From positions 94,233 through 158,232 of the forward strand of contig WREW01000001.1 of assembly GCA_009779135.1 (NCBI GenBank): a stretch of 64,000 nucleotides of DNA, given 5' to 3'. The notes beneath the pieces are model-generated. The model did no database searches. It was not told the DNA's origin and saw nothing but the letters and a program-made list of their open reading frames with translations. The stretch is from Alphaproteobacteria bacterium. Lineage in GTDB: Bacteria > Pseudomonadota > Alphaproteobacteria > UBA9219. The translations under genes and the position numbers were made by a program. Position 1 is the stretch's first letter. Each line of letters opens with the position of its first letter. Positions 1 through 64,000 of the stretch are shown piece after piece.

Positions 1-1
1 T

Positions 2-511
2 GCAAGCTTCGCCGAAGATATTATAGCGCTTCATAAACAAAACCGCATCAAATGGAGCACGTTTTTTAAACAGGCCAAGCTGGGCCACGTCATCACGGCG
101 CCGGTGATTTACAGCATGATTGTGCCGCTTGTGTTTTTGGATTTTTTCGTGACGCTTTATCAACATATCTGTTTTCGTGTGTATAATATTCCGCTTGTCA
201 AGCGCACGACCTTTATGGATATCGACCGCCATCATCTGGCCTATCTCAATGCTGTTGAAAAGCTTAATTGCCTTTATTGCAGCTATGGCAACGGCGTGCT
301 GGCCTATGCGCGAGAGATTGCCGCGCGAACTGAGCAATTCTGGTGCCCCGTCAAACATGCCACACGGGTGCGTGATCCCCATCATTATTATATGAAGTTT
401 TTGTCCTATGGTGATGCGCAAGGCTATCAGCAGGGGCTTGAACAACTGCGCAAGGACGCGCAAAATCTGGAAGACCCCGCATTTGTGACCGAAGAAAGGA
501 ACGACCCATGA
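2..511 (+). CDS. hypothetical membrane protein (5' partial; frame open to window start)
   Basis: ORF 104..511 has no in-frame stop upstream back to the window edge; hydrophobic N-terminal segment; Cys-containing CLYCSYGNG stretch; no recognisable family. Confidence 0.35.
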   Translation, partial: ASFAEDIIALHKQNRIKWSTFFKQAKLGHVITAPVIYSMIVPLVFLDFFVTLYQHICFRVYNIPLVKRTTFMDIDRHHLAYLNAVEKLNCLYCSYGNGVLAYAREIAARTEQFWCPVKHATRVRDPHHYYMKFLSYGDAQGYQQGLEQLRKDAQNLEDPAFVTEERNDP

Positions 512-1110
512 GCTTTGAACTTCCCCCCCTGCCCTACGCGCAGGATGCTTTGGAGCCGCACATCTCCCGCCAAACGCTGGAATATCATCACGGCAAGCAT
601 CACAAGGCCTATGTTGATAATCTCAACAAGCTTGTAGTAGGCACGGCCTATGAACATGAAGAATCTCTTGAAACAATCATCCAAAAAACGGCGCAGAATG
701 AAAAAGAGGTCGGCATCTTCAACAACGCCGCACAAGTATGGAACCATAGTTTTTTCTGGCACAGCATGAAGCCGCGCGGCGGCGGCAGGCCTTCGGGCAC
801 GATGCTAAGGCGGCTTGAGCAGGATTTCGGCTCCTACGAGGCCTTTGCCGAGCTTTTCCAAAAAGAAGGCCTCGCGCAGTTCGGAAGCGGATGGGTCTGG
901 CTTGTGGAAAGCGCCGGCAAGCTGGCCGTTGTGCGGACGGCCAATGCGGCAAATCCCTCCATCAAGGGCCAAAAACCGCTTTTGACCTGCGATGTGTGGG
1001 AGCACGCCTATTATCTTGATTATCAAAACCGCCGGCCTGATTTTCTCAAGGTTTTCCTTGAAAATCTGGCTGATTGGGATTTTGCGGAAAAAAATCTGGC
1101 TGCCGCCTGA
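508..1110 (+). CDS. sodB: Fe/Mn superoxide dismutase (Fe-type)
   Basis: N-terminus [32 protein letters not shown] and internal [14 protein letters not shown] are classic Fe-SOD signatures; ~200 aa. Confidence 0.9.
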
Positions 1111-1189
1111 TAAAAAGAACCTTGACTTGTATGCAAAGACGTTTCATTTCCAAAGGGCGTTTTTGTCAAACAGGAAAGGGTTTTTTGCA

Positions 1190-1909
1190 ATGCGGCAAGC
1201 CAATCGCGCACCGGATGCGTTGCGCTTTATTGAAATCATACCTCATGCCGCCAAATATGCCGAAGGCTCATGCCTTATCAAGTTCGGCGACACGCATGTT
1301 TTATGCGCGGCCAGCGTGGCGGACAAAGTGCCCTTTTTCATGCGCGGGCAGGGCCAAGGTTGGGTGACGGCTGAATATGGCATGCTGCCGCGCGCCACCA
1401 ACCAGCGCACCGACCGCGAAGCCGTGCGCGGCGCGCAAACAGGCCGCACGCAGGAAATCCAGCGCCTGATCGGACGCGCCTTGCGCGCCTGCATCGACCA
1501 ACGCGCCATGGGAGAGATGCAAATTAAACTGGATTGTGATGTGTTGCAGGCCGATGGCGGCACGCGCACGGCGGCTATTACAGGCGGTTATGTCGCTTTA
1601 GCGCTGGCTTTTAAACATCTTGTGCGCACCCGTAGGCTTCATACGATCCCGCTTGTGGACAGCGTGGCCGCCGTGTCCTGCGGCCTTTACAAAGGCGCCT
1701 GTCTTTTGGATCTGGATTATAACGAGGATTCAAATGCGCAGGCGGATGCCAATTTTGTCCTTACAGGCGCAGGCGGCATTGTAGAAGTTCAGGCCACAGC
1801 CGAGCGCAGCGCCTTTGCGCAGGAGGAGTTTCTGGCCCTTTTGGATCTGGCGCGCAAAGGCATCGCGCAACTCAGCGCCCTGCAAAAAGATGTGATTGAG
1901 AAAGAGTAA
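1190..1909 (+). CDS. rph: ribonuclease PH
   Basis: Translation from ATG 1190 ([12 protein letters not shown]...) contains [16 protein letters not shown] and [18 protein letters not shown] motifs typical of RNase PH; the N-terminal extension from 992 in the ORF track is not conserved. Confidence 0.9.
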
Positions 1910-1915
1910 AAGCTC

Positions 1916-2518
1916 ATGAATCCCAAAACCCTGATTCTGGCCACCCATAACAAAGGAAAGCTTGCCGAGGTCAAAGCGATGCTCGAGCCTTTGGGCTTTG
2001 AGGTGGTAAGCGCCGAGGATCTTGATCTTGAGGATGTAGAAGAAACCGGCGCGGATTTTGCGCAAAACGCCGCCCTTAAAGCGCATCATGCCGCGCAAAA
2101 AACACAAAAACTGGCGCTTGCGGATGATTCGGGCCTTTGCGTTGAAGCGCTGGACGGCGCGCCCGGCCTTTATTCCGCCCGCTGGTGCGGCGCGCAGCGC
2201 TCGGCCCAAACAGGCATCGCGCGCGTTCAGGAGGAGCTTGAAAAAGTAAAAGACAAAAAAGACAACCGCGCCAAACTTGTCTGTACAATGGCTCTGGCAT
2301 GGCCGGACGGGCGCACAGAAGTTTTTGAAGGAAGCTGCGCCGGAACGCTTGTCTTTCCGCCACGGCAGGTTGAAGATTATGGCTATGGCTTTGATCCCAT
2401 CTTTCAGCCGGAGGGTCTTTCAAAAACTTTTGGCGAAATGCCGCGCGAAGATAAGGCCGCTTTCAGCCATCGCGCGATGGCGCTTAAAAAAGTCATCGCG
2501 TTTCTGGAGGGCGCATGA
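1916..2518 (+). CDS. rdgB: non-canonical purine NTP pyrophosphatase (RdgB/HAM1 family)
   Basis: MNPKTLILATHNKGKLAEVKAMLEPLGFEVVSA plus FGYGFDPIFQP and SHRAMAL motifs; conserved position next to rph and hemW. Confidence 0.85.
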   Translation: MNPKTLILATHNKGKLAEVKAMLEPLGFEVVSAEDLDLEDVEETGADFAQNAALKAHHAAQKTQKLALADDSGLCVEALDGAPGLYSARWCGAQRSAQTGIARVQEELEKVKDKKDNRAKLVCTMALAWPDGRTEVFEGSCAGTLVFPPRQVEDYGYGFDPIFQPEGLSKTFGEMPREDKAAFSHRAMALKKVIAFLEGA

Positions 2519-3672
2519 ACTCTTTATCCTTATATGTGCATTGGCCCTTTTGCCGCTCCAAATGCCCTTATTGTGATTTCGCTTCGCGCGTGATGCCCGG
2601 CTCTTTGGATGAAGAACTATGGGCGCAGGCCTATCTTCGCGCCCTTGAAGATCAGGCGGCCAAGTTCAAAGACCGCCCCCTGCGCAGCATTTATTTCGGC
2701 GGCGGGACGCCTTCTTTGATGGCGCCGTCTTTTCTTGCGCGGCTTCTTGATAAAATCACAGCCCTTTGGCCTTTGCGTGATAATTGCGAGATCACGCTTG
2801 AAGCCAATCCCGCTTCAAGCGCGCGGGATGTTTTTGAATCTTTTAAACTTGCCGGAATCAATCGCCTGTCTTTGGGCGTTCAATCGCTGGATGACAGGGT
2901 TTTATCTTTTCTGGGCCGCGCGCATGACGCAAAAACCGCGCTTGAGGCCCTTGATGCGGCGGCGCAGATATTTCCGCGCTATTCCTTTGATCTGATCTAT
3001 GGCTATGCCGGCCACAGCCTGCCGGATTGGCGCGCGCAGCTGCGGCAGGCCTTGGCTTTGAAGCCGCCGCATCTGTCGCTCTACCAGCTTACGGTTGAGC
3101 CGGACACGGTTTTTGGCAAGCGTCAGGCCAAAGGCGAAAAACTCACGGTGGATGACGAGCAGGCGGCCTACTTGTATGAAATCACGCAGGATCTTACCGA
3201 AGCCTTTGGTCTTCCTTCCTACGAAGTTTCCAACCACGCCAAACCTTGGCAGGAAAGCCGGCATAATCTGACCTATTGGCATTATGATGATTATCTGGGC
3301 ATCGGCCCGGGCGCGCATGGCCGTCTGAAACAAGATGACGACTGGCTTGCTTATGAAAATGAGAAAAAGCCAGAGCTTTGGCTTTCTCTTTTGGACGGGC
3401 CCAGCAAAGGCGTTTCCCACAGCGAGCTGTTGCCTGCCGTAACCGCGCAAAAGGAAGCCCTGATGATGGGCCTGCGCCTGCGCAGGGGAATCAACAAGGG
3501 CGCTTGGGAAAGAAAATTTGCCCATCCCGTCAAAGAAACGCTTGCGAAAGAGAAAATAGAATCACTGATCGCGCAGGGCCTTTGGGAAGAAAATACAACA
3601 CATATCCGCCTGAGCGCGGCGGGACGGCAAAGGCTTAACGCTGTTTTACACTACCTCCTTTTTGCGCCTTGA
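2515..3672 (+). CDS. hemW: radical SAM heme chaperone HemW (HemN-like oxygen-independent coproporphyrinogen oxidase family)
   Basis: LYVHWPFCRSKCPYCDF radical-SAM CxxxCxxC motif; 385 aa; rph-rdgB-hemW synteny. Confidence 0.85.
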   Translation: MNSLSLYVHWPFCRSKCPYCDFASRVMPGSLDEELWAQAYLRALEDQAAKFKDRPLRSIYFGGGTPSLMAPSFLARLLDKITALWPLRDNCEITLEANPASSARDVFESFKLAGINRLSLGVQSLDDRVLSFLGRAHDAKTALEALDAAAQIFPRYSFDLIYGYAGHSLPDWRAQLRQALALKPPHLSLYQLTVEPDTVFGKRQAKGEKLTVDDEQAAYLYEITQDLTEAFGLPSYEVSNHAKPWQESRHNLTYWHYDDYLGIGPGAHGRLKQDDDWLAYENEKKPELWLSLLDGPSKGVSHSELLPAVTAQKEALMMGLRLRRGINKGAWERKFAHPVKETLAKEKIESLIAQGLWEENTTHIRLSAAGRQRLNAVLHYLLFAP

Positions 3673-3737
3673 CCTTTGCGAAATGGCACCTTAATCATAA
3701 CGTACCGGCCTGATCCGAATTAACCTTAACGCAAAGG
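3673..3737. promoter_or_regulatory. 8-bp perfect inverted repeat (CCTTTGCG ... CGCAAAGG) flanking the promoter region of the Rrf2 regulator gene
   Basis: Seen directly in sequence between the hemW stop and the Rrf2 start; candidate operator or attenuator for the suf operon. Confidence 0.3.
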
Positions 3738-3743
3738 TCTCGC

Positions 3744-4166
3744 ATGCTGCGGATGAGCAAACTTGCTGATTATAGTTTTATTGTCATGGCCCAAATGGCG
3801 CGTCAGCCGCAAACGCTCTGGTCGGTGACAGCGCTGGCCGAAGCCACGACATTGCCGGTGCCGACAGTGGCCAAACTGATGAAGCGGCTGGCGCAAAATG
3901 CGCTGGTACGCGCGCAGCGCGGCGCGATGGGCGGCTATGTTTTGGCCTATGCCCCGCATGCCGTGTCGCTGGCCGTGATTTTGGAAGCCATAGATGGCCC
4001 CATCAGCCTGACAGCCTGCGCCAACAGCAATGAGCGCTGTCATTGCGCCGCCAGCTGGTGCGCCGTTCGTCAAAACTGGGGGCCGATCAACCAGACGATT
4101 CGGCAATATTTGAACGAGCTTTATCTTGCCGACCTCGCCTTTGAGAGGCGCATGGGTGAGGCATGA
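3744..4166 (+). CDS. Rrf2 family transcriptional regulator (IscR/SufR-like, Fe-S cluster binding)
   Basis: N-terminus [20 protein letters not shown] is typical of Rrf2 HTH proteins; three clustered Cys ([15 protein letters not shown]); located immediately upstream of sufBCDS. Confidence 0.75.
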
Positions 4167-5605
4167 ACGTGGATCTCCCCCTTCCCGAGCCGTATAAATA
4201 CGGCTTCACCACCTCTATTGAAACGCTCCGTGCCGAAAAAGGGCTTGGCGAGGGTACGGTGCGTTTTATTGCAAGCCAGCGCAAGGAACCGGACTGGATT
4301 TTGGACATGCGGCTGAAAGCTTTTGAGCTGTGGCAAAGCATGACACCCCCGCAATGGAGCAAACTCGATTTTGCGCCGATTGATTTTCAGGCCTCCTCTT
4401 ACTACGCCGCGCCCAAAACCCAAAAGACGCCGCAGTCTTTGGATGAGGTAGATCCCGAGCTTTTGCGCACCTATGAAAAACTTGGCATTCCCTTGCGTGA
4501 GCAGGAAAGGCTTTCCGGCATCACATCCGAGATTGCCGTGGATGCCGTCTTTGACAGTGTTTCCGTGGCCACCACCTACAAAAAAGCGCTTGCGGAAAAA
4601 GGAATCCTGTTTTGCCCGCTTAGCGAAGCGATCGAAAAATATCCGGATCTCGTACGGCGCTATATGGGGAGCGTTGTACCGGCTGAGGATAATTTCTATG
4701 CGGCGCTTAATATGGCGGTTTTTACGGACGGTTCTTTTGTTTATATTCCCAAAGGCGTGCGCTGCCCCATGGAGCTTTCAACCTATTTCCGCATCAACGC
4801 CGAAAGCACAGGCCAGTTTGAGCGAACTTTGATTGTCGCGGATGATGACAGCTCCGTCAGTTATCTTGAAGGCTGCACGGCGCCAAAGCGGGACGAACAT
4901 CAACTTCATGCTGCGGTGGTCGAGCTGGTTGCAATGGATCGCGCCCATATCAAATACGCAACCGTGCAGAATTGGTATCCTGGCGATAAGGAAGGGCGCG
5001 GCGGCATTTACAATTTTGTCACCAAACGCGGCCTTTGCGCAGGGCAAGGCGCGCATATTTCTTGGACGCAGGTGGAGACAGGCTCGGCCATCACATGGAA
5101 ATATCCGAGCTGCGTTTTAAAAGGCGATGACAGCCAAGGCGATTTTTATTCCGTGGCCATTGTGGGCAATCATCAGCAGGCGGACACGGGCACCAAGATG
5201 ATTCATCTTGGCAAAAACACGCGCTCCACCATTATGGCCAAATCCGTCAGCGCAGGGCGCGCGCAAGCCACCTATCGCGGCCTTGTGAAAATGACGAAAA
5301 CGGCCAAAGGCGCGCGCAACAAAACGCAATGCGACAGTCTTTTAATAGGTGACCAATGCGGGGCCCATACGGTGCCGTACATTGAACAGCAGCAGCAAAA
5401 TGGCCATATTGAACACGAAGCCACCACATCCAAAGTCAGCGAAGAGCAGCTTTTTTACTGCCGCCAGCGCGGCCTTAGCGAAGAAGAGGCCATGACGCTG
5501 ATTGTGGGCGGCTTTTGCCGCGATGTCATGCGCAAGCTCCCCTTGGAGTTTGCGGTTGAAGCGCAAAAGCTGATCGGCATCAGTTTGGAAGGCTCTGTAG
5601 GATAA
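4163..5605 (+). CDS. sufB: Fe-S cluster assembly scaffold SufB
   Basis: 480 aa; sufB-sufC-sufD-sufS order; conserved SufB/SufD C-terminal block ([26 protein letters not shown]). Confidence 0.95.
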
Positions 5606-5617
5606 GGACAAGGAACC

Positions 5618-6361
5618 ATGCTCAAGATAGAAAATCTCCACGCCGGTAGTGAAGGACATGAGATTTTAAAGGGACTCTCTCTCACCGTGCCTTTAGGGCA
5701 GGTGCATGCCTTGATGGGCCCTAACGGGGCGGGCAAAAGCACACTGTCTTATGTTTTGGCGGGCCATCCTTCCTATCAGGTGACGCAGGGGAAGATAGAG
5801 TGGCAGGGAAAGGATCTTCTGGCTCTTGCGCCCGAAGCGCGCGCCGCCGCCGGCGTTTTTCTGGCCTTTCAATATCCCGTGGAGATCGCGGGGGTTACGG
5901 TGATGAACTTTCTCAACACGGCGCTGAACGCCCAGCGCCGCGCGCGCGGCGAAAAACCGCTGGATGTTATTTCCATGGCAAAGTTTTTGAGGCAAAGAGC
6001 GCAAAGCATGCAGCTTGATGAGGCCATACTCAAACGCCCCCTTAATGTCGGCTTTTCGGGCGGCGAGAAAAAGCGCAACGAAGTTTTACAAATGGCCGTG
6101 CTGGAGCCGTCCTTATGCGTTCTGGACGAAACCGACAGCGGCCTTGATATTGACGCTTTGCGCATTGTCGCAGATGGCGTTAATGCAATGCGAAGCAAAG
6201 ATCGCGCCATGCTCATCATCACGCATTACCAAAGATTGCTGGATTATATCCGGCCCGACCATGTCCATGTTTTGCAAAAAGGGCGCATCATACGCACTGG
6301 CGATGCCTCCTTAGTGGCCGAGCTTGAAGAAAAAGGTTACGGAGACATGCATGCGCCCTGA
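5618..6361 (+). CDS. sufC: Fe-S cluster assembly ATPase SufC
   Basis: Walker A GPNGAGKST; ABC signature LNVGFSGGEKKR; 247 aa. Confidence 0.95.
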   Translation: MLKIENLHAGSEGHEILKGLSLTVPLGQVHALMGPNGAGKSTLSYVLAGHPSYQVTQGKIEWQGKDLLALAPEARAAAGVFLAFQYPVEIAGVTVMNFLNTALNAQRRARGEKPLDVISMAKFLRQRAQSMQLDEAILKRPLNVGFSGGEKKRNEVLQMAVLEPSLCVLDETDSGLDIDALRIVADGVNAMRSKDRAMLIITHYQRLLDYIRPDHVHVLQKGRIIRTGDASLVAELEEKGYGDMHAP

Positions 6362-7043
6362 CCAGCTGGTGGTTGTCTTTGACTGGAACGGCACGCTGAT
6401 CAATGATACATGGCTTACATGGCGGGCGGTTAATGAAATCCTTGTCACGCTCGGGGGGCGGGCCATAAGCGAGGAGCAATACAAGGCCGCCTACCGCATG
6501 CCGCTGAAGGCCATGTATCAGGAACTGGGCCTGAGCCGGCGAATCATTGAAGAGCAGGAAGAAATAGTTTTTAAGATTTTCGGGGATGTTTACCAAAGCC
6601 TTGTGCATAAAACCACCCTGCATGAAGGCACGCGGGAGACCCTGCATTATCTGAAAAAACAAGAACATAAATCGTTAATTTTAAGCAATCATAATCGGCC
6701 CTGTATCGAGAGACAATTAAAGCGTTTTGGCCTTGAAACTTATTTTGATGAAGTCTTGGCCAATGCGCCGGATGAGTATAAGAACATCATGCATAAAGCG
6801 GGTAAAAAAGACCGCCTTGACGACTGGCTTAAACGCCATAAATGTTACGGTGGTATTGTGGTTGGCGATTCGCCGGAGGAAATGGATATTGCGTTGCAGC
6901 ATGGGTTTACCAGCGTAGCCGTAGAAAGTGGGTGCTGCTTGCGCGAAACACTTGAAAGAGCAAAGCCGGACTGGCTGGTGAAAGACTTAAAGCCGCTGCC
7001 GTCCATTATTCAACATGTTTACGGAGAAAGACATGCGCCCTGA
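6351..7043 (+). CDS. HAD-superfamily hydrolase-like protein (variant motif I: FDWNGT instead of DxDGT)
   Basis: Start chosen at ATG 6351 (MRPDQLVVVFDWNGTL), overlapping the sufC stop; HAD-like fold with a C-terminal GDSPEE block; paralogous to the next gene. Confidence 0.55.
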   Translation: MRPDQLVVVFDWNGTLINDTWLTWRAVNEILVTLGGRAISEEQYKAAYRMPLKAMYQELGLSRRIIEEQEEIVFKIFGDVYQSLVHKTTLHEGTRETLHYLKKQEHKSLILSNHNRPCIERQLKRFGLETYFDEVLANAPDEYKNIMHKAGKKDRLDDWLKRHKCYGGIVVGDSPEEMDIALQHGFTSVAVESGCCLRETLERAKPDWLVKDLKPLPSIIQHVYGERHAP

Positions 7044-7725
7044 TAAGTTTGTAATTGTTTTTGATTATAACGGTGTGATCCTTGAAGATGCGAAGCATCA
7101 CTGGAGGGCCTTTAACGGCATGGCTGAAAAAGTCGGTGCCAAGCCCGTAAGCTATGCGGAATACAGGTTGGCCTTCCGTATTCCGCTCAAAGAAATGTAC
7201 GCGGATCTTGGCATATGCAAGAAAGTGATCGCGGAAAGAACCGATGATCTTCATCGGTTTTTCGGCGAGGCGTACAACGGCTCCAACCAAGGAGTCTGCC
7301 CTCGCCGAGGTGTCATCCAAGCATTAAGTTATATAAAAGGACAAGGGCATAAGGCGATCATTTTAAGCAATCACACAAAGGAAGACATTCGTAAGCAGTT
7401 AAAGCGTTTTGATCTTGATAATTGCTTTAGCGCTGTGCTGGCCAACGGGCATGATGAGCATCAGGACATTATGTACAAAGCCGGTAAAGGCAAGCGGCTT
7501 GAAAACTGGCTTAAAAACCACCATGTGAGGGGCGGCATTGTGGTTGGTGATACACCTGAAGAAGTACATATTGCGCGTGGATGCGGCTTTTTCAGCATGG
7601 GCCTTACAGGCGGATTCTGTTTGCCCGCCGCCTTTAAAGGCGAAAACGAGCCCGATTTTCTTAGAAAAGATTTAAGGCCCATGCCTGCCATTATCGCGGA
7701 ATGTTATAAGAGGCTTCAATTATGA
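7033..7725 (+). CDS. HAD-superfamily hydrolase-like protein, tandem paralog
   Basis: MRPDKFVIVFDYNGVIL ... GDTPEE; similar along its full length to the preceding gene; inserted between sufC and sufD. Confidence 0.55.
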   Translation: MRPDKFVIVFDYNGVILEDAKHHWRAFNGMAEKVGAKPVSYAEYRLAFRIPLKEMYADLGICKKVIAERTDDLHRFFGEAYNGSNQGVCPRRGVIQALSYIKGQGHKAIILSNHTKEDIRKQLKRFDLDNCFSAVLANGHDEHQDIMYKAGKGKRLENWLKNHHVRGGIVVGDTPEEVHIARGCGFFSMGLTGGFCLPAAFKGENEPDFLRKDLRPMPAIIAECYKRLQL

Positions 7726-8804
7726 GTCTTGAAAGCCTGATCCGCCAAAGCCGGACGCAAAAGGAATTGTGGCGCTATACGCCGCTGAACGCCTTTGAAA
7801 TCTGGAAGCTGGATCAGGCAAAACCGGCGAATATCGCCGGTCTGCCGCAGGCGCGCACCGCGCACCGCATTGTTTTTGTCAATGGCTTTCTTGATGAGTC
7901 GGCGACAACGCTCCATAAACTTCCTGATGCGCTTTTATCCTTTTCGCAAAAAGATAATATTTATACGCTTGCTTTGGGCGGACAGGCCTGCCTTGTCATG
8001 GACCCCGTGGAATTGCTGTTTTTATATGATGAAACGAAAGATGCTCAAACGCGCACACAACTGGCCGTCAATCTTGGCGCAAACAGCCGCTTGACGTTGC
8101 TTGAGCGGCATAAGAGCCAAAGCGCGCATAAAGCGCTGCATGAAAGGGATCTTGCCATCACCCTTGAAGCAGGCGCCAAACTGACGCATGCCCATGTGAT
8201 TGACGAAGGGCAAAAAACATTTCATAACGCGCAGACACAAATCACACTGGCGCAAGGCGCTTTTTATCATGGCCATGCGCTGATGCGCGGCGGGCTTTTG
8301 AACCGCCAGATGGTGACGGCTGATCTTTGCGAGCCGTCAGCCCGCGCGTCCTTTTCAAGCCTGATTTTGGGCCGCGCCGAAGAACATCACGACATCACAA
8401 CTTTTGTCCGCCATAAAGCCGCGCACACCACAAGCATGCAAAAATGCCGCGCCGTTTTATCTGACAATTCCTGCGGCGTTTTTAAAGGCACAACCCATCT
8501 GGCCCCTGCGGCGCAAAAAACAAGCGGCCATCAGATGGCGCGCGCGCTTTTGCTTTCAGAAAACGCCTCATTTGATGCGCGGCCGGAGCTTGAGATTTAT
8601 GCGGATGATGTCAAATGTTCGCACGGCGCCAGTACAGGCGCTTTGGATGAGGCCGCCTTGTTTTATCTACGCAGCCGAGGCATACCGGAAGATGAAGCAC
8701 GCGCGATGCTCACGCGCGCTTTCATCCAAAGTTTTCTTGAAGATGGCGCCGAACCTGCCATCATGCAGCTTATGCAGGAGGAAATCGCCTCATGGACGTG
8801 TTAA
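7722..8804 (+). CDS. sufD: Fe-S cluster assembly protein SufD
   Basis: 360 aa; conserved position; C-terminal SufB/SufD-family block (DDVKCSHGASTGALDEAALFYLRSRGI). Confidence 0.85.
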   Translation: MSLESLIRQSRTQKELWRYTPLNAFEIWKLDQAKPANIAGLPQARTAHRIVFVNGFLDESATTLHKLPDALLSFSQKDNIYTLALGGQACLVMDPVELLFLYDETKDAQTRTQLAVNLGANSRLTLLERHKSQSAHKALHERDLAITLEAGAKLTHAHVIDEGQKTFHNAQTQITLAQGAFYHGHALMRGGLLNRQMVTADLCEPSARASFSSLILGRAEEHHDITTFVRHKAAHTTSMQKCRAVLSDNSCGVFKGTTHLAPAAQKTSGHQMARALLLSENASFDARPELEIYADDVKCSHGASTGALDEAALFYLRSRGIPEDEARAMLTRAFIQSFLEDGAEPAIMQLMQEEIASWTC

Positions 8805-10006
8805 AAATCAGAAAAGACTTTCCGATCCTTGAGCGTAAAATGCGGGGACAGCCCCTTGTTTATCTGGACAGCGCCGCCAGCGCGCAAAAACCGCGCCCTG
8901 TGATCGAGGCTATGTCGCGTTTTTACGAACAAGGCTATGCCAACATCCATCGCGGCGTTTACGAGCTTTCCATGAGCGCAACGGATCTTTACGATCAGGG
9001 CCGCGTCTGCGTTCAGCGCTTTATCAACGCCGCGCATGAGGATGAGATCATCTTCACGCATGGCGCCACCGAAAGCCTTAATCTGGTGGCCTCAAGCTGG
9101 GGCGCTGCCAATCTGAAAGAAGGGGATGAGGTTGTCCTGACGCAGCTTGAGCATCACGCCAACATTGTGCCTTGGCAGCTTTTGCAAAAGAAAATCCCCT
9201 TTAAGCTGCGCGTGGTTCCTATCAAGAAAGACGGCGATATTCTTCTGCAGGACGTGCTTGAGGCGCTCTCGGAAAAAACAAAGCTGGTTTCCGTGGCGCA
9301 TGTCTCCAACGCCTTCGGCACTATTTTGCCTGTGAAAGACATTATCAAGGCCGCGCATGATCGTGGCATTCCGGTCATGCTGGACGGCGCCCAAGCCATT
9401 GCGCATGAAACGGTGGATGTTCAGGCGCTGGATGCCGATTTTTATGTTTTCTCAGGCCACAAGATTTACGGCCCCACCGGCATCGGCGTTCTTTACGGCA
9501 AGCGCGCATGGCTGCAATCCATGCCCCCTTATCAGGGCGGGGGCGATATGATCGAAAATGTCACGTTTGAAGAAACAAGCTTTCTTCCCCCGCCCGCGCG
9601 GTTTGAAGCGGGAACGCCCCATATTGCCGGCGTTGTCGGCCTTACGGCAGGCCTGAACTATGTGACATCCATCGGTATGCAAAATATTGCCGTGCATGAA
9701 GACAAGCTCCTTGCTTACGCGCATGAAAAGATAGGCACGATCCAAGGCGTGCGCCTGATCGGCACGGCCCCGCGCAAGGCCGCCATTTTGTCTTTTGTGA
9801 TGGAACATGCCCACCCCCACGATATCGGCACAGTTCTGGAAAGCCGAGGCATTGCGATCCGCGCAGGCCATCATTGTGCGCAGCCCGCCATGGAAAGCAT
9901 GGGACTTATGGGTACGGCGCGCGCCTCTTTCGGCCTTTACAATACGTTCGAAGATGTGGATTCTCTGGCTGAAGGTTTGCGCGCGGTAAGGGAGATTTTC
10001 GCATGA
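8792..10006 (+). CDS. sufS: cysteine desulfurase SufS (class V aminotransferase)
   Basis: PLP-Lys motif VFSGHKIYGPTGIGVLYG; catalytic-Cys region RAGHHCAQP; 404 aa. Confidence 0.95.
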   Translation: MDVLKIRKDFPILERKMRGQPLVYLDSAASAQKPRPVIEAMSRFYEQGYANIHRGVYELSMSATDLYDQGRVCVQRFINAAHEDEIIFTHGATESLNLVASSWGAANLKEGDEVVLTQLEHHANIVPWQLLQKKIPFKLRVVPIKKDGDILLQDVLEALSEKTKLVSVAHVSNAFGTILPVKDIIKAAHDRGIPVMLDGAQAIAHETVDVQALDADFYVFSGHKIYGPTGIGVLYGKRAWLQSMPPYQGGGDMIENVTFEETSFLPPPARFEAGTPHIAGVVGLTAGLNYVTSIGMQNIAVHEDKLLAYAHEKIGTIQGVRLIGTAPRKAAILSFVMEHAHPHDIGTVLESRGIAIRAGHHCAQPAMESMGLMGTARASFGLYNTFEDVDSLAEGLRAVREIFA

Positions 10007-10494
10007 GTCTGAACGAGCAGGATTTGCTTGATCTTTATCAGGATTTGATACTCGATCACAGCAGATATCCGCATAATTTTTACGAGATGGAAAAAGCCCA
10101 ATGCCAAGCCGTCGGCCACAACCCGCTTTGCGGCGACCGCCTGGTGCTTTACGTCACCGCTGATGAACAGGGCCGCATCAAGGAAGCCTCTTTTCAAGGG
10201 CAGGGCTGCGCTATTTCCATGGCCTCGGCCTCGATGATGACGGATCTTTTAAAGGGCAAAACCGCGCAGGAAGCGGAAAAACTGGCGGCGCATTTTGAAC
10301 AGCTCTGCAAAAACTTTAAGCCTGACCCGCAATTTGAAGCCATGATGAATCCCGAAGACAACGCACGGCTTGATGCGCTGGCGGGCGTTAAAAACTATCC
10401 GGCGCGCGTGAAATGCGCGATGCTTTCATGGCGCACGCTGCAAGCGGCCCTTAACCCTGCGCAAAACCAGACAGTGCAGACTGAAAACACATGA
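10003..10494 (+). CDS. sufU: SUF-system NifU/IscU-family sulfur-transfer/scaffold protein (SufU-like)
   Basis: NPLCGDRLVLYV ... FQGQGCAISMASASMMT pattern of the NifU N-terminal domain. Confidence 0.7.
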   Translation: MSLNEQDLLDLYQDLILDHSRYPHNFYEMEKAQCQAVGHNPLCGDRLVLYVTADEQGRIKEASFQGQGCAISMASASMMTDLLKGKTAQEAEKLAAHFEQLCKNFKPDPQFEAMMNPEDNARLDALAGVKNYPARVKCAMLSWRTLQAALNPAQNQTVQTENT

Positions 10495-10838
10495 GCCTGC
10501 CTTTAGAAGAAAAACGCGCCGATTTGACAGAGCGCATTATCGATGCGCTCCGCACCGTTTATGACCCTGAAATACCGGTTAACATCTATGATCTGGGCCT
10601 GATTTACAGCATAGACTTGCGCGATCTTGATACAGATAAGCCCTCTTTGCATGTGGCTATGACCTTGACGACCGCGCATTGCCCTTTGGCGGGTATGATC
10701 CTGAACATGGTGCATAAAGCCTTAACGGATCATATAGCAGATATTAACGAAATAGATGTAAAGCTTGTCTGGGATCCACCATGGGACTCTTCGCGCATGA
10801 GCGATGAAGCCCGCGACAGTTTAGAGTTTATGTTTTAA
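10491..10838 (+). CDS. sufT: Fe-S assembly protein SufT (DUF59/MIP18 family)
   Basis: 115 aa; LRTVYDPEIPVNIYDLGLIY and TLTTAHCPLAGMI motifs typical of DUF59; terminal gene of the suf operon. Confidence 0.7.
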   Translation: MSLPLEEKRADLTERIIDALRTVYDPEIPVNIYDLGLIYSIDLRDLDTDKPSLHVAMTLTTAHCPLAGMILNMVHKALTDHIADINEIDVKLVWDPPWDSSRMSDEARDSLEFMF

Positions 10839-10849
10839 GGAGCAAAAAC

Positions 10850-13480
10850 ATGGCCAGCACAAAGAAAAAGCCGCAAACCACGGAAGTCCGCCTTGCGGAT
10901 TACAGACCGCCCGTTTTCCTTGTCAAAACGGTTGAGCTTGATTTTGACATCGGCGAAAAAGCGACCAAAGTGTCTTCACGCCTTTTTGTGCAGCGCAATC
11001 CGGCAAGCAAAGAGAAAAAAGCGCCGCTTGTGCTCAATGGCGAAGAGCAGAAGCTTTTAAGCGTGCGCGTCAACGGCATTGCGCTGACGGCGCAGAGCTA
11101 CAAACTTACGGATAAAACCCTCACGCTCGAAGCCGTGCCGGATGAAGCACTGATTGAAATTGAAAGCACGAACAATCCCGATAAAAATACCGCGCTTTCC
11201 GGCCTTTACCGCGCCGGCAAACTTCTTTCAACGCAGTGCGAGTCTCAAGGTTTCCGCCGCATCACCTATTATCCGGATCGCCCCGATGTGCTGGCCAAGT
11301 TTATCGTCACGATTCATGCGGACAAAAAGCAATATCCCGTTCTTCTTGCAAACGGCAATCTTATCAAAAAAGGCACAGAAAAAAATGGCCGCCATTTTGC
11401 GGTGTGGGAAGATCCTTTTGCCAAGCCATGCTATCTTTTTGCGCTTGTGGCCGGCGCGCTTGATAAAGTCAGCGACCATTTCACCACCAAATCAGGGCGC
11501 AAAGTCCTGCTTGAGATTTATGTCGATCCGGGCCGCAAAAGCGAAACAGGCTTTGCCATGAAGGCCATCAAGGACGCCATGGCATGGGATGAAAAAACCT
11601 ACGGCCTTGAATATGATCTGGATCGCTTCATGATTGTGGCCGTCAGCGCGTTTAACTACGGCGCCATGGAAAACAAGGGCCTCAATATTTTTAACGATTC
11701 TTGTGTATTGGGCCGCGCGGACACGGCCACGGACGCCGACATCGCCTTTTTCGAGCGCGTTGTGGGACATGAATATTTCCACAATTACACAGGCGATCGC
11801 GTCACCTGCCGCGATTGGTTTCAGCTGAGTTTGAAAGAAGGCCTCACCGTTTTTCGGGAGCAGGAGTTTTGCGGTGATATGAACGGCCGTGCGCTCGAGC
11901 GGCTTCATGCCGTCTGGGACATACGCACAAGGCAGTTCCCCGAAGATGCGGGCGCGATGGCGCACCCCATCCGTCCGCCGAGCTACCAGCAGATTGATAA
12001 TTTCTACACCTCCACCGTCTATCAAAAAGGCGCGGAAGTGGTGCGCATGATTCAAACCATGATAGGCCGCAAAGCCTTCCGCAAAGGCCTTAGGCTTTAT
12101 TTAAAACGCCATGACGGTCAGGCCGCCACATGTGAAGATTTTGTCGCCGCGATGGCTGAGGCGGGCGGCATCGATCTCGATCAATTTATGCTTTGGTACG
12201 AGCAGGCGGGAACGCCCGTTTTGGATGTAACCTCGCATTACGATGCAAAGAAAAAGGAATATACTTTGCGCGTGAAGCAAAGCTGTCCGCCCACACCCGG
12301 GCAAAAGAAGAAAAAGCCGTTCCACATGCCTTTTTCCGTAGGGCTGTTGGATGAGCGGGGGCGGGACATGAAAGGAACTTTTGTTCTGGATCTGGCCGCG
12401 CAAGAAGATGTATTTGTGTTCATGAATGTAGAAAGCCAGCCTGTCCCGTCACTTTTGCGAGGCTTTTCGGCGCCGGTGCGCTTGAACTATGCTTATACGG
12501 ATGAGCAGCTGCGCCTGATTATGGCCCGCGATACGGACGGGTTTAACCGCTGGGATGCCGCGCAGACCCTGTTCACAAAATATGTGCTGGATCAAATCAC
12601 GCCGCCTGCGGCTTTTATGGAAAGCCTGCGCCATATGCTGCGGGATAAAAACCTTGATGCGGCCACCAAAGCCATGACCTTGACGATTCCGTCCGTGTCT
12701 GAGCTTGGTTTAAGCCAGCTTGCGCGCGGCAAAAAAATCGACCCCATTGCGATTTATAAGCAAAGACGCGCGCTTGCGGAAAATATCGCAACCGCGCTTG
12801 CGGATGATCTATGGGCCATTTATGAGAATATCGAGCGTACGCTTGACGAAAAAGCCAGTGATGGCATTGCGCGCGGCAAACGCAGCTTGAAAAACCTCTG
12901 CCTTGCCTATCTCAATAGAATCGAGCCTGAAACCGTCGCGCCTTTGGCTGTGGCCGCCGTGGCGCGTTCGCGCAATATGACGGACAAAACAGTCGGCCTT
13001 GATCTTCTGGTGGATGCGCATGAAAAACTGGGCAAGTTTTCGCCAAAAGATAAGATGCTTGCGCTGTTTGCCAAAACCTATGAAGGCCAGCCCGCCATTA
13101 TGGATGACTGGCTGCGCGCGCAGGCCGGCGCGCTTAAAGACGATGTTTTGCAGGATGTGCAGAAATTGTTAAAGCATAAAGCCTTCACCTTTAAAAATCC
13201 CAACCGCGTGATGGCTCTAATCGGCGCCTTTATCGGCAACCCTCTGGGTTTTCATGCTACGGATGGGAGCGGCTATATGTTTGCGGCCTCAATGGTCGAA
13301 GTGGTTGATAAAATCAACCCGAACGCCGCCGCGCGTCTGGCCAAGCCCTTTTTGCGCTGGAAAGATTTTGATCCCAAGCGCCAGAAGCTGATGAAGGCTG
13401 CCCTGAAAAAAATCGCCGCTTTGCCCAAGCTTTCAAACAATGTCAAAGAGATTGTAACAAAGGCGCTGGCAAGCAAATAA
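10850..13480 (+). CDS. pepN: aminopeptidase N (M1 family)
   Basis: 876 aa; GAMEN motif and HEYFHNYTGDRVTCRDWFQLSLKEG zinc-binding HExxH...E region. Confidence 0.9.
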   Translation: MASTKKKPQTTEVRLADYRPPVFLVKTVELDFDIGEKATKVSSRLFVQRNPASKEKKAPLVLNGEEQKLLSVRVNGIALTAQSYKLTDKTLTLEAVPDEALIEIESTNNPDKNTALSGLYRAGKLLSTQCESQGFRRITYYPDRPDVLAKFIVTIHADKKQYPVLLANGNLIKKGTEKNGRHFAVWEDPFAKPCYLFALVAGALDKVSDHFTTKSGRKVLLEIYVDPGRKSETGFAMKAIKDAMAWDEKTYGLEYDLDRFMIVAVSAFNYGAMENKGLNIFNDSCVLGRADTATDADIAFFERVVGHEYFHNYTGDRVTCRDWFQLSLKEGLTVFREQEFCGDMNGRALERLHAVWDIRTRQFPEDAGAMAHPIRPPSYQQIDNFYTSTVYQKGAEVVRMIQTMIGRKAFRKGLRLYLKRHDGQAATCEDFVAAMAEAGGIDLDQFMLWYEQAGTPVLDVTSHYDAKKKEYTLRVKQSCPPTPGQKKKKPFHMPFSVGLLDERGRDMKGTFVLDLAAQEDVFVFMNVESQPVPSLLRGFSAPVRLNYAYTDEQLRLIMARDTDGFNRWDAAQTLFTKYVLDQITPPAAFMESLRHMLRDKNLDAATKAMTLTIPSVSELGLSQLARGKKIDPIAIYKQRRALAENIATALADDLWAIYENIERTLDEKASDGIARGKRSLKNLCLAYLNRIEPETVAPLAVAAVARSRNMTDKTVGLDLLVDAHEKLGKFSPKDKMLALFAKTYEGQPAIMDDWLRAQAGALKDDVLQDVQKLLKHKAFTFKNPNRVMALIGAFIGNPLGFHATDGSGYMFAASMVEVVDKINPNAAARLAKPFLRWKDFDPKRQKLMKAALKKIAALPKLSNNVKEIVTKALASK

Positions 13481-13484
13481 AGCC

Positions 13485-14129
13485 CTATCCTTCGTTATAA
13501 AAAACGGACGCTGTGCTTTGCGTTGGCGCCGCCGCATGATCCCATACAAAATCGAACATGTTTTTTTGTGCTTGGGCAATAGGCGCGTTGCGCACAATAA
13601 TGGCCGTGTCCGAAAGAAGCGTAGCGATTTTATCGCCATAGATCAGAATGCTGTTATGATGCCAATAAGGCGCAGGCAAAAAGCGATAGTCTTTAAGATC
13701 GCCCCTCAGATAAAAATCACCTTCTTTGATTAAGGAGCGCATGGCAATACCCGCACCACGCAACCGCCTGATATTTTCGATCACGACAGAAGACATGACC
13801 GATTCATCAACGCAGGAAAAAAGAACCTCGGGATGGGGCTGATCTTTAAGCTCGGCAATCACATCATCCAAAAGGCGGAAAAAGATATGATCGCCATGCA
13901 GCGTCACAATTTGATCGTCACGAAAGGCCACGCCGCGCTGGCCGATAAACTCAATACCGGCGCGGGCAAAAACGCGGGTGATTTTTTCAAGCGTTTCGGT
14001 CTTGGGGATTGATTCGCCGCGCTCGATATTCTGGATGGAAACGCGGCTAAGGCCCACGCGCTGGGCCAGCTCCTGAGCATCCCAGCGGGCAAGGATACGG
14101 GCGGCGCGGATTTGTTGACCTGATGGCAT
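13485..14129 (-). CDS. XRE-family HTH transcriptional regulator with an uncharacterised C-terminal domain
   Basis: Start taken at MPSGQQIRAARILARWDAQELAQRVGLSRVSIQNIERGES (Cro/C1-type HTH); ~215 aa. Confidence 0.6.
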   Translation of the reverse strand: MPSGQQIRAARILARWDAQELAQRVGLSRVSIQNIERGESIPKTETLEKITRVFARAGIEFIGQRGVAFRDDQIVTLHGDHIFFRLLDDVIAELKDQPHPEVLFSCVDESVMSSVVIENIRRLRGAGIAMRSLIKEGDFYLRGDLKDYRFLPAPYWHHNSILIYGDKIATLLSDTAIIVRNAPIAQAQKNMFDFVWDHAAAPTQSTASVFYNEG

Positions 14130-14376
14130 AGGCCTGTCTCCATGATAAGCGTCACTTATCATAATGTCAGACAAATATGCCTGTCAAACAAAGTTACACT
14201 ACCAAAAATAGGTAAGAATAGACCAAAAAAAGGTAGGGATTGCGGCAATTTCAAGGATTTCGAGGGATTCTTCTTAAAAACCGCGTTTTTGAACCTATCA
14301 AAATGAAAAAGAAAAATTGCTTTCATCCCATAAATTTGTTACGATATAAAAATAACGACTTAGGGAAAAACAAGCC

Positions 14377-14727
14377 ATGGACGACACAAAGCACCCCTTT
14401 AAAGAGCCCGCCTTCAATGATCTTTTGGAGGAGACTTTAACGCAAGCCAGCACCGGCCTTACAGCCGGCGAGATGCGGCTTTTAGTCTCGGGCGTTTCGG
14501 CCCTGCGCGGCGCGCCGACGCAAAAAACTCTCGGCACCATTGAATCCAATGCCTTACGCGCTCTGATGGATTATGTGGCCTACACGCAAAAGGCGGACAA
14601 AGAAGTCGTCCGCGCCCTTTTCCTGACCAAGTTTAACATCCAAACCCCCGAGCATCTCCCCACCGACCGCTACGACACAGCCGTAAACTTCCTGGTGGAT
14701 TTGCAGGTTTACAAGCATTTGAATTAA
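14377..14727 (+). CDS. hypothetical protein
   Basis: 116 aa ORF in a lower-GC segment; no recognisable motif. Confidence 0.3.
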   Translation: MDDTKHPFKEPAFNDLLEETLTQASTGLTAGEMRLLVSGVSALRGAPTQKTLGTIESNALRALMDYVAYTQKADKEVVRALFLTKFNIQTPEHLPTDRYDTAVNFLVDLQVYKHLN

Positions 14728-15045
14728 ACAATTCCGTTGAAAACATTAGGTTTAGTTAGCATTCCTTGACTTTCTGGGGGCGGGCTGGCAAGGTTAAGGA
14801 AAGGAGGGCGAGGCTATGGGTATTACGGAAGCATTTGTGTTTAGCGCAGCAATCCTAGGTGTTGGAAAGGTGTTGAAAGATGCCTACACCGAGTTTGTTG
14901 ATGGAAAAGAAGAAGTAGAGCGTCGCCGGGAAGCTGAAAAAAGGCATCAAGCCCGCTTACAAAGATGGGGCCGCTCACGCTCAGCGATGACTCAAAGCCA
15001 AAAACCCCCTTCGCCAGTTTAACATATAGGCTTATTTCTTACCAC

Positions 15046-15732
15046 TTAAAGACCAAGGCCATTGTCCTGTTTATTTCTTTTAGAAAAAATCCTTTCTATT
15101 TTCTTTTTCGTGTACTCTTTTATTTTAGCATAGTGAGATGAAAAGAAAGCGTGAGTGTTTTTAATCTTCAATTTTTCTAATGCCCTATCACGAAGTGCTT
15201 TCCTACTGTCTTTTGTCGTATAAAATGCTGCTGATGTCGCTATGGCAACTTGGAGTGTTTTTATTACAATATTATCCGCTCCAGCATTACCCCCTACAGT
15301 CTCAGGGAACCAATATTTTAAAGCCTCACCCGCAGCAGCTGGCAGGACAAAAATCCCACCGAGAAGTTCCAAGTACTTGAAACGCCCCTTATTCTCCAGA
15401 TATTCTCGCCGTTTCGTTACCTCTTCTTTGGCTTTCAAAAAAGCATCTTCTATGGATGTTATTTCTTGCTTGTATAAAACATATTGCGGACTTCCTTTTG
15501 GAAGTTGCTCATGAATAGCTCTTTGTATAGAAGGCGCGGGCTTTAATTCTTCAATGATCCTTTGTTCAAAATCAACGGGTTTCTTAAAAGAATACTTGCC
15601 TTCACGAAAGGGCAACATTTCTTCTTTTATCTTCAAAAGACTTTCTTGTGACTCTTCCATCGCCAAATCTATATCGAGCGATTTCGGATCAATTCCGTTT
15701 GTTTCGATTCCCTGTTGCATTTTGTACCCCAT
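15046..15732 (-). CDS. hypothetical protein (low-GC, likely horizontally acquired)
   Basis: 228 aa Lys/Glu-rich ORF in a conspicuously AT-rich stretch (14.2-15.9 kb); no known family recognised. Confidence 0.4.
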   Translation of the reverse strand: MGYKMQQGIETNGIDPKSLDIDLAMEESQESLLKIKEEMLPFREGKYSFKKPVDFEQRIIEELKPAPSIQRAIHEQLPKGSPQYVLYKQEITSIEDAFLKAKEEVTKRREYLENKGRFKYLELLGGIFVLPAAAGEALKYWFPETVGGNAGADNIVIKTLQVAIATSAAFYTTKDSRKALRDRALEKLKIKNTHAFFSSHYAKIKEYTKKKIERIFSKRNKQDNGLGL

Positions 15733-15933
15733 AAAATATTGAAACTATTTGTCTCAAGAGGCTTATTATGTCACAAAATTGGGGGTCATTTCAATTTTTC
15801 TATTACTTTCAATAGGTTAACAGAAGATTAACGCGATAAACAGCGGTTAACCTAGGGTCGTTTCGTTTCTGTTCAGAAACAATCGCTTGCCGTTCTTTTA
15901 TTCAACAGCCTTTAACTTATGACAGTTTTTTTG

Positions 15934-16671
15934 TTAAGGCATCTGCGGCAGCCGATCCTGCCGCGTCAGGGCCGTTGTGACTTCCATCGCTTTTTCCGGC
16001 GACATTTCGGCTAAAATAGGGGCGCTGCGGGCGGGTTTCATGCGTTTGACGACGCCGAGCAGGACATGCATATCCAAAGCTTCAAAAATGCGCGCCGCTT
16101 CTTTGGGTTTCATAATCTCGTAAATCTTCACAAGTGAATCGATTTGTGCCGCCTGCGCCGCGTCCGCCTGATTCAAAAGTGTTTGAAGCTGCGCGCGCAG
16201 CGTTTCCATTTCCTTGAGCTTTTGATCGACACGTTTTTCAGCCACTTCAAGCAAAGCCAGACGTTTGGCAAGCTCGCCTTCACGCTTGTCAAGTTCCTCG
16301 CGCCGCCCGCTAAGCTGTTTATAAAGATCGCTGTCCGGTGAAAGGGTCACCGGCGCGCTATAGCGCGGCTGGGGCGCAGGGGCAGGAGCGGCTTGAGGCG
16401 GCGCAGCTTCGGGCGTTGGCTGCGGTTGGGGCGCGGGTTCCGCCGTTGCCGCCTCTGGCTGAGGCTGCGTTTGCGGCGTTTCATCCGCCGCCTGTGAGAT
16501 TTTGACCGCGTGAAAAGGCTTGCCCGTTGTCATACTGTACCAGACATCGCCCAGACGCACACCCACCATCAAAACAGCCGTAAAAATCATGGCGGAGAGA
16601 AAGAACTTGGGCCGGTGCAGCAAAGTCAACATAGGCAAAGCATTTCCTTTATCCCTGCTTGGCCAGCGCAA
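15934..16671 (-). CDS. MotE-like flagellar protein (N-terminal TM, Pro-rich linker, coiled coil, MgtE-N-like C-terminus)
   Basis: Architecture and C-terminal IYEIMKPKEAARIFEALDMHVLLGVVKRMKPARSAPILAEM resemble alphaproteobacterial MotE; lies in the flagellar block. Confidence 0.45.
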   Translation of the reverse strand: MRWPSRDKGNALPMLTLLHRPKFFLSAMIFTAVLMVGVRLGDVWYSMTTGKPFHAVKISQAADETPQTQPQPEAATAEPAPQPQPTPEAAPPQAAPAPAPQPRYSAPVTLSPDSDLYKQLSGRREELDKREGELAKRLALLEVAEKRVDQKLKEMETLRAQLQTLLNQADAAQAAQIDSLVKIYEIMKPKEAARIFEALDMHVLLGVVKRMKPARSAPILAEMSPEKAMEVTTALTRQDRLPQMP

Positions 16672-17134
16672 CCATCAAATCACGCTCGGCTGTTGAAGCA
16701 AAATGGCGGTCTTCGGATAAGGGCGGCGCGCCCGCCATCGCGCGGATTTCTTCAAGCACGGCTTGGGCTTTGCGCATATGCTCCTGCTCCGCCGACAAAG
16801 GCGCTTCGGCCTCAACCACAGAAGGCCTTGAGGCCAGACGGTTGGCGATTTGATCCGCGCTCTGCGACAAAAGTTGAAGCTCATCTTTCAGCGCATGCCC
16901 GCGATCAATCAGCTCTTCAAGATCATCACCGCATGCGCGGGCCGTGCTTTTCATGGTCTGAATGCCTTTTTCGATGCGCGCAATGGTCACGTTAAAGTCA
17001 AGGACAAAACGCTCCATATCCGCGCGCGACTCCCGCATAAGCGCAAGCTGCCGACTAAGCCGCATGGCATAACGCACACCCGCAATCAGAAAGCCGATCA
17101 AAACAACATCAAGCAAAATCGTGATAATGGACAT
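16649..17134 (-). CDS. flagellar-cluster membrane protein of unknown function
   Basis: 161 aa; single N-terminal TM then coiled coil; directly upstream of fliM/fliL on the same strand with a 4-bp overlap. Confidence 0.4.
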   Translation of the reverse strand: MSIITILLDVVLIGFLIAGVRYAMRLSRQLALMRESRADMERFVLDFNVTIARIEKGIQTMKSTARACGDDLEELIDRGHALKDELQLLSQSADQIANRLASRPSVVEAEAPLSAEQEHMRKAQAVLEEIRAMAGAPPLSEDRHFASTAERDLMVALAKQG

Positions 17135-17182
17135 GATTTTATACTCCTTTGAAAGACAGTGTGACGTTCAGGCGCCTCAGCG

Positions 17183-18247
17183 TCAAGCTTTTGACGGATC
17201 GTGAATATCAACCTCATCCACCCGCACGGCGATCTTGTTGTTCAAAGACCCCATACTGCCCTTAAAAAGGGAAACATCCCCCGCGCGCAGCGTGACAAGA
17301 TCCTGAGGCTTGACATTAAGCATCAGGCGCGAGCCGACCTTCCAGCTCATCACATCCCCCAAAGGAAGCCGCACCTCGTCCAAAACGGCTTCCATATGCA
17401 TGCTGGTCATCAAAAGCTCGTTACCCAGATGCGTCTCCCAGATACTGTCGCGGCCAAACTTTTCGCCCATAAACATTTGAAGAAGAATCTCGCGCACAGG
17501 CTCTAATGTGGCATAAGGGATTAAAATCTCAATCCGCCCGCCGCGATCTTCCATATCAATGCGCAGCTTGGCCAAAACGGCGGCGTTGGCGGGCCTTGCA
17601 ATAGTGGCAAAGCGCGGGTTGGTTTCAAGCCGATCAAAGCGGAACGTCACCGGCGAAAGCGGATCAAAAGCGCCCGAAACATCGGCCAGAATGACGCGCA
17701 CCAGACGCTCGACCAGATTGCGCTCGATCGTGGTATAAGGCCGTCCTTCAATACGCATCGCGGCCGTGCCGCGCCGGCCACCCAAAAGCACATCGACAAT
17801 GGAATAAATCATGGCGCTGTCGATGGTCATCAGGGCAGAATTATCCCACTCCTCCGCCTTGAACACCGCAAGCATGGCAGGAAGAGGAATCGAGTTCAAA
17901 TAATCCCCAAACCGCACCGATGTAATTTGATCCAGACTCACCTCGACATTGTCCGAGGTGAAATTGCGCAGGCTTGTGGACATCATCCGCACCAGCCGGT
18001 CGAACACGACCTCCAGCATAGGCAGACGTTCATAATTGACCAGAGCGCTGTTAATCAGCGCCATAATGCCCGACGTTTCCTGCGATGGCCCACTGCCGCC
18101 GAAACCTAAAAGCGAGTCGATTTCATTCTGACTTAGAACGCGGGCAACGCCGCCTTCCATATCATCGCCGCCTTCGGCCATAGCAGCCCATTCGGCGGCT
18201 TGGCGCTCCTCTTCGGACATTTCATCGGTCTTGGTCTCGTCAGTCAT
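17183..18247 (-). CDS. fliM: flagellar motor switch protein FliM
   Basis: 354 aa; acidic N-terminus with LSQNEIDSLLGF (CheY-P binding motif); FliM middle domain; abuts fliL. Confidence 0.9.
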   Translation of the reverse strand: MTDETKTDEMSEEERQAAEWAAMAEGGDDMEGGVARVLSQNEIDSLLGFGGSGPSQETSGIMALINSALVNYERLPMLEVVFDRLVRMMSTSLRNFTSDNVEVSLDQITSVRFGDYLNSIPLPAMLAVFKAEEWDNSALMTIDSAMIYSIVDVLLGGRRGTAAMRIEGRPYTTIERNLVERLVRVILADVSGAFDPLSPVTFRFDRLETNPRFATIARPANAAVLAKLRIDMEDRGGRIEILIPYATLEPVREILLQMFMGEKFGRDSIWETHLGNELLMTSMHMEAVLDEVRLPLGDVMSWKVGSRLMLNVKPQDLVTLRAGDVSLFKGSMGSLNNKIAVRVDEVDIHDPSKA

Positions 18248-18807
18248 TATTGAACAAGAATCTCCTGAAAGAGAACATCACGCACGGAAAGCGGCGCGAC
18301 AGCTTCATTGACGCGCGCAAGAAGCTCCTCACGCAAACGGTAAAGTCCGGCAGAGCCGCGAAGATCCTCAACGCGAAGCTCCCGCAGATAGCCTTGGAAA
18401 TAATCTATAATTCTCGGCTTGAGCGTATCAAGCGTGGCCGTGTCTTTGGCATCGTTAAGTTCAAGCGCAATGCGCACTTTAAGAAAGCTTGGCCGCTTGC
18501 CGTCGCCGCTCAGATTAACAAGAATATCGCCAAGCGCATAAAAAACCGGCGCGCCGCTCTTGATCGGGACAGCGGGTGCCGCAAGACTTCTTTCATCTTC
18601 CGATTCAACCCCTTCCGCTTGGGGCTGCGGCGTACCGTGCAAGGCAAAAAAAGTACCCGCGCCGCCGATCAGCAAAAGAGCAATAAGCCCGCCGACAGCC
18701 ATCAGCAGCTTGGTCTTTTTTTTCTTCTTTTGAGCAGCCTGAGCGGCCAAAGCGGCTTCGGCGGTTTCGTCCGTTTCCTTTTCTTCGTCAAGATCGTCCT
18801 GAGCCAC
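18247..18807 (-). CDS. fliL: flagellar basal body-associated protein FliL
   Basis: GTG start preceded by AAGGAG; single TM LLMAVGGLIALLLIGGAG; C-terminal YLRELRVEDLRGSAGLYRLREELLARVN FliL signature. The ORF-track N-terminal extension to 19017 is not supported. Confidence 0.8.
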   Translation of the reverse strand: MAQDDLDEEKETDETAEAALAAQAAQKKKKKTKLLMAVGGLIALLLIGGAGTFFALHGTPQPQAEGVESEDERSLAAPAVPIKSGAPVFYALGDILVNLSGDGKRPSFLKVRIALELNDAKDTATLDTLKPRIIDYFQGYLRELRVEDLRGSAGLYRLREELLARVNEAVAPLSVRDVLFQEILVQ

Positions 18808-19040
18808 TGGGTTGCTCCTTGTCAAAAGCGCAAAAACCGTCCGCATTATTATACAGATGCCTTTATGGTTAACAAGCCTTTCCTCGTAGCCCGAAAAAAG
18901 ACTTTGCGGCATTTTCTTCCGCGCAGCTCCGGCCCCACCGGAGTCAAAAAAGAAGTAATACATTGAAATAAAAAGAAAACAATTTTGGCACGCCTTATGC
19001 ATGGAAGGAGGTGACAACCACCAACGTCAAAGGGACGCGC

Positions 19041-19781
19041 ATGCAAGGGGCAGGACTTATTCTCACATCCTACGTTCAGTCTTTGGAACGTGTGATGGAT
19101 ATCACAGCCAACAACGTGGCCAATATGACGACCACGGGGTTCAAGCGGCACGGCATTGCGTTTGACACCTACATCATCCAGCCGGCGCGGCAAAGCGAGT
19201 TTCAGTTTGCGGTGGAAAACGGAACCTACCGCGACATCCAGCAAGGTCCCACCGTGATGACGGGCAATCCTTTGGACGTATCGATTCAGGGCGAAGGCTA
19301 TTTCCCCGTTCAAACATCGCAAGGCATTCGTTATACGCGGGCGGGCAGTTTTATGCTCAATGGCGAAGGCGAGCTTGTCACCCCTCAGGGCTATCAGGTT
19401 CTTGGCGATGGCGGCGCGGCGATTGCGGTGCCCGAAGATGCGCGGGACATCACCATTGCCTCGGATGGAACAGTGTCCGCCGCGATCGGCCCTGAAGCCA
19501 ATATGCAGGAGCTTGGCCGCCTGCGCGTGATGGGCTTTGTGGCGGATCAGGCCTTGATGCATGTCGGCGACAATCTCTACATGGCCAATGAAGAGCCGGA
19601 AGCCGTGGAAGGCAGCCGCATGGTGCAAGGCGGGATTGAGCAGTCCAATGTTCAGGGCGTCGTGGAAATGTCGCGCATGATGGAAGTGACGCGCACCTAT
19701 CAAACCATCGTGCATCTTTTGGAACTTGAAAACGAACGTCAACGCACGGCCATCAGCCGTCTTGGCAGCACAACAGCGTAA
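19041..19781 (+). CDS. flgF: flagellar basal-body rod protein FlgF
   Basis: ITANNVANMTTTGFKRH rod-protein N-terminal motif and C-terminal MMEVTRTYQ; start position uncertain (ATG 19041 versus upstream GTG 19011). Confidence 0.85.
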   Translation: MQGAGLILTSYVQSLERVMDITANNVANMTTTGFKRHGIAFDTYIIQPARQSEFQFAVENGTYRDIQQGPTVMTGNPLDVSIQGEGYFPVQTSQGIRYTRAGSFMLNGEGELVTPQGYQVLGDGGAAIAVPEDARDITIASDGTVSAAIGPEANMQELGRLRVMGFVADQALMHVGDNLYMANEEPEAVEGSRMVQGGIEQSNVQGVVEMSRMMEVTRTYQTIVHLLELENERQRTAISRLGSTTA

Positions 19782-19796
19782 AAGGAGTAAAAACCC

Positions 19797-20582
19797 ATGA
19801 GAACAATGTATATCGGCACCACAGGCATGCAGGCGCAGCAGCTTAATGTTGAGGTCATCGCCAACAATATCGCCAACATCTCGACAACGGGCTTTAAGCG
19901 CTCGCGGGCGGAGTTTCAGGATCTGCTCTATGACAATATCCGCCGCGTCGGCTCGCCCACATCGGATACGGGAACGCTTTTGCCCTCAGGCCTTCAGGTG
20001 GGCATGGGCGTCAAACCTGTTGCGACCTATCGCATTCACGAAAACGGCGTCATCAATATCACCGAAGGCACTTATGACGTGGCCATCAACGGGCGCGGCT
20101 TTCTCCAGATTCAAATGCCGGACGGCACCATAAACTATACACGCGACGGCTCGCTGCAGACCAATGAAAACGGTGAAATTGTCACGCAGGACGGATTTTT
20201 GCTCTCCCCGAACATCTCTGTGCCTGAAGATGCGATGGAAGTCATCATCAGCCGCTCGGGCGAGGTTTTGGCGCGCATTGACGGGCAAACCGCGCTTCAA
20301 TCTCTGGGGCAGATACAGCTTGCGGCTTTTATCAATCCTTCGGGGCTTGAAGCCATCGGCGACAATCTGTTCCGCGAAACCGAAGCCTCCGGCACGCCCA
20401 TCACGGGCGATCCGCAGTCGGACGGCTTTGGCTATTTGATGCAGGGCGCGCTGGAATCATCCAACGTGAATGTGGTTGCGGAAATCACGACATTGATAAC
20501 GGCGCAGCGCGCTTATGAAATGAATGCGCGCGTGATTACAGCCGGCGATGAAATGATGACCACAATCAGCCAGATGCGTTAA
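19797..20582 (+). CDS. flgG: flagellar basal-body rod protein FlgG
   Basis: MRTMYIGTTGMQAQQLNVEVIANNIANISTTGFKRS ... ITAQRAYEMNARVI; 261 aa. Confidence 0.9.
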   Translation: MRTMYIGTTGMQAQQLNVEVIANNIANISTTGFKRSRAEFQDLLYDNIRRVGSPTSDTGTLLPSGLQVGMGVKPVATYRIHENGVINITEGTYDVAINGRGFLQIQMPDGTINYTRDGSLQTNENGEIVTQDGFLLSPNISVPEDAMEVIISRSGEVLARIDGQTALQSLGQIQLAAFINPSGLEAIGDNLFRETEASGTPITGDPQSDGFGYLMQGALESSNVNVVAEITTLITAQRAYEMNARVITAGDEMMTTISQMR

Positions 20583-20606
20583 GCCGGTGAAAAGGAGTAA
20601 AAACGC

Positions 20607-21608
20607 ATGAAAAAAACAAAAAACATCGGATTTCTTCTGGCTGTGGGTTTTTTCTTCCTTCAGGCCTCACCGGTTTTTGCGGACATGTTTGTGCCTCTTG
20701 AAGTTACCGCGCGGACGCAAGCTGACGTGCAAGGCGGCGTTATTCGTCTGAGCGATATTTTTGAAGGCATTGAGGAATCGCGCGATCGTGATGTGGCCCT
20801 TGCGCCAGCGCCCGGAAAAACGGTGACCTATGATGTGCGGACTCTGGTGGCGCTTTCAAACAAATACAGGCTTGGTTTTAAGCCGCAAAGTCTTTTGGAT
20901 CGCTCTACGATCACGCGCGCGGCCACGCGCATCACGCCGGACATGGTTTTTGAAGCGGTAAAAGAAAGGCTCGGCGCGCTTGTGGCGCTTGAAGGCAAAA
21001 CCATCGATGTGGCTTTTGACAACAGAAACCCGGGTTTTCTGCTTCCGGCGGAGCAGGGCGCGGCCTTTGATGTGACCGGCATCACTTACGATGAAAAATC
21101 AAGACGCTTTCGGGGCGAAATCATCGCGCAAGGCGACAAGCGCCCCATCATGCAGCCGGTTTCAGGCCGTGTCTCTATCAAAAAAACTATCCCCGTCCTT
21201 GCGCGCCGTCTTGAAGGCGGGCAAGTTCTAGGCGCTGCGGATCTGGGCTGGATCACGGTGAATGAAGATCAGCTGGGCAATGATATTCTTGCGGATATAG
21301 ATCAGGTGCTCGGCTTTGAGCTGCGCCGCACGGGCTCCGAGGGCGATCTTCTGCGCGCGCGCGATCTTATCGCGCCGCGTCTTGTCACACGCGGCTCTTT
21401 GGTGACGCTGCGCATTGCAACGCCGATGATGCAGATCACAGCGCAAGGGCGCGCGCTGCAAGATGGCGCGCGCGGCGATATTGTCCGTATCACAAACACA
21501 CAAACCAACCGCATGGTTGAGGGCGTGGTTGAAAGCGCAGGCCTTGTGCGCGTCAGCACGGGCCATCAAAAACTGGCCGCCGCGCCGTGGCCGCAAGAGG
21601 TAAGGTAG
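20607..21608 (+). CDS. flgA: flagellar basal body P-ring formation chaperone FlgA
   Basis: Signal peptide; C-terminal SAF-domain pattern (GDIVRITNTQTNRMVEGVV); flgG-flgA-flgH order. Confidence 0.75.
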   Translation: MKKTKNIGFLLAVGFFFLQASPVFADMFVPLEVTARTQADVQGGVIRLSDIFEGIEESRDRDVALAPAPGKTVTYDVRTLVALSNKYRLGFKPQSLLDRSTITRAATRITPDMVFEAVKERLGALVALEGKTIDVAFDNRNPGFLLPAEQGAAFDVTGITYDEKSRRFRGEIIAQGDKRPIMQPVSGRVSIKKTIPVLARRLEGGQVLGAADLGWITVNEDQLGNDILADIDQVLGFELRRTGSEGDLLRARDLIAPRLVTRGSLVTLRIATPMMQITAQGRALQDGARGDIVRITNTQTNRMVEGVVESAGLVRVSTGHQKLAAAPWPQEVR

Positions 21609-21611
21609 CCC

Positions 21612-22367
21612 ATGAAAAACCGTCATAGAGCCCCCCATTTTGCGTTTCTTATGATGTCATTATGCATGCTTGCGGCGTGCAATGCCTCGACACGCCTGCG
21701 TGAAGCCGGCTCACCGCCGGTTTTTGCGGCAGTGCAAGATCCTACGCCGCTTCAGGGCGTCACGCCCGTGAAAATGCCCATGCCCGCGCCGGATATCGGC
21801 GAGCAGCAGCCCAATTCCCTTTGGCGCACGGGCTCGCGCACCTTTTTCCGCGATCAGCGCGCCTCGCGCGTGGGCGATATTTTGACCGTGACCATCAGCA
21901 TTGACGAAAAAGCCCAGATTTCTAATGAAACCAAGCGCCAAAGAGATAACACGGAAAATGCGGGCATTGGTAATCTTCTTGGTTTTGAATCCACATTGTC
22001 CAGCCTTCTTCCTTCTGATTTCAGGCCAGAGCTTATGGCCTCAGCCGCCAGCGCGATGCACAACAACGGTAAAGGCACGGTAGATCGATCCGAAAAAATC
22101 AATCTGCGCGTGGCGGCGACCGTGACGCAGGTTCTGCCCAACGGCAATCTTGTGATTGCCGGCCGCCAGCAGATCACCGTAAACTTTGACATGCGCGAGC
22201 TTCAAGTCGCCGGCGTGATTCGTCCCCAGGATGTCAGCGCCCAGAACACGGTCAAATATGACCAGATCGCCGAAGCGCGCGTAGCCTATGGCGGGCGCGG
22301 CCAGCTTGTGGATGTCCAGCAGCCGCGTTACGGTGCGCAACTGCTTGATATTTTCCTGCCCTTCTAG
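21612..22367 (+). CDS. flgH: flagellar L-ring lipoprotein FlgH
   Basis: Lipobox LAACNAS; GDILTVTISIDEKAQISNETKRQRDN and GNLVIAGRQQITVNFDMRELQVAGVIRPQD FlgH motifs. Confidence 0.85.
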   Translation: MKNRHRAPHFAFLMMSLCMLAACNASTRLREAGSPPVFAAVQDPTPLQGVTPVKMPMPAPDIGEQQPNSLWRTGSRTFFRDQRASRVGDILTVTISIDEKAQISNETKRQRDNTENAGIGNLLGFESTLSSLLPSDFRPELMASAASAMHNNGKGTVDRSEKINLRVAATVTQVLPNGNLVIAGRQQITVNFDMRELQVAGVIRPQDVSAQNTVKYDQIAEARVAYGGRGQLVDVQQPRYGAQLLDIFLPF

Positions 22368-22418
22368 GCGGGAAGGCCTCTTTTTCCGCTCTTGCGCTTT
22401 TTTTGGAAAAGAACCATC

Positions 22419-22946
22419 ATGCTTGGCATGAAAAACGAGGACCTGACGCAGCATGAAGTGATTTTGGCGCTTGGCTCCAATCTCGGCGATCGGCTTGCCG
22501 TGCTGCAAGCGGCTGTGCGCGCGTTAAAACCTTATGTGAGCGTTGAAGCCTGCTCGCCTGTTTATGAAACAACGCCGGCTTATGTTACGGATCAGCCCCT
22601 TTTTTTAAACGCCGTGATTAAAGGCACCACAGCGCTTGATCCGCGCGGCCTGCTCTTTACCGTAAAAAATATTGAACGCGAACTCGGACGCCGTCCGACT
22701 TTCCGTTATGGCCCGCGCGTGATTGACATCGACATTATCTTTTATGACCAGCTTGTGATGCACACGCCCGAGCTGAGCATCCCGCATCCCTTGATGACGG
22801 AACGCGCCTTTGTGCTTAAACCCCTTGCCGACATTGACCCGCAGAAGATTCATCCGATCCTCAACAAATCCGCAGCATCGCTTTTGCAGATGCTTGCCGC
22901 ATCAGATCCTATGCAGGCGATAAAAGGGACATTGCCATGTTCCTAA
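22419..22946 (+). CDS. folK: 2-amino-4-hydroxy-6-hydroxymethyldihydropteridine pyrophosphokinase (HPPK)
   Basis: VILALGSNLGDR ... YETTPAYVTDQPLFLNAVI ... GPRVIDIDIIFYD; start approximate. Confidence 0.85.
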   Translation: MLGMKNEDLTQHEVILALGSNLGDRLAVLQAAVRALKPYVSVEACSPVYETTPAYVTDQPLFLNAVIKGTTALDPRGLLFTVKNIERELGRRPTFRYGPRVIDIDIIFYDQLVMHTPELSIPHPLMTERAFVLKPLADIDPQKIHPILNKSAASLLQMLAASDPMQAIKGTLPCS

Positions 22947-23737
22947 GCAACCTCTCCATCATGGGCATCATCAATATAACGCCGGATTCTTTTTCGGGCG
23001 AGGGGCTGCTCAAGAATGGCAAGGTAGATATGCCGCTGGTTCTTGAGCGCGCTTCGCAAATGGTCAAAGACGGCGCGACTATTTTGGACATAGGCGGCGA
23101 AAGCACCCGCCCGGGCGCAAAGAACGTGCCGCAAGATGAAGAAATCGCGCGCACGATTCCCGCGATTGAAGCCATCCGCAACGCCTTGCCGGACATCCCT
23201 TTAAGCATTGACACAAGGAAACCGGCTGTGGCGGCGCTGGCGCTGCAGGCCGGCGTGCGCATCGTCAATAATGTGGCCGGCGCGGAAACAGAAAAAGCCA
23301 TGTATGATCTGCTCAAGGCGCATCCCAAAGCCTACCTTGTTTTGATGCATAATGGCGTGGCAAAAGATAAGGATGATGGCGTTGAAGATATTTTTGATGC
23401 GCTGGATGAACTTGCAAGGGCCGCGCTTGAAGCAGGGCTTGAGCGCAGCCAGATGATTTTAGACCCGGGTCTGGGCTTTGGCAAAACGGGGAGTCAGGAT
23501 CTTGCGCTCCTGCATCATCTTGACCGCGTGGTCGGGATGGGACTTCCCGTGCTGGTCGGTCCTTCGCGTAAAAGTTTTATCGGAACGGTTCTTGAAGGCG
23601 ATGCGCAAAACCGTCTGGAAGGCACGGCAGCCTGTGTGGCGCTGGCCGCTTTCAAAGGCGCGCATATTCTTCGCGTTCATGACGTCGCCTTTATGGCCAA
23701 AGTCGCCCGCATGGCCGCAGCCATCGCCGACAGTTAA
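22937..23737 (+). CDS. folP: dihydropteroate synthase
   Basis: GIINITPDSFSGEG and ILDIGGESTRPGA pterin-binding motifs; folK-folP pair. Confidence 0.9.
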   Translation: MFLSNLSIMGIINITPDSFSGEGLLKNGKVDMPLVLERASQMVKDGATILDIGGESTRPGAKNVPQDEEIARTIPAIEAIRNALPDIPLSIDTRKPAVAALALQAGVRIVNNVAGAETEKAMYDLLKAHPKAYLVLMHNGVAKDKDDGVEDIFDALDELARAALEAGLERSQMILDPGLGFGKTGSQDLALLHHLDRVVGMGLPVLVGPSRKSFIGTVLEGDAQNRLEGTAACVALAAFKGAHILRVHDVAFMAKVARMAAAIADS

Positions 23738-23769
23738 AGATCGTTTTTCACATAAAGCCACACCCCTCA

Positions 23770-23869
23770 TGTCATCCTCGGGGCTTGCGAAGCAAGAGCC
23801 CGGGGATCTGACGTTAGGGCCTGCGTCAGATCTCCGGTTCAACCGCTTTGCGGTTGCCCGAAGATGACA
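23770..23869. repeat. ~100 bp palindromic MITE/REP-like element, copy 1 (TGTCATCCTCGGGG ... CCCGAAGATGACA with nested hairpin modules)
   Basis: Terminal inverted repeats plus internal CCGGGGATCTGACG/CGTCAGATCTCCGG and small stem-loops; the same modules recur at 43146..43251. Lies between the convergent folP and NUDIX genes and overlaps the NUDIX 3' end. Confidence 0.6.
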
Positions 23870-24293
23870 GGAGGGAATGACTATAACGCGCAAGAAACTG
23901 CGCTAAAAAAAGATCCGCCGCAGGCATGGGATAAGAGGCAAGCTGATCGGGAAAAACCCAAGCCAAAGCCGCATGCTCAAGATTTTCAACGGTGACGGTC
24001 TTGGTACAAAGAAAAAGCGTCATAAAAAGGCGGAAATTGCGCGGCTCTTTGTAGTGATGCGACACAAAAGTCAAGGGCTGAAGATCGCTTTCTTCGATGG
24101 AGACAGAAAGCTCTTCGCGCAATTCGCGCCTTGCGGCTTCTTCGGGCGTTTCGCCGGACTCAAGCTTGCCGCCGGGGAACTCCCAAAGCTCAGACATGTC
24201 TTTATGAGCCGGACGCTGCGCTAAAAGAACGCGCCCCTGTGCATCCATCAGCGCCACAGCCGCCACAAAAAGAAAAGGAAAAGATTGAGGCAT
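23826..24293 (-). CDS. NUDIX hydrolase (MutT-like)
   Basis: Nudix box GKLESGETPEEAARRELREELSV; the last ~14 codons are supplied by the palindromic element. Confidence 0.8.
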   Translation of the reverse strand: MPQSFPFLFVAAVALMDAQGRVLLAQRPAHKDMSELWEFPGGKLESGETPEEAARRELREELSVSIEESDLQPLTFVSHHYKEPRNFRLFMTLFLCTKTVTVENLEHAALAWVFPDQLASYPMPAADLFLAQFLARYSHSLLSSSGNRKAVEPEI

Positions 24294-24298
24294 GTTTT

Positions 24299-25228
24299 TC
24301 AGGCGCGTTTGGTCAGTTGGAAAAATACATCCTCAAGATCGGGCTCTTTCGTCACAATATCAAGAATATTAAGCCCGTTGACCTGCACGGCCAAAAGCAT
24401 CTGCCCGATGCTTAAAGTTTTGGCAGCGCGCGTCAGTTTGAGCTGCCTTTTATTTTCCAAAACCCATCCATGCGGGCGCAAATTGGGCGGCACATCGTGA
24501 AGATCACGGTCAACAGTCACAGTAAGGCTTTTATTGTCAAGCTGCTGCAAAAGATGTTCCGTGCTGTCATTGGCCACAAACCGCCCCTGATGGAGAATGG
24601 CGATATGATCGCAAAGCGATTGCGCCTCTTCAAGATAATGGGTGGTTAGAACAATGGTGGTTCCAGCCTCATTAAGTTTGCGTAGCTGCGTCCATAGAGC
24701 ATGCCTGAAATCAACATCAACGCCGGCTGTAGGTTCATCCAAAATCAAAACAGGCGGCCTGTGCGCCATGGCTTTGGCCATCATCAAACGGCGTTTCATG
24801 CCGCCGGAAAGCGCATGGGTAGAGGTATGGGCTTTGCTGCTCAGCTCCAGCAGCGTCAAAAGATCATCCGTGATGCGTTCATGTTTGGGCACGCCGTAAA
24901 GCCCTGCCTGAAACTCCAAAAGCTCGCGCACGGTGAAGAAGGAGTCGACATTCAGCTCCTGCGGCACAATGCCAAGAGCGCTGCGCACGCCGCGCGGGTC
25001 TTCATCCAGATCACGATCCCATATCCGCACCTGACCTTCTGTTTTAAGGACAAGATTGCCAAGGACATTAATCAAAGTCGATTTCCCCGCCCCGTTAGGC
25101 CCCAAAAGCCCGAAAAGACTCCCCTGCGGCACAACAAGATCAATATGATCCAGCGCCGGCACACCACTGCGCGCGTAGAACTTTGTAAGCCCTTCAATTT
25201 CTATGGCATTTTTAGGAAACTGAGTCAT
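24299..25228 (-). CDS. ABC transporter ATP-binding protein
   Basis: Start at MTQFPKNAIEIEGLTKFY; Walker A GPNGAGKSTL; signature LSGGMKRR; Walker B ILILDEPT; the ORF-track N-terminal extension to 25336 is unlikely. Confidence 0.8.
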   Translation of the reverse strand: MTQFPKNAIEIEGLTKFYARSGVPALDHIDLVVPQGSLFGLLGPNGAGKSTLINVLGNLVLKTEGQVRIWDRDLDEDPRGVRSALGIVPQELNVDSFFTVRELLEFQAGLYGVPKHERITDDLLTLLELSSKAHTSTHALSGGMKRRLMMAKAMAHRPPVLILDEPTAGVDVDFRHALWTQLRKLNEAGTTIVLTTHYLEEAQSLCDHIAILHQGRFVANDSTEHLLQQLDNKSLTVTVDRDLHDVPPNLRPHGWVLENKRQLKLTRAAKTLSIGQMLLAVQVNGLNILDIVTKEPDLEDVFFQLTKRA

Positions 25229-25329
25229 AAAGAGAACCTCTCGGCGCTCCTTATACACCAAAAACAAGGCCGGTTCAAAAAAATCTTGGGGGCTGTCCGG
25301 CGAGGTTTTTTTATGATTGAATAAAGCGC

Positions 25330-28125
25330 ATGACAAAAGACGAAAAAGAACCGCTTTATCTTGTGGACGGCTCGGGATTTATTTTTCGGGCCTATCATGC
25401 GCTGCCTTTTATGTCGCGCCCTGACGGCACGCCGGTTCACGCGGTTTACGGCTATTGCGCGATGCTGCAGAAATTGCTTTTAGATCTGGGCGCGCAGCAT
25501 ATTGCCGTGATTTTTGACGCCGCGCGCAAGACCTTTCGGCAGGATATTTATCCGGCCTACAAAGCCAACCGCCCGCCCCCGCCCGAGGATCTTGTGCCGC
25601 AGTTTGCTCTGATACGGCAGGCCACGGAAGCTTTCGGCCTTCCGGCGCTTGAAGCGGCCAATTACGAGGCGGACGATCTGATCGCCGCCTATGCGCGCGC
25701 GGCGCGTGAAAAGAAAATCCCTGTACGCATTGTTTCGGCGGACAAGGATCTGATGCAGCTTGTCGGCGCAGGCGTGACGCTTTACGACCCGATGAAAAGC
25801 ATCGATATTGACGAAAAAGCGGTTGAGGAAAAGTTCGGCGTCCCACCGGCGCAGGTGGTGGATGTTCAGGCTTTGGCCGGCGACAGCTCGGACAATGTCC
25901 CGGGCGTGCCCGGCATAGGGATCAAAACGGCGGCTGAGCTTATCGCAAGCTTCGGCAATCTGGAAACGCTGCTGAAAAAAGCCGACACCATCAAACAGCC
26001 CAAAAGAAGACAGGCCTTGCTGGATCATGCGGATCTGGCGCTTATTTCCCAAAAGCTTGTCACGCTTGATGCCCATGCGCCCATGCCCATGCCGCTTGAA
26101 GAGATTTTAAAAATACCCGCGCAAGGGCAGGATAAAACGCCATTGATGGCGTTTCTTCAGGCGCAGGCCTTTAAATCCCTTCTGGCCCGCCTTGAAAAAC
26201 AAACAGGCCAAAAAGCGCCGCCGCTTGAGGAAGAGTCAAAAGAGGCCGAAGATCTTGCCGCCATCAAAACGCAGTACAGTTTGATTCAGGACATCAAAGC
26301 GCTCAAGCCTTGGCTTGAAAAAGCGAAAGACCAAGGCTTTGTCGCGCTGGATACTGAAACGAACGGGCTTGTGCCAAGTACGGCCAAGTTGGTGGGCGTT
26401 TCTTTGGCCACAGCGCCAGGGCAAGCCTGCTATATTCCGCTCGGCCATGTGGCTCCGGGCAGTGCCGCGCAGGAAGGCGCCTTTGATTTTGACGCAACGC
26501 GCGCGCCTAAACAGATAGATCTTGCAGCCTTCACAGCCGCCATCAAGCCGCTTTTGGAAGATGAATCCGTTTTAAAAATCGCGCATAATTTAAAGTTCGA
26601 CAGTCAGGTTTTAGGCCAGCACGGCATCAAGGTGAACACTTATGACGATACGATGCTGATGTCTTATGTGCTTGATGCCGGTCTGCACGGCCATGGGCTT
26701 GATGATCTGGTCAAACGCAATTTTGACCATGAGATGATTGCCTTTGATGCCGTCACCGGCACCGGACGCGCGCGCATCACCTTTGATCGCGTGCCGCTTG
26801 AGCAGGCAAGCGATTATGCGGCTGAAGATGCCGATTTCACGCTCCGTCTTTGGCAGGAATTCAAACAAAGACTCGTGCAGGAAAAGCTTGTGCATGTGTA
26901 TGAGCGGCTCGAGCGGCCCTTGATTCCCGTTGTGGCCGCGATGGAAACCATCGGCGTAAAAATTGATCCTGTGATTTTACGCGCGCAAAGCTCAAAGCTC
27001 GCCCAGCATATTGCCGTGCTTGAAAAAGAGATCTACAAACTGGCCGGACATCCCTTTAATGTAGGCTCGCCCAAACAGCTGGCGGAAGTTTTGTTCGAAG
27101 AAATGGGCCTGCCCGCCGCGCGCAAAAGCAGCAAAACAGGCGCCCATTCCACGGGCGCTGATGTGCTCGAGCCTTTGGCCGACCAGTATGATATTGTGGC
27201 AAAGATTTTGGAGTGGCGCGCATGGTCGAAACTTAAAAGCACCTATACCGATGCTTTGCCCGCGCAGATCAATCCGAAAACCGGCCGCGTGCATACATCC
27301 TTTTCGCTTGTCGGCGCAGCCACGGGAAGGCTGTCTTCCACAGATCCGAACCTGCAAAACATCCCCATCCGCACCGAGGAAGGCCGCGCAATTCGCAAAG
27401 CCTTTATCGCGCCCGAGGGATATAAGCTTATGTCTGTCGATTATTCGCAGATCGAGCTGCGGCTGGCGGCTGAGGCGTCCCAAAGCCCGTCCATGATGAA
27501 AGCTTTTGAAAAAGGGATCGATATTCACGCCATGACGGCCTCGGAAGTGTTTGATATTCCGCTTGCAAAACTCACCTCCGAAGAAAGACGCCGCGCCAAA
27601 GCCATCAATTTCGGCATTATTTACGGCATCAGCGGCTTTGGTCTGGCCAAACAGATCGGCAGCACGCCAAGTCAGGCCCATGCGTTTATAGAGGCCTATT
27701 TTAAACGCTTTCCCGAGCTGCGCGATTGGATGGAGCAGACCAAGGCCTTTGCGCACCAGCATGGCTATGTCCAAACATTTTTCAGGCGGCGCGTTCATAT
27801 TCCCTTTATCAACGACAAAAACGCCGCGCGCCGCGCAGGCGCTGAGCGTCAGGCGATCAACGCGCCTTTGCAGGGCACGGCGGCGGACATCATCAAGCGC
27901 GCCATGATCGCGCTGCCTCCGGCGTTGCAAAAAGCGCAAAGCAAAGCGCGACTTTTGTTACAGGTTCATGACGAACTTTTGCTTGAGGTGCCGGTCAAGG
28001 AGGTTGAGGAAACAGCCGCGCTTGTGAAAGAAATCATGCAAAAAGCGCCGCAACCTGTTATTTCTCTGGCCGTGCCGCTTGTGGCCGAGGTCAAGACCGG
28101 CGACAACTGGGCGCAGGCCCATTAA
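25330..28125 (+). CDS. polA: DNA polymerase I
   Basis: 931 aa; 5'-3' exonuclease N-terminus (LYLVDGSGFIFRAYHA); 3'-5' exonuclease block; polymerase motifs DYSQIELR and QVHDELL. Confidence 0.95.
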   Translation: MTKDEKEPLYLVDGSGFIFRAYHALPFMSRPDGTPVHAVYGYCAMLQKLLLDLGAQHIAVIFDAARKTFRQDIYPAYKANRPPPPEDLVPQFALIRQATEAFGLPALEAANYEADDLIAAYARAAREKKIPVRIVSADKDLMQLVGAGVTLYDPMKSIDIDEKAVEEKFGVPPAQVVDVQALAGDSSDNVPGVPGIGIKTAAELIASFGNLETLLKKADTIKQPKRRQALLDHADLALISQKLVTLDAHAPMPMPLEEILKIPAQGQDKTPLMAFLQAQAFKSLLARLEKQTGQKAPPLEEESKEAEDLAAIKTQYSLIQDIKALKPWLEKAKDQGFVALDTETNGLVPSTAKLVGVSLATAPGQACYIPLGHVAPGSAAQEGAFDFDATRAPKQIDLAAFTAAIKPLLEDESVLKIAHNLKFDSQVLGQHGIKVNTYDDTMLMSYVLDAGLHGHGLDDLVKRNFDHEMIAFDAVTGTGRARITFDRVPLEQASDYAAEDADFTLRLWQEFKQRLVQEKLVHVYERLERPLIPVVAAMETIGVKIDPVILRAQSSKLAQHIAVLEKEIYKLAGHPFNVGSPKQLAEVLFEEMGLPAARKSSKTGAHSTGADVLEPLADQYDIVAKILEWRAWSKLKSTYTDALPAQINPKTGRVHTSFSLVGAATGRLSSTDPNLQNIPIRTEEGRAIRKAFIAPEGYKLMSVDYSQIELRLAAEASQSPSMMKAFEKGIDIHAMTASEVFDIPLAKLTSEERRRAKAINFGIIYGISGFGLAKQIGSTPSQAHAFIEAYFKRFPELRDWMEQTKAFAHQHGYVQTFFRRRVHIPFINDKNAARRAGAERQAINAPLQGTAADIIKRAMIALPPALQKAQSKARLLLQVHDELLLEVPVKEVEETAALVKEIMQKAPQPVISLAVPLVAEVKTGDNWAQAH

Positions 28126-28258
28126 GGGCGAAGGCGACCTTTGCCAAAAAAAACACTTTATGCTAAGATAGGTGCCTGCAAGGCCGTAGGAGCCAAAAGG
28201 GCAGGAGGCTTTTCCCTTTGAAAAAGCCATGTAAGGTCAATCGACAGGTGCAAATCCC

Positions 28259-28549
28259 GTGAATATTGGTTTAGTCGTTAACGCGCGCGGAAAATTATGC
28301 CTCGTCCATGATGAGCTTTTTGCGGCCACGCCTCTGTGGGTCGGCTATCATATTGACCGCCGCCAGCTGGAGATCATCTTTGACACCGGCGGCACCTACC
28401 CGATTAACTGGGAGGCCACGGATGAGATGGATGTTTACCTCAATCGCGTGAAAAAGATCCTGATTATCCGCATGGAAGACAAAAAACCGGTCGAAGGTTT
28501 TGATACGAGTTTTGTAAGACTCCAAAATGGCCGAACCATTGAGGATTGA
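28259..28549 (+). CDS. hypothetical protein
   Basis: 96 aa ORF downstream of polA; no motif recognised. Confidence 0.3.
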   Translation: MNIGLVVNARGKLCLVHDELFAATPLWVGYHIDRRQLEIIFDTGGTYPINWEATDEMDVYLNRVKKILIIRMEDKKPVEGFDTSFVRLQNGRTIED

Positions 28550-28570
28550 ACAAAGAAAGGGTTTTAGGGC

Positions 28571-28963
28571 ATGGATCCGTTAGATGATGACGCTCTGGAC
28601 ACCGCTGAAGAAGACAAGAAAAAGAAGAAAAAAGGTGAAAGCGATTCCGTAGACCGCGAAAATGTTGAGGTCACGGCAGAGTTTTATGCGCATATGGCCA
28701 GCATCGGGGCTTCAAAAAATCTGGTGGCCGAGATTCTGCGCAGCTGGCGGCATTTGCGCGGCGATGCGCTTGTGCGGGCGCTGCAGAACTTTGCCGGCAA
28801 GCTCGGCTTTACCCGCGCCACGGCGCATGCGCAGGTGGATATAGGCAAGGAAAAGAACTTCGGCCTTTTGCACAATCTGGTTCAGTTTTTCCGCCGCGAG
28901 CCGCAGCAAAAACCAACCGTGCAGCAAAAGTTTTCCTCGCAAAACAAACCAGAACCGAAATAA
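28571..28963 (+). CDS. hypothetical protein with acidic/Lys-rich N-terminus
   Basis: 130 aa; sensible codon usage; no family recognised. Confidence 0.4.
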   Translation: MDPLDDDALDTAEEDKKKKKKGESDSVDRENVEVTAEFYAHMASIGASKNLVAEILRSWRHLRGDALVRALQNFAGKLGFTRATAHAQVDIGKEKNFGLLHNLVQFFRREPQQKPTVQQKFSSQNKPEPK

Positions 28964-28974
28964 CCCCCCAACCC

Positions 28975-29071
28975 TGTCATTGCGAGGAAGGCCTTTAGGC
29001 CTGACGCGGCAATCTCTGCAACATCGCCGAGATGGCGCCCGTTGGGCCTTAAGGCTCGCCTGCCAATGACA
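28975..29071. repeat. diverged palindromic element related to the TGTCAT...ATGACA family
   Basis: TGTCATTGCGAGGAAGGCC ... GGCCTTAAGGCTCGCCTGCCAATGACA forms an imperfect long inverted repeat with internal GGCC hairpins, immediately after the stop of the preceding gene. Confidence 0.4.
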
Positions 29072-29351
29072 ATAATATTAAATAACCAGCTGTGACCTTG
29101 CCGACTGCTCCCGCCACTTCCTCATTTTTTCAATAAAAACTGCCGTTCTTACAGGCTTTCTCCGACCATTGGGAATCTTATCAAGATCAACAATTTTAAC
29201 CTCGGTTTTTTTCATCTTTCCTCCCGCCATTAAAAATATTTGATGGTTGATTATAGAGCGCTTTTTGGCTTGCGGTGCAATAAGAATATTCAAGGCGCCA
29301 AACGGTTTCCCCTTGACTTATCGGCAAAAAACGCCATCTTGAAGCGCGTCT

Positions 29352-29425
29352 TGCGGGTGTAGCTCAATGGTAGAGCAGAAGCTTCCCAAGCTTACGACGA
29401 GGGTTCGATTCCCTTCACCCGCTCC
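29352..29425 (+). tRNA. tRNA-Gly (anticodon CCC)
   Basis: GCGGGTG acceptor stem pairing with CACCCGC; TAGCTCAATGGTAGAGC D-arm; anticodon loop CTTCCCAAG; GGTTCGATTCC T-arm; CCA encoded. Confidence 0.9.
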
Positions 29426-29452
29426 ATGCCCCGCACTTGAAAGGTTGGCGTC

Positions 29453-30256
29453 ATGTTACAAGGTTGGATAGATGCCGCGATCATGGGCGTTGTGGAAGGG
29501 CTGACCGAGTTTCTTCCCGTCTCATCCACAGGCCATCTTTTATTGATGAATGAGATCCTGCATTTTGAAGGGCCTCAAGGCAATGTCTTTGAAATTGTTA
29601 TCCAATTCGGCGCGATTTTGGCCGTGGTTGCCGTTTATTTCCAGCGCTTGTGGCGCGTTGCGATCAAGGCCCCGCGCGATCCGCAGGCCAGACGATTCCT
29701 TTATGCCGTGTTGCTGGCTTTTCTGCCGGCCATGGTGATCGGTTTTTTTGCGCATGGTTTTATCAAGGCGGTTTTGTTCAATCCGATAGTGGTGGCTGTT
29801 TCTCTGGTGCTGGGGGGAATCGTCATTCTCGTGATCGAGAAAAAAGCACCCGTCCCGACCGTCCATGAAATTGAAGATATGCCTATGAAAACAGCTCTTT
29901 ACATCGGGCTTGCCCAATGCATTGCCATGATCCCGGGCGTTTCGCGTTCAGGCGCAACAATTATGGGATCGCTTTTGCTCAAAGTGGATCGCAAAACGGC
30001 GGCCGAGTTTTCCTTTTTTCTGGCCATCCCCACCATGGCGGCGGCCACAGCCTATGATTTGTATAAAAACTTCGGACACTTAACTGCAGATGACGGCATC
30101 GTAATCGCCATAGGCTTTGTGGTATCTTTTTTGGTGGCCTATGGCGTGGTCAAAACCTTTGTAGGCTTTATCAGCCGACATGGCTTTGCGCCCTTTGCGT
30201 GGTACCGTATTGTTATAGGCCTTGCAGCGATTATGGCCTTATTGGTTTTGAAATAG
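29453..30256 (+). CDS. uppP: undecaprenyl-diphosphate phosphatase
   Basis: VEGLTEFLPVSSTGHLLL and IPGVSRSGATI motifs of BacA/UppP; 267 aa polytopic membrane protein. Confidence 0.9.
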   Translation: MLQGWIDAAIMGVVEGLTEFLPVSSTGHLLLMNEILHFEGPQGNVFEIVIQFGAILAVVAVYFQRLWRVAIKAPRDPQARRFLYAVLLAFLPAMVIGFFAHGFIKAVLFNPIVVAVSLVLGGIVILVIEKKAPVPTVHEIEDMPMKTALYIGLAQCIAMIPGVSRSGATIMGSLLLKVDRKTAAEFSFFLAIPTMAAATAYDLYKNFGHLTADDGIVIAIGFVVSFLVAYGVVKTFVGFISRHGFAPFAWYRIVIGLAAIMALLVLK

Positions 30257-30416
30257 GCACAAAAAAAGTGAAAAAATTAAGTAACTGTTAAGCCAAAACG
30301 AACAATAAAAGAGGATGAAAGAATTGCCAGTCAAAAAAGTGGCATAAGGCGCAGCTTGCGCATAAAATAGGAAAGAAACCTGTAGGATGAGATTTGCTCA
30401 AGAGGAACGCCTTTTC

Positions 30417-30929
30417 ATGTGCCTGTCTCGAAAATTGATTCGCTTGCTTGTTGTTATGGCTGTTTTGCTGGCAAATCCGCTATCCTTTGCGCATGCGGCA
30501 GAAAATGACGATACGCTTGCGCCGCTTCTGGCGTGGCAGAACAAATATCCTTTTGATAAAATCGACGGGCAGGAGTTTTGGGACACCCCGGCCCTAGCCA
30601 CGCGCCTGCGCGCGATGATGGATTCCAAGGCCCATCAGTTTTTTAAAGATGAGCTGGCGCACGGCGTCGTCACGCCGCTTAATGCAAAAGACGGCATTCT
30701 TTATACCGAAATGTGCAAAGCGCATGATTGCGCTGCGGTTCATGTCTATCTTTTTGTGGATACGGAAGCGGACAAAGTTTATATATGCTGGCATGACGAA
30801 GCCGCCAGCCATGATTTGTGGCTGGAGAACGGCAAAACTGCGCAGCTGGAGAAAGGGAGTTGTGTTTTAAAAGAAGGCGAAAAAGACAATATGGATCTTT
30901 TAAGCCGTCTTCGTGGAGCAGGGGCGTGA
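30417..30929 (+). CDS. Ivy-like periplasmic inhibitor of lysozyme/lytic transglycosylase (putative)
   Basis: Signal peptide (LLVVMAVLLANPLSFAHA) and a CKAHDC loop matching the CKPHDC signature of Ivy-family inhibitors; ~170 aa; its stop overlaps the GTG start of the downstream SLT-domain gene (GTGA). Confidence 0.5.
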   Translation: MCLSRKLIRLLVVMAVLLANPLSFAHAAENDDTLAPLLAWQNKYPFDKIDGQEFWDTPALATRLRAMMDSKAHQFFKDELAHGVVTPLNAKDGILYTEMCKAHDCAAVHVYLFVDTEADKVYICWHDEAASHDLWLENGKTAQLEKGSCVLKEGEKDNMDLLSRLRGAGA

Positions 30930-32284
30930 AACAAAACGGGGTGTTTTTTCTTTCAGGCATAACGCGCAGGCTAGGCCTTCTAGCGCTGCTTGGCGGCGTT
31001 ATGTGTCTGGCTGCCCCCGCGCAGGCTTTGGCGCAGACGGCAAAGTTTTTCCCGAGCGGCGAAAGGGTTAAATCAGACGATTCACTGGAAATAATCCGCA
31101 AACGCTGTCAGGAAAACACTTATTACGATCAGATTTTTAATAGCGGGCGACCCAATGATCCCAACATGATGCTTGGCATCGCCACGCGCGAATCCGCCTG
31201 CAATCCCATGGCGAAGAACCCGTTATCTTCAGCTGCGGGCATCTGGCAGGTTCTGGCGAAAACCCACTGGCAATATTGGCAGTCCGTCATCAATGACCAG
31301 GCCAGAATTGAGGCGGCTAACAGCAGATTCTCGGGACTTGGCGGGTTTCTTTATTCAAGCAATCCGGCAGATCGCATGCGTGGCCTTTTGCATGGTGACC
31401 CCAAGCTTTCCACGGATGCGGGTTATAAAGTTTTTAATGAGCAGATGGGCTGGTGGGGCGGCACGCCGGAGGCTGGCATTTGCGGCTTTGCGGGCAGAGG
31501 CAAGATTTTCAAGGCGACGGGCGATTGCGATGCCCTGATGCCGGTGAAATATTACACTGCCTATTACAGCGGAAACCCTTGGACGATCGCGCCGGTCGTC
31601 AAGATTGAAGATCAGAATATCGGCAAAGCCCACCTGATTGATGACAGCGGCAAAGTCGTGGGCATGATTTTGGAATGTGAAGATCGCACCGGAAAGATCG
31701 CGGCCAGTTTGGCGAAGGCAGCCAAGCAATATGGCGTAAGCCGCTCTGATGTAGCGCAGCAGACTTTTGCAAACACCGTCGGTGAAATACATAAGGCCGG
31801 CGGCATTATGCCTACGGGGGATATAAGGGAAAAGTTTTGTCTTGATGATATGAGTCTTTCTTTTGACGCCTCGCGCGCTTTGCTCAGCGGCGCAAGATTA
31901 TTCAGCAGCATGATAAGCAATATTCTGAATAATATTCTGAATCAGGCTTGCGAGTTTGTGCGTTCAACGATTATGACGGCGATTGACAACATGCTCAACG
32001 TCATTTGCATTCCGGTGCCGGATTTTCACATGAGTCTTGATTTGCCGACCCTCCAGCGCAAGGGTTGTACCGGCGGGATGTCCATCGGCAACACGCTGGT
32101 CTCGCTGCAGACGATGCAGAGTCCGGCCATGGCTTCATACCATTTGCAGCGCGTGATGGCGGCCGGCCTTGACAAGATTGCTTCGCCGCGCATTAACGCC
32201 ATTGCCATTCGTAGCCCGCGTATGGGCGTTGGCCTTATGGGCCCCGCTTTTGACGTTTTAGCAATACCCACCAATAAACCATGA
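30926..32284 (+). CDS. secreted protein with N-terminal family-1 lytic transglycosylase (SLT) domain and a novel C-terminal domain
   Basis: GTG start with GGAG 7 nt upstream; signal peptide RRLGLLALLGGVMCLAAPAQALA; catalytic-region motif GIATRESACNP...AAGIWQV (ES ... G-L/I-x-Q); C-terminal ~120 aa paralogous to the product of 32281..33063. Confidence 0.6.
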   Translation: MKQNGVFFLSGITRRLGLLALLGGVMCLAAPAQALAQTAKFFPSGERVKSDDSLEIIRKRCQENTYYDQIFNSGRPNDPNMMLGIATRESACNPMAKNPLSSAAGIWQVLAKTHWQYWQSVINDQARIEAANSRFSGLGGFLYSSNPADRMRGLLHGDPKLSTDAGYKVFNEQMGWWGGTPEAGICGFAGRGKIFKATGDCDALMPVKYYTAYYSGNPWTIAPVVKIEDQNIGKAHLIDDSGKVVGMILECEDRTGKIAASLAKAAKQYGVSRSDVAQQTFANTVGEIHKAGGIMPTGDIREKFCLDDMSLSFDASRALLSGARLFSSMISNILNNILNQACEFVRSTIMTAIDNMLNVICIPVPDFHMSLDLPTLQRKGCTGGMSIGNTLVSLQTMQSPAMASYHLQRVMAAGLDKIASPRINAIAIRSPRMGVGLMGPAFDVLAIPTNKP

Positions 32285-33063
32285 CGACACGCAAGGAAAA
32301 AAGAGGTTCCGCCATGAAAAATGACACACAATCCCAAGCAAAATTACCCGCCCTTATCGCGCGTGCCTTATGTCTTGGCTTTATGATGTTTCTTTTCACC
32401 CCTGCCATCGGCGGCTTTTTGCTGTCAAACCCGGCCTTTGCGCAAAGTGACGCCTATCAGCAAGCCGGCGATCAGATGATGGCCGACGCGCTTGGTCTGG
32501 CAACTGATGAAGAATGCAAGCAGCTGATGGAGCAGATCAATCGCGGGCGCGCCGCTTACAATATAGCCTCAATCGAAGCGCAGAACACGGCTATGGAACA
32601 GGTTTTGATTGCAAACGCAGAAAATCCGATCAAGCTTCACCCACCTGTCCGCGAACGTTTTTGTCTGGATAATATTTTTGCCTCTTTCGATGCGGCGCGG
32701 GCGCTTCTGTCGGGAAAGAATCTGCTCGGCACGATTTTGGCGCAGTTTGACGGCTTGCTCAATCAAGCCTGCAACTGGATCGCAAGCAACATTAAAACGG
32801 CGGTTCAAAACGGGCTGGATGCCATCTGTATCCCGATTTCGCTGCCTTCGTTCAATCTTAGCCTGCCGACATCTTCGCTTTCGCGCAAAGGCTGTAACGG
32901 CGTTTCGCTCAGCAGCGTTCTAAGCATAGACGTCCGCGCAGGCCGTCCCAACTATTTCCGCTGGCCAAGACAATATATGGACGGTGCGGTGGCGCGTTGG
33001 GTTGATGATAATAGGGATACGCTTGGGCCTTATGGCCGGGGCATCTCAGGCCCGCGTTTCTAA
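32281..33063 (+). CDS. secreted protein carrying the same novel Cys-containing C-terminal domain
   Basis: RERFCLDNIFASFDAARALLSGKNLL...LNQACNW...ICIPISLPSFNLSLPTSSLSRKGCNG aligns residue-by-residue with the C-terminus of the preceding protein; N-terminal hydrophobic segment. Confidence 0.5.
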   Translation: MTTRKEKRGSAMKNDTQSQAKLPALIARALCLGFMMFLFTPAIGGFLLSNPAFAQSDAYQQAGDQMMADALGLATDEECKQLMEQINRGRAAYNIASIEAQNTAMEQVLIANAENPIKLHPPVRERFCLDNIFASFDAARALLSGKNLLGTILAQFDGLLNQACNWIASNIKTAVQNGLDAICIPISLPSFNLSLPTSSLSRKGCNGVSLSSVLSIDVRAGRPNYFRWPRQYMDGAVARWVDDNRDTLGPYGRGISGPRF

Positions 33064-33087
33064 ACGATGAAGAAGGAGAGCAGGTTC

Positions 33088-34617
33088 ATGCAACATCAAA
33101 CTTCGTTTTGGTCGCGGTGCCGCGCAAAGGCTATCCTTGTGGGGATCGTCTTTGCCCTGCTTCTTGCGCCACCGCAGCCTGCAAAAGCGGTGGTGGTGTT
33201 CGATCCGACGCAAACCGTCGCCACGATAGCGCAGTGGGTAGCAAAAGCCGCAGAGTACGCAACCAACTTAGCCGAGCTCGAAGCAATCTGGAGCGCCATC
33301 GAAACAGTCAGCGATACATTTGGCGGGTGGATGGATACGTTGACCGATCTGGTAAACGATCTGGCGGACATCAAGATTGCTAACATCAAAGCGGAAACGG
33401 AACTGGATACACGTCTGGCGGAAGCCGAGATTGAGGATTATACGGCAAACAAGATCGCCGAAGCCACCGCCAAAATTGCGCAAAGAGCCATGCCGTCAGC
33501 GCATCACGGCCTGTGCCGGCAGATCCGCGTTGAAAGCATGGGTGATGCCAGCATATCTTTTACGCAAAGCGTTGAAACGAAGATGATCGAAGCCCTCAGC
33601 GCGCGGGATCGTTGCCCGACATGCGATGGCGCGGGGCCTGCTTATTCGTGGACGCAGGCGGCCACGCGCGAAAAAGGCTCCTATCTCCACCCGCTTGAAG
33701 GTGGCGCGGACAGCCCGATGGCGGATGCGGATATCACCATGCCCAGAAATGAAAAACTATGCATACCGCTTATGCAGCGCGGCACTTGGGTTAATGAGGT
33801 TTCCGGCGTCAGCCTTGAAGTGATCGGCCCCAAAACGCCTGCCCCTTCAAATCTTTGTGAAAGGAGGTATCTGGCTGCGTGGGATTGGCTTACCAATCTG
33901 GCCGGATCGCGCCCGACGCCTCTGTCGGGCCAGCTTCTTCAGACGGATGAAGGCAACCGCCAGCGCGGCATGTATGTGCATTGTCTGGCCATGGAAAACA
34001 CCTTGCTGCAGCAATGCTCGCGCGTCATCGCCTTTCAAACGCGCCCCAACAAGGCAGATCCTTCCACAGAAGGCTTGATTAAACTACAGCAAAACTTTTG
34101 CAAGCTGATGGATGGAACACTCTCGCTTGAACCTTACGATAATTGCGAAAACGGCCTTAGTTTGCACGAGATCAACAGGATTGCGGGCGAGTCATGCAAA
34201 TCCATGGCTTATGCCGTAGGTCAAAAACATGACGGGGCCAGAAATCACGATGTGATGGAAAGCAGCGATATGTGTTCCTTAGCCTGGCGCGTGGCGCAGA
34301 TGTATGAAGATGATATTTATGCAACCTGCATGACGGCCATGGACGCGCTGGACGGCATTAAGAGCTGCTGGGCCGCTGTTGAAGGCGGGCAAAGAGGCTT
34401 TCGGGCCGAAGGTCAGCAGGATGAAAAATGGACACTTGTTTCCATGCGGGATGAATATGCCATGCATTCATCCAAGTTTTATAAGCCGCCCGTGGCCAAG
34501 TTGCAGCCTGTGGCCGGTTATCGCATGCAGCCTGTGCCGTCTGGTTTAGGTGCCATGCCGGTGGGCGTGCCTGCCAATGCGGATGATTTTGCCTGGCCCC
34601 AGACCAGCACGCCTTAA
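33088..34617 (+). CDS. cysteine-rich secreted protein, paralog family member 1 (novel family)
   Basis: AAGGAG RBS; signal peptide; N-terminal VFDPT motif then a long helical region; conserved core YLAAWDWLTNLAGSRPTPLSGQLLQTDEG shared with the next two genes; more than 20 Cys. Confidence 0.6.
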   Translation: MQHQTSFWSRCRAKAILVGIVFALLLAPPQPAKAVVVFDPTQTVATIAQWVAKAAEYATNLAELEAIWSAIETVSDTFGGWMDTLTDLVNDLADIKIANIKAETELDTRLAEAEIEDYTANKIAEATAKIAQRAMPSAHHGLCRQIRVESMGDASISFTQSVETKMIEALSARDRCPTCDGAGPAYSWTQAATREKGSYLHPLEGGADSPMADADITMPRNEKLCIPLMQRGTWVNEVSGVSLEVIGPKTPAPSNLCERRYLAAWDWLTNLAGSRPTPLSGQLLQTDEGNRQRGMYVHCLAMENTLLQQCSRVIAFQTRPNKADPSTEGLIKLQQNFCKLMDGTLSLEPYDNCENGLSLHEINRIAGESCKSMAYAVGQKHDGARNHDVMESSDMCSLAWRVAQMYEDDIYATCMTAMDALDGIKSCWAAVEGGQRGFRAEGQQDEKWTLVSMRDEYAMHSSKFYKPPVAKLQPVAGYRMQPVPSGLGAMPVGVPANADDFAWPQTSTP

Positions 34618-34630
34618 AGGAGAAGAGGGT

Positions 34631-36181
34631 ATGAAAAAACAATCTTCAAAAGGAATAAGAAAAACATGCGCCTTGTGCCTTTTGGCCGGTGCGCTCTTTT
34701 TCGCGCCGCCCATGCGGCCAGCTCATGCTCAACAGACAGTGTTTGATCCGGGAAACTTTGCCGCGCAGGCCGCAGCGTTCTTGGCAGAAACAGCTGCGAT
34801 GGTCGCGGAACATGCGCAGCAAGTGGTCATAAACGGAGCCATCGAAGCGTATAACCTTCTTGTTAAGCTAAAATTTGAATTTCTCAGTTCAGAAAAAGAA
34901 AAAGCGGCTTTTGCGGAGGAAACGGCCAGAAAAGCGAAAATGGAAAACAAAGTCCGCCTTCATGAAGCCAAGCAGGAAGCCAAAACCGCGACAGACACAG
35001 CCGTACGCATAGGCCAGATGGCAGCGGAAACAGTTGAAACCGGCGCGGAAAGCTATCTGGCCAGACAGTTTCTTTTGGCCAATACGACCCCGACATTGGA
35101 TGAGTTTCAAAAGGAAGTTGAAAACTTTATAGCCCTTATGATTAAAAGCCGCACGCGCGGCGTCAACTGGATGGGGATTTCGCCCAAAGCAGCTTGGCTT
35201 AATCATCTCGTGCGCTGCAAATATGGCTATGGCAGCGCCATTGACGGCTATCCGACAAACTGCATCAGCGATAATGAAAAACTGAGGGATGCGGATGTGT
35301 TGCCGATCAGGGAAGACATGGACCTTGAATTTCCGGCTTTGAAAATTGAGGAAAGGGATGAAAACGGCGAAAAAGTAAAATATGTTGTTTTCGAACCCGC
35401 AAATGACGAACAGGCGCTCTGGTACGCCAAAATGCACTATATCATCAACATTGCCGGCCCGCGCCCGGGCCCGCCTTCAGGCGCGAATCTGCTTAAAACC
35501 GATTCAGGCATGCGGGATATGGGCATCTTCGGCACGGCGCAAAGCCGCGACAGCGCTTTTATCCATGCCTTTGCCAAAAAGCTTGCCTATTACACGCGCC
35601 CCAATGACAGCACCGAAGATATGAAAACGCTGCGGGAGCATTTGAACAAAAGATGCGCCCTGACCCGTGGGGCTGACGGCGGCGACGGTATTTTCAGCGC
35701 AGAGCAGATCACAAACTTTTTCCATGACTGCACGAAGGGTCTAAGCGCCTATCAGCTGGATTACATCAACAACGCCATGTGCAAAAACCCGACCCACTAT
35801 CTTGCGCAGGCCATTGACGGTGCCAAGCCGTTTAAAATGTCGGACTCGACCATTCAATGTTCCAAAAACTACAATCTCTGGCGCCAAAGTCTGCTGGTGC
35901 GGGAAAGGGCCTTGATTGACGGCATCAATATTATACACAACAACAAAGGGCTGTGGTCGCAAATGGGTTCGGCAAGAATGGCCGGATGGGATTGGAAGAA
36001 TGATCCTGCCGGCACAGGCTATGCGCTGGTTCACGGTAAACAGGCGCTGCCTTTGCCGGCCGTGATTAAAGAAGCCAAAGCGCCCCTTTTCGAAGGGGAA
36101 AAGCAGCAGGTGCGCAAAGTACCTGTCGGCGTTCCTTTTGTGCTTGATTCCGATGGTCTTCCTTCAACCCTTGCGCCATAG
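34631..36181 (+). CDS. cysteine-rich secreted protein, paralog family member 2
   Basis: GGAG RBS; signal peptide CALCLLAGALFFAPPMRPAHA; QTVFDPGN motif; core LWYAKMHYIINIAGPRPGPPSGANLLKTDSG. Confidence 0.6.
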   Translation: MKKQSSKGIRKTCALCLLAGALFFAPPMRPAHAQQTVFDPGNFAAQAAAFLAETAAMVAEHAQQVVINGAIEAYNLLVKLKFEFLSSEKEKAAFAEETARKAKMENKVRLHEAKQEAKTATDTAVRIGQMAAETVETGAESYLARQFLLANTTPTLDEFQKEVENFIALMIKSRTRGVNWMGISPKAAWLNHLVRCKYGYGSAIDGYPTNCISDNEKLRDADVLPIREDMDLEFPALKIEERDENGEKVKYVVFEPANDEQALWYAKMHYIINIAGPRPGPPSGANLLKTDSGMRDMGIFGTAQSRDSAFIHAFAKKLAYYTRPNDSTEDMKTLREHLNKRCALTRGADGGDGIFSAEQITNFFHDCTKGLSAYQLDYINNAMCKNPTHYLAQAIDGAKPFKMSDSTIQCSKNYNLWRQSLLVRERALIDGINIIHNNKGLWSQMGSARMAGWDWKNDPAGTGYALVHGKQALPLPAVIKEAKAPLFEGEKQQVRKVPVGVPFVLDSDGLPSTLAP

Positions 36182-36189
36182 AGCAAAAA

Positions 36190-37545
36190 ATGCGCCCTGA
36201 AAAACGCACAGCCTTCCGGACATGGCCGCTTTTGATAGGCATCTTTTGCCTTGTGCTTTTGGCCTTTCCAGGACAGGCGAACGCGAGGCCGCTTCGCAAC
36301 GGTGACATTATTTTCGATCCCACCAAATTTGCGCAGTACATGATGGAAACGGGGCAGCAGATCGTCAAGATGGTCGAAAAAGGCGTGGAATATGCGCAAT
36401 CAACGGCGCTTTGGAAGATGACAAAAATGGCGCTGGATAAAGGCTTTGATCTTTTCGATGACGCCAACGACCTCGCCGCCAATGTTGATAGTTTTAACAC
36501 GAAAGTAAACGCAAACCTTGAAATGACATTGGCGGAGGATAAGAGTCAAACCGATACACTGGACACAATGACTCAAATTGAGGCCGACAAAGTAAAAGAA
36601 ACCGCTGAACCGCCGGCTACGGATCAATATCTGTGCAACATGCTGACAGCACGCTCGGTTGAACCTCATATGCGCGACTTTGCGAATATGGTTGCCGCGA
36701 TCGTCAAAAACGGCCATCGGGTTATTTACCGTGGGCCGGGCGATGACGGCACGGGCCCGCAATTCACATGGGATGCGATGAATCTGCGCGCGGGCAGGGG
36801 GGAGCTTACAAAGGTTCCGACCTTCAACCCGCTTGACGACCCGCCGCTGGAATGGCTGGCCCCCAGCAGTGACGATGTGGATATCGATATCGATTTCGGA
36901 ACGCTGAGCCGCTATATATTCAAACTTCCCAAAGGGGAGGCCACGACCAAAATAATAAATGGCGCGCCGGTGAATATTTTGGAAATGAAGCCCGAAGGTG
37001 AAGCCGAAATACGCTGGATCAAGGCCTATCAATATTGCCTCAATTTAGGCGGCCCGCGCCCCTCCATACCGGTTTCCACCCGCCGCACGGATTCCTATAT
37101 GCAAAAGGACGCAAAGTTCAAAAGCTGTCTGTCCCGTCAGGAAGTTTTTATCGATCAATGCGCCCAGCGTCTTGGCATGCTCACCAGACCTAATTGCGAC
37201 ACGGAAGATGAAGGCATGACGGCGCTATGCCAGATCGCCAAGGATGGCTGCGCCGCCGCAACCGATGCCGGCCTTGACCTCCCCCCCAATTTTGGGGATT
37301 GCGGTGACGGGCTCAGCCTTTTTGAGATCGTTTACCTTGATGACAAACTATGCGGCGCCCCCCGCCGTGGGCAGTCTCATACCCTGAGCGGCGCAAATTC
37401 AAGCAGCATCTCCGATACCCTTTATTTTTGTGAGGAATTGGGAGGCTTTTTAAAGAACTTGGTCAACCAGATAGATCAGGATTTTCTAAGGGCGCTGCGG
37501 GGTCTAAGCACGGTGGATGAATGTTATGCGGCCATAGGCCCCTAA
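36190..37545 (+). CDS. cysteine-rich secreted protein, paralog family member 3
   Basis: Signal peptide; DIIFDPTKF motif; core IRWIKAYQYCLNLGGPRPSIPVSTRRTDS; Cys-rich C-terminal region. Confidence 0.6.
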   Translation: MRPEKRTAFRTWPLLIGIFCLVLLAFPGQANARPLRNGDIIFDPTKFAQYMMETGQQIVKMVEKGVEYAQSTALWKMTKMALDKGFDLFDDANDLAANVDSFNTKVNANLEMTLAEDKSQTDTLDTMTQIEADKVKETAEPPATDQYLCNMLTARSVEPHMRDFANMVAAIVKNGHRVIYRGPGDDGTGPQFTWDAMNLRAGRGELTKVPTFNPLDDPPLEWLAPSSDDVDIDIDFGTLSRYIFKLPKGEATTKIINGAPVNILEMKPEGEAEIRWIKAYQYCLNLGGPRPSIPVSTRRTDSYMQKDAKFKSCLSRQEVFIDQCAQRLGMLTRPNCDTEDEGMTALCQIAKDGCAAATDAGLDLPPNFGDCGDGLSLFEIVYLDDKLCGAPRRGQSHTLSGANSSSISDTLYFCEELGGFLKNLVNQIDQDFLRALRGLSTVDECYAAIGP

Positions 37546-37655
37546 ATCCTGCAATTCTTTAACCAAACATTACCTAATAATATGCTTGCATGGCTTGGCC
37601 GGCCTGTAAGAGCAGCCTATACTTGCCAAGTCGTAAAACATAAACGGTTTTTCCT

Positions 37656-38504
37656 ATGGATGAAATGCAACAAGATCTTCAAAACGATTCTCAAGCGCGC
37701 TTGCGCGCCACACTGGTGTCTTTCCGCGACATCGGCCAACCTCTGCTTCAAGGCCTGATGGAAGTCGAAGGCTTTGGCGAGGACAAAAAACAATTCACCC
37801 CGCAAGAGCGCGCGGCGATGTTTGAGGAGCTGGTTGAAAGCACAGTCATGCTCAGCCAAAAACTCGCGGAAGAAATAACGCAGCAGCAGCAGGATCTGGA
37901 TAATGCCGCGCGTTGGGGCCTTGCCTCTGCGGCGGCGCAGGTTGTGGCGGCCGCCTTTAAAACATCCGGCGAAGCGATGACAGCGGAAGACGCAGACGTC
38001 CTTGTGTCCTTGGTCACGCAGTTGCAGGACAGATTCAAAGGCCAGATACCGGCAAACAGCAGCGGTGCGCTCAGCAGCGTGGCCATGTTCCGCGCCAAGA
38101 TGATGGAGGCCTTTGTGCCGGTCATCGGCGCTGTGGCACAATATGCTTTTGGCCGTGGCGAGCATGAGCTTTTGGCGGAAGTGAGTGAGCGCCTTGTGAA
38201 AATGGCCGATCAGGTCACCCGCACACTGGCCGCCCCCGGCAGCACGCCTGAGCAATGGCGCCTTTTATGCTGGAATGTTTTGCGCGCGGCCGGACAGATT
38301 TATACGGAAAGCCACTATGCCGAGGCCGACCGGATTCTTTACATGAACCCGCAGGAACGCTCCATCTATCTTGCGCAGCATGGCCAGATGGTTCCCATGA
38401 CGCAGGTGTGGCAGGCTTTTAACCAGCGCATGGCCATGCTGGCCACACTGGCCGCCTATCTTAAAGTCCCCGAAACGGCAGGTTTTGAGAAAGAAATCTG
38501 GTGA
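37656..38504 (+). CDS. hypothetical cytoplasmic protein
   Basis: 282 aa; acidic; no signal peptide or TM; sits between secreted-protein genes and the transglycosylase. Confidence 0.4.
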   Translation: MDEMQQDLQNDSQARLRATLVSFRDIGQPLLQGLMEVEGFGEDKKQFTPQERAAMFEELVESTVMLSQKLAEEITQQQQDLDNAARWGLASAAAQVVAAAFKTSGEAMTAEDADVLVSLVTQLQDRFKGQIPANSSGALSSVAMFRAKMMEAFVPVIGAVAQYAFGRGEHELLAEVSERLVKMADQVTRTLAAPGSTPEQWRLLCWNVLRAAGQIYTESHYAEADRILYMNPQERSIYLAQHGQMVPMTQVWQAFNQRMAMLATLAAYLKVPETAGFEKEIW

Positions 38505-39012
38505 TGTGATGGTCGCTGAAAAAGCCATACTCGCATGTCTTCTTCTCGCCGCACACACCTACGAGGTTCCGCCGGCCGTTATGGTCGGCATCAGGCATGT
38601 GGAAGGCGGCTATGTCGGCGCGCAGATCGGCCCCAACCGCAACGGCACCTATGATCTTGGCATCATGCAGGTCAACACGCTGTGGATTCCCGCTTTGGCG
38701 CGCGCTTGGCAGGTGGATCATAAAACAGCGCATCAGCTTGTGCGGGATGACGCCTGCGTCAACATGCGCGTATCAGCATGGATTTTAAAGCAAAAGATCA
38801 GGGAAGCGCGCGGTTCGCTCTATGGCGGAATCGCTTATTATCATTCCTCGACCCCGGGAATCGGCGCGCGCTATGCGTCCAAAGTGCTTACGGTGCTCGC
38901 AAACAAAGGTCTTTTGAAACGGGACTATGCAAAGCCCGATCAAAGAGCTTATTATGCCAGTGCTGATTCTCTTCCGCAGCCCCAGCAGGGCAGGGAAGAC
39001 GTAAGACAATAA
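38485..39012 (+). CDS. lytic transglycosylase (VirB1 / R64 PilT-like, SLT domain)
   Basis: Signal peptide; IRHVEGGY ... YDLGIMQVNTLW ... AYYHS catalytic-Glu and GLMQ-type motifs of transfer-associated lytic transglycosylases. Confidence 0.7.
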   Translation: MRKKSGDVMVAEKAILACLLLAAHTYEVPPAVMVGIRHVEGGYVGAQIGPNRNGTYDLGIMQVNTLWIPALARAWQVDHKTAHQLVRDDACVNMRVSAWILKQKIREARGSLYGGIAYYHSSTPGIGARYASKVLTVLANKGLLKRDYAKPDQRAYYASADSLPQPQQGREDVRQ

Positions 39013-39027
39013 CAGGAAAAAGGGGAG

Positions 39028-39990
39028 ATGGTTCGCATGAAGGCCTTAAAGTTTGGACGTGCCAAAGGGTATTTTTTAGCGCTTTTCCTGGCCTTTGGTC
39101 TTTTTGCAAGTTCGGCGGCCCAAGCGCAGATTATTCCGCCGCCGCCTTCTATGGCCGCCGCGCTGCAGACGCTTTTTTCTATTAAGGAGCCGGCGCCGGA
39201 TGTGATGAGCGTTCCCGCCCTTTCCAATCTGATTAAAGGCGGCGCGTCACTTTACCATCTGGGCCAGCGCTCGGACATGCATGGCTGGCTGATTGTGCAA
39301 GATGGCCGTATCCAGATGATTTATCTTTCGCCTGATAAACAAACGGTTTTGATCGGCGGCATGTTTTCCTCTCAGGGCGACAATGTAACCTCGCCGCAGG
39401 TTGAATCCCTGCTTGACCGGAATGGCGAAGTCCGCGCGATTTTTGAAGGCCCTTCAAACCAAGCACAGGCGCAGCAGCCCTTGCCATCCAGCCAGCCATC
39501 CGCGCAACCCCCGCAGGAAAATCTTTCACCCGGGGAGCGTTTGATGCGCGATATTCAGGCCGCCTCTTCCGTAACATTGGGCGGTTCGACGAAAGCGACG
39601 CTTTACATGGTGGTGGCACCAAGCTGCCCCAACTGCAAAAGCACTTGGAAGGAGCTGAAAGACGCCGTTACGCAAGGCCGCCTGCAGGTTCACTTGATTC
39701 CGGCCTACAATTCTGAAGGCCCGAATGAGCGCGCCATGGCCGCGCGCCTTCTTCGCGTTGACAACCCGCTTGAGGCATGGAACCGTTTTGTTGACGGCGA
39801 CAATCAGGCCCTTGTCGGGCAAGCGCAGCCACAGGATCTGGAGGCTGTCGATAGCAACATGAATCTGATTAGCAAGTGGAACATTCAAGGCTTTCCCTAT
39901 CTGGTTTATCGTGGCCGCGATGGTCAGGTGAAAATCGTTCAGGGCCGCCCGCAGCGTATCGGCGCTGTGCTTGATGACCTCCCGCAATAA
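39028..39990 (+). CDS. thioredoxin-fold disulfide isomerase (TrbB/DsbC-like)
   Basis: Signal peptide; CPNC active-site motif in VVAPSCPNCKSTWKEL; R64 TrbB and F TrbB are thioredoxin-like proteins of conjugation systems. Confidence 0.55.
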   Translation: MVRMKALKFGRAKGYFLALFLAFGLFASSAAQAQIIPPPPSMAAALQTLFSIKEPAPDVMSVPALSNLIKGGASLYHLGQRSDMHGWLIVQDGRIQMIYLSPDKQTVLIGGMFSSQGDNVTSPQVESLLDRNGEVRAIFEGPSNQAQAQQPLPSSQPSAQPPQENLSPGERLMRDIQAASSVTLGGSTKATLYMVVAPSCPNCKSTWKELKDAVTQGRLQVHLIPAYNSEGPNERAMAARLLRVDNPLEAWNRFVDGDNQALVGQAQPQDLEAVDSNMNLISKWNIQGFPYLVYRGRDGQVKIVQGRPQRIGAVLDDLPQ

Positions 39991-40002
39991 CAGGACATAA
40001 GG

Positions 40003-40323
40003 ATGACTCAAGACCCTCCCCAAAATCAGCCGCCATCTCAAGACAAGTCCTTGATAAAAAAGGACAAAAGCGCCCCACAAGCGGTCGCCGGAAAGGCCTT
40101 GAGCGTCGTGCGGAATATACAAGCGACCATAACGGCTTACGAACAAAAGGCAGGGAAAGAGAAAATCCCGAACGCCTCGTTAATCTATGGCGTTGGCGCG
40201 GCGATACTTTTTGCCTTGAGCCTTTACCATTTCCTGATGGGCGGCTGGGCGGTCGGGCTGCTGGTCTTTTTGATTGCGAGCGCGCTGCTTGGCTTTTCGT
40301 TTTACTATATGCGGCTGATCTAG
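40003..40323 (+). CDS. small membrane protein
   Basis: 106 aa; two C-terminal TM segments; charged N-terminus. Confidence 0.35.
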   Translation: MTQDPPQNQPPSQDKSLIKKDKSAPQAVAGKALSVVRNIQATITAYEQKAGKEKIPNASLIYGVGAAILFALSLYHFLMGGWAVGLLVFLIASALLGFSFYYMRLI

Positions 40324-40434
40324 GAAAAAGGGCTGTTTTTTGTGAAAGCGTTAGCGCATGTAAACTGTTGTAACGAATCTTTGGGTGCTTTATAAGTTAT
40401 GGGGCTTCATGAAGGACAAGTAAGGAAGGACCTT

Positions 40435-40944
40435 ATGATAACGTCAAAACTCTCTTATGGCTTGGCTTTAGGCGTGCTTGGCTTAGGTTTGAGCGGCTGC
40501 GGCTCGTCGGACTATTTTACATCATCATCGCGCTCTGTTGCGGTGCAGCCTGATCTTGTCAGTTTAAGATTGGCGCAGTCGGCTGAGAAAGCGTCCAAAG
40601 CGCTTGATGTCATAGCGGGCATTGAACAGGTGCGCGCCCCGCAGCTTCCTGCGGTGGAAGATTACAGCATGGCGCCGCCGGCCCTGCAGCAATTTATCAC
40701 GGTGCGCTGGAACGGCCCGATTGAACAGATCGTTGAAGTTCTGGCAGGCCGCGCCGGTATGAGCTTTGCGACAAGCGGCCAGCCTGCGCCCGTTCCCATT
40801 CTTGTGACGGTGGATGTTTATCAAAAGCCTTTGATTGAGGTTCTCCAAGGCATAGGTCTGCAGGCCGGACGCCGTGCGGATCTTGCCGTGAATGCTCCCA
40901 ACAATGTGATCGAGATCCGTTATGCGCCGGTTGATAGAATCTAA
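40435..40944 (+). CDS. DotD/TraH-like outer-membrane lipoprotein (T4BSS core)
   Basis: GGAAGGA RBS; lipobox LGLSGCGSS; C-terminal N0-like block RWNGPIEQIVEVLAGRAGMSFATSGQ...PILVTVDV...LIEVLQGIGLQAG...IEIRYAP resembles DotD; followed by DotC- and DotB-like genes as in dotDCB. Confidence 0.65.
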   Translation: MITSKLSYGLALGVLGLGLSGCGSSDYFTSSSRSVAVQPDLVSLRLAQSAEKASKALDVIAGIEQVRAPQLPAVEDYSMAPPALQQFITVRWNGPIEQIVEVLAGRAGMSFATSGQPAPVPILVTVDVYQKPLIEVLQGIGLQAGRRADLAVNAPNNVIEIRYAPVDRI

Positions 40945-41785
40945 GAAACAAACCACGATGCTGCTTGCTTTCGGCGTGATGCTTTTGGCGCTGAACACAG
41001 GGATGGCCTACGCGCAGCAAACTGTCGCTTTGGAAGCCTCCCCGCCGCCTCCGGCCCTGCAGGAGCTGCAGGAACAATCCGTGGGCGACAAGCCGGACAA
41101 AAGCTCGACCGTGGGCCTGCAGATTCGCGGCGATGCCTTGCGCGAAGCTGCTTTGTCTTATGGCGCGCGCGGCGGCCTTGCCTCCAGAACGTTTGAGATC
41201 CAGCGCCGCCTTGTTGAGCATCAAACAAGTCTTGGCAAAACATTTGATTTCAACAAACTCCTGATCTCTGCCCCCTCGGGGCTTTTGATTGAGCCGCCTA
41301 TTGTCTCCGAAGCGCAGCGCGCTGTTTTGGTCGGCTCAAGCGGTCAGGAAGCGGCTGTTGCGGATCGCATTTTCCGCATCAATCAGGCGGCGCGCATTGT
41401 GACCGCGCCGAGGGATTGGCGTCTTTATCTTGAACGCGACTGGGGCCGTGTGGATCCTCCCCCCTCTCTGCTTCTTCCCAAAGACAAGGATGAGCGGGAG
41501 CTGTGGCGTCAACTGGTGCAAGAAGGATGGGATGCCGGCATTGAGCAGGCACAGGAAATCTTTGAAGCCGATCTTGATCGTTTAACAAATGACTTTGTAG
41601 GGATGGTGCGTTATCGCGAGCTGCTTGCGCAAGGCATGATATCACCGCCTTATGCGATGCACGAGGACCGCGGCGTTACGGGCGGCGGGAAAGAGATGCG
41701 TGTAGGTGATCGCGGTGTTGCGATTACCGGACCTTCCGTTCTTATTCCTCGGAGCCAGATGTGGACGACGACGCCCCAACAGTAA
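40922..41785 (+). CDS. DotC/TraI-like T4BSS core protein
   Basis: Signal peptide; ALREAALSYGARGGLASR matches the conserved DotC/TraI block; 287 aa; position between the DotD- and DotB-like genes. Confidence 0.7.
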   Translation: MRRLIESKKQTTMLLAFGVMLLALNTGMAYAQQTVALEASPPPPALQELQEQSVGDKPDKSSTVGLQIRGDALREAALSYGARGGLASRTFEIQRRLVEHQTSLGKTFDFNKLLISAPSGLLIEPPIVSEAQRAVLVGSSGQEAAVADRIFRINQAARIVTAPRDWRLYLERDWGRVDPPPSLLLPKDKDERELWRQLVQEGWDAGIEQAQEIFEADLDRLTNDFVGMVRYRELLAQGMISPPYAMHEDRGVTGGGKEMRVGDRGVAITGPSVLIPRSQMWTTTPQQ

Positions 41786-43134
41786 AGCCACCGAAAGATT
41801 CATCCAAAGACAAGGTTTCGGTGGATAAGGAACATGCGTTCCTCGCCGGTTGGGAGGATGAGCCCCTACGCATCCAACCCGAACATGTGGATGATCTTCT
41901 TTTGTGGTGCATCAAAGCGCGCTCCACGGACATCAGCTTTCAAACAGACAGGCCTGTGACGATCGAGGTGGACGGCGTCCTCTATCCCGTCACGCGGCGC
42001 TCTTTGGATTCGGCGGATCTGACGAATATTTTGATGAAAATCTACGGCCCCGATGCGCTGGCCAAACTGGCCTCGGGAACGGATCTTGATTTATCCTACG
42101 AAGTCAGGCCGGAGCGGCTGACGCGCTTTCGTTTCCGCACGAACATCACGGCGATTTTAAGTCGCGGGCGTGATTCGGTGCAGATCACCATGCGTGTTTT
42201 ACCTTCTTTGCCGCCCACCATGCTGGAGCTGGGCATTGAAGATGAAATTATCCGCAACTGGTCGCCGCGTCAGGGATTGGTTTTGGTGACAGGCCCAACA
42301 GGAAGCGGCAAAACAACGCTTTTGGCCTCGGGCTGCCGCATGTTGATCGAACGCAAGCAAGGCTGCGGCAAGCTTTTGACCTATGAAGCGCCGATTGAAT
42401 ATGTCTATGACACGATCACGGGCGAACATTCGCTTGTCGCGCAGTCGGAGATTCCGCGTCACATAGGATCCTTTGCCGCCGGTGTGCGCAACGCGCTGCG
42501 GCGCAAGCCCAACATTATTCTGGTGGGTGAAGCGCGCGACCGTCTTACGATGTCGGCCGCGATCGAAGCAGGACAAACAGGCCATCTTGTTTATTCAACC
42601 GTTCATACGGTCGGCGTGGCGGCCACGGTACGGCGTATTGTCAGCGTTTTTGAACCATCAGAGCGCACGGAGCGCGCCTATGCCCTGATGGAAACGCTGC
42701 ACATGATTGTAACGCAAGCCTTGGTGCCGCGCAAAGGCGGCGGACGCATAGGCTTGCGTGAATATCTGGTGATTGACGACAACATCCGCGAGCAGCTTTT
42801 AGACATGCCCGTTGACCGCTGGACAGCGGAAGTCCAGCGTTTTCTTGTACGCTATGGGCGCACCATGGAGCAAACGGCCAACAAGGCTTTTGAAGACGGA
42901 AAGATTGACCGCCAGACCTATCTTTTCCTGACCAAGGGCCTTTCGGGCGAAGAAAGCCTGCTTGAGGAAGAAGCAGAGGAAAAAAGCCCGAAAAAAGGCA
43001 AAAGCGCTGCCAAAACCAAAGAACCACCCCCCAGCGAACCCTTGACCTACAAGGACGTCCTGCGCGCTGTCGATGAACTTGATCTTCAGGAAACCCCAGA
43101 TCATCCCGACGACGACGACACCACAATGATCTAA
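41761..43134 (+). CDS. DotB/TraJ-like secretion ATPase (PilT/VirB11 family) with extended acidic/Lys-rich C-terminal tail
   Basis: Walker A GPTGSGKTT; Asp box; ILVGEARD; His box YSTVHT; 457 aa, ~80 aa longer than Legionella DotB; tail EEEAEEKSPKKGKSAAKTKEPP...DDDDTTMI. Confidence 0.85.
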   Translation: MDDDAPTVKPPKDSSKDKVSVDKEHAFLAGWEDEPLRIQPEHVDDLLLWCIKARSTDISFQTDRPVTIEVDGVLYPVTRRSLDSADLTNILMKIYGPDALAKLASGTDLDLSYEVRPERLTRFRFRTNITAILSRGRDSVQITMRVLPSLPPTMLELGIEDEIIRNWSPRQGLVLVTGPTGSGKTTLLASGCRMLIERKQGCGKLLTYEAPIEYVYDTITGEHSLVAQSEIPRHIGSFAAGVRNALRRKPNIILVGEARDRLTMSAAIEAGQTGHLVYSTVHTVGVAATVRRIVSVFEPSERTERAYALMETLHMIVTQALVPRKGGGRIGLREYLVIDDNIREQLLDMPVDRWTAEVQRFLVRYGRTMEQTANKAFEDGKIDRQTYLFLTKGLSGEESLLEEEAEEKSPKKGKSAAKTKEPPPSEPLTYKDVLRAVDELDLQETPDHPDDDDTTMI

Positions 43135-43145
43135 TCCCCCCTTTT

Positions 43146-43251
43146 TGTCATCCTCGGGCAACCGCGAAGCGGTTGAGCCGGGGATCTGACGCCAGAGCAG
43201 CCTTCACCGTCAGATCCCCGTGCTCTTGCTACGCAAGCCACGAGGATGACA
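43146..43251. repeat. ~100 bp palindromic MITE/REP-like element, copy 2 (TGTCATCCTCGGG ... CGAGGATGACA)
   Basis: Same termini and internal CCGGGGATCTGACG/CGTCAGATCCCCG and CAACCGC-GAA-GCGGTTG / CTTGC-TAC-GCAAG hairpin modules as the copy at 23770, in a different order; flanked by CCCTTTTT/AAAAAGGG; lies just downstream of the dotB-like stop. Confidence 0.6.
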
Positions 43252-43341
43252 AAAAAGGGCCAGATCCTTTTTTATTGATGAAAAAAAAAGATTTGAGGTG
43301 TAAAAAGAGTCAAGAGCCTCAAAAGAGAGAAAGACAAAACC

Positions 43342-43614
43342 ATGGATGCACATTGGCGCAACACGCAGCGGGTGGTTCGCTTCACCTTTTTGGATGCGCG
43401 TTCCTTTATAGGCATTGTGTTTTTCCTTGTGCATTTGCGTCTTTGGGTTCTGGGGATGGCGGTCGTCATCCTTATTATTTTCTGGATTTTTGAGCGTTTT
43501 GGCCTTTCTTTTCAGTCCGCCCTGCGCGCGATGCGCTGCTGGTTCTGGGGCCGCAATCGTCCGGCCAACAGCCTAAGGGCGCGGCGCCGCACCATTGACA
43601 CGGGCTCCATATAA
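43342..43614 (+). CDS. IcmT/TraK-like small inner-membrane protein
   Basis: 90 aa; HWRNTQRVVRFTFLDARSF then one hydrophobic helix, matching my recollection of the IcmT/TraK N-terminal HWRD...FFLDAR pattern; position after the dotB-like gene, as in R64 traJ-traK. Confidence 0.5.
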   Translation: MDAHWRNTQRVVRFTFLDARSFIGIVFFLVHLRLWVLGMAVVILIIFWIFERFGLSFQSALRAMRCWFWGRNRPANSLRARRRTIDTGSI

Positions 43615-43937
43615 AAACGGCATCATTTTATATGCCGCTTGGTAAGGGAAAATTAAGCTTTACCAAAAACAAAAGCCCGTAAAGCCGTGTTTAAACGGGC
43701 ATCAATTTTGATTCATGTTCGAAACGAGCCTTTGTCTTTGAAGCGCAAAAAGCGTCCGCCGGTTTTCGCGCGCAAAGGAAAAAAAGAAAGCGCAGAATCA
43801 TCATTCCCCAAGATCTGTTGTGGAAACGCCACAGTCATAAGGCTATTCCAAAGGGCGATTCCGACGCGGTTGCTCCTCTGTTATTTATCGCCTACCATTC
43901 TCGAGTGATTCGCCTTAGCTCGACGAAGGGCCTAAAT

Positions 43938-45026
43938 ATGCACAGAAAAAACAAAACTCACGTTATCTTGTCCGTTCGCTGCCTTGTGCTGACGATAGGT
44001 TTTTTGACCGCAGCAGCTCCGGCCTATGCGGGCTTTCAGTGGATTGCGCCCACGCCGCCTGCTGCGCCAGCGCCGCCGGTCTGGACGCCGCCGCAGGATC
44101 AGAATCCCTACGCCCAGACGCCGATCCAGCCTTATCCTGATGTTGTGACCTATGACCCGTATGACGGTTATCCGCAGGCTCTGCCGCCGGTGACTCAGCC
44201 TGAAACGGTCATGCCTTCCGGCGCTGCAACGGACATCGTGCAGGGTTTTGGGGATAATGTGCCGCTTTCGATCGCGCTGCGTCAGGTTTTGCCGCAGGAT
44301 GTCGGTTTTTCGGTGGCGCAGGATGTCAGTTTGGGAACACCGGTTTCTTGGCGCGGCGGCGCGCCTTGGCGTCAGATTATGGGCGACATGCTCACCCCTG
44401 CGGGTCTGAGCTTCCGCGAACAAGGCCCGATTGTTCAAGTGATAAGGGCAGGGGAGCTTCCTGCGGTAACGCAGCCTTTGTTGCCGCCCCCACTGCCCGC
44501 CCCCATGGCGCGGACGCCGGAAATGGCGCCTAGCTTTGCACCGCCTGCAAACGCGCCCATGGCGATTGTTCCCTCTGCGGAAAATTACGCGCGGCCACTT
44601 CCGCCGCCGCCTGCCGCCGCGCCATCTATGGCAACAGGCTATTTTCCTGCCGCGCCGGCGGGGATGAAGCCCGCGCCCATGGCTGCGCCGATGCCGATGC
44701 CCGCTATAGGCGGCCCTGCGGTGCCTACCAATTTTGTCCAGACAGGAACCATTGACAGCTGGAGCGCCAAAAGGGGCGATACGCTGCAAAATGTTCTTAA
44801 AAACTGGGCCAAACGCGCGGGGGTAGAAATGAACTGGAAGGCGGAATATGATTTTCCGCTTGAAGTCGGCGTATCTTTCACCGCGTCTTTCGAGGAAGCT
44901 GTGCGCAATCTTCTGATAGGCTTTCAGGATGCGAAACCCCAGCCTGTAGCGCATATGTATAACAATCCGGTTGTCGGCCAAACCGTGCTCGTTGTTGAAG
45001 TGCGCGGCAACGATTATAACAAGTAA
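43938..45026 (+). CDS. PilL-like thin-pilus protein (Pro/Ala-rich, C-terminal TcpQ-like domain)
   Basis: ATG 43938 with GAAGGG RBS; signal peptide; long proline-rich middle; C-terminal TGTIDSWSAKRGDTLQNVLKNWAKRAG...VEVRG resembles the TcpQ/PilL C-terminal domain. Confidence 0.5.
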   Translation: MHRKNKTHVILSVRCLVLTIGFLTAAAPAYAGFQWIAPTPPAAPAPPVWTPPQDQNPYAQTPIQPYPDVVTYDPYDGYPQALPPVTQPETVMPSGAATDIVQGFGDNVPLSIALRQVLPQDVGFSVAQDVSLGTPVSWRGGAPWRQIMGDMLTPAGLSFREQGPIVQVIRAGELPAVTQPLLPPPLPAPMARTPEMAPSFAPPANAPMAIVPSAENYARPLPPPPAAAPSMATGYFPAAPAGMKPAPMAAPMPMPAIGGPAVPTNFVQTGTIDSWSAKRGDTLQNVLKNWAKRAGVEMNWKAEYDFPLEVGVSFTASFEEAVRNLLIGFQDAKPQPVAHMYNNPVVGQTVLVVEVRGNDYNK

Positions 45027-45037
45027 CGAGGAACCAC

Positions 45038-46591
45038 ATGATCGCTCGCCGCCTTGCCATTCTTTTATGTGTTGTGGCCCTTGTGGCCTGTGAAAATAAC
45101 GAAAAGAATCGCACCCTCTTGGATCGTTATGCCGACCAAGCAACACGTCTGGGGCAAGAGGCTTTGGCGCCGGCCCCCAAGAAAAGCTATGATCCGCTGA
45201 CAGTTTCGGACAAGCTCTGGTCGGGAAGCAAGGCGGTGCGCCTGAATCGCGGCATTCCTCTGCCCGGAAAGTTTGAACATCCGCGCGGCGTCACGCTGAT
45301 CTCGAGTGAGCCGATTTCCCTGCGTGAAATTGCCTCATCACTTGGCGGACAGACGGGTATTCCCGTCCGTCTTTTGGACGGCGCGAATGAAGATATTGTC
45401 GCCGCCTCGCGTATGCCGATTGCCTATGAAGGCCCCTTATCCGGCCTTTTGGATCTTGTCGCGGGCAATTATGGCGTAAACTGGCGCAATGACGGCCACT
45501 CCATCAAGATTTCACGGTATGAAACGCGCATTTTTGTGATTGAATCCCTGCCCGGCAAGCAAACCATTAGGGACGGTATTGCGGGAACGGCAACAGACCT
45601 GAATGCCACTTCCGGCAGCGGTGGTGGTGGCGGCACCGGCGATTTAACGCTGCAACAATCTGCGGAAATGAGCAGTGAGTACAAGATCTGGGATGAGGTT
45701 CAGCAGGCCTTGACCGCCATTTTGGGCGGGGTCGGCACTTTGGTGGTTTCGCCTTCTTCAGGCACGGCCACCGTGACCACAACACCTGAAATCATGGCCG
45801 CAGTTTCGCGGTTTATTGAAGAAGAAAATCGCCGCCTTACACGCCAGATTGCCATTAATATTGAATCTTTCTCGGTGGATCTGGCTGAAAATTCGGATTT
45901 CTCCTTGTCCTTTGAAGCGGTGCTTAAAAAGCTTACGAATTTAGGCGTCAGCGTCAGTGGCGTCACAGGCGCCACCGCCACAACGGGCATGGGCAATATC
46001 TCGATCGCCGTTCTGAATCCCGAAACGGTGGGGCAAGTCACAAGCATATTTTCGGCCCTTTCATCCGTGGGGGATGCGGCGCGTGTGGCCCAGTTTCCCT
46101 TAACAACGCTGAACAGCCGCACGGTTTCAAGGCGCGTGGGGCGTGAACTCAGATATGTGGCAGAGATTAACTCAACGCTGGATGGTCAGGGTTTTTCATC
46201 AAATGGGGTAAAAGTGGACACCGTTCGTGAAGGTTTTTCGATTCAATTAACGCCGCGCCTTTTAGAAGATGGGCGGATTATGATGCAATATTCGCTCCAA
46301 TTTACGGAACTTCTCAACATGGAAGTCTTTGATACTGGTGGTGGCGGACGTGTCCAGCTTCCTGAAACAGCAAACCGCATTTTTGTGCAGCAAGCCATGT
46401 TGCAGAGCGGATCAACCCTGATTATCGGCGGCTATGATGATGAGAAGGTTTCGCAAAAATCGCAGGGCATGTTCGGCGCTTATAACTATATATTCGGCGG
46501 CGGTGCGATCAACGCGAAAGTGCGAACCATGATGTTTATTGCAATCACGCCACAAGTTCTTGAGGTTCTACCCAGACCGGAGCATGGATAA
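45038..46591 (+). CDS. PilN-like secretin lipoprotein
   Basis: Lipobox LVACENN; N-terminal secretin-N-like region; C-terminal secretin block LIIGGYDDEKVSQKSQGMFGAYNYIFGG...MMFIAITPQVLE. Confidence 0.7.
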   Translation: MIARRLAILLCVVALVACENNEKNRTLLDRYADQATRLGQEALAPAPKKSYDPLTVSDKLWSGSKAVRLNRGIPLPGKFEHPRGVTLISSEPISLREIASSLGGQTGIPVRLLDGANEDIVAASRMPIAYEGPLSGLLDLVAGNYGVNWRNDGHSIKISRYETRIFVIESLPGKQTIRDGIAGTATDLNATSGSGGGGGTGDLTLQQSAEMSSEYKIWDEVQQALTAILGGVGTLVVSPSSGTATVTTTPEIMAAVSRFIEEENRRLTRQIAINIESFSVDLAENSDFSLSFEAVLKKLTNLGVSVSGVTGATATTGMGNISIAVLNPETVGQVTSIFSALSSVGDAARVAQFPLTTLNSRTVSRRVGRELRYVAEINSTLDGQGFSSNGVKVDTVREGFSIQLTPRLLEDGRIMMQYSLQFTELLNMEVFDTGGGGRVQLPETANRIFVQQAMLQSGSTLIIGGYDDEKVSQKSQGMFGAYNYIFGGGAINAKVRTMMFIAITPQVLEVLPRPEHG

Positions 46592-47871
46592 TGGCAACGG
46601 GTGTTGTTACCGTTGGCCGGCGTCAGTACGCAAGCGGCCTTTATTGGGAAAACAGCCCGAGCGGACGCATTTCCCAAGCGGCCAAAGAAGCCGCCCGCCA
46701 ACCTTCGGTAAGGGCCGCCTATTACGCCGCCCGCGCGGGCAACAAGCAAGGGCGCGTTCCCCAGTTCGGTCTGGCGCCGGAAACCCCGGGCTTGAAATCG
46801 GATATGCCCTCTTTGGCGGGATGTCTTGCCAACCAGCAGCCCGGCTCATGGATCGGCGCTTTCCGTCTAAGGGAAGGCGTTTCGCTTGTCATCGTCCGCG
46901 ATGACCTGATTGTCCCTGACGGCGATTTATTCTTCAATGACGAGACAGAAGCCCGCGACCATCTTTATCAGGAAATGGGTGTCGGCGGCTTCCAGCGCAC
47001 TTATGCGCCGGACTCTTGGGGGGTACCCGGGGCCGACACCATGCCGCTGGCGCTCCTTCTCAACGATAAAACAGACATCCGCCTGCGCTCGGTGGAGCTT
47101 TCCAAAGCCGCCAAAATAGGGTTTTTAATCGGGACGGTCGTGGTTTTGCTGATCGTTGCAGGCAGCTGGTGGTATCAGGCCGACAAAGCCAAGCAAGCAG
47201 AGCTGCGCCGCCAGCAAATGGAAGCGCTTGAGCGCATGCGGCGCGCCAAAAGCCCGCTGGATCCCTTTGGCGGCGGCCCGCCCGAATATCCCAAACCCGT
47301 CCGCAAATGGGAAAATGAGCCTCGGCCACTGGAAATAATCGAAGCCTGCCGCAAAGCGCTTGAAAAAGTCTCAACCAGAATCGCAGGATGGCGCACGGAC
47401 AGCCATAAATGCACCCCGGGCACCTTGACCGTCCGCTGGGCGCGCAGCACAGGCAATGCCGCCCCGCCGCCGGACTCTTTGGTCAATGACTCGGCCAATT
47501 CGGCCACCCGCAGCGTCTCTTTAGGCCTGTCCAAGCGGGGGCCAGAGGATCTTGTGGACCCAGATGTCATCACGCAGCGCTATCTTAACCAGAATTGGGG
47601 GGCAAACCACTCAAAGGGCCGGCTTAAACGCCTGCCGGACGACCCCCTGCCCAAGCCGCCGCCGAACTATAAAGGGGAATGGAATCCACCCCCCCCGCCC
47701 TGGGTTAAGCGTTCTTTTACGATTGAGGTGCAAACATTACCCGGGCAGTCAACATATTATCTTGAAGGCATACCGGGTTTAACCATCAGTTCAATATCCT
47801 ATCGTGGAGCGGGGCTGGCTGTAAATGGAACCTGGGCTATTGAAGGAGTGATTTATGAAAATCGCCGCTAA
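46591..47871 (+). CDS. PilO-like thin-pilus assembly protein
   Basis: 426 aa (R64 PilO ~430 aa); single TM at ~190; immediately follows the secretin gene with a start/stop overlap; assignment by position and size. Confidence 0.45.
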   Translation: MATGVVTVGRRQYASGLYWENSPSGRISQAAKEAARQPSVRAAYYAARAGNKQGRVPQFGLAPETPGLKSDMPSLAGCLANQQPGSWIGAFRLREGVSLVIVRDDLIVPDGDLFFNDETEARDHLYQEMGVGGFQRTYAPDSWGVPGADTMPLALLLNDKTDIRLRSVELSKAAKIGFLIGTVVVLLIVAGSWWYQADKAKQAELRRQQMEALERMRRAKSPLDPFGGGPPEYPKPVRKWENEPRPLEIIEACRKALEKVSTRIAGWRTDSHKCTPGTLTVRWARSTGNAAPPPDSLVNDSANSATRSVSLGLSKRGPEDLVDPDVITQRYLNQNWGANHSKGRLKRLPDDPLPKPPPNYKGEWNPPPPPWVKRSFTIEVQTLPGQSTYYLEGIPGLTISSISYRGAGLAVNGTWAIEGVIYENRR

Positions 47872-48652
47872 ACTTTCGCTAACGGTTCTGGCTGTTTGTG
47901 TGGGCTTTGGGCTTGTTCAGCTTGCTCAGGCACAAAACACAGCCGCGCCTGAAGCTGCACCTGTCGCCGCAAGCACGGCCAATGAAGATTCCGCAGCTGT
48001 GCGGGATGCGCTAAACGCCATTGATATGCCGTCAGCGCCAGCGCCGCTGCCGCCACCGCCGCCCAAGGTTGAAAAACCCGTAAGCCCCGCGCCGTCAAGC
48101 AAAGGAATTGACCTTAGCGATGCAACGGAAGAGTCAAGCGTTGTTCCGGCCTCTGTCAAAAAAATCGTTGATCGCCTTGATAACACGACCAAGGAAATCA
48201 TGCTGGAAGATTTGAACGCCGCGCGTGAAGCCATCGTAAAACTGGACGTCTTGATCGACATTGAAAAAAGACTGACCAACCTTATGGACATCCGGCGTGA
48301 TCGGGACGAAGCGGCGGCCGCAGCGGCGCCCCCGCCCGGACGCGGCATGCCCCCACCCCCGCCGCCGATTTTTGATATGCCGATGCCCGTCATGCCCATG
48401 CCGCCCATACCGCAGGATATGAGTTTCGGCCGCGATCCTGAAATCGTCCGCATCGTTGGTGCCGGTGGAAACTACATGGCGCAGATGAGGGATGAGGGCG
48501 GTGCCGTCAAACAACTCCGTGTCGGCGACAAGCTGCCCAATGGTTCCACGGTTTCTTCCATATCGCGCAATGGTGTGACATTGACGATGAGCGACAAAAA
48601 GACCAAGACCGTTCAAGTGCAGGATGTTGGAACTATTTTCAGCAACCGCTAA
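47855..48652 (+). CDS. PilP-like thin-pilus assembly protein (Pro-rich)
   Basis: Signal peptide; Pro-rich linkers; C-terminal beta-rich region typical of pilotin/PilP-like proteins; positional. Confidence 0.4.
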   Translation: MKIAAKLSLTVLAVCVGFGLVQLAQAQNTAAPEAAPVAASTANEDSAAVRDALNAIDMPSAPAPLPPPPPKVEKPVSPAPSSKGIDLSDATEESSVVPASVKKIVDRLDNTTKEIMLEDLNAAREAIVKLDVLIDIEKRLTNLMDIRRDRDEAAAAAAPPPGRGMPPPPPPIFDMPMPVMPMPPIPQDMSFGRDPEIVRIVGAGGNYMAQMRDEGGAVKQLRVGDKLPNGSTVSSISRNGVTLTMSDKKTKTVQVQDVGTIFSNR

Positions 48653-48703
48653 GGAAGAACATGGCCAGGGGAAGCTGAAGTCGGTTTGCAATGTTAAGAA
48701 TGG

Positions 48704-50647
48704 TTGAAAATTGTGCGCGATCTGATTGGGGAAATAAAAGATAAATTATCCTCGGCTTTGACGGGGCCGACTTCGGCTGCGCCTGAAACGCCTTCGCCCG
48801 CAGCTCCCAAAGCACCACCAGCCGCAAAACCGGCATCAAGCGCTTCCGCGCGCCCGACGGCCTCGGCAACGCCGCCCAAGGAAACCCCGCCCGCCGGCAA
48901 TAAATCATCTTCATCCCAAAAACAGCTTCATGATGATACGTCTGACTCCTCCAAGGTAAAGGTTGAAGATGAACGCAGTCTGGCCGTTGAAGGCGGGCTT
49001 GAGTTTACGGGCACGGTTCTGACGTCCGAAGACGGCGCGCTTAAAATACCTACCGAATCGCGCAATCTGTGCGTTTTGTTCGACAACGGCATGTGGCTTG
49101 TAAGCGCCTCGCACAGGCTTTCGCCGCTTGTGACATCTGTGGCGCAAATGGCAAGGCGTCACGGCTACAAGATCAATCCGCCGCGCTATGTTACGCCTAA
49201 TATTGTCCGCGCGGCCTATCTTTATGCCGACCGCCAGAACGCGGTTATGCGCCTTGATGACAACACGGTGCGCCGCCGCATTGTGGAAACGCTGCAAAAA
49301 GCCGCCAATGCCGGCGCCAACGATATTCATATCGAAGCCAGCGAAGGCCGCACGCGCATCGAGTTCCGCATTGATGGCGCTTTGCGCCTATGGGAAACAT
49401 GGACGCAAAAGGAAGGGGAGCTGATGCTCGCCTCCGTCTATTCGCACTCGGTGGGCCAATCCGGCGCAACCGCCAACTGGCAGGAGCCGCAAGCGGCCAT
49501 GCTCACCTCCACGGCCACGGGACCGGACACGCTGGCGCTGCCCAAAGGCGTGATCTCGGTGCGCTGCCAGTGGGTGCCTTTGTCGGATGGCGGGCGCTAT
49601 CTTAATATGCGCCTTCAATATGACTCGGCGCATTTGTTTGGCGAAAACTTTATTATGGCGGACGTGGACTCGCTTGGTTTTTCGCAAGAGCAGCTCAAGG
49701 TCGTCAAAAGCCTGCGACAGGCCCCGGGCGGCATGCGCATTTTTGCGGGGCCGGTGAATCAGGGTAAAACGACAACCCTGCGCGTGACGCTCAATCGCCG
49801 CATGGCTGAAACCAATATGCAGCTTAACTGTCTTTTGGTGGAAGATCCACCCGAAGGCGGCATTGTCGGCGCAAGACAGGTGGGTGTGTCATCCTCGGTC
49901 AAAGATGAACAGCGCGAAAAATCCTTTGTCGAGATCATGCGCTGCATGCTTCGTCTTGATCCTGACATCGTGATGCTTGGTGAGGTGCGCGATATTCAAA
50001 CGGCCCAGTTTGCCTTTCGTCTGGCTCTGACGGGACGTCAGGTCTATACGACAACGCACGTTTATTCGGCTCTGGCGGTTCCGCAGCGTCTGCGCGACAT
50101 CGGGATGGAGCCTTATCTTGTTTATGACTACCACCTTGTGCGCGGCATGTTCTGTCAGCGGCTTTTGCGCGGCATGTGCTCTTATTGCCGGATTCCTCTG
50201 GCGCAGGTGGCGGATGAATATGGGCCTCTCTACAGCGATCTTATGAGCCGCATAAGATGCGGTCTTGCGCTGATGGATGCTTCGCGCTCTGTCGGCACAG
50301 GCTCGCCCCTTGATCGTTTGTCCGAGCCGGATCTGAGCAATATTTATTTCGCCAACCCCGAAGGATGCAAACACTGCTTTAAAGGGCGGGTAGGCCGTAC
50401 CATCTGCGCCGAAGTGATCGAAACCGACCAGAGAATCATGGAGCTTTTACAGGACAACCGCATGGAGGATGCGCGTGAATACTGGCTTTCACCGACAGGC
50501 ATGAACGGCGTGACCATGCTATGGCATGCGCTTGAAAAAATCCGCCGTGGTGAAGTTTCTCCGGATGACGCCGAGTTTGAAGTGGGCTACCTTGCAAGTG
50601 AAAAAGACATCGTAGAAATCGAAAAAAGGCTGGGAGAAACCGCATGA
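48704..50647 (+). CDS. PilQ-like pilus assembly ATPase (GspE/PilB family)
   Basis: Walker A GPVNQGKTTTL; VMLGEVRD; tetra-Cys CSYC...CKHC zinc motif; N-terminal Ala/Pro-rich low-complexity extension. Confidence 0.85.
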   Translation: MKIVRDLIGEIKDKLSSALTGPTSAAPETPSPAAPKAPPAAKPASSASARPTASATPPKETPPAGNKSSSSQKQLHDDTSDSSKVKVEDERSLAVEGGLEFTGTVLTSEDGALKIPTESRNLCVLFDNGMWLVSASHRLSPLVTSVAQMARRHGYKINPPRYVTPNIVRAAYLYADRQNAVMRLDDNTVRRRIVETLQKAANAGANDIHIEASEGRTRIEFRIDGALRLWETWTQKEGELMLASVYSHSVGQSGATANWQEPQAAMLTSTATGPDTLALPKGVISVRCQWVPLSDGGRYLNMRLQYDSAHLFGENFIMADVDSLGFSQEQLKVVKSLRQAPGGMRIFAGPVNQGKTTTLRVTLNRRMAETNMQLNCLLVEDPPEGGIVGARQVGVSSSVKDEQREKSFVEIMRCMLRLDPDIVMLGEVRDIQTAQFAFRLALTGRQVYTTTHVYSALAVPQRLRDIGMEPYLVYDYHLVRGMFCQRLLRGMCSYCRIPLAQVADEYGPLYSDLMSRIRCGLALMDASRSVGTGSPLDRLSEPDLSNIYFANPEGCKHCFKGRVGRTICAEVIETDQRIMELLQDNRMEDAREYWLSPTGMNGVTMLWHALEKIRRGEVSPDDAEFEVGYLASEKDIVEIEKRLGETA

Positions 50648-51741
50648 ACATCGACATGGAAGATTTCGGCCGCCGGATCGCGCAGCTTCAATTCAAAAAC
50701 AGCCGCAAGCAGAGAATGCGCGTTTATCGCAAGCTTGAAGGCATGCTGCGCATGAACGAAGCTCTTTCGCGTGCGCTGGATCGCCTTTTTCAAAATGCTT
50801 CCGAGATGGGCAAATACCCAAACCGCCCCGCCGCGCGCGCGCTAAGGGAATGGTTTTTGAAAGACCGCGCCGGACAAGGCCTTTCCGAAGCCATGGACGG
50901 CTGGGTGCCTGATGCGGATATTTACATGATTCGCGCAGGGGAAGAGTCAGGCGCGATGGCCAAATCCCTCAAATCCATCCAGACCATGGGAGAGCGGGCC
51001 AAGCAAATGCGCGCCGCCGTGACGTACGCCATCGCCTACCCGGGTTTTATGCTTTTGCTTGTGGCGGGCGTGCTTTGGATGTTCGGCGTGCAGCTTATTC
51101 AAAACATGCGCAAGACCGCCCCGCCAAGCGTTATGGCCGCCATGGGCGGCGTGGGTGCCGTTTCGGATTTTATTGCGAATTGGGGCATATGGATTTTAGT
51201 CGGGATTTTCGTGGCGGTCATCATCATTGCCGTCACCATGCCTGTCTGGACGGGAAAAATCAGGATCAAGCTCGACAAATATCCGCCATGGGCGTGGTAT
51301 CGCGTGGTGCAAGGCAGTGGTTTTCTTTTGGGCCTGTCCTCGCTTTTAGGCTCGCAGGTTCCCCTCAAGCGCGCGCTTGAGATTTTGGAAGAACAAGCCC
51401 GCCCGTGGCTGCGGGAGCGCGTGCATGCCGCCCGTCAGGAAGTTTTGCGCGGTCGTAATCTTGGCGAGGCGTTGCGCACAGGCGGGTATAATTTCCCCGA
51501 CCCTTCCGTTGCGATTGACCTTGAGATTTTATCAGAGCGCGCGGATGTCGGCACGGTGATTGAAGAAGTGACCGATGAATGGATTGAAGACCAGATTGAA
51601 ATGCTTCAAGCCCAAGCGGTGGTGGCGCGCAATGTCGGCCTTGTGGTTGTGGCCGGAACGATTGTCTGGGCCTTCCGCTCCGTCTTTGCGGTTGTTGAGG
51701 CGGTGTCCAAAACCGGAAGCGGCGGCGGCGGCATGATGTAG
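50644..51741 (+). CDS. PilR-like inner-membrane platform protein (GspF/PilC family)
   Basis: 365 aa (the same length class as R64 PilR); three TM clusters with cytoplasmic domains in a GspF-like arrangement; overlaps the pilQ stop. Confidence 0.75.
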   Translation: MNIDMEDFGRRIAQLQFKNSRKQRMRVYRKLEGMLRMNEALSRALDRLFQNASEMGKYPNRPAARALREWFLKDRAGQGLSEAMDGWVPDADIYMIRAGEESGAMAKSLKSIQTMGERAKQMRAAVTYAIAYPGFMLLLVAGVLWMFGVQLIQNMRKTAPPSVMAAMGGVGAVSDFIANWGIWILVGIFVAVIIIAVTMPVWTGKIRIKLDKYPPWAWYRVVQGSGFLLGLSSLLGSQVPLKRALEILEEQARPWLRERVHAARQEVLRGRNLGEALRTGGYNFPDPSVAIDLEILSERADVGTVIEEVTDEWIEDQIEMLQAQAVVARNVGLVVVAGTIVWAFRSVFAVVEAVSKTGSGGGGMM

Positions 51742-51755
51742 AAAGAGAGATTGCC

Positions 51756-52424
51756 TTGAAAAAGAGAATCCATCTTTTAAGCGCCCTGAAACACTCGCGC
51801 AAAGGGTTCAGCCTTATGGAGATCGCCATTGTTCTTGGCGGCGTGGGGCTTGTTTTGGCGGCGGTGTGGGCGGTGGCGGATGTTGTCTGGCATGGCTATC
51901 ACTTCAGGAAAATGTCGCAGCAGATCACGACAACGACCCAGAATATCCGCACCCATTTCAGCCCGCGCGGCGGCATTTATATGCCCGGAACAGACCAACC
52001 CTATAATGTAGGCGAGGATCTTGAAGCCATGGTGAAGTTTTTACGGCTTATTCCCATAGAAATGCGCGAAGATCCCACGCGGGGCGATGACCCCGTTCAT
52101 CATGCTCTAGGCTCGGGCGACACAAGCAGCTTTCTTGTCAGGGCCGCCCAAAATAACGTAGGCGAAGCAACGTCGAAACGTTTTGAAATCATGGTGCGCC
52201 ACCTGCAGCGAAGTGATTGCATGCGGCTTTTAATGGAGTTTCCTGCTTTAATCCCCGAAATAGGCGTCCGCAGGGTATGTACAACAGCGGTCTGCTACAA
52301 CATTAATCCTGATGTCCCCGACACGGCGGACAATCAGGTCTTTCCCCTGACGCTGACAACGGCGGAAAGAATGTGCTCCAATCCGGATGGTGAGAACGAT
52401 GTCTCTTTCACTTTTATCCTTTAA
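51756..52424 (+). CDS. PilS-like type IVb prepilin (major pilin)
   Basis: Long basic leader ending ...RKG then FSLMEIAIVLGGVGLVLAAVWA; Gly(-1) and Glu(+5) prepilin signature with a hydrophobic helix. Confidence 0.75.
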   Translation: MKKRIHLLSALKHSRKGFSLMEIAIVLGGVGLVLAAVWAVADVVWHGYHFRKMSQQITTTTQNIRTHFSPRGGIYMPGTDQPYNVGEDLEAMVKFLRLIPIEMREDPTRGDDPVHHALGSGDTSSFLVRAAQNNVGEATSKRFEIMVRHLQRSDCMRLLMEFPALIPEIGVRRVCTTAVCYNINPDVPDTADNQVFPLTLTTAERMCSNPDGENDVSFTFIL

Positions 52425-53052
52425 ACGACCTCAAGTCGGCAAAAACAGCCGCGCCGGCTACACGCTTCTTGAAATGGGCCTCGTCATGATTGTGATGGTG
52501 ACGCTTTTTGCATCGCTTTGGGTGGTTGTGGCGCTGGTGACCCAGTCGATTTACCGCAAGCAGACCGTCAATCAAATCCTGCTTACGATCAACAATGTGC
52601 GCGATTTTTACACATCAAGCCTGCGCGTGCAGACGCCTGCGGGAAGCTCGGCAGCGGCGGATTTGACCAACTATCTTTTACGCCGTGGCGTTTTGCTGCC
52701 CGACCAGATCCGTGACCGCACGGCGGCCGTCTGGGTGGCGGATCTCCCTTGGGGGCCTGTGGCGGCGTCAGGCACCGTGATGAATGAAGGCGGCTTTGCC
52801 ATTGACGCGGCAGGGATTGATTCCTCGCGTTTCTTCAGATTGACGCTACGCGGCCTCAGCCGTTCAAATTGCATCACATTGTCGCCGGCCTTGACAGGGG
52901 TTGGCATGCCTGAAGGGCTGACAAGCGTGACCATCAATGACAATGCCCCTTCGCAACCCCCCGTGTCGCCGGATCAGGCAACCATTGAATGTGTGGAGCC
53001 TGAGGGTTTGGCGAACACGATTGAGCTCGTTTACAACCTAAGACGGGCGTAA
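52387..53052 (+). CDS. PilV-like minor pilin/adhesin (no shufflon)
   Basis: Leader ...NSRAG then YTLLEMGLVMIVMVTLFASLW prepilin signature; overlaps the pilS 3' end; no repeated 19-bp shufflon sites or rci recombinase nearby. Confidence 0.6.
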   Translation: MVRTMSLSLLSFKRPQVGKNSRAGYTLLEMGLVMIVMVTLFASLWVVVALVTQSIYRKQTVNQILLTINNVRDFYTSSLRVQTPAGSSAAADLTNYLLRRGVLLPDQIRDRTAAVWVADLPWGPVAASGTVMNEGGFAIDAAGIDSSRFFRLTLRGLSRSNCITLSPALTGVGMPEGLTSVTINDNAPSQPPVSPDQATIECVEPEGLANTIELVYNLRRA

Positions 53053-53186
53053 CGGAAACAAAATATCCGTTGTTTTTCAATGCCATGCAAAAAAATCCCA
53101 AAAAAGGCAAAATTGTGCATTATTTTCGTGATTTACTTTCACAACATGTGCTATAAGAGCGTCAGTTTTTTCAAAGGTCATAAGGG

Positions 53187-53693
53187 ATGGCAGTAGCTAT
53201 GGACATGAAAAACGAAGATGACCCCGCACAGAAAAACCAGAAATCCGTTTCGGCATCCATAAGCGGAATAGGACTTTCTTGGGCAGATCAAGATGATCTG
53301 TTGCGGCAGATGTGGCTGGATGGAAAACCGCAGGATGACATTGCGGCGGCGCTTGGACGCTCGGCAGCCGCGATTATGACGCGCGCGGCGCGTTTAGGCC
53401 TGCCGCGCCGCATGGCGCCGGGACGCAAGCGCGGCTATAAGCGCACCAACAGCAATGAGCGGCGCAAACTGGCCGCCGCCGGATCGCGCCGGATTCGCCT
53501 TGCTTTGCCGGAAGCGCCGGAGGAAGAAGACGTTTACGTGCCGCCTGAAGTCAAAACGCGCGTTTGCCTGATGTGCCTGAACAAGTTTCAATCGCAAGGA
53601 CGGCATAACCGCTTATGTTCTTCCTGCAAGGGCTCGGCGGATTATGCGACAGGCAACAGCACGCCGGACTTTACCTTTTCGGTTTCGAATTAA
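53187..53693 (+). CDS. GcrA-family cell-cycle-regulator-like protein
   Basis: N-terminal LSWADQDDLLRQMWLDGKPQDDIAAALGRSAAAIMTRAARLGLPRR matches the GcrA HTH pattern (W..E....L..LW..G.S...IA..LG...R.A...K..RLGL); basic linker; C-terminal CLMCLN...CSSCK Cys cluster. Confidence 0.6.
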   Translation: MAVAMDMKNEDDPAQKNQKSVSASISGIGLSWADQDDLLRQMWLDGKPQDDIAAALGRSAAAIMTRAARLGLPRRMAPGRKRGYKRTNSNERRKLAAAGSRRIRLALPEAPEEEDVYVPPEVKTRVCLMCLNKFQSQGRHNRLCSSCKGSADYATGNSTPDFTFSVSN

Positions 53694-53766
53694 CACAGCA
53701 TGCGGACAAATTGAGCTGGCGTCAGCCGTAGTTTTGCGTTTATACTAAAAACGCAAAAACGCCCTT

Positions 53767-54423
53767 TTGAAAGAGGTCATGATGTCGCTGAACGATGCTG
53801 TCTCCACAGTTTTATCGCGCAATACATTTTACCGCGATGGCTACAGGCTCCTGCTGCGTATCAGCCTGATTCAGGGCCTTGTAATTATTCTTTTGATCGC
53901 CTCGATTGTCACGATCGTTCTTTCGCTGGAAACGCGGTATATTTATTTCGCCACCACGGCGGATGGCCGCATCATCAATATTGTGCCTTTGAACGAACCC
54001 TACCGCACGCGCGGGGACGTGATTGCTTGGGCTGCGGGACGGGCGCAGGATGTGATGCGCTTTGGCTATAATGATTTCCGCCAGCGTTTGCAGGAATCAT
54101 CACAGCATTTCTCGGAAACAGGATGGGCCAGCTTTACAAAAGCCATGAAAGACGCCCGCATTCTGGAGGCTGTTGAAGGCCGCAAGCTGACGGTGGCTTT
54201 GGATGTTAACTCCGCCCCAGAGGTGCGCCGCGCCTTTGTGAATGAAGGCGTTTACACCTGGATTTTACAGTTTCCGGCCACCATTCGCTTTGACGGGCCG
54301 CAGGCGCCGCAGCCGATGCAGATTATCTTGACGCTTCAAATCGTGCGCGTCTCAACCCTGCAAAATCCGGCGGGAATCAGTATTGAGCAATGGATTGCCT
54401 CGCCTCGGGCAGGAGGAGGTTAA
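53767..54423 (+). CDS. DotI/IcmL/TraM-like T4BSS inner-membrane protein
   Basis: 218 aa; single N-terminal TM (LIQGLVIILLIASIVTIVLSL) then periplasmic domain; size and topology of IcmL; followed by a paralog, as with icmL/icmM in Legionella. Confidence 0.6.
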   Translation: MKEVMMSLNDAVSTVLSRNTFYRDGYRLLLRISLIQGLVIILLIASIVTIVLSLETRYIYFATTADGRIINIVPLNEPYRTRGDVIAWAAGRAQDVMRFGYNDFRQRLQESSQHFSETGWASFTKAMKDARILEAVEGRKLTVALDVNSAPEVRRAFVNEGVYTWILQFPATIRFDGPQAPQPMQIILTLQIVRVSTLQNPAGISIEQWIASPRAGGG

Positions 54424-54428
54424 GCGCC

Positions 54429-55163
54429 ATGCCGCAGAAGCCTCCGGAAACAGCCGCGAAGGCACCTTCTGGGCCTGAAAAAAAGAAAGCGCCCCCCAAG
54501 GTCAAAAAGGGGTGGAGTTTTTTCGATGATTCGCCCCCGCCTCAGGCGCTGAAAGGCGATCAGCTTTTCATTTATAAAAAACATAAAAATCTTTTAAGGC
54601 ACATCAGAAGGCAGACCTATATCATCATCATCCTGACCTCGGCCCTTTTTTTGACGCGGCCCTTTTTTCAGCCCATCATGGTCTATGTCGGCCTTGCGCC
54701 CCAGCTTCATGAAAGGCGCGAACTGCCGCTTGTCGCGTTGACCGAGCCGAATCTGACCGACCGGGCCGTCTTATCTTGGGCCACGGCAAGCATTACGGAG
54801 ATCCTGACCTTTGGTTTTGGTGATCTTGACGCGCGGCTTATCGGCCAATCCAGCCGGTTTACGGAAGATGGCTGGATCAGCTTCGTGAAAAGCTTTTTTG
54901 AGCGCGATTTGCAGGCAAGCTTCAAGGGCCGCCAGCTTGTTTTGACCACGGTGCCTGCCGATTCGCCGGTGATTACAGGGCGCGGCGCGGATCCGGACGG
55001 CGATTACGTCTGGAATGTTCAGATGCCCGTGGTGATGACCTATGCAACAAATAACAATGTTCAAAGCCGTGTGCGTAAAGTGGTTCAGCTTACGATTGCC
55101 CGGGTTCCCGCCAAGAAAAATATAGGGGGATTAGGCATAAAAGCTTGGAAAATGCTAGGCTAA
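54429..55163 (+). CDS. DotI-paralog (DotJ/IcmM-like) T4BSS protein
   Basis: GGAGGAGG RBS; Pro/Lys-rich N-terminus, one TM, periplasmic domain alignable to the preceding protein (LNEPYRTRGDVIAWAAGRAQDVMRFGYNDF versus LTEPNLTDRAVLSWATASITEILTFGFGDL). Confidence 0.55.
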   Translation: MPQKPPETAAKAPSGPEKKKAPPKVKKGWSFFDDSPPPQALKGDQLFIYKKHKNLLRHIRRQTYIIIILTSALFLTRPFFQPIMVYVGLAPQLHERRELPLVALTEPNLTDRAVLSWATASITEILTFGFGDLDARLIGQSSRFTEDGWISFVKSFFERDLQASFKGRQLVLTTVPADSPVITGRGADPDGDYVWNVQMPVVMTYATNNNVQSRVRKVVQLTIARVPAKKNIGGLGIKAWKMLG

Positions 55164-55359
55164 GCCGGATAAAAGGTGAAAGGCACCAAAAGCCTTGGGA
55201 AAAGCCTGAAAAGAATGCTTTCAACTTCTTGACCTAGGCCATAGGGTATGAAATAGGATGGCCATGGGAAAGTAAAAGAGATAAACGATATCTTAACACT
55301 CTTAGAGTGAAACAAGATATAAGTATATCCGGACGTTCAACCTGATTCGGGGATGGCAA

Positions 55360-56496
55360 TTGTTGTATAAACAGGGACGAAAAATAGCCGCATCCGTTGT
55401 CCTTGGCGCGGCTTTGACAGGTCTAATGACATGCGCGGCTGTGACAGCTTGGGCGCAGACAGGGCCAACGGCGCAGGCTATACCGCAGGATCTTTTGGAA
55501 GCGTTGCGTGAAGGCGCGCCAGTTCCGCCCCCCCCCAGTCCGCCCGCCGAGCAAGCGCAGAACAAAGAAAATGAAAGAGGGATTGAGCTCGACAGCCTCC
55601 CCCCCCTGCCGGAAATAACGGCCGAGCAGATGCTTTTGGAAAGACAGGCCTTTGAAGCCGCAGAAGCCGCCCGCGAGGAGGAAGAACGGATCCGCAAGGA
55701 AGAAGAGCATAACCGCAGATCCTACAAGCGCGCCACAGAAGGCCTTTTCCCGCTGACGCCGGAGCAGATTCGCCATTTCATGGAAAGGCTTGAAGCAACG
55801 CAGGCCGTCTCTGAGATGCCCTCTGGCGGCCAGCCGCAGGGCGAAGTCAAAATTGTCCATCTTTCTTTGGACCCCGGCGGGCAGCCGCCCACCATCAATC
55901 TTGCCGCAGGCTATGTCACCACCATTGACCTTATCGATCAGACGGGGGAGCCTTGGCCGATCGCGGACGTTGGTGTAGGCGGAAACTTTGAAGTCACGCC
56001 GACCGAGGCCGGCTCGCATGTTGTAAGGGTGATTCCTTTAACGCGGGTGGGCACGGGCAATCTGTCGATTTTGCTGAAAGGCCTTTCAACGCCGATCATC
56101 TTCAGACTATCTGCGGGCGGGCCGACTTTTCACATGCGCTTTGACGCCAGCGTGCCGCAGCTCGGCCCCAACGCAAAAACGCCTTTGATTAAGCAGCGGC
56201 GCGGCGTTGTGGCAGGGGATGTGGCCATGACGATGATTTTGGAGAATGCACCGCCTGACGGGGCGCAGCGTTTGAGGGTGGGCGGCCTTGATGCCCGCAC
56301 CATGGCTTGGCAGCTTGGGGGTCGGGTTTATGTGCGCACGCCGCTGACTTTGCTGTCACCGGCTTGGAATGCCAGCGCATCTTCGGCGGATGGAATGACC
56401 GTTTATGAAATCGGCGATGCGCCGGTGCTTTTGGTATCTGATAACGGCGCCATGATAAGGGCGCGCCTTATGCGGGATGAAAATGATGTCAAATAA
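55360..56496 (+). CDS. DotH/IcmK/TraN-like T4BSS outer-membrane-associated core protein
   Basis: Signal peptide; Pro-rich and acidic linker; C-terminal beta-rich domain (KIVHLSLDPGGQPPTINLAAGYVTTIDLID...); 378 aa versus IcmK 360 aa; position after the DotI-like pair. Confidence 0.55.
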   Translation: MLYKQGRKIAASVVLGAALTGLMTCAAVTAWAQTGPTAQAIPQDLLEALREGAPVPPPPSPPAEQAQNKENERGIELDSLPPLPEITAEQMLLERQAFEAAEAAREEEERIRKEEEHNRRSYKRATEGLFPLTPEQIRHFMERLEATQAVSEMPSGGQPQGEVKIVHLSLDPGGQPPTINLAAGYVTTIDLIDQTGEPWPIADVGVGGNFEVTPTEAGSHVVRVIPLTRVGTGNLSILLKGLSTPIIFRLSAGGPTFHMRFDASVPQLGPNAKTPLIKQRRGVVAGDVAMTMILENAPPDGAQRLRVGGLDARTMAWQLGGRVYVRTPLTLLSPAWNASASSADGMTVYEIGDAPVLLVSDNGAMIRARLMRDENDVK

Positions 56497-57982
56497 CATG
56501 GACGACGAATTCACCGAGTCTTTCGAGCCGTTTGAGGACCCCTCGGAAGCGCCTCAAAAGCCAAGCGTCAAGCAAGGGCTAAAGGAAGCTTGGCGCACCA
56601 AGCCGATCCTGAAGCTTCTGGTCATCATGGCCGTTGTGATTATATCGCTGACCGTTGTTTTGGCCGCAACATCAGGCAAGCGTGAAGCGCCTGTTACACA
56701 GCTTGCGCGCGCGCCCGAACTCCGCGAAGTCCCCGGCGGCACAGCCACGCCCTTTTTCATTGAGCAAAATGACGCCGCCAACGAAGCACGCGCGCGTCAA
56801 GCCTTAACGCAAGGCGGCAGCGCCATGCCGACCCCTGTGGGCCGTCAGGTGGAAAACCCGAAAGACATCAAAGCCGATCCGTTAAGGGAGTTCCGTGAGG
56901 AAACAGAACGTCTGCGTACCCAAAGGACGGAGCAAGATCAGAAGATCCGCGAACTTGAACGTCAGCTGGCTACCCCACGCCCTGCAACGCAGGCGCAGGT
57001 ACAGCCGCAGCAGCGACAGCAGCAGCAACAACAGCCGCCGGATAACACCCTTGCGCAGGCCATGCAAAAGCAGATGCAGGCATTGCTGAAAGGGTGGGAG
57101 CCGACACATGCGCGGTTTGTCAAAGGCGCCAAAAGCGGTCTTGAAGATACGGCAACCGGCAAAACGCAGCAAATCTCAGGCACGCCGCCGCCCGGATGGT
57201 CTTCTCTGAAATATGGCGGGGCCAAGATTATAGTGGCAGCTGGCACCGTGAACTATATTCAGCTTTTGAATGAGGCCAATTCAGATGTGCCCGGGCCGAT
57301 TTTGGCGCAGATTCTTTCCGGGCCTTTTTCGGGCGGACGGGCGATCGGCACCTTTCAGGTGATGGAAAACCATCTGGTCATGACCTTTAGAAGCGTCGCT
57401 TGGAACGGAAGTGAATATTCCATCAATGCGCTTGCTTTGGATCCCGACACGACACTTGGCGGCATGGCCACGGAAGTTGACAATCGTTATTTTATGCGCG
57501 TCGTGCTTCCGGCAGCAGCGGCTTTTGTGTCGGAGTTCGGCACGATTCTTGGCGAAACAAGAACAACCACCACGGCCCAAGATGGCGTCATATTCTCAGA
57601 ACAGACCAAAAGAGGCTATAAGGAAGCTCTCTATTCAGGTCTGGGCTCGGTGGGCCAATCCGTGGCAGGATTCCTGCGCAGTGAGGCGAGCCGGACGAGA
57701 AAAATGGTGCGTGTCGCTGTGGGAACGCCAATGGGTCTGTTTTTCCTTCAATCCGTCATGGACCCGAGGGATCCGGATACATTACAGCAGCCCCCTCCGC
57801 CGAATGACCTGACCATCCCCACGCCACAGACCAGCAGTTCTTACCAGACGCAACCTTATCAGGACAATATGGCAACGCAGGACGGTCAGCTTTCACGCGA
57901 ACAGCTCAATCAAATAATGGCCAACATGCCCAGCTCGCGTCCTGTCAATGCAATGCCGATGAACGCGCCTTATCAGCAATAG
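56477..57982 (+). CDS. DotG/IcmE/TraO-like T4BSS core protein (VirB10-like C-terminus)
   Basis: N-terminal cytoplasmic stretch, single TM (ILKLLVIMAVVIISLTVVLAA), Gln/Pro-rich coiled-coil linker and C-terminal TrbI/VirB10-like beta domain; overlaps the dotH-like stop. Confidence 0.5.
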   Translation: MKMMSNNMDDEFTESFEPFEDPSEAPQKPSVKQGLKEAWRTKPILKLLVIMAVVIISLTVVLAATSGKREAPVTQLARAPELREVPGGTATPFFIEQNDAANEARARQALTQGGSAMPTPVGRQVENPKDIKADPLREFREETERLRTQRTEQDQKIRELERQLATPRPATQAQVQPQQRQQQQQQPPDNTLAQAMQKQMQALLKGWEPTHARFVKGAKSGLEDTATGKTQQISGTPPPGWSSLKYGGAKIIVAAGTVNYIQLLNEANSDVPGPILAQILSGPFSGGRAIGTFQVMENHLVMTFRSVAWNGSEYSINALALDPDTTLGGMATEVDNRYFMRVVLPAAAAFVSEFGTILGETRTTTTAQDGVIFSEQTKRGYKEALYSGLGSVGQSVAGFLRSEASRTRKMVRVAVGTPMGLFFLQSVMDPRDPDTLQQPPPPNDLTIPTPQTSSSYQTQPYQDNMATQDGQLSREQLNQIMANMPSSRPVNAMPMNAPYQQ

Positions 57983-58043
57983 GAAGACGTTTTTGAGTTT
58001 CATGCTTTGGTGCGCCTCGTGTTCTCATTAGGGAGAGTTTGTT

Positions 58044-59369
58044 ATGGCAAATAAAGACGATACGGATCTGGATCTTGAAAATCTGGAAACAGAAAGCGCC
58101 GAAACGCTTTCGCCGGATTCCGATGGCGCGGCCGAGGAATGGAAGGATGAACTTCCGCCCGAAGATGATTTTCACGATATGGAAGAACAGATCGAAGATG
58201 TTCTTGAAGAAATGCCGTCCGAAGAAGACCAACAATCGCATGAAAATCAAAACAAAGGCAAAAGCGGAAAGAAAACGCTTTTCCTGCTTCTGCTTGTGGG
58301 CGTGGTTGTCTTGGGCGGTCTTGCTTATTTCCAATTTTCATATCTGGATGGTGAGGAGGCAACCGGCCCTATACCGCTTGCAGGCATTGTAAATGCGCCG
58401 CCAAAACAGCAGGCCGCCAGCAATGAAAAAGGCATGTCCTCTTCAGAGATGCGGAACGCCTATCAACCGCCTGCTGGGCCTCAGAACGGCTATGTGGCTG
58501 TGCCTGCGTCATCTGCGGCGTCAGAACAAAACGGGCTGCAGGAACAGGAAAAGCCTATCATCAGCGGAATCCTTTCCAGTGACGCCGTACCCGTCAGGGA
58601 ACCTGCGGCTGTGCCTGCGCCGCTATGGCATGATCCTTTGCCGCTGCCGGCACCCGGGAAAGCCGTAGCGGAACCGCCACCGCCTATAAAAGAAGTACAG
58701 GAAATAGCCACCATTGCGCCGCTTCCTGTGGCGCCGCCTGTGAAAGAAGTGCAGGAAATAATCGCCATCGCGCCGCTTCCTGCGGCGCAACCTGCGCTGC
58801 CGCGCGCGTTGGATGAAAGGGAACAGGCGCGTTTTGATGCCTTGACCGATCAAGTTCAGGCGCTTCAAAAAACAGTGGATCAGGTTGTCAGCAAAAATGA
58901 AGCTTTGATGGCGCAGATCGACAACCTGCAAAGCCAGCTTTCAGACAGCGCGGCGAAACCCGATCAAGCTTTGCAAGACAAGGTGACGCAACTTGAAGCG
59001 CAACTTGCTGCGCTCAAGAATGATAATATGCGCGGCATCAATCTTGCGCCCGCATCTGAAGTCACAACTTTAGCCGCCGTGAAAAAACCGGTAGCAACAC
59101 CCAAAGCCGCCGCCAAACCGGCCCCGGCCAAAAAAGCCACCGCGCCGGCCAAGGCCGCCAAGCCAGCCCCCCTCCCAGCCGTTAAAAATGAGGGCTGGGT
59201 CTTGAGGGCGGCCACGCCGGAGGCCGCCTGGGTCTCGGCGGGCATGGCCTCGCAGGATTTCCGCCGCATCCGTGTGGGGGAGGAGCTCCCGGGCCTAGGA
59301 AAAGTTAACCAAATCCGCCAGATAGATGGTCGTTGGGAGGTTGTAACGGAGAAGGCTATATTGCAGTAG
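58044..59369 (+). CDS. DotF/IcmG/TraP-like T4BSS protein (acidic N-terminus, TM, Pro-rich repeats, coiled coil)
   Basis: TM KTLFLLLLVGVVVLGGLAYF; internal tandem repeat PPPIKEVQEIATIAPLPVAPPVKEVQEIIAIAPLPAA; coiled coil; assignment mainly positional (icmE-icmG order). Confidence 0.4.
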   Translation: MANKDDTDLDLENLETESAETLSPDSDGAAEEWKDELPPEDDFHDMEEQIEDVLEEMPSEEDQQSHENQNKGKSGKKTLFLLLLVGVVVLGGLAYFQFSYLDGEEATGPIPLAGIVNAPPKQQAASNEKGMSSSEMRNAYQPPAGPQNGYVAVPASSAASEQNGLQEQEKPIISGILSSDAVPVREPAAVPAPLWHDPLPLPAPGKAVAEPPPPIKEVQEIATIAPLPVAPPVKEVQEIIAIAPLPAAQPALPRALDEREQARFDALTDQVQALQKTVDQVVSKNEALMAQIDNLQSQLSDSAAKPDQALQDKVTQLEAQLAALKNDNMRGINLAPASEVTTLAAVKKPVATPKAAAKPAPAKKATAPAKAAKPAPLPAVKNEGWVLRAATPEAAWVSAGMASQDFRRIRVGEELPGLGKVNQIRQIDGRWEVVTEKAILQ

Positions 59370-59543
59370 CGAAGGAAAAAAAGAGCGAAAAGAATAAATT
59401 AGGCCCAAAAAAAGAGAGAAAATTTCTCTCTTTTTTTATAAAAATTAACGAGGTCTTTAATAGTTTCATGCACAATAGTGGGTAGGAATGTGTCATAATA
59501 AAGGCATAAGGTTTAACAAAGCCTTTTTTTGGGAGTTGGTACG

Positions 59544-60563
59544 ATGCTCTATAAGGGGCCAGATAACCAAGTCAAACATAAGACCAGCGCTTTGCTGATG
59601 CTGGTCTGGGGTGTTCTTTTTAGCTTTCTTCTTACCGGCATACCCATCGAGCTTTGGGCGCAGGTGCCCACACCGCCCGACCCCACACCGATACTCGGCG
59701 GAGGGGATACGGGTGACGATACGCTGGGCCAGCTGGTTTGCAATATTAATAACAATGCCGACGGCTATACTTTTATCCTAAGCGTCATTGCCTGGATCGT
59801 CGGTGGGTTTCTTATTGTCCGTGGCGTCTTGCTGCTCAGAAAGAGCGCGGATGATCCCAATAATTCACAAGTCACCAAAGCGGTCGCGCACTTTATCGCC
59901 GGCGCCGCGCTGATCGGCCTGCCGACTTTTGTCGGTGTTGTACGAAGAACCTTGTTCGGCGTTTTTGCCGGCGGAGGTCTGAACGCCTGTGTACCCGGGG
60001 CCACCGTCTCCGTATCTGGCGGGCAGGGCCTTGACATTATGATGCAGAGCTTTGTCCGCAATATGTATGGACCGATGTTCACCCTTGTTTCCGTTTTAGG
60101 TATTCTGATCGGCTTGACCTTTATTGTAAAAGCTTTGCTGGCCGGCGCGGCCACGGGCACGGACCCGCGCACATCCAACCCTAAAACCATTATCACCAAT
60201 CTGGTCATAGGCGCGGTGCTGGTTTCGCTTTCTACGGTTTTGCCGGATGTCTTGGGCTCTATCTTTGCCAGCGGCGAGGTCAGCAATGTCAGCCAATACA
60301 GCGCCATCGCATGGTCTAAGGTGGTGGGCGATGCCGACACAACAGCCATCAACAATACGGTTCGCGCGGTTCTGGCCTTTATTCAGATTATTGGCGTTAT
60401 TGCCTTTTTGCGGGGCTGGCTGCTTATAAAAACCGCCATGGATGGCGGACAGGCTACGGTTCCGCAAGGCGTTGTCCATGTGGTGGCTGGTGCTATGGCC
60501 TTGAATATCGACAAGATGATCGAAGTTTTCAACAACACCTTCGGGCTGGATTTGTTGACATAA
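59544..60563 (+). CDS. DotE/IcmC-like polytopic inner-membrane protein
   Basis: ATG 59544 with GGGAG RBS; at least 6 TM helices; contains a KSADDPNNSQVTKAVAHFIAGAALIGLPTFVGVVRRT block paralogous to the following small protein, as for the IcmC/IcmD pair. Confidence 0.45.
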   Translation: MLYKGPDNQVKHKTSALLMLVWGVLFSFLLTGIPIELWAQVPTPPDPTPILGGGDTGDDTLGQLVCNINNNADGYTFILSVIAWIVGGFLIVRGVLLLRKSADDPNNSQVTKAVAHFIAGAALIGLPTFVGVVRRTLFGVFAGGGLNACVPGATVSVSGGQGLDIMMQSFVRNMYGPMFTLVSVLGILIGLTFIVKALLAGAATGTDPRTSNPKTIITNLVIGAVLVSLSTVLPDVLGSIFASGEVSNVSQYSAIAWSKVVGDADTTAINNTVRAVLAFIQIIGVIAFLRGWLLIKTAMDGGQATVPQGVVHVVAGAMALNIDKMIEVFNNTFGLDLLT

Positions 60564-60701
60564 AAAACGTTGTTAAAGGGTAAACCCTGAAAAAAGAAAG
60601 GAGGTACAAGGACAAGTGAAAGGAAAAAAACATCGGTAAGGTCTTTTTAGACCGCAAAAAATAAGCTAAACTGAAAAAACTAAACAAAAGAGGAGAGAAC
60701 C

Positions 60702-61085
60702 ATGAAGAAAGAAACAATGAACAAAAGCATGCAATTCGCACTGATTGCAGCGGTCTTCACAATGGCAATGCCTGGGCTTGCCATCGGTCAGGACATGAGC
60801 AGTGTTATCACAGACGTTGGTACAACCCAGTTGTCTGTTATTCCGTGGATTTTGACAATCGTGTGTTACATCATGGGCGCGTTTTTCATGGTGAAGGGCG
60901 CACTGAAGCTGAAAAAGCACGCGGAAAATCCTTCAGGTCAGGACACAGTCGGTCAGGGCGTTGCCAACTTAGCTGCTGGTGCTGCTCTTGCCGCTATCCC
61001 GATGTTCCAGGGTATCATCTTCAGAACATCGAAAATGAGTGGTGATGAACAAGGTTGGCAGGCTTTCCAAACCACGTTCAACTAA
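60702..61085 (+). CDS. DotP/IcmD-like small inner-membrane protein
   Basis: 127 aa; two TM helices; KKHAENPSGQDTVGQGVANLAAGAALAAIPMFQGIIFRTS motif shared with the preceding gene; strong RBS AGGAGAG. Confidence 0.5.
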   Translation: MKKETMNKSMQFALIAAVFTMAMPGLAIGQDMSSVITDVGTTQLSVIPWILTIVCYIMGAFFMVKGALKLKKHAENPSGQDTVGQGVANLAAGAALAAIPMFQGIIFRTSKMSGDEQGWQAFQTTFN

Positions 61086-61783
61086 TGAACCAACTACCGC
61101 TTTCCCTTGGCGTTCGGCACAACACCGACGCCAAGGGGGCGGTTTTAAAAAACCGCCCGCTTACAGCCGAACAAATCCAAAAGACTTTGAGCCGCGACAA
61201 GTTCACTTGTCGCTGTTGTGGTTTTATATCACGCAAGTTTCACCGCGTTGTCTTTCAGCGCGATCTTGATCCCAAGGCATCGGAAAGAAATCTTGTCACC
61301 TTATGCACTTTTTGCGAGATGACGACCGCTTTAGACCGCGCAGGCCTTACAGGCGCCGGTTATATTATATGGCTTCCCGAACTTAGCCAGATAGAGCTCA
61401 GCAGCCTTGTGCGCGCTCTTTTTGTCGCGCGCGCCGGTGAGGATACAGCTCTGGCGGAAACTGCGCGACGCATGCTTGATGTGCTGACCGCGCGCCGTGC
61501 CGAGGCTAAAAAGCGTCTGGGGACAGATGACCCGCTGCTTTTGGCCACGGCCCTGCATGAAATGGTGAATGAAAAACCCGCCGCCCGCGCCCCCAAGCTT
61601 GAAGGCTTGCGCTTTCTTCCTTTAGATCGCTATTTTGTGGCCAATCAGGGCAAAGATGTGAATATGTTTCCAAGTATCCTTGATTATTGGGTGTCGCCCG
61701 AAGGCCCCTTTGGCCAAACCCCTGTCTCAACATGGCCGGCCTTGTTTGAAAAACGCATCAAGGCCGCGCAAGATCAGACCTGA
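61085..61783 (+). CDS. DotN/IcmJ-like cytoplasmic Cys-rich (putative Zn-binding) T4BSS protein
   Basis: Start overlaps the previous stop (TAATG); CRCCGF...CTFC CxxC-type motifs; ~230 aa; position after the icmC/icmD-like genes, as icmJ in Legionella. Confidence 0.45.
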   Translation: MNQLPLSLGVRHNTDAKGAVLKNRPLTAEQIQKTLSRDKFTCRCCGFISRKFHRVVFQRDLDPKASERNLVTLCTFCEMTTALDRAGLTGAGYIIWLPELSQIELSSLVRALFVARAGEDTALAETARRMLDVLTARRAEAKKRLGTDDPLLLATALHEMVNEKPAARAPKLEGLRFLPLDRYFVANQGKDVNMFPSILDYWVSPEGPFGQTPVSTWPALFEKRIKAAQDQT

Positions 61784-61914
61784 AAATCTGCCTGCCGCAT
61801 CTATCGTCCCTGCCCCCTTAAAGGCGCATGGTTTTTGCTTTTCTTCTTGTCAACGCGCCCCTTTCATGATGAGATAGCCGCCTTGTAAAACAAAATGTTA
61901 CGAGGATAAATCCG

Positions 61915-63144
61915 ATGAACGCATCTCTTCTTGATGACCTTTTGCGCGGCGTTGCCATTGAAACACCGCCCCGTGGCCTTGCGGGCAAGCTGAAAGAGAG
62001 CGAGAAAGAAAAACGCTCTCTTATCGTAAAGCTCGGCTTTGACCCGACCGCGCCGGATCTTCATCTCGGCCATGCGGTGGTTCTGCGCAAAATGCGCCAG
62101 TTTCAGGATGCGGGGCACAAGCTGGTGATTATCATCGGCGACTTTACCGCGCGCATCGGCGATCCCACAGGGCGCAACAAAACACGCCCCCCCCTTTCGC
62201 CGGAAACCATCAAGCAAAACGCGCTGACCTATCTTGACCAGCTCTCCAAAGTTTTGGATATGAGCCGCGAGAAATTGAAAGTCTGTTTTAACGATGACTG
62301 GCTCGGCGCCATGACATTCCGCGATGTGATCGGCCTTCTTGCCAAAGCCACCGTAGCGCAGCTCTTGCAGCGCGAGGATTTCAGCAAGCGTTACAACGAA
62401 GGCACCGCAATCGGCATGCATGAAATGCTTTATCCCTTGATGCAGGGCTATGATTCGATTGAGATCAACGCGGACATCGAAATGGGCGGCACAGACCAGC
62501 TTTTTAATTGCCTTGTCGGTCGTGCGCTGCAGGAGGCTGAGGGCAAAAGCGGACAGATCGTTCTTTCCATGCCGCTCCTCGTCGGCCTTGACGGCAAGGA
62601 GAAGATGAGCAAATCCTACAATAACTATATCGGCCTGACCGAGCCGCCGCATGACATGTACGGCAAAGCCATGTCCATTCCCGATACGCTTTTGCCGATG
62701 TATCTGGAGCTGGCCACGACCTTGACCGCGCAGGAAATTGCGCGATTGAAAGAAGATCTGGCCGCAGACAAAGTCAACCCCATGGATGTAAAAAAACTTG
62801 TCGCCGCCAATATCGTGACCCAGTATCACGATGAAAAAAGCGCAGAAGAAGCGGCGCAGTATTTTTATAACCAGTTTCAGAACAAGGCAGATGAAGAAAA
62901 AAGCTATGAGCCGTTTGCCGCCGCGCAGATTTACGAAGGCGCGCAGGAACTGGCGCTTCTTGATCTCTGCGCCAGACTTTGCCCGCAGGAGTCGAAAAGC
63001 CAGTTGCGCCGCCTCATCGCCGCTTCAGCCGTCAGCGTGGATGGAGAAAAACTCACAGACCCTGCCGCGTTGATAAAGCCGCCGGTTGATAAAGAAATCC
63101 ACTTCCGCATCGGCAAACGCGGCTTTTACGCCATTATATCCTGA
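61915..63144 (+). CDS. tyrS: tyrosine--tRNA ligase
   Basis: HLGH motif ([10 protein letters not shown]) and KMSKS motif ([10 protein letters not shown]); C-terminal S4 domain; 409 aa. Confidence 0.95.
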
Positions 63145-63145
63145 T

Positions 63146-63222
<77 letters not shown>

Positions 63223-63429
63223 ATAGCCTTGCTTTACTTATGGCTATAGGTGCTTTAATAATTCCTCGATTAATTGCTGCAAAAGTCCATTTTTTGCCTT
63301 AACACCTATTTTAATACACTTTAATGGCAATTTTTAACAGGAATTTGTTATTTTTTCAGTTTAATGTTGACTTTTATAGCAGAAACGGTTATATTTAAAA
63401 ATAAGAAACGGCTTATCTGGAGAAGCAAG

Positions 63430-64000
63430 ATGATAAAAGAACTGAAAATTTCTAATTTTTATAGCATAAATAAAACTCAAGCCATATCCTTTGAAATCTC
63501 AAAAAAGGATATGCTGGATAATTCTTCTTTTATGTCTCCTTGCGGCAATATGTTAAACAGCATTGCTGTAATTATTGGTAATAATGCCTCTGGAAAGACA
63601 AATATTTTAAAGGGCTTGTCGTTTTTAGGATGGTTTGTTGAAGCTTCTTATCAAGATCTGAAAATTGATCAAAAAATACCTGTTACAACGCACAAATTGT
63701 CAGAAGATAAAAACTCTTCATTTGAATTGATATTTGAAGAAGGCGGCAAGGAATATCAATATAAAATTACATTAAATCCCGATGAAGTTGTCCATGAATT
63801 TCTTGGTGTCAAGAAAGAGCGGGGATATTCTTATCTCTATGAAATCAATAGAAGCAATGGAAAAGTATCTTATGATAAGTGGAATTTATCCAAGCTAAAT
63901 GACGACGATAAAGCCAGATTTGAGCAGCGTCTTAATGCTTCACTATTTTCATTTTTGTTAAGCACGGGACACCTGCCTGCCACTGGAATTAAAAGATTTA
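63430..64000 (+). CDS. AAA/OLD-like ATPase (3' truncated at window end) in an AT-rich segment
   Basis: GGAG RBS; MIKELKISNFYSINKTQAISFE ... VIIGNNASGKTNILKGLSFL: N-terminal pattern and Walker A typical of AAA_15/AAA_21-type ATPases found in defence/abortive-infection loci; GC content drops sharply after the tRNA. Confidence 0.6.
   Translation, partial: MIKELKISNFYSINKTQAISFEISKKDMLDNSSFMSPCGNMLNSIAVIIGNNASGKTNILKGLSFLGWFVEASYQDLKIDQKIPVTTHKLSEDKNSSFELIFEEGGKEYQYKITLNPDEVVHEFLGVKKERGYSYLYEINRSNGKVSYDKWNLSKLNDDDKARFEQRLNASLFSFLLSTGHLPATGIKRF

Follow-up and report, generated by a model that had tools for sequence, protein, structure and literature searches.

Genes and features of the locus

The window, which is the whole stretch of 64,000 nucleotides analysed, contains a type IV secretion locus headed by a gene for an Ivy-like protein (ORF1) and a gene for an exported protein with a divergent SLT-type domain (ORF2). 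The features considered here are the following:

30339..30368, + strand: sigma-70-like promoter candidate, GTGGCA-18-TAAAAT, in the uppP/ORF1 spacer
30417..30929, + strand: ORF1, secreted Ivy-like protein of 170 aa
30714..30731, + strand: codons of the CKAHDC loop, aa 100-105 of ORF1
30926..32284, + strand: ORF2, exported protein of 452 aa with a signal/anchor segment, a divergent SLT-type domain, a linker and a Cys module
31103..31570 (approximate, probable limits), + strand: SLT-like catalytic domain of ORF2, aa ~60-215
31823..32086, + strand: four-cysteine module of ORF2, aa 300-387 (FCxD…LNQxC…ICIPxP…RKxCxG)
32281..33063, + strand: ORF3, exported protein of 260 aa, paralogous to the C-terminal half of ORF2 but lacking the enzyme domain
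32647..32913, + strand: four-cysteine module of ORF3, aa 123-211
33067-34617, + strand: ORF4, secreted Cys-rich protein, no family match
34628-36181 (or from GTG 34550), + strand: ORF5, secreted Cys-rich protein, no family match
36190-37545, + strand: ORF6, secreted Cys-rich protein, no family match
37656..38504, + strand: ORF7, 282 aa, no family match
38485-39012, + strand: second SLT gene (SLT2), TrbN/IagB-like
39028-39990, + strand: DsbC/DsbG-like thiol:disulfide isomerase, by family match
40399..43134, + strand: first recognisable core T4BSS genes by Pfam (DotD/TraH, DotC/TraI and a DotB-type ATPase)

The coordinates and structure of the first three genes, including the GTGA overlap, agreed with those given by an earlier sequence-only reading of this DNA. 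ORF1 runs from the ATG at 30417 to the TGA ending at 30929, and an alternative ATG at 30387, which is the NCBI call, yields a protein of 180 aa. The GTG start of ORF2 at 30926 overlaps the ORF1 stop codon and is preceded by a GGAG 7 nt upstream; the NCBI call is likewise of 452 aa. The ATG of ORF3 at 32281 overlaps in turn the stop codon of ORF2 (ATGA), and the NCBI protein begins 11 codons later, at 32314 (249 aa). The promoter candidate is a weak one, proposed from its match to the consensus and from an alignment of two sequences, and it overlaps three blocks conserved between this spacer and its homologue in locus L002, AAAAAATTAAGTAA, GTGAAAGAATTG and TGGCATAAG. A sigma-54 promoter was also considered for TGGCAT…TTGC in this spacer and rejected, since the GG-to-GC spacing is 15 nt and not 10 nt.

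The secretion genes downstream bear out the claim that the pair heads a T4SS locus, with Pfam matches to DotD (1.1e-25), T4SS_TraI (2.6e-75), T2SSE, DotI (two genes), DotH (2.6e-69) and a TrbI/DotG-like protein. The type IVb pilus families PilL/N/O/Q/R/S were also matched in the locus, and together with the Dot-type matches they assign it to the I-type (type IVB) systems. DotC matched 3,668 plasmids, most of them conjugative, and among the alphaproteobacterial ones the best was typed MPF_I. No coupling protein, relaxase or integrase was found among those window ORFs that were scanned with Pfam, which are a part of the total, and the ORF at 61055-61783 had no family match. The possibility that the cassette belongs to a mobile element at tRNA-Gly was rejected, given the housekeeping flanks (polA, uppP and tyrS) and the lack of an integrase or relaxase among the scanned ORFs.

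An Ivy-like protein and a divergent SLT-type protein

The N-terminus of ORF1 reads as a hydrophobic signal peptide with an AHA/A cleavage site (…LSFAHA/AEN), so this sequence predicts export to the periplasm; several homologues have lipoprotein-type signals instead (…VGC, …MGC). An exhaustive HMMER search recovered 127 representatives of the family. Among the 45 family members that were aligned, C100, H103, C105, C124, W135 and C149 are each kept in 90% or more, and H103 and both loop cysteines are invariant in the eight closest homologues. The conserved cysteines predict two disulfide pairs, C100-C105 and C124-C149. The CKAHDC loop had been likened to the CKPHDC signature of Ivy, and this comparison held: it sits between strands 94-100 and 108-115, and CKPHDC of E. 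coli Ivy aligns with it in register. In a search of the PDB with the ORF1-family profile, the best four matches were all Ivy structures (1gpq, 1xs0, 4ps6 and 1uuz; E 0.035-0.06), again with CKPHDC in register, at 12-18% identity between ORF1 and the solved structures.

The predicted Pfam relationship stood only in part. A match to Ivy (PF08816) was present and fell on the loop region (aa 95-125 only, E 0.032), but its 14.8 bits lay under the gathering cut-off of 21, and only three of the 45 family members matched at E<=0.01; precomputed annotation made with a newer Pfam version tagged ORF1 and its homologues as PF08816, some of them weakly. Foldseek gave no significant match of ORF1 against the PDB, with Ivy in second place (E 0.056, TM-score ~0.47). 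Although the structural comparison is not significant on its own, we conclude that ORF1 has an Ivy-like fold with the Ivy histidine loop, comprising the inhibitory His and a probable closing disulfide. The protein differs from Ivy (YkfE of E. coli, Ivyp1 and Ivyp2 of P. aeruginosa) in an extra N-terminal helical segment (W-x-x-K-Y-P-x-D-K…FW), in the second conserved Cys pair, C124/C149, and in the fixed pairing, within a T4BSS locus, of its gene with that of one SLT-type enzyme. Classical ivy genes, in contrast, are as far as is known stand-alone and regulated by stress. Their control by Rcs is documented (PMC10139938).

ORF2 and ORF3 have N-terminal hydrophobic signal/anchor segments in all orthologues. 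In ORF2, the SLT active-site region proposed from the sequence was confirmed by Pfam, with SLT (PF01464) above its curated threshold (27.3 bits against 21.3, E 2.9e-6), although this match over aa 77-120 is partial and covers profile positions 12-54 (43/117). Three PHROG transglycosylase families also matched aa 77-140 (E 1.8e-5 to 8e-4). ATRES forms motif I and includes Glu89 (nt 31190-31192), and AAGIWQV forms motif II. Seven orthologues that are otherwise only 20-27% identical all have Glu89 and the following Ser/Thr, and six of them retain the Q of motif II (G-x-x-Q). A motif-III-like C-x-[YF]-x-G is also conserved (ICGFAGRG in ORF2, LCRYNGQ in L006), and motifs I-III aligned in order with the TrbN-like SLT of the same locus in hhalign, although the E of 0.092 is weak. 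Neither a sequence search nor a profile search of the PDB with ORF2 gave anything relevant. Word-indexed protein searches with ORF1, with ORF2 and with a profile of five sequences recovered one or two relatives besides the query; of the proteins obtained, P0004 was discarded as an ordinary chromosomal SLT-like protein from an unrelated context. On the basis of the signature and the catalytic Glu, ORF2 appears to contain a divergent family-1 SLT-type domain and is a putative lytic transglycosylase. The sequence-only reading had named two outcomes that would count against it, the absence of an Ivy or SLT profile hit and a CKAHDC motif outside an Ivy-like fold, and neither arose.

Like VirB1, TrbN, IagB and PilT of R64, ORF2 has a family-1 SLT signature and is encoded within a secretion locus. 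However, it is two to three times larger and far more divergent than the conventional SLTs of secretion systems, and it differs from them in having a four-cysteine module that is duplicated in the next gene and an inhibitor-like partner. A non-catalytic C-terminal extension is common to VirB1 and ORF2; in Agrobacterium, that of VirB1 is VirB1*.

The SLT-like domain may alternatively serve only to bind glycan and anchor the apparatus, with the Ivy-like protein assisting the Cys-rich ORF2-ORF6 proteins in the periplasm, as their chaperone or adaptor. This would fit the partial nature of the SLT similarity, as most ORF2 orthologues are under profile detection (two of seven match Pfam SLT even at E<=1), and ORF2-ORF6 are all secreted, Cys-rich and co-conserved with a DsbC/G-like isomerase. 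However, a purely structural domain does not account well for a catalytic Glu and adjacent Ser/Thr retained in 7/7 orthologues despite such low identity, and the conservation of the His and loop cysteines of ORF1 fits an inhibitor directed at an active site better than a generic chaperone. We regard non-catalytic assembly roles as distinctly unlikely.

A conserved array with a rapidly diverging head

ORF2 and ORF3 share their C-terminal module (ORF2 aa 300-383 against ORF3 aa 123-207: 49% identity, E 2e-24), a similarity well outside what chance would give. The recurrence of this domain in ORF3 had been proposed beforehand with a length of ~120 aa; the recurrence stands, whereas the strongly conserved core is shorter, at ~85-90 aa, with weaker similarity reaching ~50 aa further upstream to a conserved Cys (C251 of ORF2, C79 of ORF3). 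The domain had also been thought uncharacterised, in keeping with the absence of any match in Pfam, NCBIfam or the PDB sequences. Its HMM matched exactly twice in each locus and nowhere else in the 64-kb window, and in every genome the ORF2 and ORF3 modules are mutual nearest relatives. The four-cysteine module is a new domain, and its copies in the two neighbouring genes are homogenised in each genome (concerted evolution). The structure predicted for it from a three-row alignment had a pLDDT of 33, too low to be of use. Scans of metagenome contigs with a degenerate DNA pattern for the four cysteines and with the ORF2 alignment yielded no match, and the same pattern matched L005 and L006 locally.

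ORF4, ORF5 and ORF6 are paralogous to each other (E ~1e-25; ~450-520 aa) and have orthologues in the other loci. They are followed by ORF7, by SLT2 (TrbN E 5e-22, IagB E 3.7e-11) and by the isomerase gene. The order Ivy-like, ORF2, ORF3, three Cys-rich paralogues, ORF7, second SLT, DsbC/G-like, DotD/DotC is conserved in independent contigs. The Ivy-like gene precedes ORF2 in seven independent lineages (the window, L005, L006, L008, L009-11, L012 and L013/14), in which the pair invariably heads the same T4BSS array at just 20-34% identity. The 4-nt overlap of stop and start is found in the window and in L013 only. The called gap is elsewhere 3-40 nt, or 206 nt in L012, where the open frame extends back past the Ivy-like stop. 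In the contigs that end early (L002 and L007), a gene with a signal peptide begins 3-7 nt past the stop of the Ivy-like gene.

The gene upstream of the Ivy-like gene varies, being either uppP or a Wzy_C gene, and the adjacency to ORF2 survives this change at ~30% identity. A scan of the genome contigs for further Ivy-like genes revealed just two, both distant and solitary. The more distant Ivy-like proteins of L003 and L015 are encoded alone in ordinary chromosomal contexts, suggesting that the link to ORF2 is specific to the subfamily of ORF1. These solitary relatives recall the canonical role of Ivy, in which ORF1 would protect the cell from the lysozyme of an animal host and would lie beside ORF2 through co-regulation of envelope functions, with no direct interaction. 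Ivy is indeed defined as a C-type lysozyme inhibitor, and the His loop responsible is conserved in ORF1. However, co-regulation alone would not lead us to expect that the T4BSS-linked subfamily keeps its downstream neighbour while exchanging the upstream one, or that stop and start codons overlap in two lineages, and we consider this role improbable, with little more than an outside chance.

Identity across loci is 31-34% for ORF1, 23-27% for ORF2 and 20-34% for ORF1-ORF6 overall, against 57-68% for ORF7 (57-62% across the array), SLT2 and DotD in the same loci. Judged from these comparisons, ORF1-ORF6 evolve much faster than ORF7, SLT2 and DotD. Of 72,556 plasmids searched by tblastn, none matched ORF2, ORF4 or ORF7, and the one match to ORF1 was weak and solitary. 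On these searches, the head array is missing from the plasmid I-type systems, which number in the thousands. It is an accessory module, not described before, at the head of the I-type (Dot/Icm- or IncI-like) T4SS in one chromosomal lineage.

A proposed cognate inhibitor for a secretion-system enzyme

We suggest that ORF1, a Sec-exported protein, belongs to the Ivy structural family as a divergent member and is most likely a dedicated periplasmic inhibitor of the enzyme encoded by ORF2, a reading to which we assign a probability of about 0.5. The two proteins would be made from one transcript, with coupled synthesis in the window genome because the stop and start codons overlap, and both would be exported to the periplasm. 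There, the disulfide-clamped CKAHDC loop would place His103 in the SLT-type active-site cleft, beside Glu89 of ORF2, and ORF1 would keep ORF2 off the producer's own peptidoglycan until the enzyme is engaged elsewhere. ORF2 may be held or partnered through its four-cysteine module, and since the same module forms the core of ORF3, the two proteins probably pair or bind the same site of the secretion apparatus. The DsbC/G-like isomerase of the locus would fold the Cys-rich proteins. The Ivy-like fold and loop, the SLT signature with its invariant Glu, the duplicated module and the conserved gene order are shown by the analysis; the binding of ORF1 to ORF2, the inhibition, the interaction of ORF2 with ORF3 and the origin of the wall that is cut, from the producer or from a target cell, are inferred.

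The recurrence of the adjacent genes in seven lineages supports, at the level of gene order, a putative inhibitor encoded with its cognate enzyme, and the joint fast divergence of ORF1 and ORF2 relative to ORF7, SLT2 and DotD may be counted as a sign of co-evolution of the pair. The Ivy proteins of P. aeruginosa inhibit the lytic transglycosylase MltB in vitro, whereas E. coli Ivy is a weak inhibitor of lytic transglycosylases and its direct interaction was not detected (PMC10139938). In Brucella, the T4SS autolysin SagA is paired with a periplasmic inhibitor, PhiA, which nevertheless did not inhibit SagA in vitro (PMC8334348). The arrangement in Brucella abortus offers an analogy, in that an alphaproteobacterial T4SS has a dedicated peptidoglycan hydrolase restrained by a small Sec-exported relative of lysozyme inhibitors (PMC8334348). 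However, SagA is a muramidase and PhiA is an MliC/PliC eight-stranded barrel without the inhibitory motif (PMC8334348), whereas ORF2 is SLT-type and ORF1 has an Ivy-like fold. Moreover, SagA and PhiA serve a VirB (type IVA) machine and the locus of ORF1 and ORF2 is type IVB.

As a counter-point, a conventional SLT that is well conserved (38485-39012) is already present in the locus, and a second wall-cutting enzyme is therefore not obviously needed for assembly of the machine.

The pair may also be read as a toxin and its immunity protein, in which ORF2, possibly with ORF3-ORF6, would be a Sec-exported, disulfide-bonded cargo that attacks the peptidoglycan of neighbours. The T4BSS or its pilus would release this cargo, the Ivy-like protein would shield the producer's periplasm as the immunity partner, and the shared C-terminal module would be a recognition or secretion domain that the cargo proteins have in common. 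The presence of a conventional SLT for insertion of the machine is compatible with such a role, as is the location of a small periplasmic protein, with a lipoprotein-type signal in several homologues, directly upstream of a wall-degrading enzyme. ORF1-ORF6 also diverge faster than their neighbours, as antagonistic or exposed proteins often do. The sharing of a C-terminal module by adjacent proteins recalls, by analogy, the antibacterial T4SS effectors of Xanthomonas; this resemblance to X-Tfe/X-Tfi pairs extends to the wall-degrading enzyme beside a small periplasmic protein. X-Tfe effectors share a C-terminal XVIPCD and are without Sec signals, and VirD4 of a type IVA system recognises them in the cytoplasm. 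By contrast, a signal or anchor sequence is found at the N-terminus of both ORF2 and ORF3, and their cysteines are conserved, which argues for folding in the periplasm, whereas T4SS effectors that depend on a coupling protein are normally cytoplasmic. The machine here is of type IVB, and neither a coupling protein nor a relaxase was seen among the scanned window ORFs. Within the 64-kb window and the compared loci, the module is limited to two copies per locus, and the two proteins lack the X-Tfe combination of no Sec signal with a C-terminal domain common to many effectors. In seven lineages, moreover, the cassette is present once and keeps strictly to its place ahead of the structural genes, whereas effector arsenals are typically variable. 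On balance, a toxin-immunity function appears rather unlikely.

It is also doubtful, and slightly more so, that ORF2-ORF6, as Sec-exported, disulfide-bonded proteins, follow a route like that of pertussis toxin, with assembly in the periplasm before the type IVB machine or its thin pilus carries them out of the cell, and with ORF2 as an antibacterial peptidoglycan-cleaving warhead, the Ivy-like protein as an immunity factor and the four-cysteine module as a recognition or assembly handle. If true, an antibacterial role of a type IVB system and the use of the Ivy fold for immunity would each be seen here for the first time.

Whether the main role of Ivy is directed against animal lysozyme or the bacterium's own lytic transglycosylases is unsettled, since inhibition is known in vitro and evidence for a cognate enzyme in vivo is lacking (PMC10139938). 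The locus described here has an Ivy-like gene hard-wired to one SLT-type gene, a pairing that persists down to ~30% identity across at least seven uncultured lineages of distant relationship. It forms part of an undescribed head module that comprises the Ivy-like protein, a modular SLT, an enzyme-less paralogue, three further Cys-rich paralogues and a new four-cysteine domain. Returning to the reading of ORF1 as a dedicated inhibitor, ORF1 and ORF2 constitute a defined pair for a direct test of the self-control hypothesis.

The Ivy-like and SLT-type proteins

The span 30417-33063 comprises three genes, all on one strand, in a 302 kb contig from a MAG:

30417-30929, + strand: ORF1, the Ivy-like gene; 170 aa, N-terminal signal peptide, CKAHDC at residues 100-105
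GTG start 30926, + strand: ORF2, the SLT-domain gene; 452 aa, hydrophobic N-terminus, GGAG 7 nt upstream of the start
32281-33063, + strand: ORF3, paralogue of the ORF2 C-terminus; 260 aa, ATG start overlapping the ORF2 stop

The annotators labelled ORF2 a lytic transglycosylase domain-containing protein, and ORF1 and ORF3 hypothetical proteins. The overlap of the ORF2 GTG with the ORF1 TGA, described in the sequence-only reading, was confirmed (start 30926, stop 30929). The assignment of ORF1 to Ivy was sustained by Pfam only in part: the loop region matched, but the score was below the cut-off (14.8 vs 21 bits). A single-sequence search of PDB sequences with ORF1 yielded no relevant match. 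When 1.84 billion representatives were searched exhaustively with HMMER, 127 relatives of ORF1 were identified, and in an alignment of 45 of these 127, residues C100, H103, C105, C124, W135 and C149 were at least 90% conserved. The best four PDB matches of the family profile were all Ivy (1gpq, 1xs0, 4ps6 and 1uuz; E 0.035-0.06), with the C-K-x-H-D-C of the family aligned on the CKPHDC of Ivy. In the confident AlphaFold model of ORF1 built from the family alignment (pLDDT 90.9, pTM 0.80), the CKAHDC motif lies in a loop between strands 94-100 and 108-115. Register and position both fit an Ivy-type loop, and we conclude that ORF1 has the fold and the inhibitory loop of Ivy. Since the protein nevertheless misses the Pfam membership threshold, we conclude that it belongs to a peripheral Ivy-like subfamily, set apart from Ivy by an additional helical segment at the N-terminus and by a further pair of cysteines.

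Two proteins matched in the family search contained several matched stretches. Residues 55-98 of ORF1 were matched thirteen times in a giant protein of 3,928 aa (P0037), and a protein of 755 aa (P0125) had seven matched stretches, best-scoring on ORF1 residues 93-131. Large proteins thus also contain parts of the Ivy-like domain as tandem repeats.

The SLT domain proposed for ORF2 passed the Pfam cut-off (27.3 vs 21.3 bits, residues 77-120), and three PHROG transglycosylase families matched the same stretch; PDB sequence searches with ORF2 gave no match. Glu89, in an (R/H)-E-(S/T) motif, was invariant among seven orthologues with an identity of only 20-27%, and was followed by an A-x-G/C-x-x-Q motif and by a C-x-[YF]-x-G motif similar to SLT motif III. 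Profile-profile comparison with the conventional SLT of the same locus placed the three motifs in register, with a non-significant E value (0.092). The predicted catalytic assignment of the SLT-type domain is thus well supported by motif conservation. ORF2 is an atypical modular SLT; the TrbN/VirB1-type enzyme of the locus is the other SLT.

The four-cysteine module of ORF2 and ORF3

The C-terminal domain of ORF2 does recur in ORF3, as had been proposed (residues 300-383 vs 123-207, 49% identical, E 2e-24), and its description as uncharacterised holds, as searches of Pfam, NCBIfam and PDB sequences matched nothing. The core contains four invariant cysteines in five sequences ([FY]CxD…C…C[IL]PxP…RxxCxG). 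Upstream of it, about 50 residues of weaker similarity reach a fifth conserved Cys (C251 in ORF2, C79 in ORF3), and ORF3 is thus essentially the ORF2 C-terminal half without the enzyme. As an unpaired residue, this fifth Cys may engage in an intermolecular bond. A module HMM detected exactly two copies per locus and zero further copies elsewhere within the window. Near the end of ORF2, GLMGPAF (window 32236-32284) resembles GISGPRF, the C-terminal end of ORF3 in the window (33040-33063) and in the related contig L005, forming a short conserved C-terminal motif.

In all six genomes compared, the ORF2 and ORF3 modules were 42-93% identical within the same genome, vs 19-44% across genomes. The same-genome partner was the best match of each module, with one marginal exception, the ORF3 module of contig L009 (44% to L005 ORF3 vs 42% to its own partner). 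In contig L013, the two copies (9531-9825 and 10606-10900) form a 295-nt direct repeat with 93% DNA identity. This same-genome identity, together with the L013 repeat, suggests within-genome homogenisation of the modules, through recurrent gene conversion between adjacent genes or strong co-evolution.

The head cassette in the window and related loci

Two further segments follow ORF3:

33067-37545, + strand: ORF4-ORF6; three tandem paralogues, secreted, Cys-rich, 450-520 aa
37656-38504, + strand: ORF7; 282 aa

ORF4-6 share about 25% identity (E ~1e-25) and an N-terminal motif, V-F-D-P, that follows the signal peptide, and matched no protein family save for a faint DUF4141 match on ORF5. ORF7 had no Pfam, NCBIfam or plasmid match. 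Next in the locus are a TrbN/IagB-like SLT (38485-39012), a DsbC/G-like isomerase, DotD, DotC/TraI and DotB, a type IVb pilus block (PilL/N/O/Q/R/S), two DotI-like genes, DotH and a TrbI/DotG-like gene. ORF1-ORF3 thus head a T4SS locus, as first read, and the Dot/Pil-type genes identify it as a type IVB system. Housekeeping genes border this chromosomal locus: suf, pepN, flagellar genes, polA, tRNA-Gly and uppP lie before ORF1, and tyrS and tRNA-Arg beyond the far end. An ORF similar to the cell-cycle regulator family GcrA (53187-53693; borderline Pfam score, 26.8 vs 26.9 bits) is placed within the secretion locus, between the pilus and DotI genes. Local GC falls to 0.44-0.45 at 14001-16000 and 62001-64000, against a background of about 0.53.

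The genomic context of the closest Ivy-like relatives was looked up, and orthology was confirmed one gene at a time by BLAST. The same order (Ivy-like, ORF2, ORF3, ORF4-6, ORF7, small SLT, thioredoxin-fold protein, DotD, DotC) was found in independent contigs (L005, L006, L008, L009-11, L012, L013/14). The short contigs L002 and L007 end just past the Ivy-like gene, with a signal-peptide gene starting 3-7 nt downstream, and more distant Ivy-like proteins are encoded by solitary genes. DotC of the window locus matched 3,668 plasmids, whereas ORF2, ORF4 and ORF7 matched zero plasmids and ORF1 weakly matched one unrelated plasmid. Acetobacter pAPA01-020 (MPF_I), among the closest plasmid systems, has no head cassette before DotD.

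The gene directly before the Ivy-like gene in six related loci is O-antigen-ligase-like (Wzy_C; L006 3-566, L007 2-682, L008 283-1485, L009 8677-9888, L012 1-944, L013 6700-7881), and in the window (29453-30256) and L002 it is an undecaprenyl-diphosphatase gene (uppP/bacA). Both products work on undecaprenyl-linked glycans. Type IV pilins are also glycosylated by Wzy_C-family enzymes, and this neighbour could be linked to the pilus block through pilin glycosylation. Between uppP/bacA and the Ivy-like gene, the spacer (window 30271-30348; L002 ~948-1030) retains the exact blocks AAAAAATTAAGTAA, GTGAAAGAATTG and TGGCATAAG, while the proteins encoded on either side share only about 54% identity; the TGGCATAAG block overlaps a promoter-like GTGGCA-18-TAAAAT.

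The genes closing the locus in the window (58044-60563) encode a 441-aa coiled-coil protein and a DUF6750 protein. Their apparent counterparts in L009 (52-2661; DUF6750 pair confirmed by Pfam, coiled-coil pair matched by size and position only) lie upstream of the array, with groES, groEL and further housekeeping genes in between; the locus is thus split or rearranged between lineages. Contigs L009, L010 and L011 differ at 14 positions in 20 kb, all in the ORF5-end/ORF6/ORF7-start region (L009 15344-17568) and 10 of them within 376 nt, a cluster that we read as a local variation hot spot or recombination patch.

Evolutionary rates and proposed function

Identity to the window in the same loci separated a fast head (ORF1 31-34%, ORF2 23-27%, ORF3 27-31%) from a stable core (ORF7 57-62%, small SLT 59-68%, DotD 62%). 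ORF4-6 also belong to the fast head; their best matches were each 26-34% identical, with lower-ranked paralogue matches to about 19%; despite this fast evolution, the three genes were present in every related array. ORF7 is as well conserved as DotD across related loci, and therefore probably belongs to the core components that are particular to this T4BSS lineage.

The rapid evolution of ORF1-6, the immunity-like layout of ORF1 and ORF2, and the occurrence in the locus of another SLT that is conventional and well conserved keep alive a less likely toxin-immunity reading of ORF2/ORF1, in which ORF2 would cut a foreign wall rather than the producer's own. However, the Sec signals, conserved cysteines, strict synteny and single copy argue against a classical effector model. 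The most economical reading is that ORF1 and ORF2 would be co-expressed and both exported, that the His loop of ORF1 would block the ORF2 cleft, as Ivy does on lysozyme, sparing the producer's sacculus from damage, and that ORF2 would be positioned via the Cys module it has in common with ORF3. Ivy proteins of P. aeruginosa inhibit MltB in vitro (PMC10139938). Brucella SagA/PhiA, in which a hydrolase linked to a T4SS is paired with a partner resembling lysozyme inhibitors, provides a precedent for the pairing proposed here, although direct inhibition was not reproduced in that system (PMC8334348).

Full-text literature searches found no paper in which type IVB systems were tied to Ivy or to lysozyme inhibitors. 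We rate the locus as a proposed secretion-system-associated pair of a putative peptidoglycan hydrolase and its inhibitor, in which the four-cysteine module is an undescribed domain and the head of the locus an undescribed accessory cassette.

Follow-up and report, generated by a model that had tools for sequence, protein, structure and literature searches.

An array of divergent, cysteine-rich exported proteins in a type IVB secretion locus and its probable relationship to IcmX and TraW

Organization of the locus

Three consecutive genes on the forward strand of the window (the whole 64,000-nucleotide stretch of alphaproteobacterial DNA analyzed here) encode the proteins that we call A, B, and C (Table 1). 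The original prediction described signal-peptide proteins of 510, 516, and 451 amino acids, which is correct for the arrangement and for B and C, while A has 509. All three are likewise called as proteins in public assemblies. Ribosome-binding sites of the AGGAG type precede the ATG codons of A and B, and a weaker one precedes C. The proteins are full-length paralogues far beyond chance, as BLASTP aligns A with B (E 1e-25, 25% identity), A with C (E 5e-26, 25%), and B with C (E 2e-24, 23%) over nearly their full lengths. Each predicted Sec signal peptide consists of an N-terminal hydrophobic segment and an AxA site, judged by eye from the translations, and is followed by the (V/I)FDP(T/G) motif noted earlier (VVFDPT, TVFDPG, and IIFDPT, respectively). 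In A, the signal peptide leads into an N-terminal helix of about 95 residues, a Cys-rich extended domain, a C-terminal helix, and a disordered tail with a conserved terminal peptide.

Table 1. Coordinates of the array and neighboring features in the window
Feature	Position	Strand	Description	Evidence
SLT-488	30818-32284	+	488 aa; SLT (lytic transglycosylase) domain and Cys-containing C-terminal domain	Pfam SLT E 3.6e-6
p260	32281-33063	+	260-aa exported protein	BLASTP, synteny
Paralogue A	33088-34617	+	509 aa, long form	
Predicted Sec signal peptide of A	33088-33189	+	Residues 1-34, cleavage after AKA (AKA↓V)	
Conserved core of A	33868-33954	+	Residues 261-289, YLAAWDWLTNLAGSRPTPLSGQLLQTDEG	Family alignment; hhalign
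C-terminal peptide of A	34555-34614	+	..MPVGVPANADDFAWPQTSTP	Motif count vs shuffling
Paralogue B	34631-36181	+	516 aa, long form	
Predicted Sec signal peptide of B	34631-34729	+	Cleavage after AHA (AHA↓Q)	
C-terminal peptide of B	36119-36178	+	..VPVGVPFVLDSDGLPSTLAP	Counterpart of A peptide
Paralogue C	36190-37545	+	451 aa, short form; ends directly after last helix	
Predicted Sec signal peptide of C	36190-36285	+	Cleavage after ANA (ANA↓R)	
282-aa conserved protein	37656-38504	+	Always follows array	55-64% identity across related loci
TrbN/VirB1-like lytic transglycosylase	38485-39012	+		NCBIfam TrbN E 5e-22, below curated cut-off; Pfam SLT
TrbB-like thiol:disulfide isomerase	39028-39990	+	Periplasmic, DsbG/DsbC-type, CPNC motif	NCBIfam DsbG E 6.7e-22; Pfam Thioredoxin_2, DsbC_N
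dotD	40399-40944	+		NCBIfam DotD 2.7e-23
dotC	40922-41785	+	In dotD-dotC-dotB stretch 40399-43134	
dotB	41761-43134	+		NCBIfam DotB 6e-113
Pilin-like genes	51756-53052			

The array belongs to the same closely packed run of genes as dotD, dotC, and dotB, a stretch that is also matched by Pfam T4SS_TraI (E 2.6e-75) and that identifies the locus as type IVB. Further downstream, the run continues with DotI, DotJ-like, DotH, and DotG genes, a weak DotF-like match, and DotN. The dotD, dotC, and dotB genes, the transglycosylase, and the isomerase confirm the neighbors named in the original prediction, and its proposal of a periplasmic or surface setting agrees with A, B, and C being predicted exported, disulfide-bonded proteins inside a type IVB (MPF_I) locus. 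Across related loci p260 is always directly upstream of the array, and it has in common with SLT-488 an 86-aa C-terminal domain (49% identity, E 2e-24, BLASTP). The 282-aa protein matches no Pfam or NCBIfam family. Genes for PilL/TcpQ-like, PilN, PilO, PilP, PilQ, PilR, and PilS-like proteins lie 6-15 kb downstream of the array.

The DotA/TraY gene (TIGR04346, E 1e-84) lies just past the end of the window, some 28 kb downstream on the minus strand (L064:13575-16307); its neighbors are RecQ and unrelated genes, and no TraW/IcmX-like gene was seen beside it. The array, upstream of dotD, thus differs from icmX (icmW-icmX next to dotA) and traW (traW-traX-traY) in not adjoining dotA/traY. In 63 related loci with a total of 4,638 ORFs, no canonical TraW or IcmX was seen.

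Distribution and evolution of the family

A full HMMER scan yielded 147 unnamed relatives at 50% clustering. The family is absent from the 72,556 plasmids searched. The type IVB locus that carries the array is chromosomal and is kept in MAGs labelled Micavibrio, Bdellovibrionales, or Alphaproteobacteria. Practically every related locus for which enough upstream sequence is available has one or more copies in a constant position, and the copy number varies from one to five. A conserved short form closes the array, and the copies before it are long forms, lineage-specific and with the conserved C-terminal peptide. In sister loci the same slot is occupied by a divergent homologue (hhalign E 6.7e-6, probability 85%). 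The triplication is not recent, since the copies are only about 25% identical and six other genomes have an orthologue of C at the last array position; the tandem triplication proposed originally is better described as an old array of variable size.

The core motifs first recognized in the three translations are present in all of them and are conserved across an alignment of 106 members. Positions conserved in at least 90% of these (A numbering) are G273, R319-P320 of a TRPN motif, G356, S358, and the cysteines C143, C310, C338, C353, C370, and C396. Cysteine columns are retained or lost pairwise across the family (phi 0.7-1.0), and we infer that its members are disulfide-bonded, with three to six disulfides. 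The abundance of cysteines that had been attributed to all three proteins holds for A, whose mature part has 13, and for C, with 11, but not for B, which has only 6 and is without two near-universal pairs. A C-terminal motif ends 33 of 125 full-length representatives compared with 0.46 expected by shuffling, and this peptide is the hallmark of the long-form members, including A and B.

The array family is only 22-36% identical between genomes whose DotC proteins are 70-78% identical and whose DotB proteins are mostly 72-83% identical. Its dN of 0.20-0.33 compares with 0.03-0.10 for other T4BSS genes. Together with p260 and SLT-488, which is the first gene of the upstream part and is 20-30% identical to its syntenic counterparts, the array makes up one fast-evolving module of hypervariable exported proteins.

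Similarity to IcmX and TraW

The AF2 monomer models of A (pLDDT 83, pTM 0.65) and C (pLDDT 86, pTM 0.70), which share one alignment and are not independent, place a helix of about 95 residues directly behind the signal peptide, followed by a middle domain of mixed structure and a long helix toward the C-terminus. This predicted arrangement corresponds to the IcmX-type fold of a long N-terminal helix, an extended middle domain, and C-terminal helices, and IcmX was the sole top structural match among 48,164 chains for two paralogues. A Foldseek search returned no significant match and did not place IcmX among the top 50, and sequence-profile searches of the PDB returned no match.

Profile comparisons with hhalign point to TraW, and the signal rises with the diversity of the TraW profile. 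The 106-member family profile matched a single TraW sequence with E 0.37, 110 close TraW sequences with E 0.053, and 15 diverse TraW sequences with E 2.8e-4 (158 columns, probability only 41%); an enlarged family profile reached E 8.9e-5 (probability only 60%). The alignment spans 126-158 columns, lies solely in the C-terminal half, and includes the conserved core, where YLAAWDWLTNLAGSRPTPLSGQLLQTDEG of A pairs with the TraW segment ...DAATAYMKNTSRPSAGRALGKGEVNTQSGR.... Real TraW alignments scored 39-42, compared with 11-19 for one reversed and 20 column-shuffled ones. When the family HMM was run on the ORFs of an IncI tra region, TraW likewise ranked first, at a nonsignificant E of 0.15. By hhalign, no sequence similarity was detected between the family and a single IcmX sequence, and the TraW profile itself matched IcmX only with E 0.13.

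Apart from a weak sub-threshold match of the N-terminal VFDP motif to DUF4141 (E 0.006), none of A, B, and C matched a curated Pfam or NCBIfam family at E <= 1, although the Pfam set did not contain the TraW model PF28212 (TraW control: 0 matches) and is uninformative on TraW. The NCBIfam models NF033888 (conj_TraW) and NF038225 (IcmX_IVB) likewise failed to match at this threshold, while they recovered the controls TraW (1e-166), IcmX (8e-163), and a divergent Janthinobacterium TraW (3.5e-27). These two models do not cross-match each other. IcmX and TraW are both reviewed as type IVB counterparts of VirB5 (PMC12624023).

We propose, with a probability of roughly 0.7, that A, B, and C are divergent, amplified members of the IcmX/TraW class, which forms the central tip or plug subunit of type IVB machines. 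Homology of the array family to IcmX/TraW is probable, not proven. The family is novel in the sense that no curated family matches it, as originally stated, but not in a strong sense, as sensitive methods place its members as very distant IcmX/TraW relatives. This comes near to the refutation named in the original prediction, namely that they are ordinary members of a family such as a known T4SS component, yet they are far from ordinary members. Our verdict is that the array is a new, amplified, cysteine-rich variant of that component.

Alternative explanations

The resemblance to IcmX could come from long helices only, and the proteins could instead be periplasmic or surface accessory proteins of this T4BSS lineage, such as adhesins or cell-wall scaffolds working with the SLT neighbors. 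Such a role would be compatible with the failure of curated models and Foldseek to find a match, with the distance of the array from dotA, and with its travelling alongside the hypervariable SLT-488 and p260. It appears unlikely in view of the sole top rank of IcmX for two paralogues, the independent TraW profile signal well above shuffled controls, and the absence of any other IcmX/TraW candidate in the locus or beside DotA.

Secreted toxins, effectors, or other exported cargo for prey or host cells would also fit fast evolution and variable copy number, and the conserved extreme C-terminal peptide of the long forms could be a recognition tag. Type IVB substrates are recognized in the cytoplasm, however, and classical Sec signal peptides of the kind carried by A, B, and C are unusual among them. 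No enzymatic or toxin domain was found with Pfam or NCBIfam, the fold resembles a structural subunit, and the constant position of at least one copy in practically all related loci with enough upstream sequence is more in keeping with a component of the machine than with cargo. The release of truncated IcmX into Legionella culture supernatants, for which PMC6761968 cites earlier work, counts in favor of cargo. The signal peptides and IcmX-like fold nevertheless make translocated substrates, an option raised in the original prediction, quite improbable. The pil genes downstream raise the further prospect of tip adhesins or minor pilus proteins of an IncI-like type IVb thin pilus. We consider this highly improbable, as the N-termini lack a prepilin leader with a G↓(F/M)xxxE site and have signal peptides ending in AxA, the proteins are helical and 450-516 aa long, unlike pilins, dotD, dotC, and dotB separate the array from the pil genes, and the fold resembles that of IcmX.

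Proposed function and comparison with known systems

As members of the IcmX/TraW class, A, B, and C would each be exported by Sec through the signal peptide visible in the sequence. The Cys-rich middle domain would then be oxidized in the periplasm, probably aided by the DsbG/TrbB-like isomerase, whose gene follows about 1.5 kb downstream; pairwise cysteine co-loss and gene linkage suggest this step, and the isomerase is a likely oxidative-folding helper of the array proteins. Together with those of four other subunits, the long N-terminal and the C-terminal helix could bundle into a plug or tip that is seated on the DotA pentamer within the outer-membrane core complex and faces the target cell, as the fold similarity to IcmX in PDB 9ngy suggests. 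More speculatively, the one to five diverged copies might build alternative, mixed, or stacked tips, with the short form C as a basal, DotA-docking version and the long forms A and B as exposed versions. The very fast evolution may reflect exposure to the target, as proposed for Legionella IcmX and the amplified TrwJ of Bartonella. A doubtful extension is that IcmX-like rings are interchangeable or stacked, with C docking DotA, A and B attaching via the C-terminal peptide, and a variable extended distal tip setting the prey or host range of the chromosomal type IVB system in Micavibrio-like (epibiotic-predator-related) bacteria. If true, it would amount to a type IVB counterpart of the Trw amplification in Bartonella, and the T4BSS might serve in bacterial predation.

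IcmX of the Legionella Dot/Icm system (PDB 9ngy; NF038225) resembles the array proteins in being exported, 450-520 aa long, and encoded within a T4BSS, and in having a long N-terminal helix, an inserted "extended" domain, and C-terminal helices. It is also the least conserved and fastest-evolving Dot/Icm protein (PMC6761968), just as the array family evolves fastest within its own system. Unlike the tandem copies of the array, icmX is single, and it has no detectable sequence similarity to them. The array proteins have a Cys-rich extended domain and, in the long forms, an extra C-terminal peptide, whereas the disulfides described in the Legionella complex are those of DotA (10.1101/2025.06.23.660953). 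TraW (IncI-type, MPF_I plasmids; NF033888) stands alone among known proteins in its sequence-profile link to the family and belongs to the same role class, being grouped with VirB5 and IcmX (PMC12624023). It differs in its length of about 400 aa, its lack of conserved cysteines, its single copy, and its occurrence on plasmids, 72,556 of which lack the array family.

In the Bartonella Trw system, amplification of the VirB5-class TrwJ has been read as generating surface-structure variants that determine target specificity (PMC2883598). Both TrwJ and the array are tandemly duplicated and diversified, vary in copy number between species, and diverge much more than the rest of the machine. Trw, however, is type IVA and pilus-forming, and trwJ is co-amplified with trwI and trwH, the pilin trwL also being amplified; the array, in a type IVB locus, repeats only the IcmX-like gene, with no VirB2 pilin. 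The analogy to VirB5/TrbJ drawn in the original prediction survives at the level of role, through IcmX as best structural and TraW as best profile match, but not as direct similarity to type IVA VirB5, TrbJ, or TraH. VirB5, TrbJ, TraC, and CagL share a signal peptide followed by a helical protein and, as a class, a pentameric stalk or tip role, whereas the array proteins are about twice as large. They matched neither type IVA VirB5/TrbJ models nor the solved structures of TraC, TrwJ, and CagL, and had no HMM match at E <= 1 to F-type TraH or other named T4SS components in Pfam and NCBIfam.

If this assignment is correct, it supplies the "missing VirB5/IcmX" component of a chromosomal type IVB system that is widespread yet unstudied in alphaproteobacterial MAGs related to Micavibrio; no type IV secretion system was reported for cultured M. 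aeruginosavorus ARL-13 in its genome paper (PMC3189940). A type IVB central tip or gatekeeper subunit could then reach one to five copies, be heavily disulfide-bonded, and evolve several-fold faster than the remaining apparatus. An amplified, fast-evolving tip was documented earlier for type IVA VirB5 in Bartonella. The array proteins would be concrete candidate target-specificity determinants, and the roughly 147 unnamed sequence clusters could serve as a starting point for defining a family that links TraW with IcmX.

Three divergent tandem paralogues

The tandem genes A, B, and C lie exactly where the original prediction had placed them, with gaps of only 13 nt (A/B) and 8 nt (B/C) between them and AGGAG-like ribosome-binding sites upstream of A and B. 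Public gene calls contain the same three proteins, labelled only as hypothetical proteins of an alphaproteobacterial MAG, on a contig of 302 kb. By eye, each N-terminus is basic, continues into a hydrophobic segment, and ends at an AxA site that is directly followed by a (V/I)FDP(T/G) motif. Export is very likely because this arrangement is that of a Sec-type signal peptide. The original prediction had described a novel, tandem-triplicated family of cysteine-rich secreted proteins with a shared core motif. All three of its quoted core strings occur in the translations, and the observation is real rather than due to chance, since pairwise BLASTP shows the proteins to be paralogous from end to end (23-25% identity, E = 1e-24 to 1e-26). 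A recent triplication was rejected as a reading of these genes. Predicted promoters and terminators across 30-40.5 kb did not differ in number from those in shuffled sequences, and the G+C content shows no step at the locus.

Genomic context

The array sits in a tightly packed string of genes that begins with a 488-aa SLT-domain protein (SLT-488) and a 260-aa exported protein (p260). After C come a conserved 282-aa protein (p282), a TrbN/VirB1-like transglycosylase, a DsbG/TrbB-like thiol-disulfide isomerase, DotD, DotC, DotB, an IncI-like type IVb pilus set, DotI, a DotJ-like protein, DotH, and DotG, and the string ends with a weak DotF-like match, a TraQ-like protein, and DotN. The locus is bordered by housekeeping genes, namely suf, pepN, and polA on its upstream side and tyrS on its downstream side. 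It is a chromosomal type IVB secretion system (T4BSS) of the MPF_I type. A DotA/TraY homologue is encoded about 2.3 kb past tyrS, just beyond the window, where tyrS and an AAA-ATPase gene separate it from the remaining T4BSS genes. Its neighbours are unrelated, with RecQ on one side and a 194-aa gene on the other, and no TraW/IcmX-like gene was found beside it.

Features of the array and its surroundings (window positions unless another sequence is named)
Feature	Position	Strand	Description
Protein at the Ivy position	30387-30929		180 aa, exported
SLT-488 and p260	30818-33063		Common Cys-containing C-terminal domain
A	33088-34617	+	509 aa
B	34631-36181	+	516 aa
C	36190-37545	+	451 aa
Long-form terminal peptide of A	34555-34614		Conserved motif
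Long-form terminal peptide of B	36119-36178		Conserved motif
p282	37656-38504		No signal peptide, no family match
IncI-type (type IVb) thin-pilus set	43818-53052		Complete-looking, between dotB and dotI: TcpQ/PilL-like, PilN secretin, PilO, PilP, PilQ ATPase, PilR, two pilin-like genes
GcrA-like gene	53187-53693		After the pilus set
DotA/TraY	13575-16307 of L064, a sequence running past the window end (about 65.5-68.2 kb)	-	910 aa; TIGR04346, E 1e-84

SLT-488 and p260 have in common an 86-aa C-terminal domain (49% identity, E = 2e-24), and each of them evolves at a pace like that of the array (20-34% identity to their counterparts). The two genes and the array constitute a hypervariable 5' module ahead of the conserved T4BSS operon. 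The p282 gene always comes next after the array and may encode an uncharacterised T4BSS component or a chaperone. In three related loci (L001, L002, and L003), genes for a Wzy_C protein (O-antigen ligase/O-oligosaccharyltransferase-like) and an Ivy lysozyme inhibitor precede the SLT gene. The window has no Wzy_C gene, and the protein at the Ivy position is 22-31% identical to the proteins at that position elsewhere and has no Pfam match.

The protein family and its cysteine pairs

A three-sequence profile, run exhaustively with HMMER against 1.84 billion cluster representatives, recovered 147 proteins at E <= 1e-3, of which 90 reach E <= 1e-30; almost all of the 147 are 430-550 aa long. A word-indexed homologue search (query B; 106-sequence profile) recovered nothing beyond the query's own proteins, tblastn with C found no match among 72,556 plasmids, and none of ten relatives looked up by cluster has a name. 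Pfam and NCBIfam assign A, B, and C to no family and give only a weak DUF4141 match. The TraW and IcmX controls also hit no Pfam family, and Pfam negatives are uninformative for the TraW class because PF28212 (TraW) is missing from the set that was searched.

Alignment of 106 members shows near-invariance (A numbering) at the cysteines C143, C310, C338, C353, C370, and C396, at G273 in the "AG(P/S)RP" string of the original prediction, at R319-P320 in a "TRPN" motif, and at G356 and S358. Cysteine columns are kept or missing pairwise throughout the family, as would be expected for the disulfide partners of an oxidised periplasmic or extracellular protein. Three pairs can be proposed on this basis: C338-C353 of A (C342-C367 in B, C354-C371 in C; phi = 1.0), C370-C396 (C384-C410 in B, C388-C414 in C; phi = 0.7), and C299-C427 (C313-C445 in C, absent from B; phi = 1.0). 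C143 and C310 of A correspond to C149 and C324 of C; at least 91% of members have each of these two cysteines, but B has neither. Two pairs that 68-96% of family members possess (C143/C310 and C299/C427 in A numbering) are missing from the B protein, which keeps a C196-C211 pair that is absent from A and C. This suggests that B is a structurally relaxed or specialised copy.

Probable relationship to IcmX and TraW

IncI TraW is the accepted counterpart of IcmX and VirB5 (PMC12624023), and profile comparison aligns the family core, which holds both the W..L.NLAG.RP.P.G...T..G and TRPN motifs, with TraW residues 211-371. The E-value of this alignment falls from 0.37 to 0.053 to 2.8e-4 as the TraW profile is made more diverse, and reaches 8.9e-5 once the family profile is enlarged. 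The real TraW alignment scores 39-42, whereas reversed and column-shuffled versions score 11-19. When the family HMM is run against all ORFs of an IncI tra region and a Legionella dot region, TraW ranks first, though only at a non-significant E = 0.15, and HHalign finds nothing between the family and IncI TraF. Single TraW or IcmX sequences are not significant against the family in HHalign. The absence of a direct sequence match to IcmX is expected, because even the TraW profile gives no better than E = 0.13 against one IcmX sequence. Among 4,638 ORFs from the related loci, neither the TraW HMM nor phmmer with IcmX found a match.

Confident AlphaFold2 models of A (pLDDT 83.1, pTM 0.65) and C (pLDDT 86.1, pTM 0.70) predict a common architecture in which one helix of some 95 residues directly follows the signal peptide and leads to a second helix, a mixed helix/beta-hairpin domain that carries the cysteines, and a C-terminal helix of 45-57 residues. 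IcmX has been described as N- and C-terminal helices with an "extended domain" that form a pentamer on DotA (bioRxiv 10.1101/2025.06.23.660953), and the models share this architecture. Structural matches to IcmX (9ngy) were recorded for both A (8.5, 242, 6.6) and C (8.3, 211, 6.8), so the fold predicted for the paralogues resembles that of IcmX. Foldseek gave no significant match in the PDB, and PDB sequence-profile searches with 3 and 106 sequences gave only spurious coiled-coil matches.

We consider it probable (roughly 70%), but not proven, that A, B, and C are homologues of the IcmX/TraW class, since none of the three is hit by either curated HMM (TraW or IcmX), the HHalign probabilities against TraW are only 41-60%, and the two models were built on the same 106-sequence alignment and hence are not independent. 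Membership would be at the superfamily level, probably with a role like that of IcmX and TraW, from which the paralogues differ in cysteine content, gene position, copy number, and C-terminal peptide. An ordinary TraH or TrbJ protein, a pilin, and a T4BSS effector were each rejected as their identity.

If A, B, and C are divergent IcmX/TraW-class subunits, then they may form a pentamer that acts as plug or tip on DotA in the central channel and whose distal end would hold the Ala/Val/Thr-rich start of the N-terminal helix. The DsbG-like enzyme encoded nearby could assist their oxidative folding. More speculatively, alternative, mixed, or stacked rings of different paralogues might tune target recognition. 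The finding bears mainly on questions of T4SS evolution and target specificity.

Related loci, array structure, and evolutionary rate

A genome scan seeded with DotC gathered 57 loci, all from MAGs, labelled Micavibrio sp., M. aeruginosavorus, Bdellovibrionales (under which NCBI taxonomy places Micavibrio), uncultured Rhodospirillaceae, and Alphaproteobacteria. Contigs that encode family members have the same synteny, with one to five tandem copies upstream of dotD. The last copy forms a single orthologous cluster (C type; short form, about 470 aa) in the window and in six other loci (L001, L002, L007, L008, L010, and L017). Upstream copies cluster by lineage, which points to repeated duplication. 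The family HMM does not match in more distant loci, where the slot directly upstream of the approximately 280-aa gene holds a 444-547-aa signal-peptide protein. Phmmer bridges tie this slot protein to the family, and its profile aligns with that of the family over 239 columns in HHalign (E = 6.7e-6, probability 85%); a T4BSS of this kind therefore appears always to have at least one member in this slot. We found no paper on a T4BSS in Micavibrio-like bacteria. The genome paper on the cultured M. aeruginosavorus strain ARL-13 reports having found no evidence of type III or type IV secretion systems (PMC3189940). This strain is not among the 57 loci, so it may lack the T4BSS.

Long forms, A and B among them, carry an extra low-confidence, disordered linker of about 60 aa and then a conserved C-terminal peptide, approximately GVPxxADE(I/V)x(L/W)PxxV(S/G)Q. 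Short forms (C and every other last-in-array copy) end just past the final helix and lack this peptide. Of 125 full-length representatives, 33 carry the peptide, versus 0.46 expected from shuffling; a docking role would be a guess.

Compared with nine related loci, the window shows identities of 22-36% for the family, 20-30% for SLT-488, 25-34% for p260, 55-64% for p282, 61-71% for the VirB1-like protein, 53-71% for DotD, 70-78% for DotC, and mostly 72-83% for DotB. The mean identity over genome pairs is 76% for DotC and 36% for the C-type copy. In the closest pair (L002/L010, DotC 92% identical), dN is 0.20-0.33 for the family versus 0.03-0.10 for other T4BSS genes. The gene-wide dN/dS ratios of this pair (0.15-0.21 versus 0.04-0.12), for which dS is near saturation, show no gene-wide positive selection. 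Within its four-copy arrays, identity rises from first to last copy (55, 60, 66, and 72%). The family proteins evolve faster than the other T4BSS genes. In Legionella, IcmX likewise shows the lowest conservation of all Dot/Icm proteins (PMC6761968), and the closest precedent for amplification of the array is TrwJ (VirB5) of the type IVA system of Bartonella, which is amplified in tandem and diverges fast (PMC2883598).

Follow-up and report, generated by a model that had tools for sequence, protein, structure and literature searches.

An R64-class type IVb pilus operon beside type IVB secretion genes on the chromosome of an uncultured alphaproteobacterium

Introduction

A cluster of pil genes lies among dot genes in a 64 kb stretch of chromosomal DNA (referred to here as the window) from an uncultured Alphaproteobacteria metagenome-assembled genome (MAG). 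The question raised by this locus is what kind of machine the pil genes encode, and what that machine might do for the adjacent type IVB secretion system (T4BSS).

Organisation of the locus

The pil genes (43938-53052) form eight tightly packed plus-strand ORFs in the order PilL-PilN-PilO2-PilP-ATPase-platform-two type IVb prepilins, with spacings of -26 to +51 nt, and are set off by gaps of 323 nt upstream (icmT to pilL) and 134 nt downstream. Judged from the sequence, the packing is operon-like and each of the eight has a predicted family; neither a promoter nor a regulator site could be established for the operon. The predicted features are as follows.

38485..39012 (+), lytic transglycosylase with SLT domain
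39028..43614 (+), TrbB/DsbC-like thiol-disulfide isomerase, 106-aa membrane protein, DotD, DotC/TraI, DotB and IcmT/TraK
43938..45026 (+), pilL, secreted protein with Pro/Ala-rich linker and C-terminal TcpQ domain
45038..46591 (+), pilN, PilN-family lipoprotein secretin, outer-membrane channel for the pilus
46591..47871 (+), pilO (PilO2), bitopic inner-membrane assembly protein with actin-like cytoplasmic domain
47855..48652 (+), pilP-like, periplasmic protein with long Pro/Ala-rich N-terminal part and C-terminal PilP/GspC-type domain
48704..50647 (+), pilQ, GspE-type assembly ATPase with low-complexity N-terminal extension of ~180 aa
50644..51741 (+), pilR, GspF-type polytopic inner-membrane platform protein
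51756..52424 (+), pilS, type IVb prepilin with 17-aa leader, mature protein ~205 aa
52399..53052 (+), second PilS-like type IVb prepilin (earlier labelled PilV) with 20-aa leader, mature protein ~197 aa
53187..53693 (+), GcrA-like small protein with C-terminal Cys-rich motif, between the pilins and dotI
53767..61783 (+), DotI, DotI paralogue (DotJ-like), DotH, DotG, DotF-like, TraQ-like (DUF6750), 127-aa membrane protein and IcmJ/DotN

The pil genes thus sit between dotD-dotC-dotB-icmT and dotI-dotJ-dotH-dotG-dotF. The upstream block was assigned from Pfam matches to DotD (90.6 bits), T4SS_TraI (252.7 bits) and T2SSE, with DotB scoring 377.6 bits against the NCBIfam DotB model versus 249 against TraJ, and IcmT/TraK scoring 81.4 bits against IcmT_TraK. 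Downstream, Pfam matches to DotI (150 bits), a second DotI (99.5), DotH (233.4) and TrbI were accompanied by NCBIfam matches to DotG (142.8), TraQ (74.3) and IcmJ/DotN (76.1). DotO, DotL, DotM and IcmX were found neither in the window nor in any of the ±10 kb loci. The GcrA-like protein is a possible regulator on the basis of its borderline matches (Pfam GcrA 26.8 bits, cut-off 26.9; NCBIfam GcrA 25 bits); a gene of this type precedes DotI in relative L022 as well.

Identity of the assembly proteins

An initial sequence-only reading had placed the cluster in the R64 PilL-to-V class of type IVb systems, inside an IncI/Dot-Icm-like T4BSS cluster, and this is upheld by family scores, gene order and the adjacent dot genes. 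ORFs, family scores and tblastn likewise bear out the positions and R64 order that it gave for PilL, PilN, PilO, PilP, PilQ, PilR and PilS, an order shared with R64/ColIb-P9 (IncI1) and TP114/R721 (IncI2). PilN has Pfam Secretin and Secretin_N_2 domains and a readable lipobox (LVAC/E), and aligns at full length with R64 PilN (24% identity, E 3e-42); its score with NCBIfam TIGR02520 (248.6 bits, E 1e-73), while below the NCBI equivalog cut-off, compares with 87 for MshL and 16.7 for GspD. PilQ (Pfam T2SSE, 179 bits; 29% identity to R64 PilQ, E 4e-49) has a readable Walker A motif (GPVNQGKT) and tetra-Cys motif (CSYC...CKHC), and by homology is predicted to be a zinc-binding GspE-type ATPase. 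Its start is uncertain, being either the TTG at 48704 or three codons downstream (644 aa as called in L002). PilR matches Pfam T2SSF in two stretches (77.9 bits) and R64 PilR with 28% identity (E 9e-31).

The remaining assembly proteins are more diverged. PilL has a signal peptide (...AAAPAYA/GFQW) with no lipobox and a TcpQ domain (Pfam, 56.4 bits, residues 314-386 of the longer ORF); its C-terminus matches chain R of PDB 9u5s (9u5s_R, a 'Lipoprotein' chain in 17 copies, E 2.9e-7), R64 PilL matches orthologues in 21 related loci with E as low as 5e-7, and the protein is probably the partner of the PilN secretin. PilP, which in related systems connects the secretin with the inner membrane, had no Pfam match and scored just below the cut-off of NCBIfam TIGR03021 (34.5 versus 34.65 bits, residues 178-244), with R64 PilP matching orthologues in relatives at E 1e-4. 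PilO2 matches Pfam PAP_PilO (PF06864) across the entire protein (107.2 bits), R64 PilO itself aligning to the window in part only. This family is specific to the R64 variant (PMC3984277), of which PilO2 is the signature gene.

The sequence-only reading had proposed profile searches with PilN, PilQ, PilR and PilS, and placement in a Tad/Flp or type II secretion family as grounds for abandoning the assignment. Those searches gave TIGR02520, T2SSE, T2SSF and type IVb pilins, respectively, with leaders that fit type IVb prepilins. A mislabelled type II secretion system or Tad/Flp pilus is accordingly exceedingly improbable and is refuted by the family scores: weaker matches of PilQ, PilR and PilN to GspE, GspF and GspD models do exist, and some homologues are annotated by JGI as GspD, but the PilN scores differ as given above, PF06864 PilO2 and TcpQ are present, GspC/L/M, a G-K pseudopilin set, TadZ/TadB/RcpC and Flp-size pilins are absent, and the pilins, at ~200 aa, match TcpA, CofA, BfpA and PilS.

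Two PilS-like prepilins

Both pilin profiles match major pilins of type IVb and not pilins of the type IVa or Flp kind, and by homology the locus is predicted to encode two PilS-like prepilins with basic leaders of 17-20 residues ending in Gly. The pilS leader (...SRKG/FSLMEIAIV, slash at the cleavage site) requires the TTG start at 51756, which is preceded by AGAGAG; the later ATG chosen by gene callers would delete the cleavage site. The protein has G-1, F+1, E+5 and two conserved C-terminal Cys, of which G, E and both Cys are invariant in the family alignment (A2), and its profile matches TcpA (8uhf, 1.6e-9), CofA (9iuf, 3e-8) and BfpA (1zwt). The second prepilin (...SRAG/YTLLEMGLV), which may instead begin at 52387, matches Pfam 'PilS N terminal' (22.4 bits), and G-1, E+5 and two Cys are invariant in its alignment (A3). 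This 221-aa protein had been read as PilV, a label that rested on position alone. It proves to be a further PilS-like pilin, similar in size to major pilins: the best profile match was S. Typhi PilS (1q5f, E 9e-9), followed by TcpA and CofA, whereas no similarity to R64 PilV was detectable. The two small PilS-like pilins set the locus apart from R64, as do the identities of its assembly proteins to those of R64, which are just 24-29%.

Absent genes and the transglycosylase

tblastn with R64 proteins and Pfam searches of all sizeable ORFs found no PilM, PilU, PilK/I/J, PilV or Rci in the window, and a repeat search found no shufflon-like repeats there, as the sequence-only reading had claimed for PilM, PilU, Rci and the shufflon. 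No prepilin peptidase of any kind was found in the 64 kb. Compared with R64, then, the operon is without PilI/J/K, PilM, an in-cluster PilT, PilU, PilV, Rci and shufflon, and to call the module complete, as had been done, was too strong, given that the window lacks PilM, PilK, PilU and a PilV-type adhesin. R64 itself reportedly requires PilM, PilK, PilU and PilV. No substitute for PilM, PilK or the PilV-type adhesin was identified, and the R64-variant operons spelled out in a review include PilM2 and PilV2 (PMC3984277).

Since these genes are missing, the operon could feasibly be a degenerating remnant that has ceased to produce a pilus, and it is moreover the shortest in its clade. This is nevertheless very unlikely: none of the eight ORFs is disrupted and their catalytic and processing motifs are conserved, the same short form is carried by the closest relatives (L004-L008 and L048), and R64-type operons without pilU are known in P. 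aeruginosa PAPI-1 (pilL2-pilM2) and B. pseudomallei Tfp7, which resemble this locus in having no in-operon prepilin peptidase (PMC3984277). The PAPI-1 pilin is processed by PilD, and for Tfp7 the peptidase of another pilus system has been suggested (PMC3984277). Tfp7 is also like the present locus in that a TcpQ-type protein replaces PilL and pilT lies apart from the operon (PMC3984277). Both differ in keeping PilM2 and PilV2 and in having no link to Dot/Icm genes, and PAPI-1 resides on an ICE with an MPF_G transfer system.

The transglycosylase gene at 38485 had been regarded as a PilT analogue. An SLT-domain gene is indeed present (Pfam SLT, 20.9 bits), but the match to NCBIfam TrbN (79 bits, E 5e-22; IagB, 42.8 bits) is far better than that to R64 PilT (E 3e-4 only), so the predicted enzyme resembles the TrbN/VirB1-type enzymes of T4SSs more than it does PilT. 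Its role may be in the T4BSS and not in the pilus, or it may possibly be shared by both.

Conservation among relatives

The dotDCB-icmT-pilLNOPQRS block recurs in ~33/57 related species-level MAGs, in full as TrbB-u106-DotD-DotC-DotB-IcmT-PilL-N-O-P-Q-R-S, the pil genes following IcmT immediately in 33 of the 57 loci. Insertion of the pilus genes between the DotB/IcmT and DotI blocks, as described earlier, holds for this genome, but the dotI block is mostly elsewhere in relatives. In some relatives the operon is extended at its end by additional pilins, a large pilin carrying a tail-fibre chaperone domain and a prepilin peptidase of class A24; L026 and L055 have Peptidase_A24 genes downstream of it. 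The window's operon has none of these. The genes are all intact, and identities across relatives fall from PilQ (51-84%) and PilR (45-78%) to PilN (35-61%) and the pilins (21-45%), a gradation consistent with a working machine whose pilins are exposed and evolve fast.

The operon might alternatively encode a stand-alone pilus for adhesion, biofilm formation or surface colonisation, its dot adjacency being historical and without functional coupling. R64-type clusters without adjacent T4BSS genes are found on the Bosea plasmid pBSY19_1 and in B. pseudomallei Tfp7 (PMC3984277), and the width of the icmT-pilL gap and the separate dotI block of relatives are compatible with this. Against it, icmT-pilL adjacency persists in those 33 diverged species while other T4BSS parts have been shuffled, and pil and dot gene identities co-vary (r about 0.5-0.66), which makes such independence improbable.

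Chromosomal setting

To the left the cluster is flanked by suf, flagellar, fol, polA and uppP genes, and to the right by tyrS, with DotA on the opposite strand 3.5 kb past it. As in R64/IncI, an MPF_I/T4BSS partner is present in traH-I-J-K then traM-N-O-P-Q-R-T order, although here it is chromosomal and not plasmid-borne, and the pil genes come after icmT/traK within the tra cluster, at the place that nuc and sogL occupy in R64. That order, together with the TrbB-like and TrbN-like genes, tRNA genes near both cluster ends (29353 and 63146), the varying chromosomal position of the locus among relatives and the existence of MPF_I conjugative plasmids in alphaproteobacteria, would suit a present or recent integrative conjugative element or integrated IncI-like plasmid spanning 30-62 kb, the pilus of which would stabilise mating pairs in liquid as in R64. 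We regard this as unlikely. No integrase, relaxase, coupling protein or replication gene was found in the 64 kb window or in 3.7 kb read past its right end; the tRNAs are separated from the cluster by the housekeeping genes uppP and tyrS, and no att-like tRNA repeats were found; tyrS, a tRNA and other genes separate DotA from the cluster; GC is similar to that of the flanks; and the flanks in relatives are housekeeping genes. DotB and DotG, moreover, score higher with Legionella-type than with IncI models. The chromosomal setting looks non-mobile. The earlier term 'retention', with its implied descent from a plasmid, does not suit a locus that is chromosomal amid housekeeping genes and clade-wide in uncultured alphaproteobacteria, with no integrase or relaxase in the range read; the nearest PolA relatives share MAG contigs with the PilN relatives.

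Among chromosomal systems, the locus resembles the Dot/Icm systems of Legionella, Coxiella and Piscirickettsia in its DotB (47% identical to that of L. adelaidensis) and in having DotC, D, H, G, I, N, IcmT and DotA scattered among chromosomal genes. Those systems, however, have no embedded type IVb pilus operon, and IcmS/W/Q/R and DotU/IcmF were not seen here, nor were DotO, DotL and DotM found in the sequence covered. With the toxin-coregulated, CFA/III, longus and bundle-forming pili the locus shares the pilin fold family (TcpA, CofA and BfpA matches) and the TcpQ domain, and PilO2 is related to BfpC (PMC3984277); it differs in having a PilN-type secretin, PilO2 and PilP, and in having no TcpB/CofB-type initiator pilin or BfpF-type retraction ATPase.

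Proposed function

Taken together, it seems probable that 43938-53052 is an operon, reduced to core genes, for an R64-class type IVb pilus that brings about contact between cells on behalf of the linked T4BSS, its pilins being processed by a peptidase encoded elsewhere. In this scheme a class-A24 prepilin peptidase from another part of the genome would cleave both leaders, for which the borrowing of PilD by PAPI-1, R64-type and without pilU, provides a precedent (PMC3984277). PilQ would then act as the GspE-type ATPase, PilR as the platform, bitopic PilO2 with its actin-like domain and PilP as assembly components, and PilN as the lipoprotein secretin with PilL its probable partner. Because there is neither a shufflon nor a large PilV adhesin, any binding specificity would be fixed and would have to lie in one or other of the two small pilins.

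A role in cell-cell contact or attachment, suggested at the outset, is reasonable as an extrapolation from gene linkage and the IncI analogy, from which functional coupling of pilus and T4BSS is likewise inferred. In IncI plasmids, mating in broth and in the gut depends on the thin pilus, acting through PilS and PilV (PMC9045228). Since the pil operon is joined to dotD-dotC-dotB-icmT and this linkage is conserved in the clade, a role for the T4BSS like that of the R64/TP114 thin pilus is most likely, in which the pilus would capture and hold a target cell, allowing the secretion machine to engage. That cell may be bacterial prey, a eukaryotic host or a mating partner, and the cargo may be protein effectors or DNA. 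The pairing of R64-type pilus genes with T4BSS genes, known from IncI plasmids, occurs here in a chromosomal, stripped-down form that is common to dozens of related uncultured species.

The pil operon and its family assignments

Eight forward-strand open reading frames occupy positions 43938-53052, separated by intergenic distances of -26 to +51 nt and flanked as a block by gaps of 323 nt upstream and 134 nt downstream. Family membership was assigned with Pfam and NCBIfam profiles, and the proteins of the IncI plasmid R64 (NC_005014) were compared with the window by tblastn. The first six genes are listed below; the last two encode prepilins.

Genes of the pil operon upstream of the prepilin genes
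43938-45026, + strand, pilL: Pfam TcpQ, 56.4 bits (cut-off 27)
45038-46591, + strand, pilN: Pfam Secretin and Secretin_N_2; NCBIfam TIGR02520 (PilN), 248.6 bits, E 1e-73
46591-47871, + strand, pilO (PilO2): PAP_PilO PF06864, 107.2 bits (cut-off 26.7), profile positions 2-418 of 419
47855-48652, + strand, pilP-like: NCBIfam TIGR03021, 34.5 bits (cut-off 34.65), match confined to the C-terminal 70 residues
48704-50647, + strand, pilQ: Pfam T2SSE, 179 bits
50644-51741, + strand, pilR: Pfam T2SSF, 77.9 bits

Of the secretin models, TIGR02520 scores much the highest on PilN, ahead of MshL (87 bits) and GspD (16.7 bits), yet the score falls under the NCBI equivalog cut-off of 287.65. R64 PilN aligns over its full length (24% identity, E 3e-42), as R64 PilQ (29%, E 4e-49) and R64 PilR (28%, E 9e-31) align with their window counterparts, and R64 PilO gives a partial alignment. 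A lipobox (LVAC) can be read in PilN, and PilQ carries a Walker A box together with the tetra-Cys motif CSYC...CKHC. The lipoprotein secretin and the GspE-type ATPase are as the sequence-only reading described them. PilO2 is the signature protein of the R64 variant. The PilP match is borderline and a PDB search with this protein returned nothing significant; its orthologues in related genomes match R64 PilP with E 1e-4. The C-terminus of PilL resembles a 114-residue chain named 'Lipoprotein', of which there are 17 copies in PDB 9u5s (E 2.9e-7), and this fits a secretin-associated protein. Taken together, the earlier finding of an R64-type pil module at this position is real and was for the most part well interpreted.

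PilQ has an N-terminal extension (48704-49250) of approximately 180 residues that is rich in Pro, Ala and Ser and that R64 PilQ lacks; long Pro/Ala-rich linkers are present also in PilL and PilP. A scan of the icmT-pilL gap for promoters and terminators revealed nothing convincing. A CtrA-box (TTAA-N7-TTAA) upstream of pilL, considered because a gene for a GcrA-like protein lies nearby, was rejected, since comparison of 33 loci showed no conservation of it.

Two type IVb pilins

The last two genes of the operon encode proteins with the class III signal peptide motifs ...SRKG|FSLMEIAIV (PilS) and ...SRAG|YTLLEMGLV (the second pilin), with leaders of 17-20 aa. In the case of PilS, the leader is present only if translation begins at a TTG codon at 51756, just downstream of an AGAGAG stretch. 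Gene callers chose a later ATG; the upstream start is favoured because the [KR]G|[FLM][ST]L.E motif is conserved in homologues. Alignments with orthologues from related loci revealed that Gly at -1, Glu at +5 and a C-terminal Cys pair are invariant in both pilin families. When profiles of the two families were searched against the PDB, the best matches of the first were TcpA (8uhf, 1.6e-9), CofA (9iuf, 3e-8) and BfpA, whereas those of the second were Salmonella Typhi PilS (1q5f, 9e-9), TcpA and CofA. Pfam assigns the second pilin, which is 197 aa in its mature form, to 'PilS N terminal'. These matches indicate that both proteins are type IVb pilins of major-pilin size. The identification of PilS as a type IVb prepilin is therefore upheld, but the second protein, which had been named as a PilV minor prepilin, is instead a second PilS-like pilin, R64 PilV having no match to it.

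Absent components and the class of the pilus

The module had been described as complete. However, R64 PilM, PilU, PilK/I/J, PilV and Rci have no match in the window or in any of 57 related loci, and the pilL-pilN spacing of 11 nt leaves no room for pilM. Pfam searches of all sizeable open reading frames in the window found neither a Peptidase_A24 protein nor a tyrosine recombinase, and over 51.5-53.8 kb no set of direct or inverted repeats of the shufflon kind was present, only short chance pairs. The absence of PilM, the PilU peptidase, the shufflon and Rci thus agrees with what had been noted from the sequence. R64 reportedly requires pilK through pilV, so 'complete' is an overstatement, and the operon is better described as a core-only version.

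The class of the module was likewise examined with the profile searches. Assignment to a Tad/Flp (type IVc) system was rejected: the pilins are around 200 aa long, a single GspF-type protein is encoded, and no TadZ or RcpC family match was obtained. As for a type II secretion system, GspC, GspL, GspM and the pseudopilins GspG-K were not found, and the GspD model scores 16.7 bits on a secretin to which the PilN model gives 248.6. The profiles favour PilN and PilO2, and hence the type IVb class proposed originally.

The partner secretion system and its chromosomal setting

The pil operon lies within a cluster for a Dot/Icm-IncI-like type IVB secretion system (T4BSS) that spans 30.4 to 61.8 kb in R64-like order. 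DotD, DotC, DotB and IcmT are encoded upstream of the pil genes; downstream follow, in order, DotI, a DotI paralogue, DotH, DotG, a DotF-like protein, a TraQ-like protein, a small membrane protein and IcmJ/DotN. With DotA, encoded outside the window, the core complement of DotC/D/H/G(/F), DotB, IcmT, DotI, DotN and DotA is present. The DotA/TraY homologue (910 aa; TIGR04346, 285.5 bits) was located in sequence reaching past the right end of the window (L061:13575-16307, - strand), approximately 3.5 kb to the right of tyrS. The gene is solitary and adjoins recQ, and between it and the main cluster lie tyrS, tRNA-Arg, a gene for an AAA_21 ATPase and an open reading frame of 194 aa; its isolated position indicates that the T4BSS genes are dispersed among housekeeping genes. 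Neither the window nor any ±10 kb locus showed DotO/IcmB (the VirB4-type ATPase), DotL or DotM. A GcrA-like protein is encoded at 53187-53693, between the pilins and dotI, with a borderline Pfam score and a C-terminal CxxC...CxxC motif; it precedes dotI in a related locus (L022) also, and its role may be to regulate the T4BSS operon specifically.

A lytic transglycosylase had been placed about 5 kb upstream of the pil operon as an analogue of PilT. The SLT gene at 38485 is real, but its product is far closer to conjugative TrbN (79 bits) than to R64 PilT (E 3e-4). A second transglycosylase of the cluster is the 488-aa SLT-domain protein at 30818-32284, which has in common with its neighbour, a paralogous partner of 260 aa (32281-33063), a C-terminal Cys-containing domain of the form RE[KR]FCLD...ALLSG...NQAC...ICIP. 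Also at the head of the cluster are three adjacent genes for paralogous secreted proteins of 516, 516 and 451 aa (33067-34617, 34631-36181 and 36190-37545), each comprising a signal peptide, an N-terminal 'VFDPxxF' motif resembling that of TrbJ/VirB5, a helical region and, at the C-terminus, a Cys-rich domain in which all three share the motifs GPRP...P.SG and TRPN. Searches of these three proteins against Pfam and NCBIfam gave no match beyond a weak one to DUF4141, and a PDB search with the 451-aa protein gave nothing significant. Orthologues are kept upstream of dotD in relatives. The three proteins could be tip- or adhesin-like components, or substrates.

The window is chromosomal: sodB, rph, the suf operon, pepN, flagellar genes, folKP, polA, tRNA-Gly and uppP occupy 1-30 kb, and tyrS and tRNA-Arg lie to the right of the T4BSS cluster. 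No relaxase, coupling protein, integrase or att-like repeats were found in the window, and a search for the boundary of an integrative conjugative element found no 3' repeats of at least 14 nt at tRNA-Gly and tRNA-Arg. Megablast of 43-54 kb against a plasmid collection returned no match, so the region does not correspond to a known plasmid. Between pepN and the flagellar genes, a stretch of lower GC content (13485-15732; 0.44 against ~0.53 elsewhere) holds an HTH_3 regulator, a 116-aa open reading frame and a 228-aa one with a faint match to a toxin of restriction-endonuclease fold, and may be a small foreign islet.

Conservation and variation among relatives

Species-representative genomes were scanned with a PilN alignment, which yielded 57 loci. 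All 57 are from metagenome-assembled genomes (MAGs), labelled Alphaproteobacteria, Rhodospirillaceae, Rhodospirillales, Micavibrio or 'Bdellovibrionales', the last being NCBI's order for Micavibrio. When the window proteins were mapped onto these loci, the widely conserved block was u282-SLT-TrbB-u106-DotD-DotC-DotB-IcmT-PilL-N-O-P-Q-R-S, with IcmT immediately upstream of the pil genes in 33 of the 57. The module had been seen as an insertion between the DotB/IcmT and DotI blocks, and this is so in the window. In relatives, however, the DotI-DotF block is mostly not downstream of the pilins, lying upstream of dotD in one locus (L022) and inverted upstream of pilL in two others (L058 and L060). 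The variable placement of this block indicates that the conserved unit is dotDCB-icmT plus pil, as opposed to an insertion between two Dot blocks.

Identity of relatives' proteins to those of the window
PilQ: 51-84%
PilR: 45-78%
PilN: 35-61%
pilins: 21-45%

The graded identities, high for PilQ and low for the pilins, are what a functioning apparatus with exposed subunits would be expected to show. The PolA proteins closest to that of the window (60-69% identity) come from MAGs of the same clade, several of which have PilN homologues on the same contigs. Sequence comparison thus points to vertical inheritance of the cluster, the chromosomal position of which varies among relatives. Adjacency to polA was tested as a conserved feature and rejected, since relatives do not share it.

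The short form of the operon, ending after two pilins, is found in the window and its closest relatives (L004-L008 and L048), whereas many other relatives have three to five small pilins and one large pilin-like protein. In the example at L017:19023-20426, a type IV pilin N-terminal methylation motif is joined to a Peptidase_S74 domain (60.2 bits). In phage tail fibres and endosialidases Peptidase_S74 acts as an intramolecular chaperone, and for a protein that may be an adhesin of the pilus tip the combination is unusual. Similar large proteins, of 390-476 aa when mature, are encoded downstream of the small pilins in L009, L014, L015, L019, L026, L043, L053 and L055; the window has no large pilin of the Peptidase_S74 type. 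Short Peptidase_A24 genes, both without an A24_N domain, follow the operon on the same strand in two loci (L026:14702-15220 and L055:19246-19701), and in the most divergent locus a PilD-type Peptidase_A24 gene is situated near the pil operon (L051:9110-9934, - strand). An open reading frame judged TadC-like by its sequence adjoins the operon in L008.

A search with the PilN of L008 that was directed at cultured Micavibrio aeruginosavorus recovered MAGs only. The genome paper for strain ARL-13 of this cultured species reports no evidence of a type IV secretion system; the rows listed in its gene table include Tad and type IVa genes and no R64-type cluster, and place an A24 gene within the Tad locus.

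Comparison with known systems and a proposed mechanism

Among known systems, the thin pilus of IncI plasmids with its T4BSS comes closest. It has the same families, gene order and partnership, but is carried on a different replicon, has its pil genes at another point of the cluster and differs in gene content; additionally, R64 PilL has a lipobox and the window PilL does not. Operons of the R64 variant are known to vary in content (PMC3984277). Both PAPI-1 and Burkholderia pseudomallei Tfp7 are without pilU, a peptidase encoded elsewhere being used or proposed, and in Tfp7 TcpQ replaces PilL and pilT lies apart from the operon (PMC3984277). These systems are a precedent for the missing PilU, but not for the missing PilM or PilV, since both keep PilM2 and PilV2 (PMC3984277). 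Among annotated plasmids, the best matches to the window DotB are from Legionella (47%) and Piscirickettsia (42%). Alphaproteobacterial plasmids have one system without the other adjacent: Bosea pBSY19_1 carries an R64-type pil cluster distant from its own DotB gene, whereas Methylobacterium pA has an MPF_I system and a relaxase but no pil genes. A literature search found no paper tying Micavibrio-like bacteria to Dot/Icm or describing this pil-T4BSS arrangement, which is not proof of novelty.

By homology with the standard type IV pilus pathway, the prepilins would enter the inner membrane and would then presumably be cut after Gly-1 by a class-A24 peptidase, for which a Tad-type or PilD-type enzyme encoded elsewhere in the genome is the candidate source. 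PilQ, PilR, PilO2 and PilP would polymerise the pilins, and the fibre would exit through the PilN secretin with PilL as secretin partner. Conserved adjacency and the IncI precedent, in which transfer both in broth and in the gut depends on the thin pilus (PMC9045228), suggest that the pilus is functionally linked to the T4BSS.

Interpretation

The locus fuses a minimal type IVb pilus operon of the R64 class to a chromosomally encoded Dot/Icm-IncI-like T4BSS, in an uncultured clade of alphaproteobacteria. The partnership of pilus and T4BSS is itself already known; nearly all work on it concerns the IncI plasmids of enterobacteria, whose pilus serves to find recipients in liquid. In the present clade the pair has become a fixed part of the chromosome, cut to core genes and kept across dozens of uncultured species, which suggests that the combination is an old functional unit that can be recruited beyond plasmid spread. 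The gene set, lacking PilM, PilK, PilU and PilV, also bears on which components are truly required by an R64-class pilus. The finding extends chromosomal Dot/Icm-like systems past the gammaproteobacterial lineages reviewed previously (PMC11338181, PMC8896642), and offers a specific candidate for the apparatus with which members of a little-known group may attack or attach to other cells.

A bolder proposal, speculative and rather doubtful at present, is that this small-genome, flagellated clade has domesticated the T4BSS together with a type IVb 'grappling' pilus, as a chromosomal and vertically inherited apparatus that seizes another cell, whether bacterial prey or a protist host, and injects effectors. 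If so, it would be a machine for contact-dependent predation or parasitism beyond the Legionellales-type lineages, and relatives would alter its target specificity by means of extra pilins and of a large pilin with a phage-tail-fibre chaperone domain.
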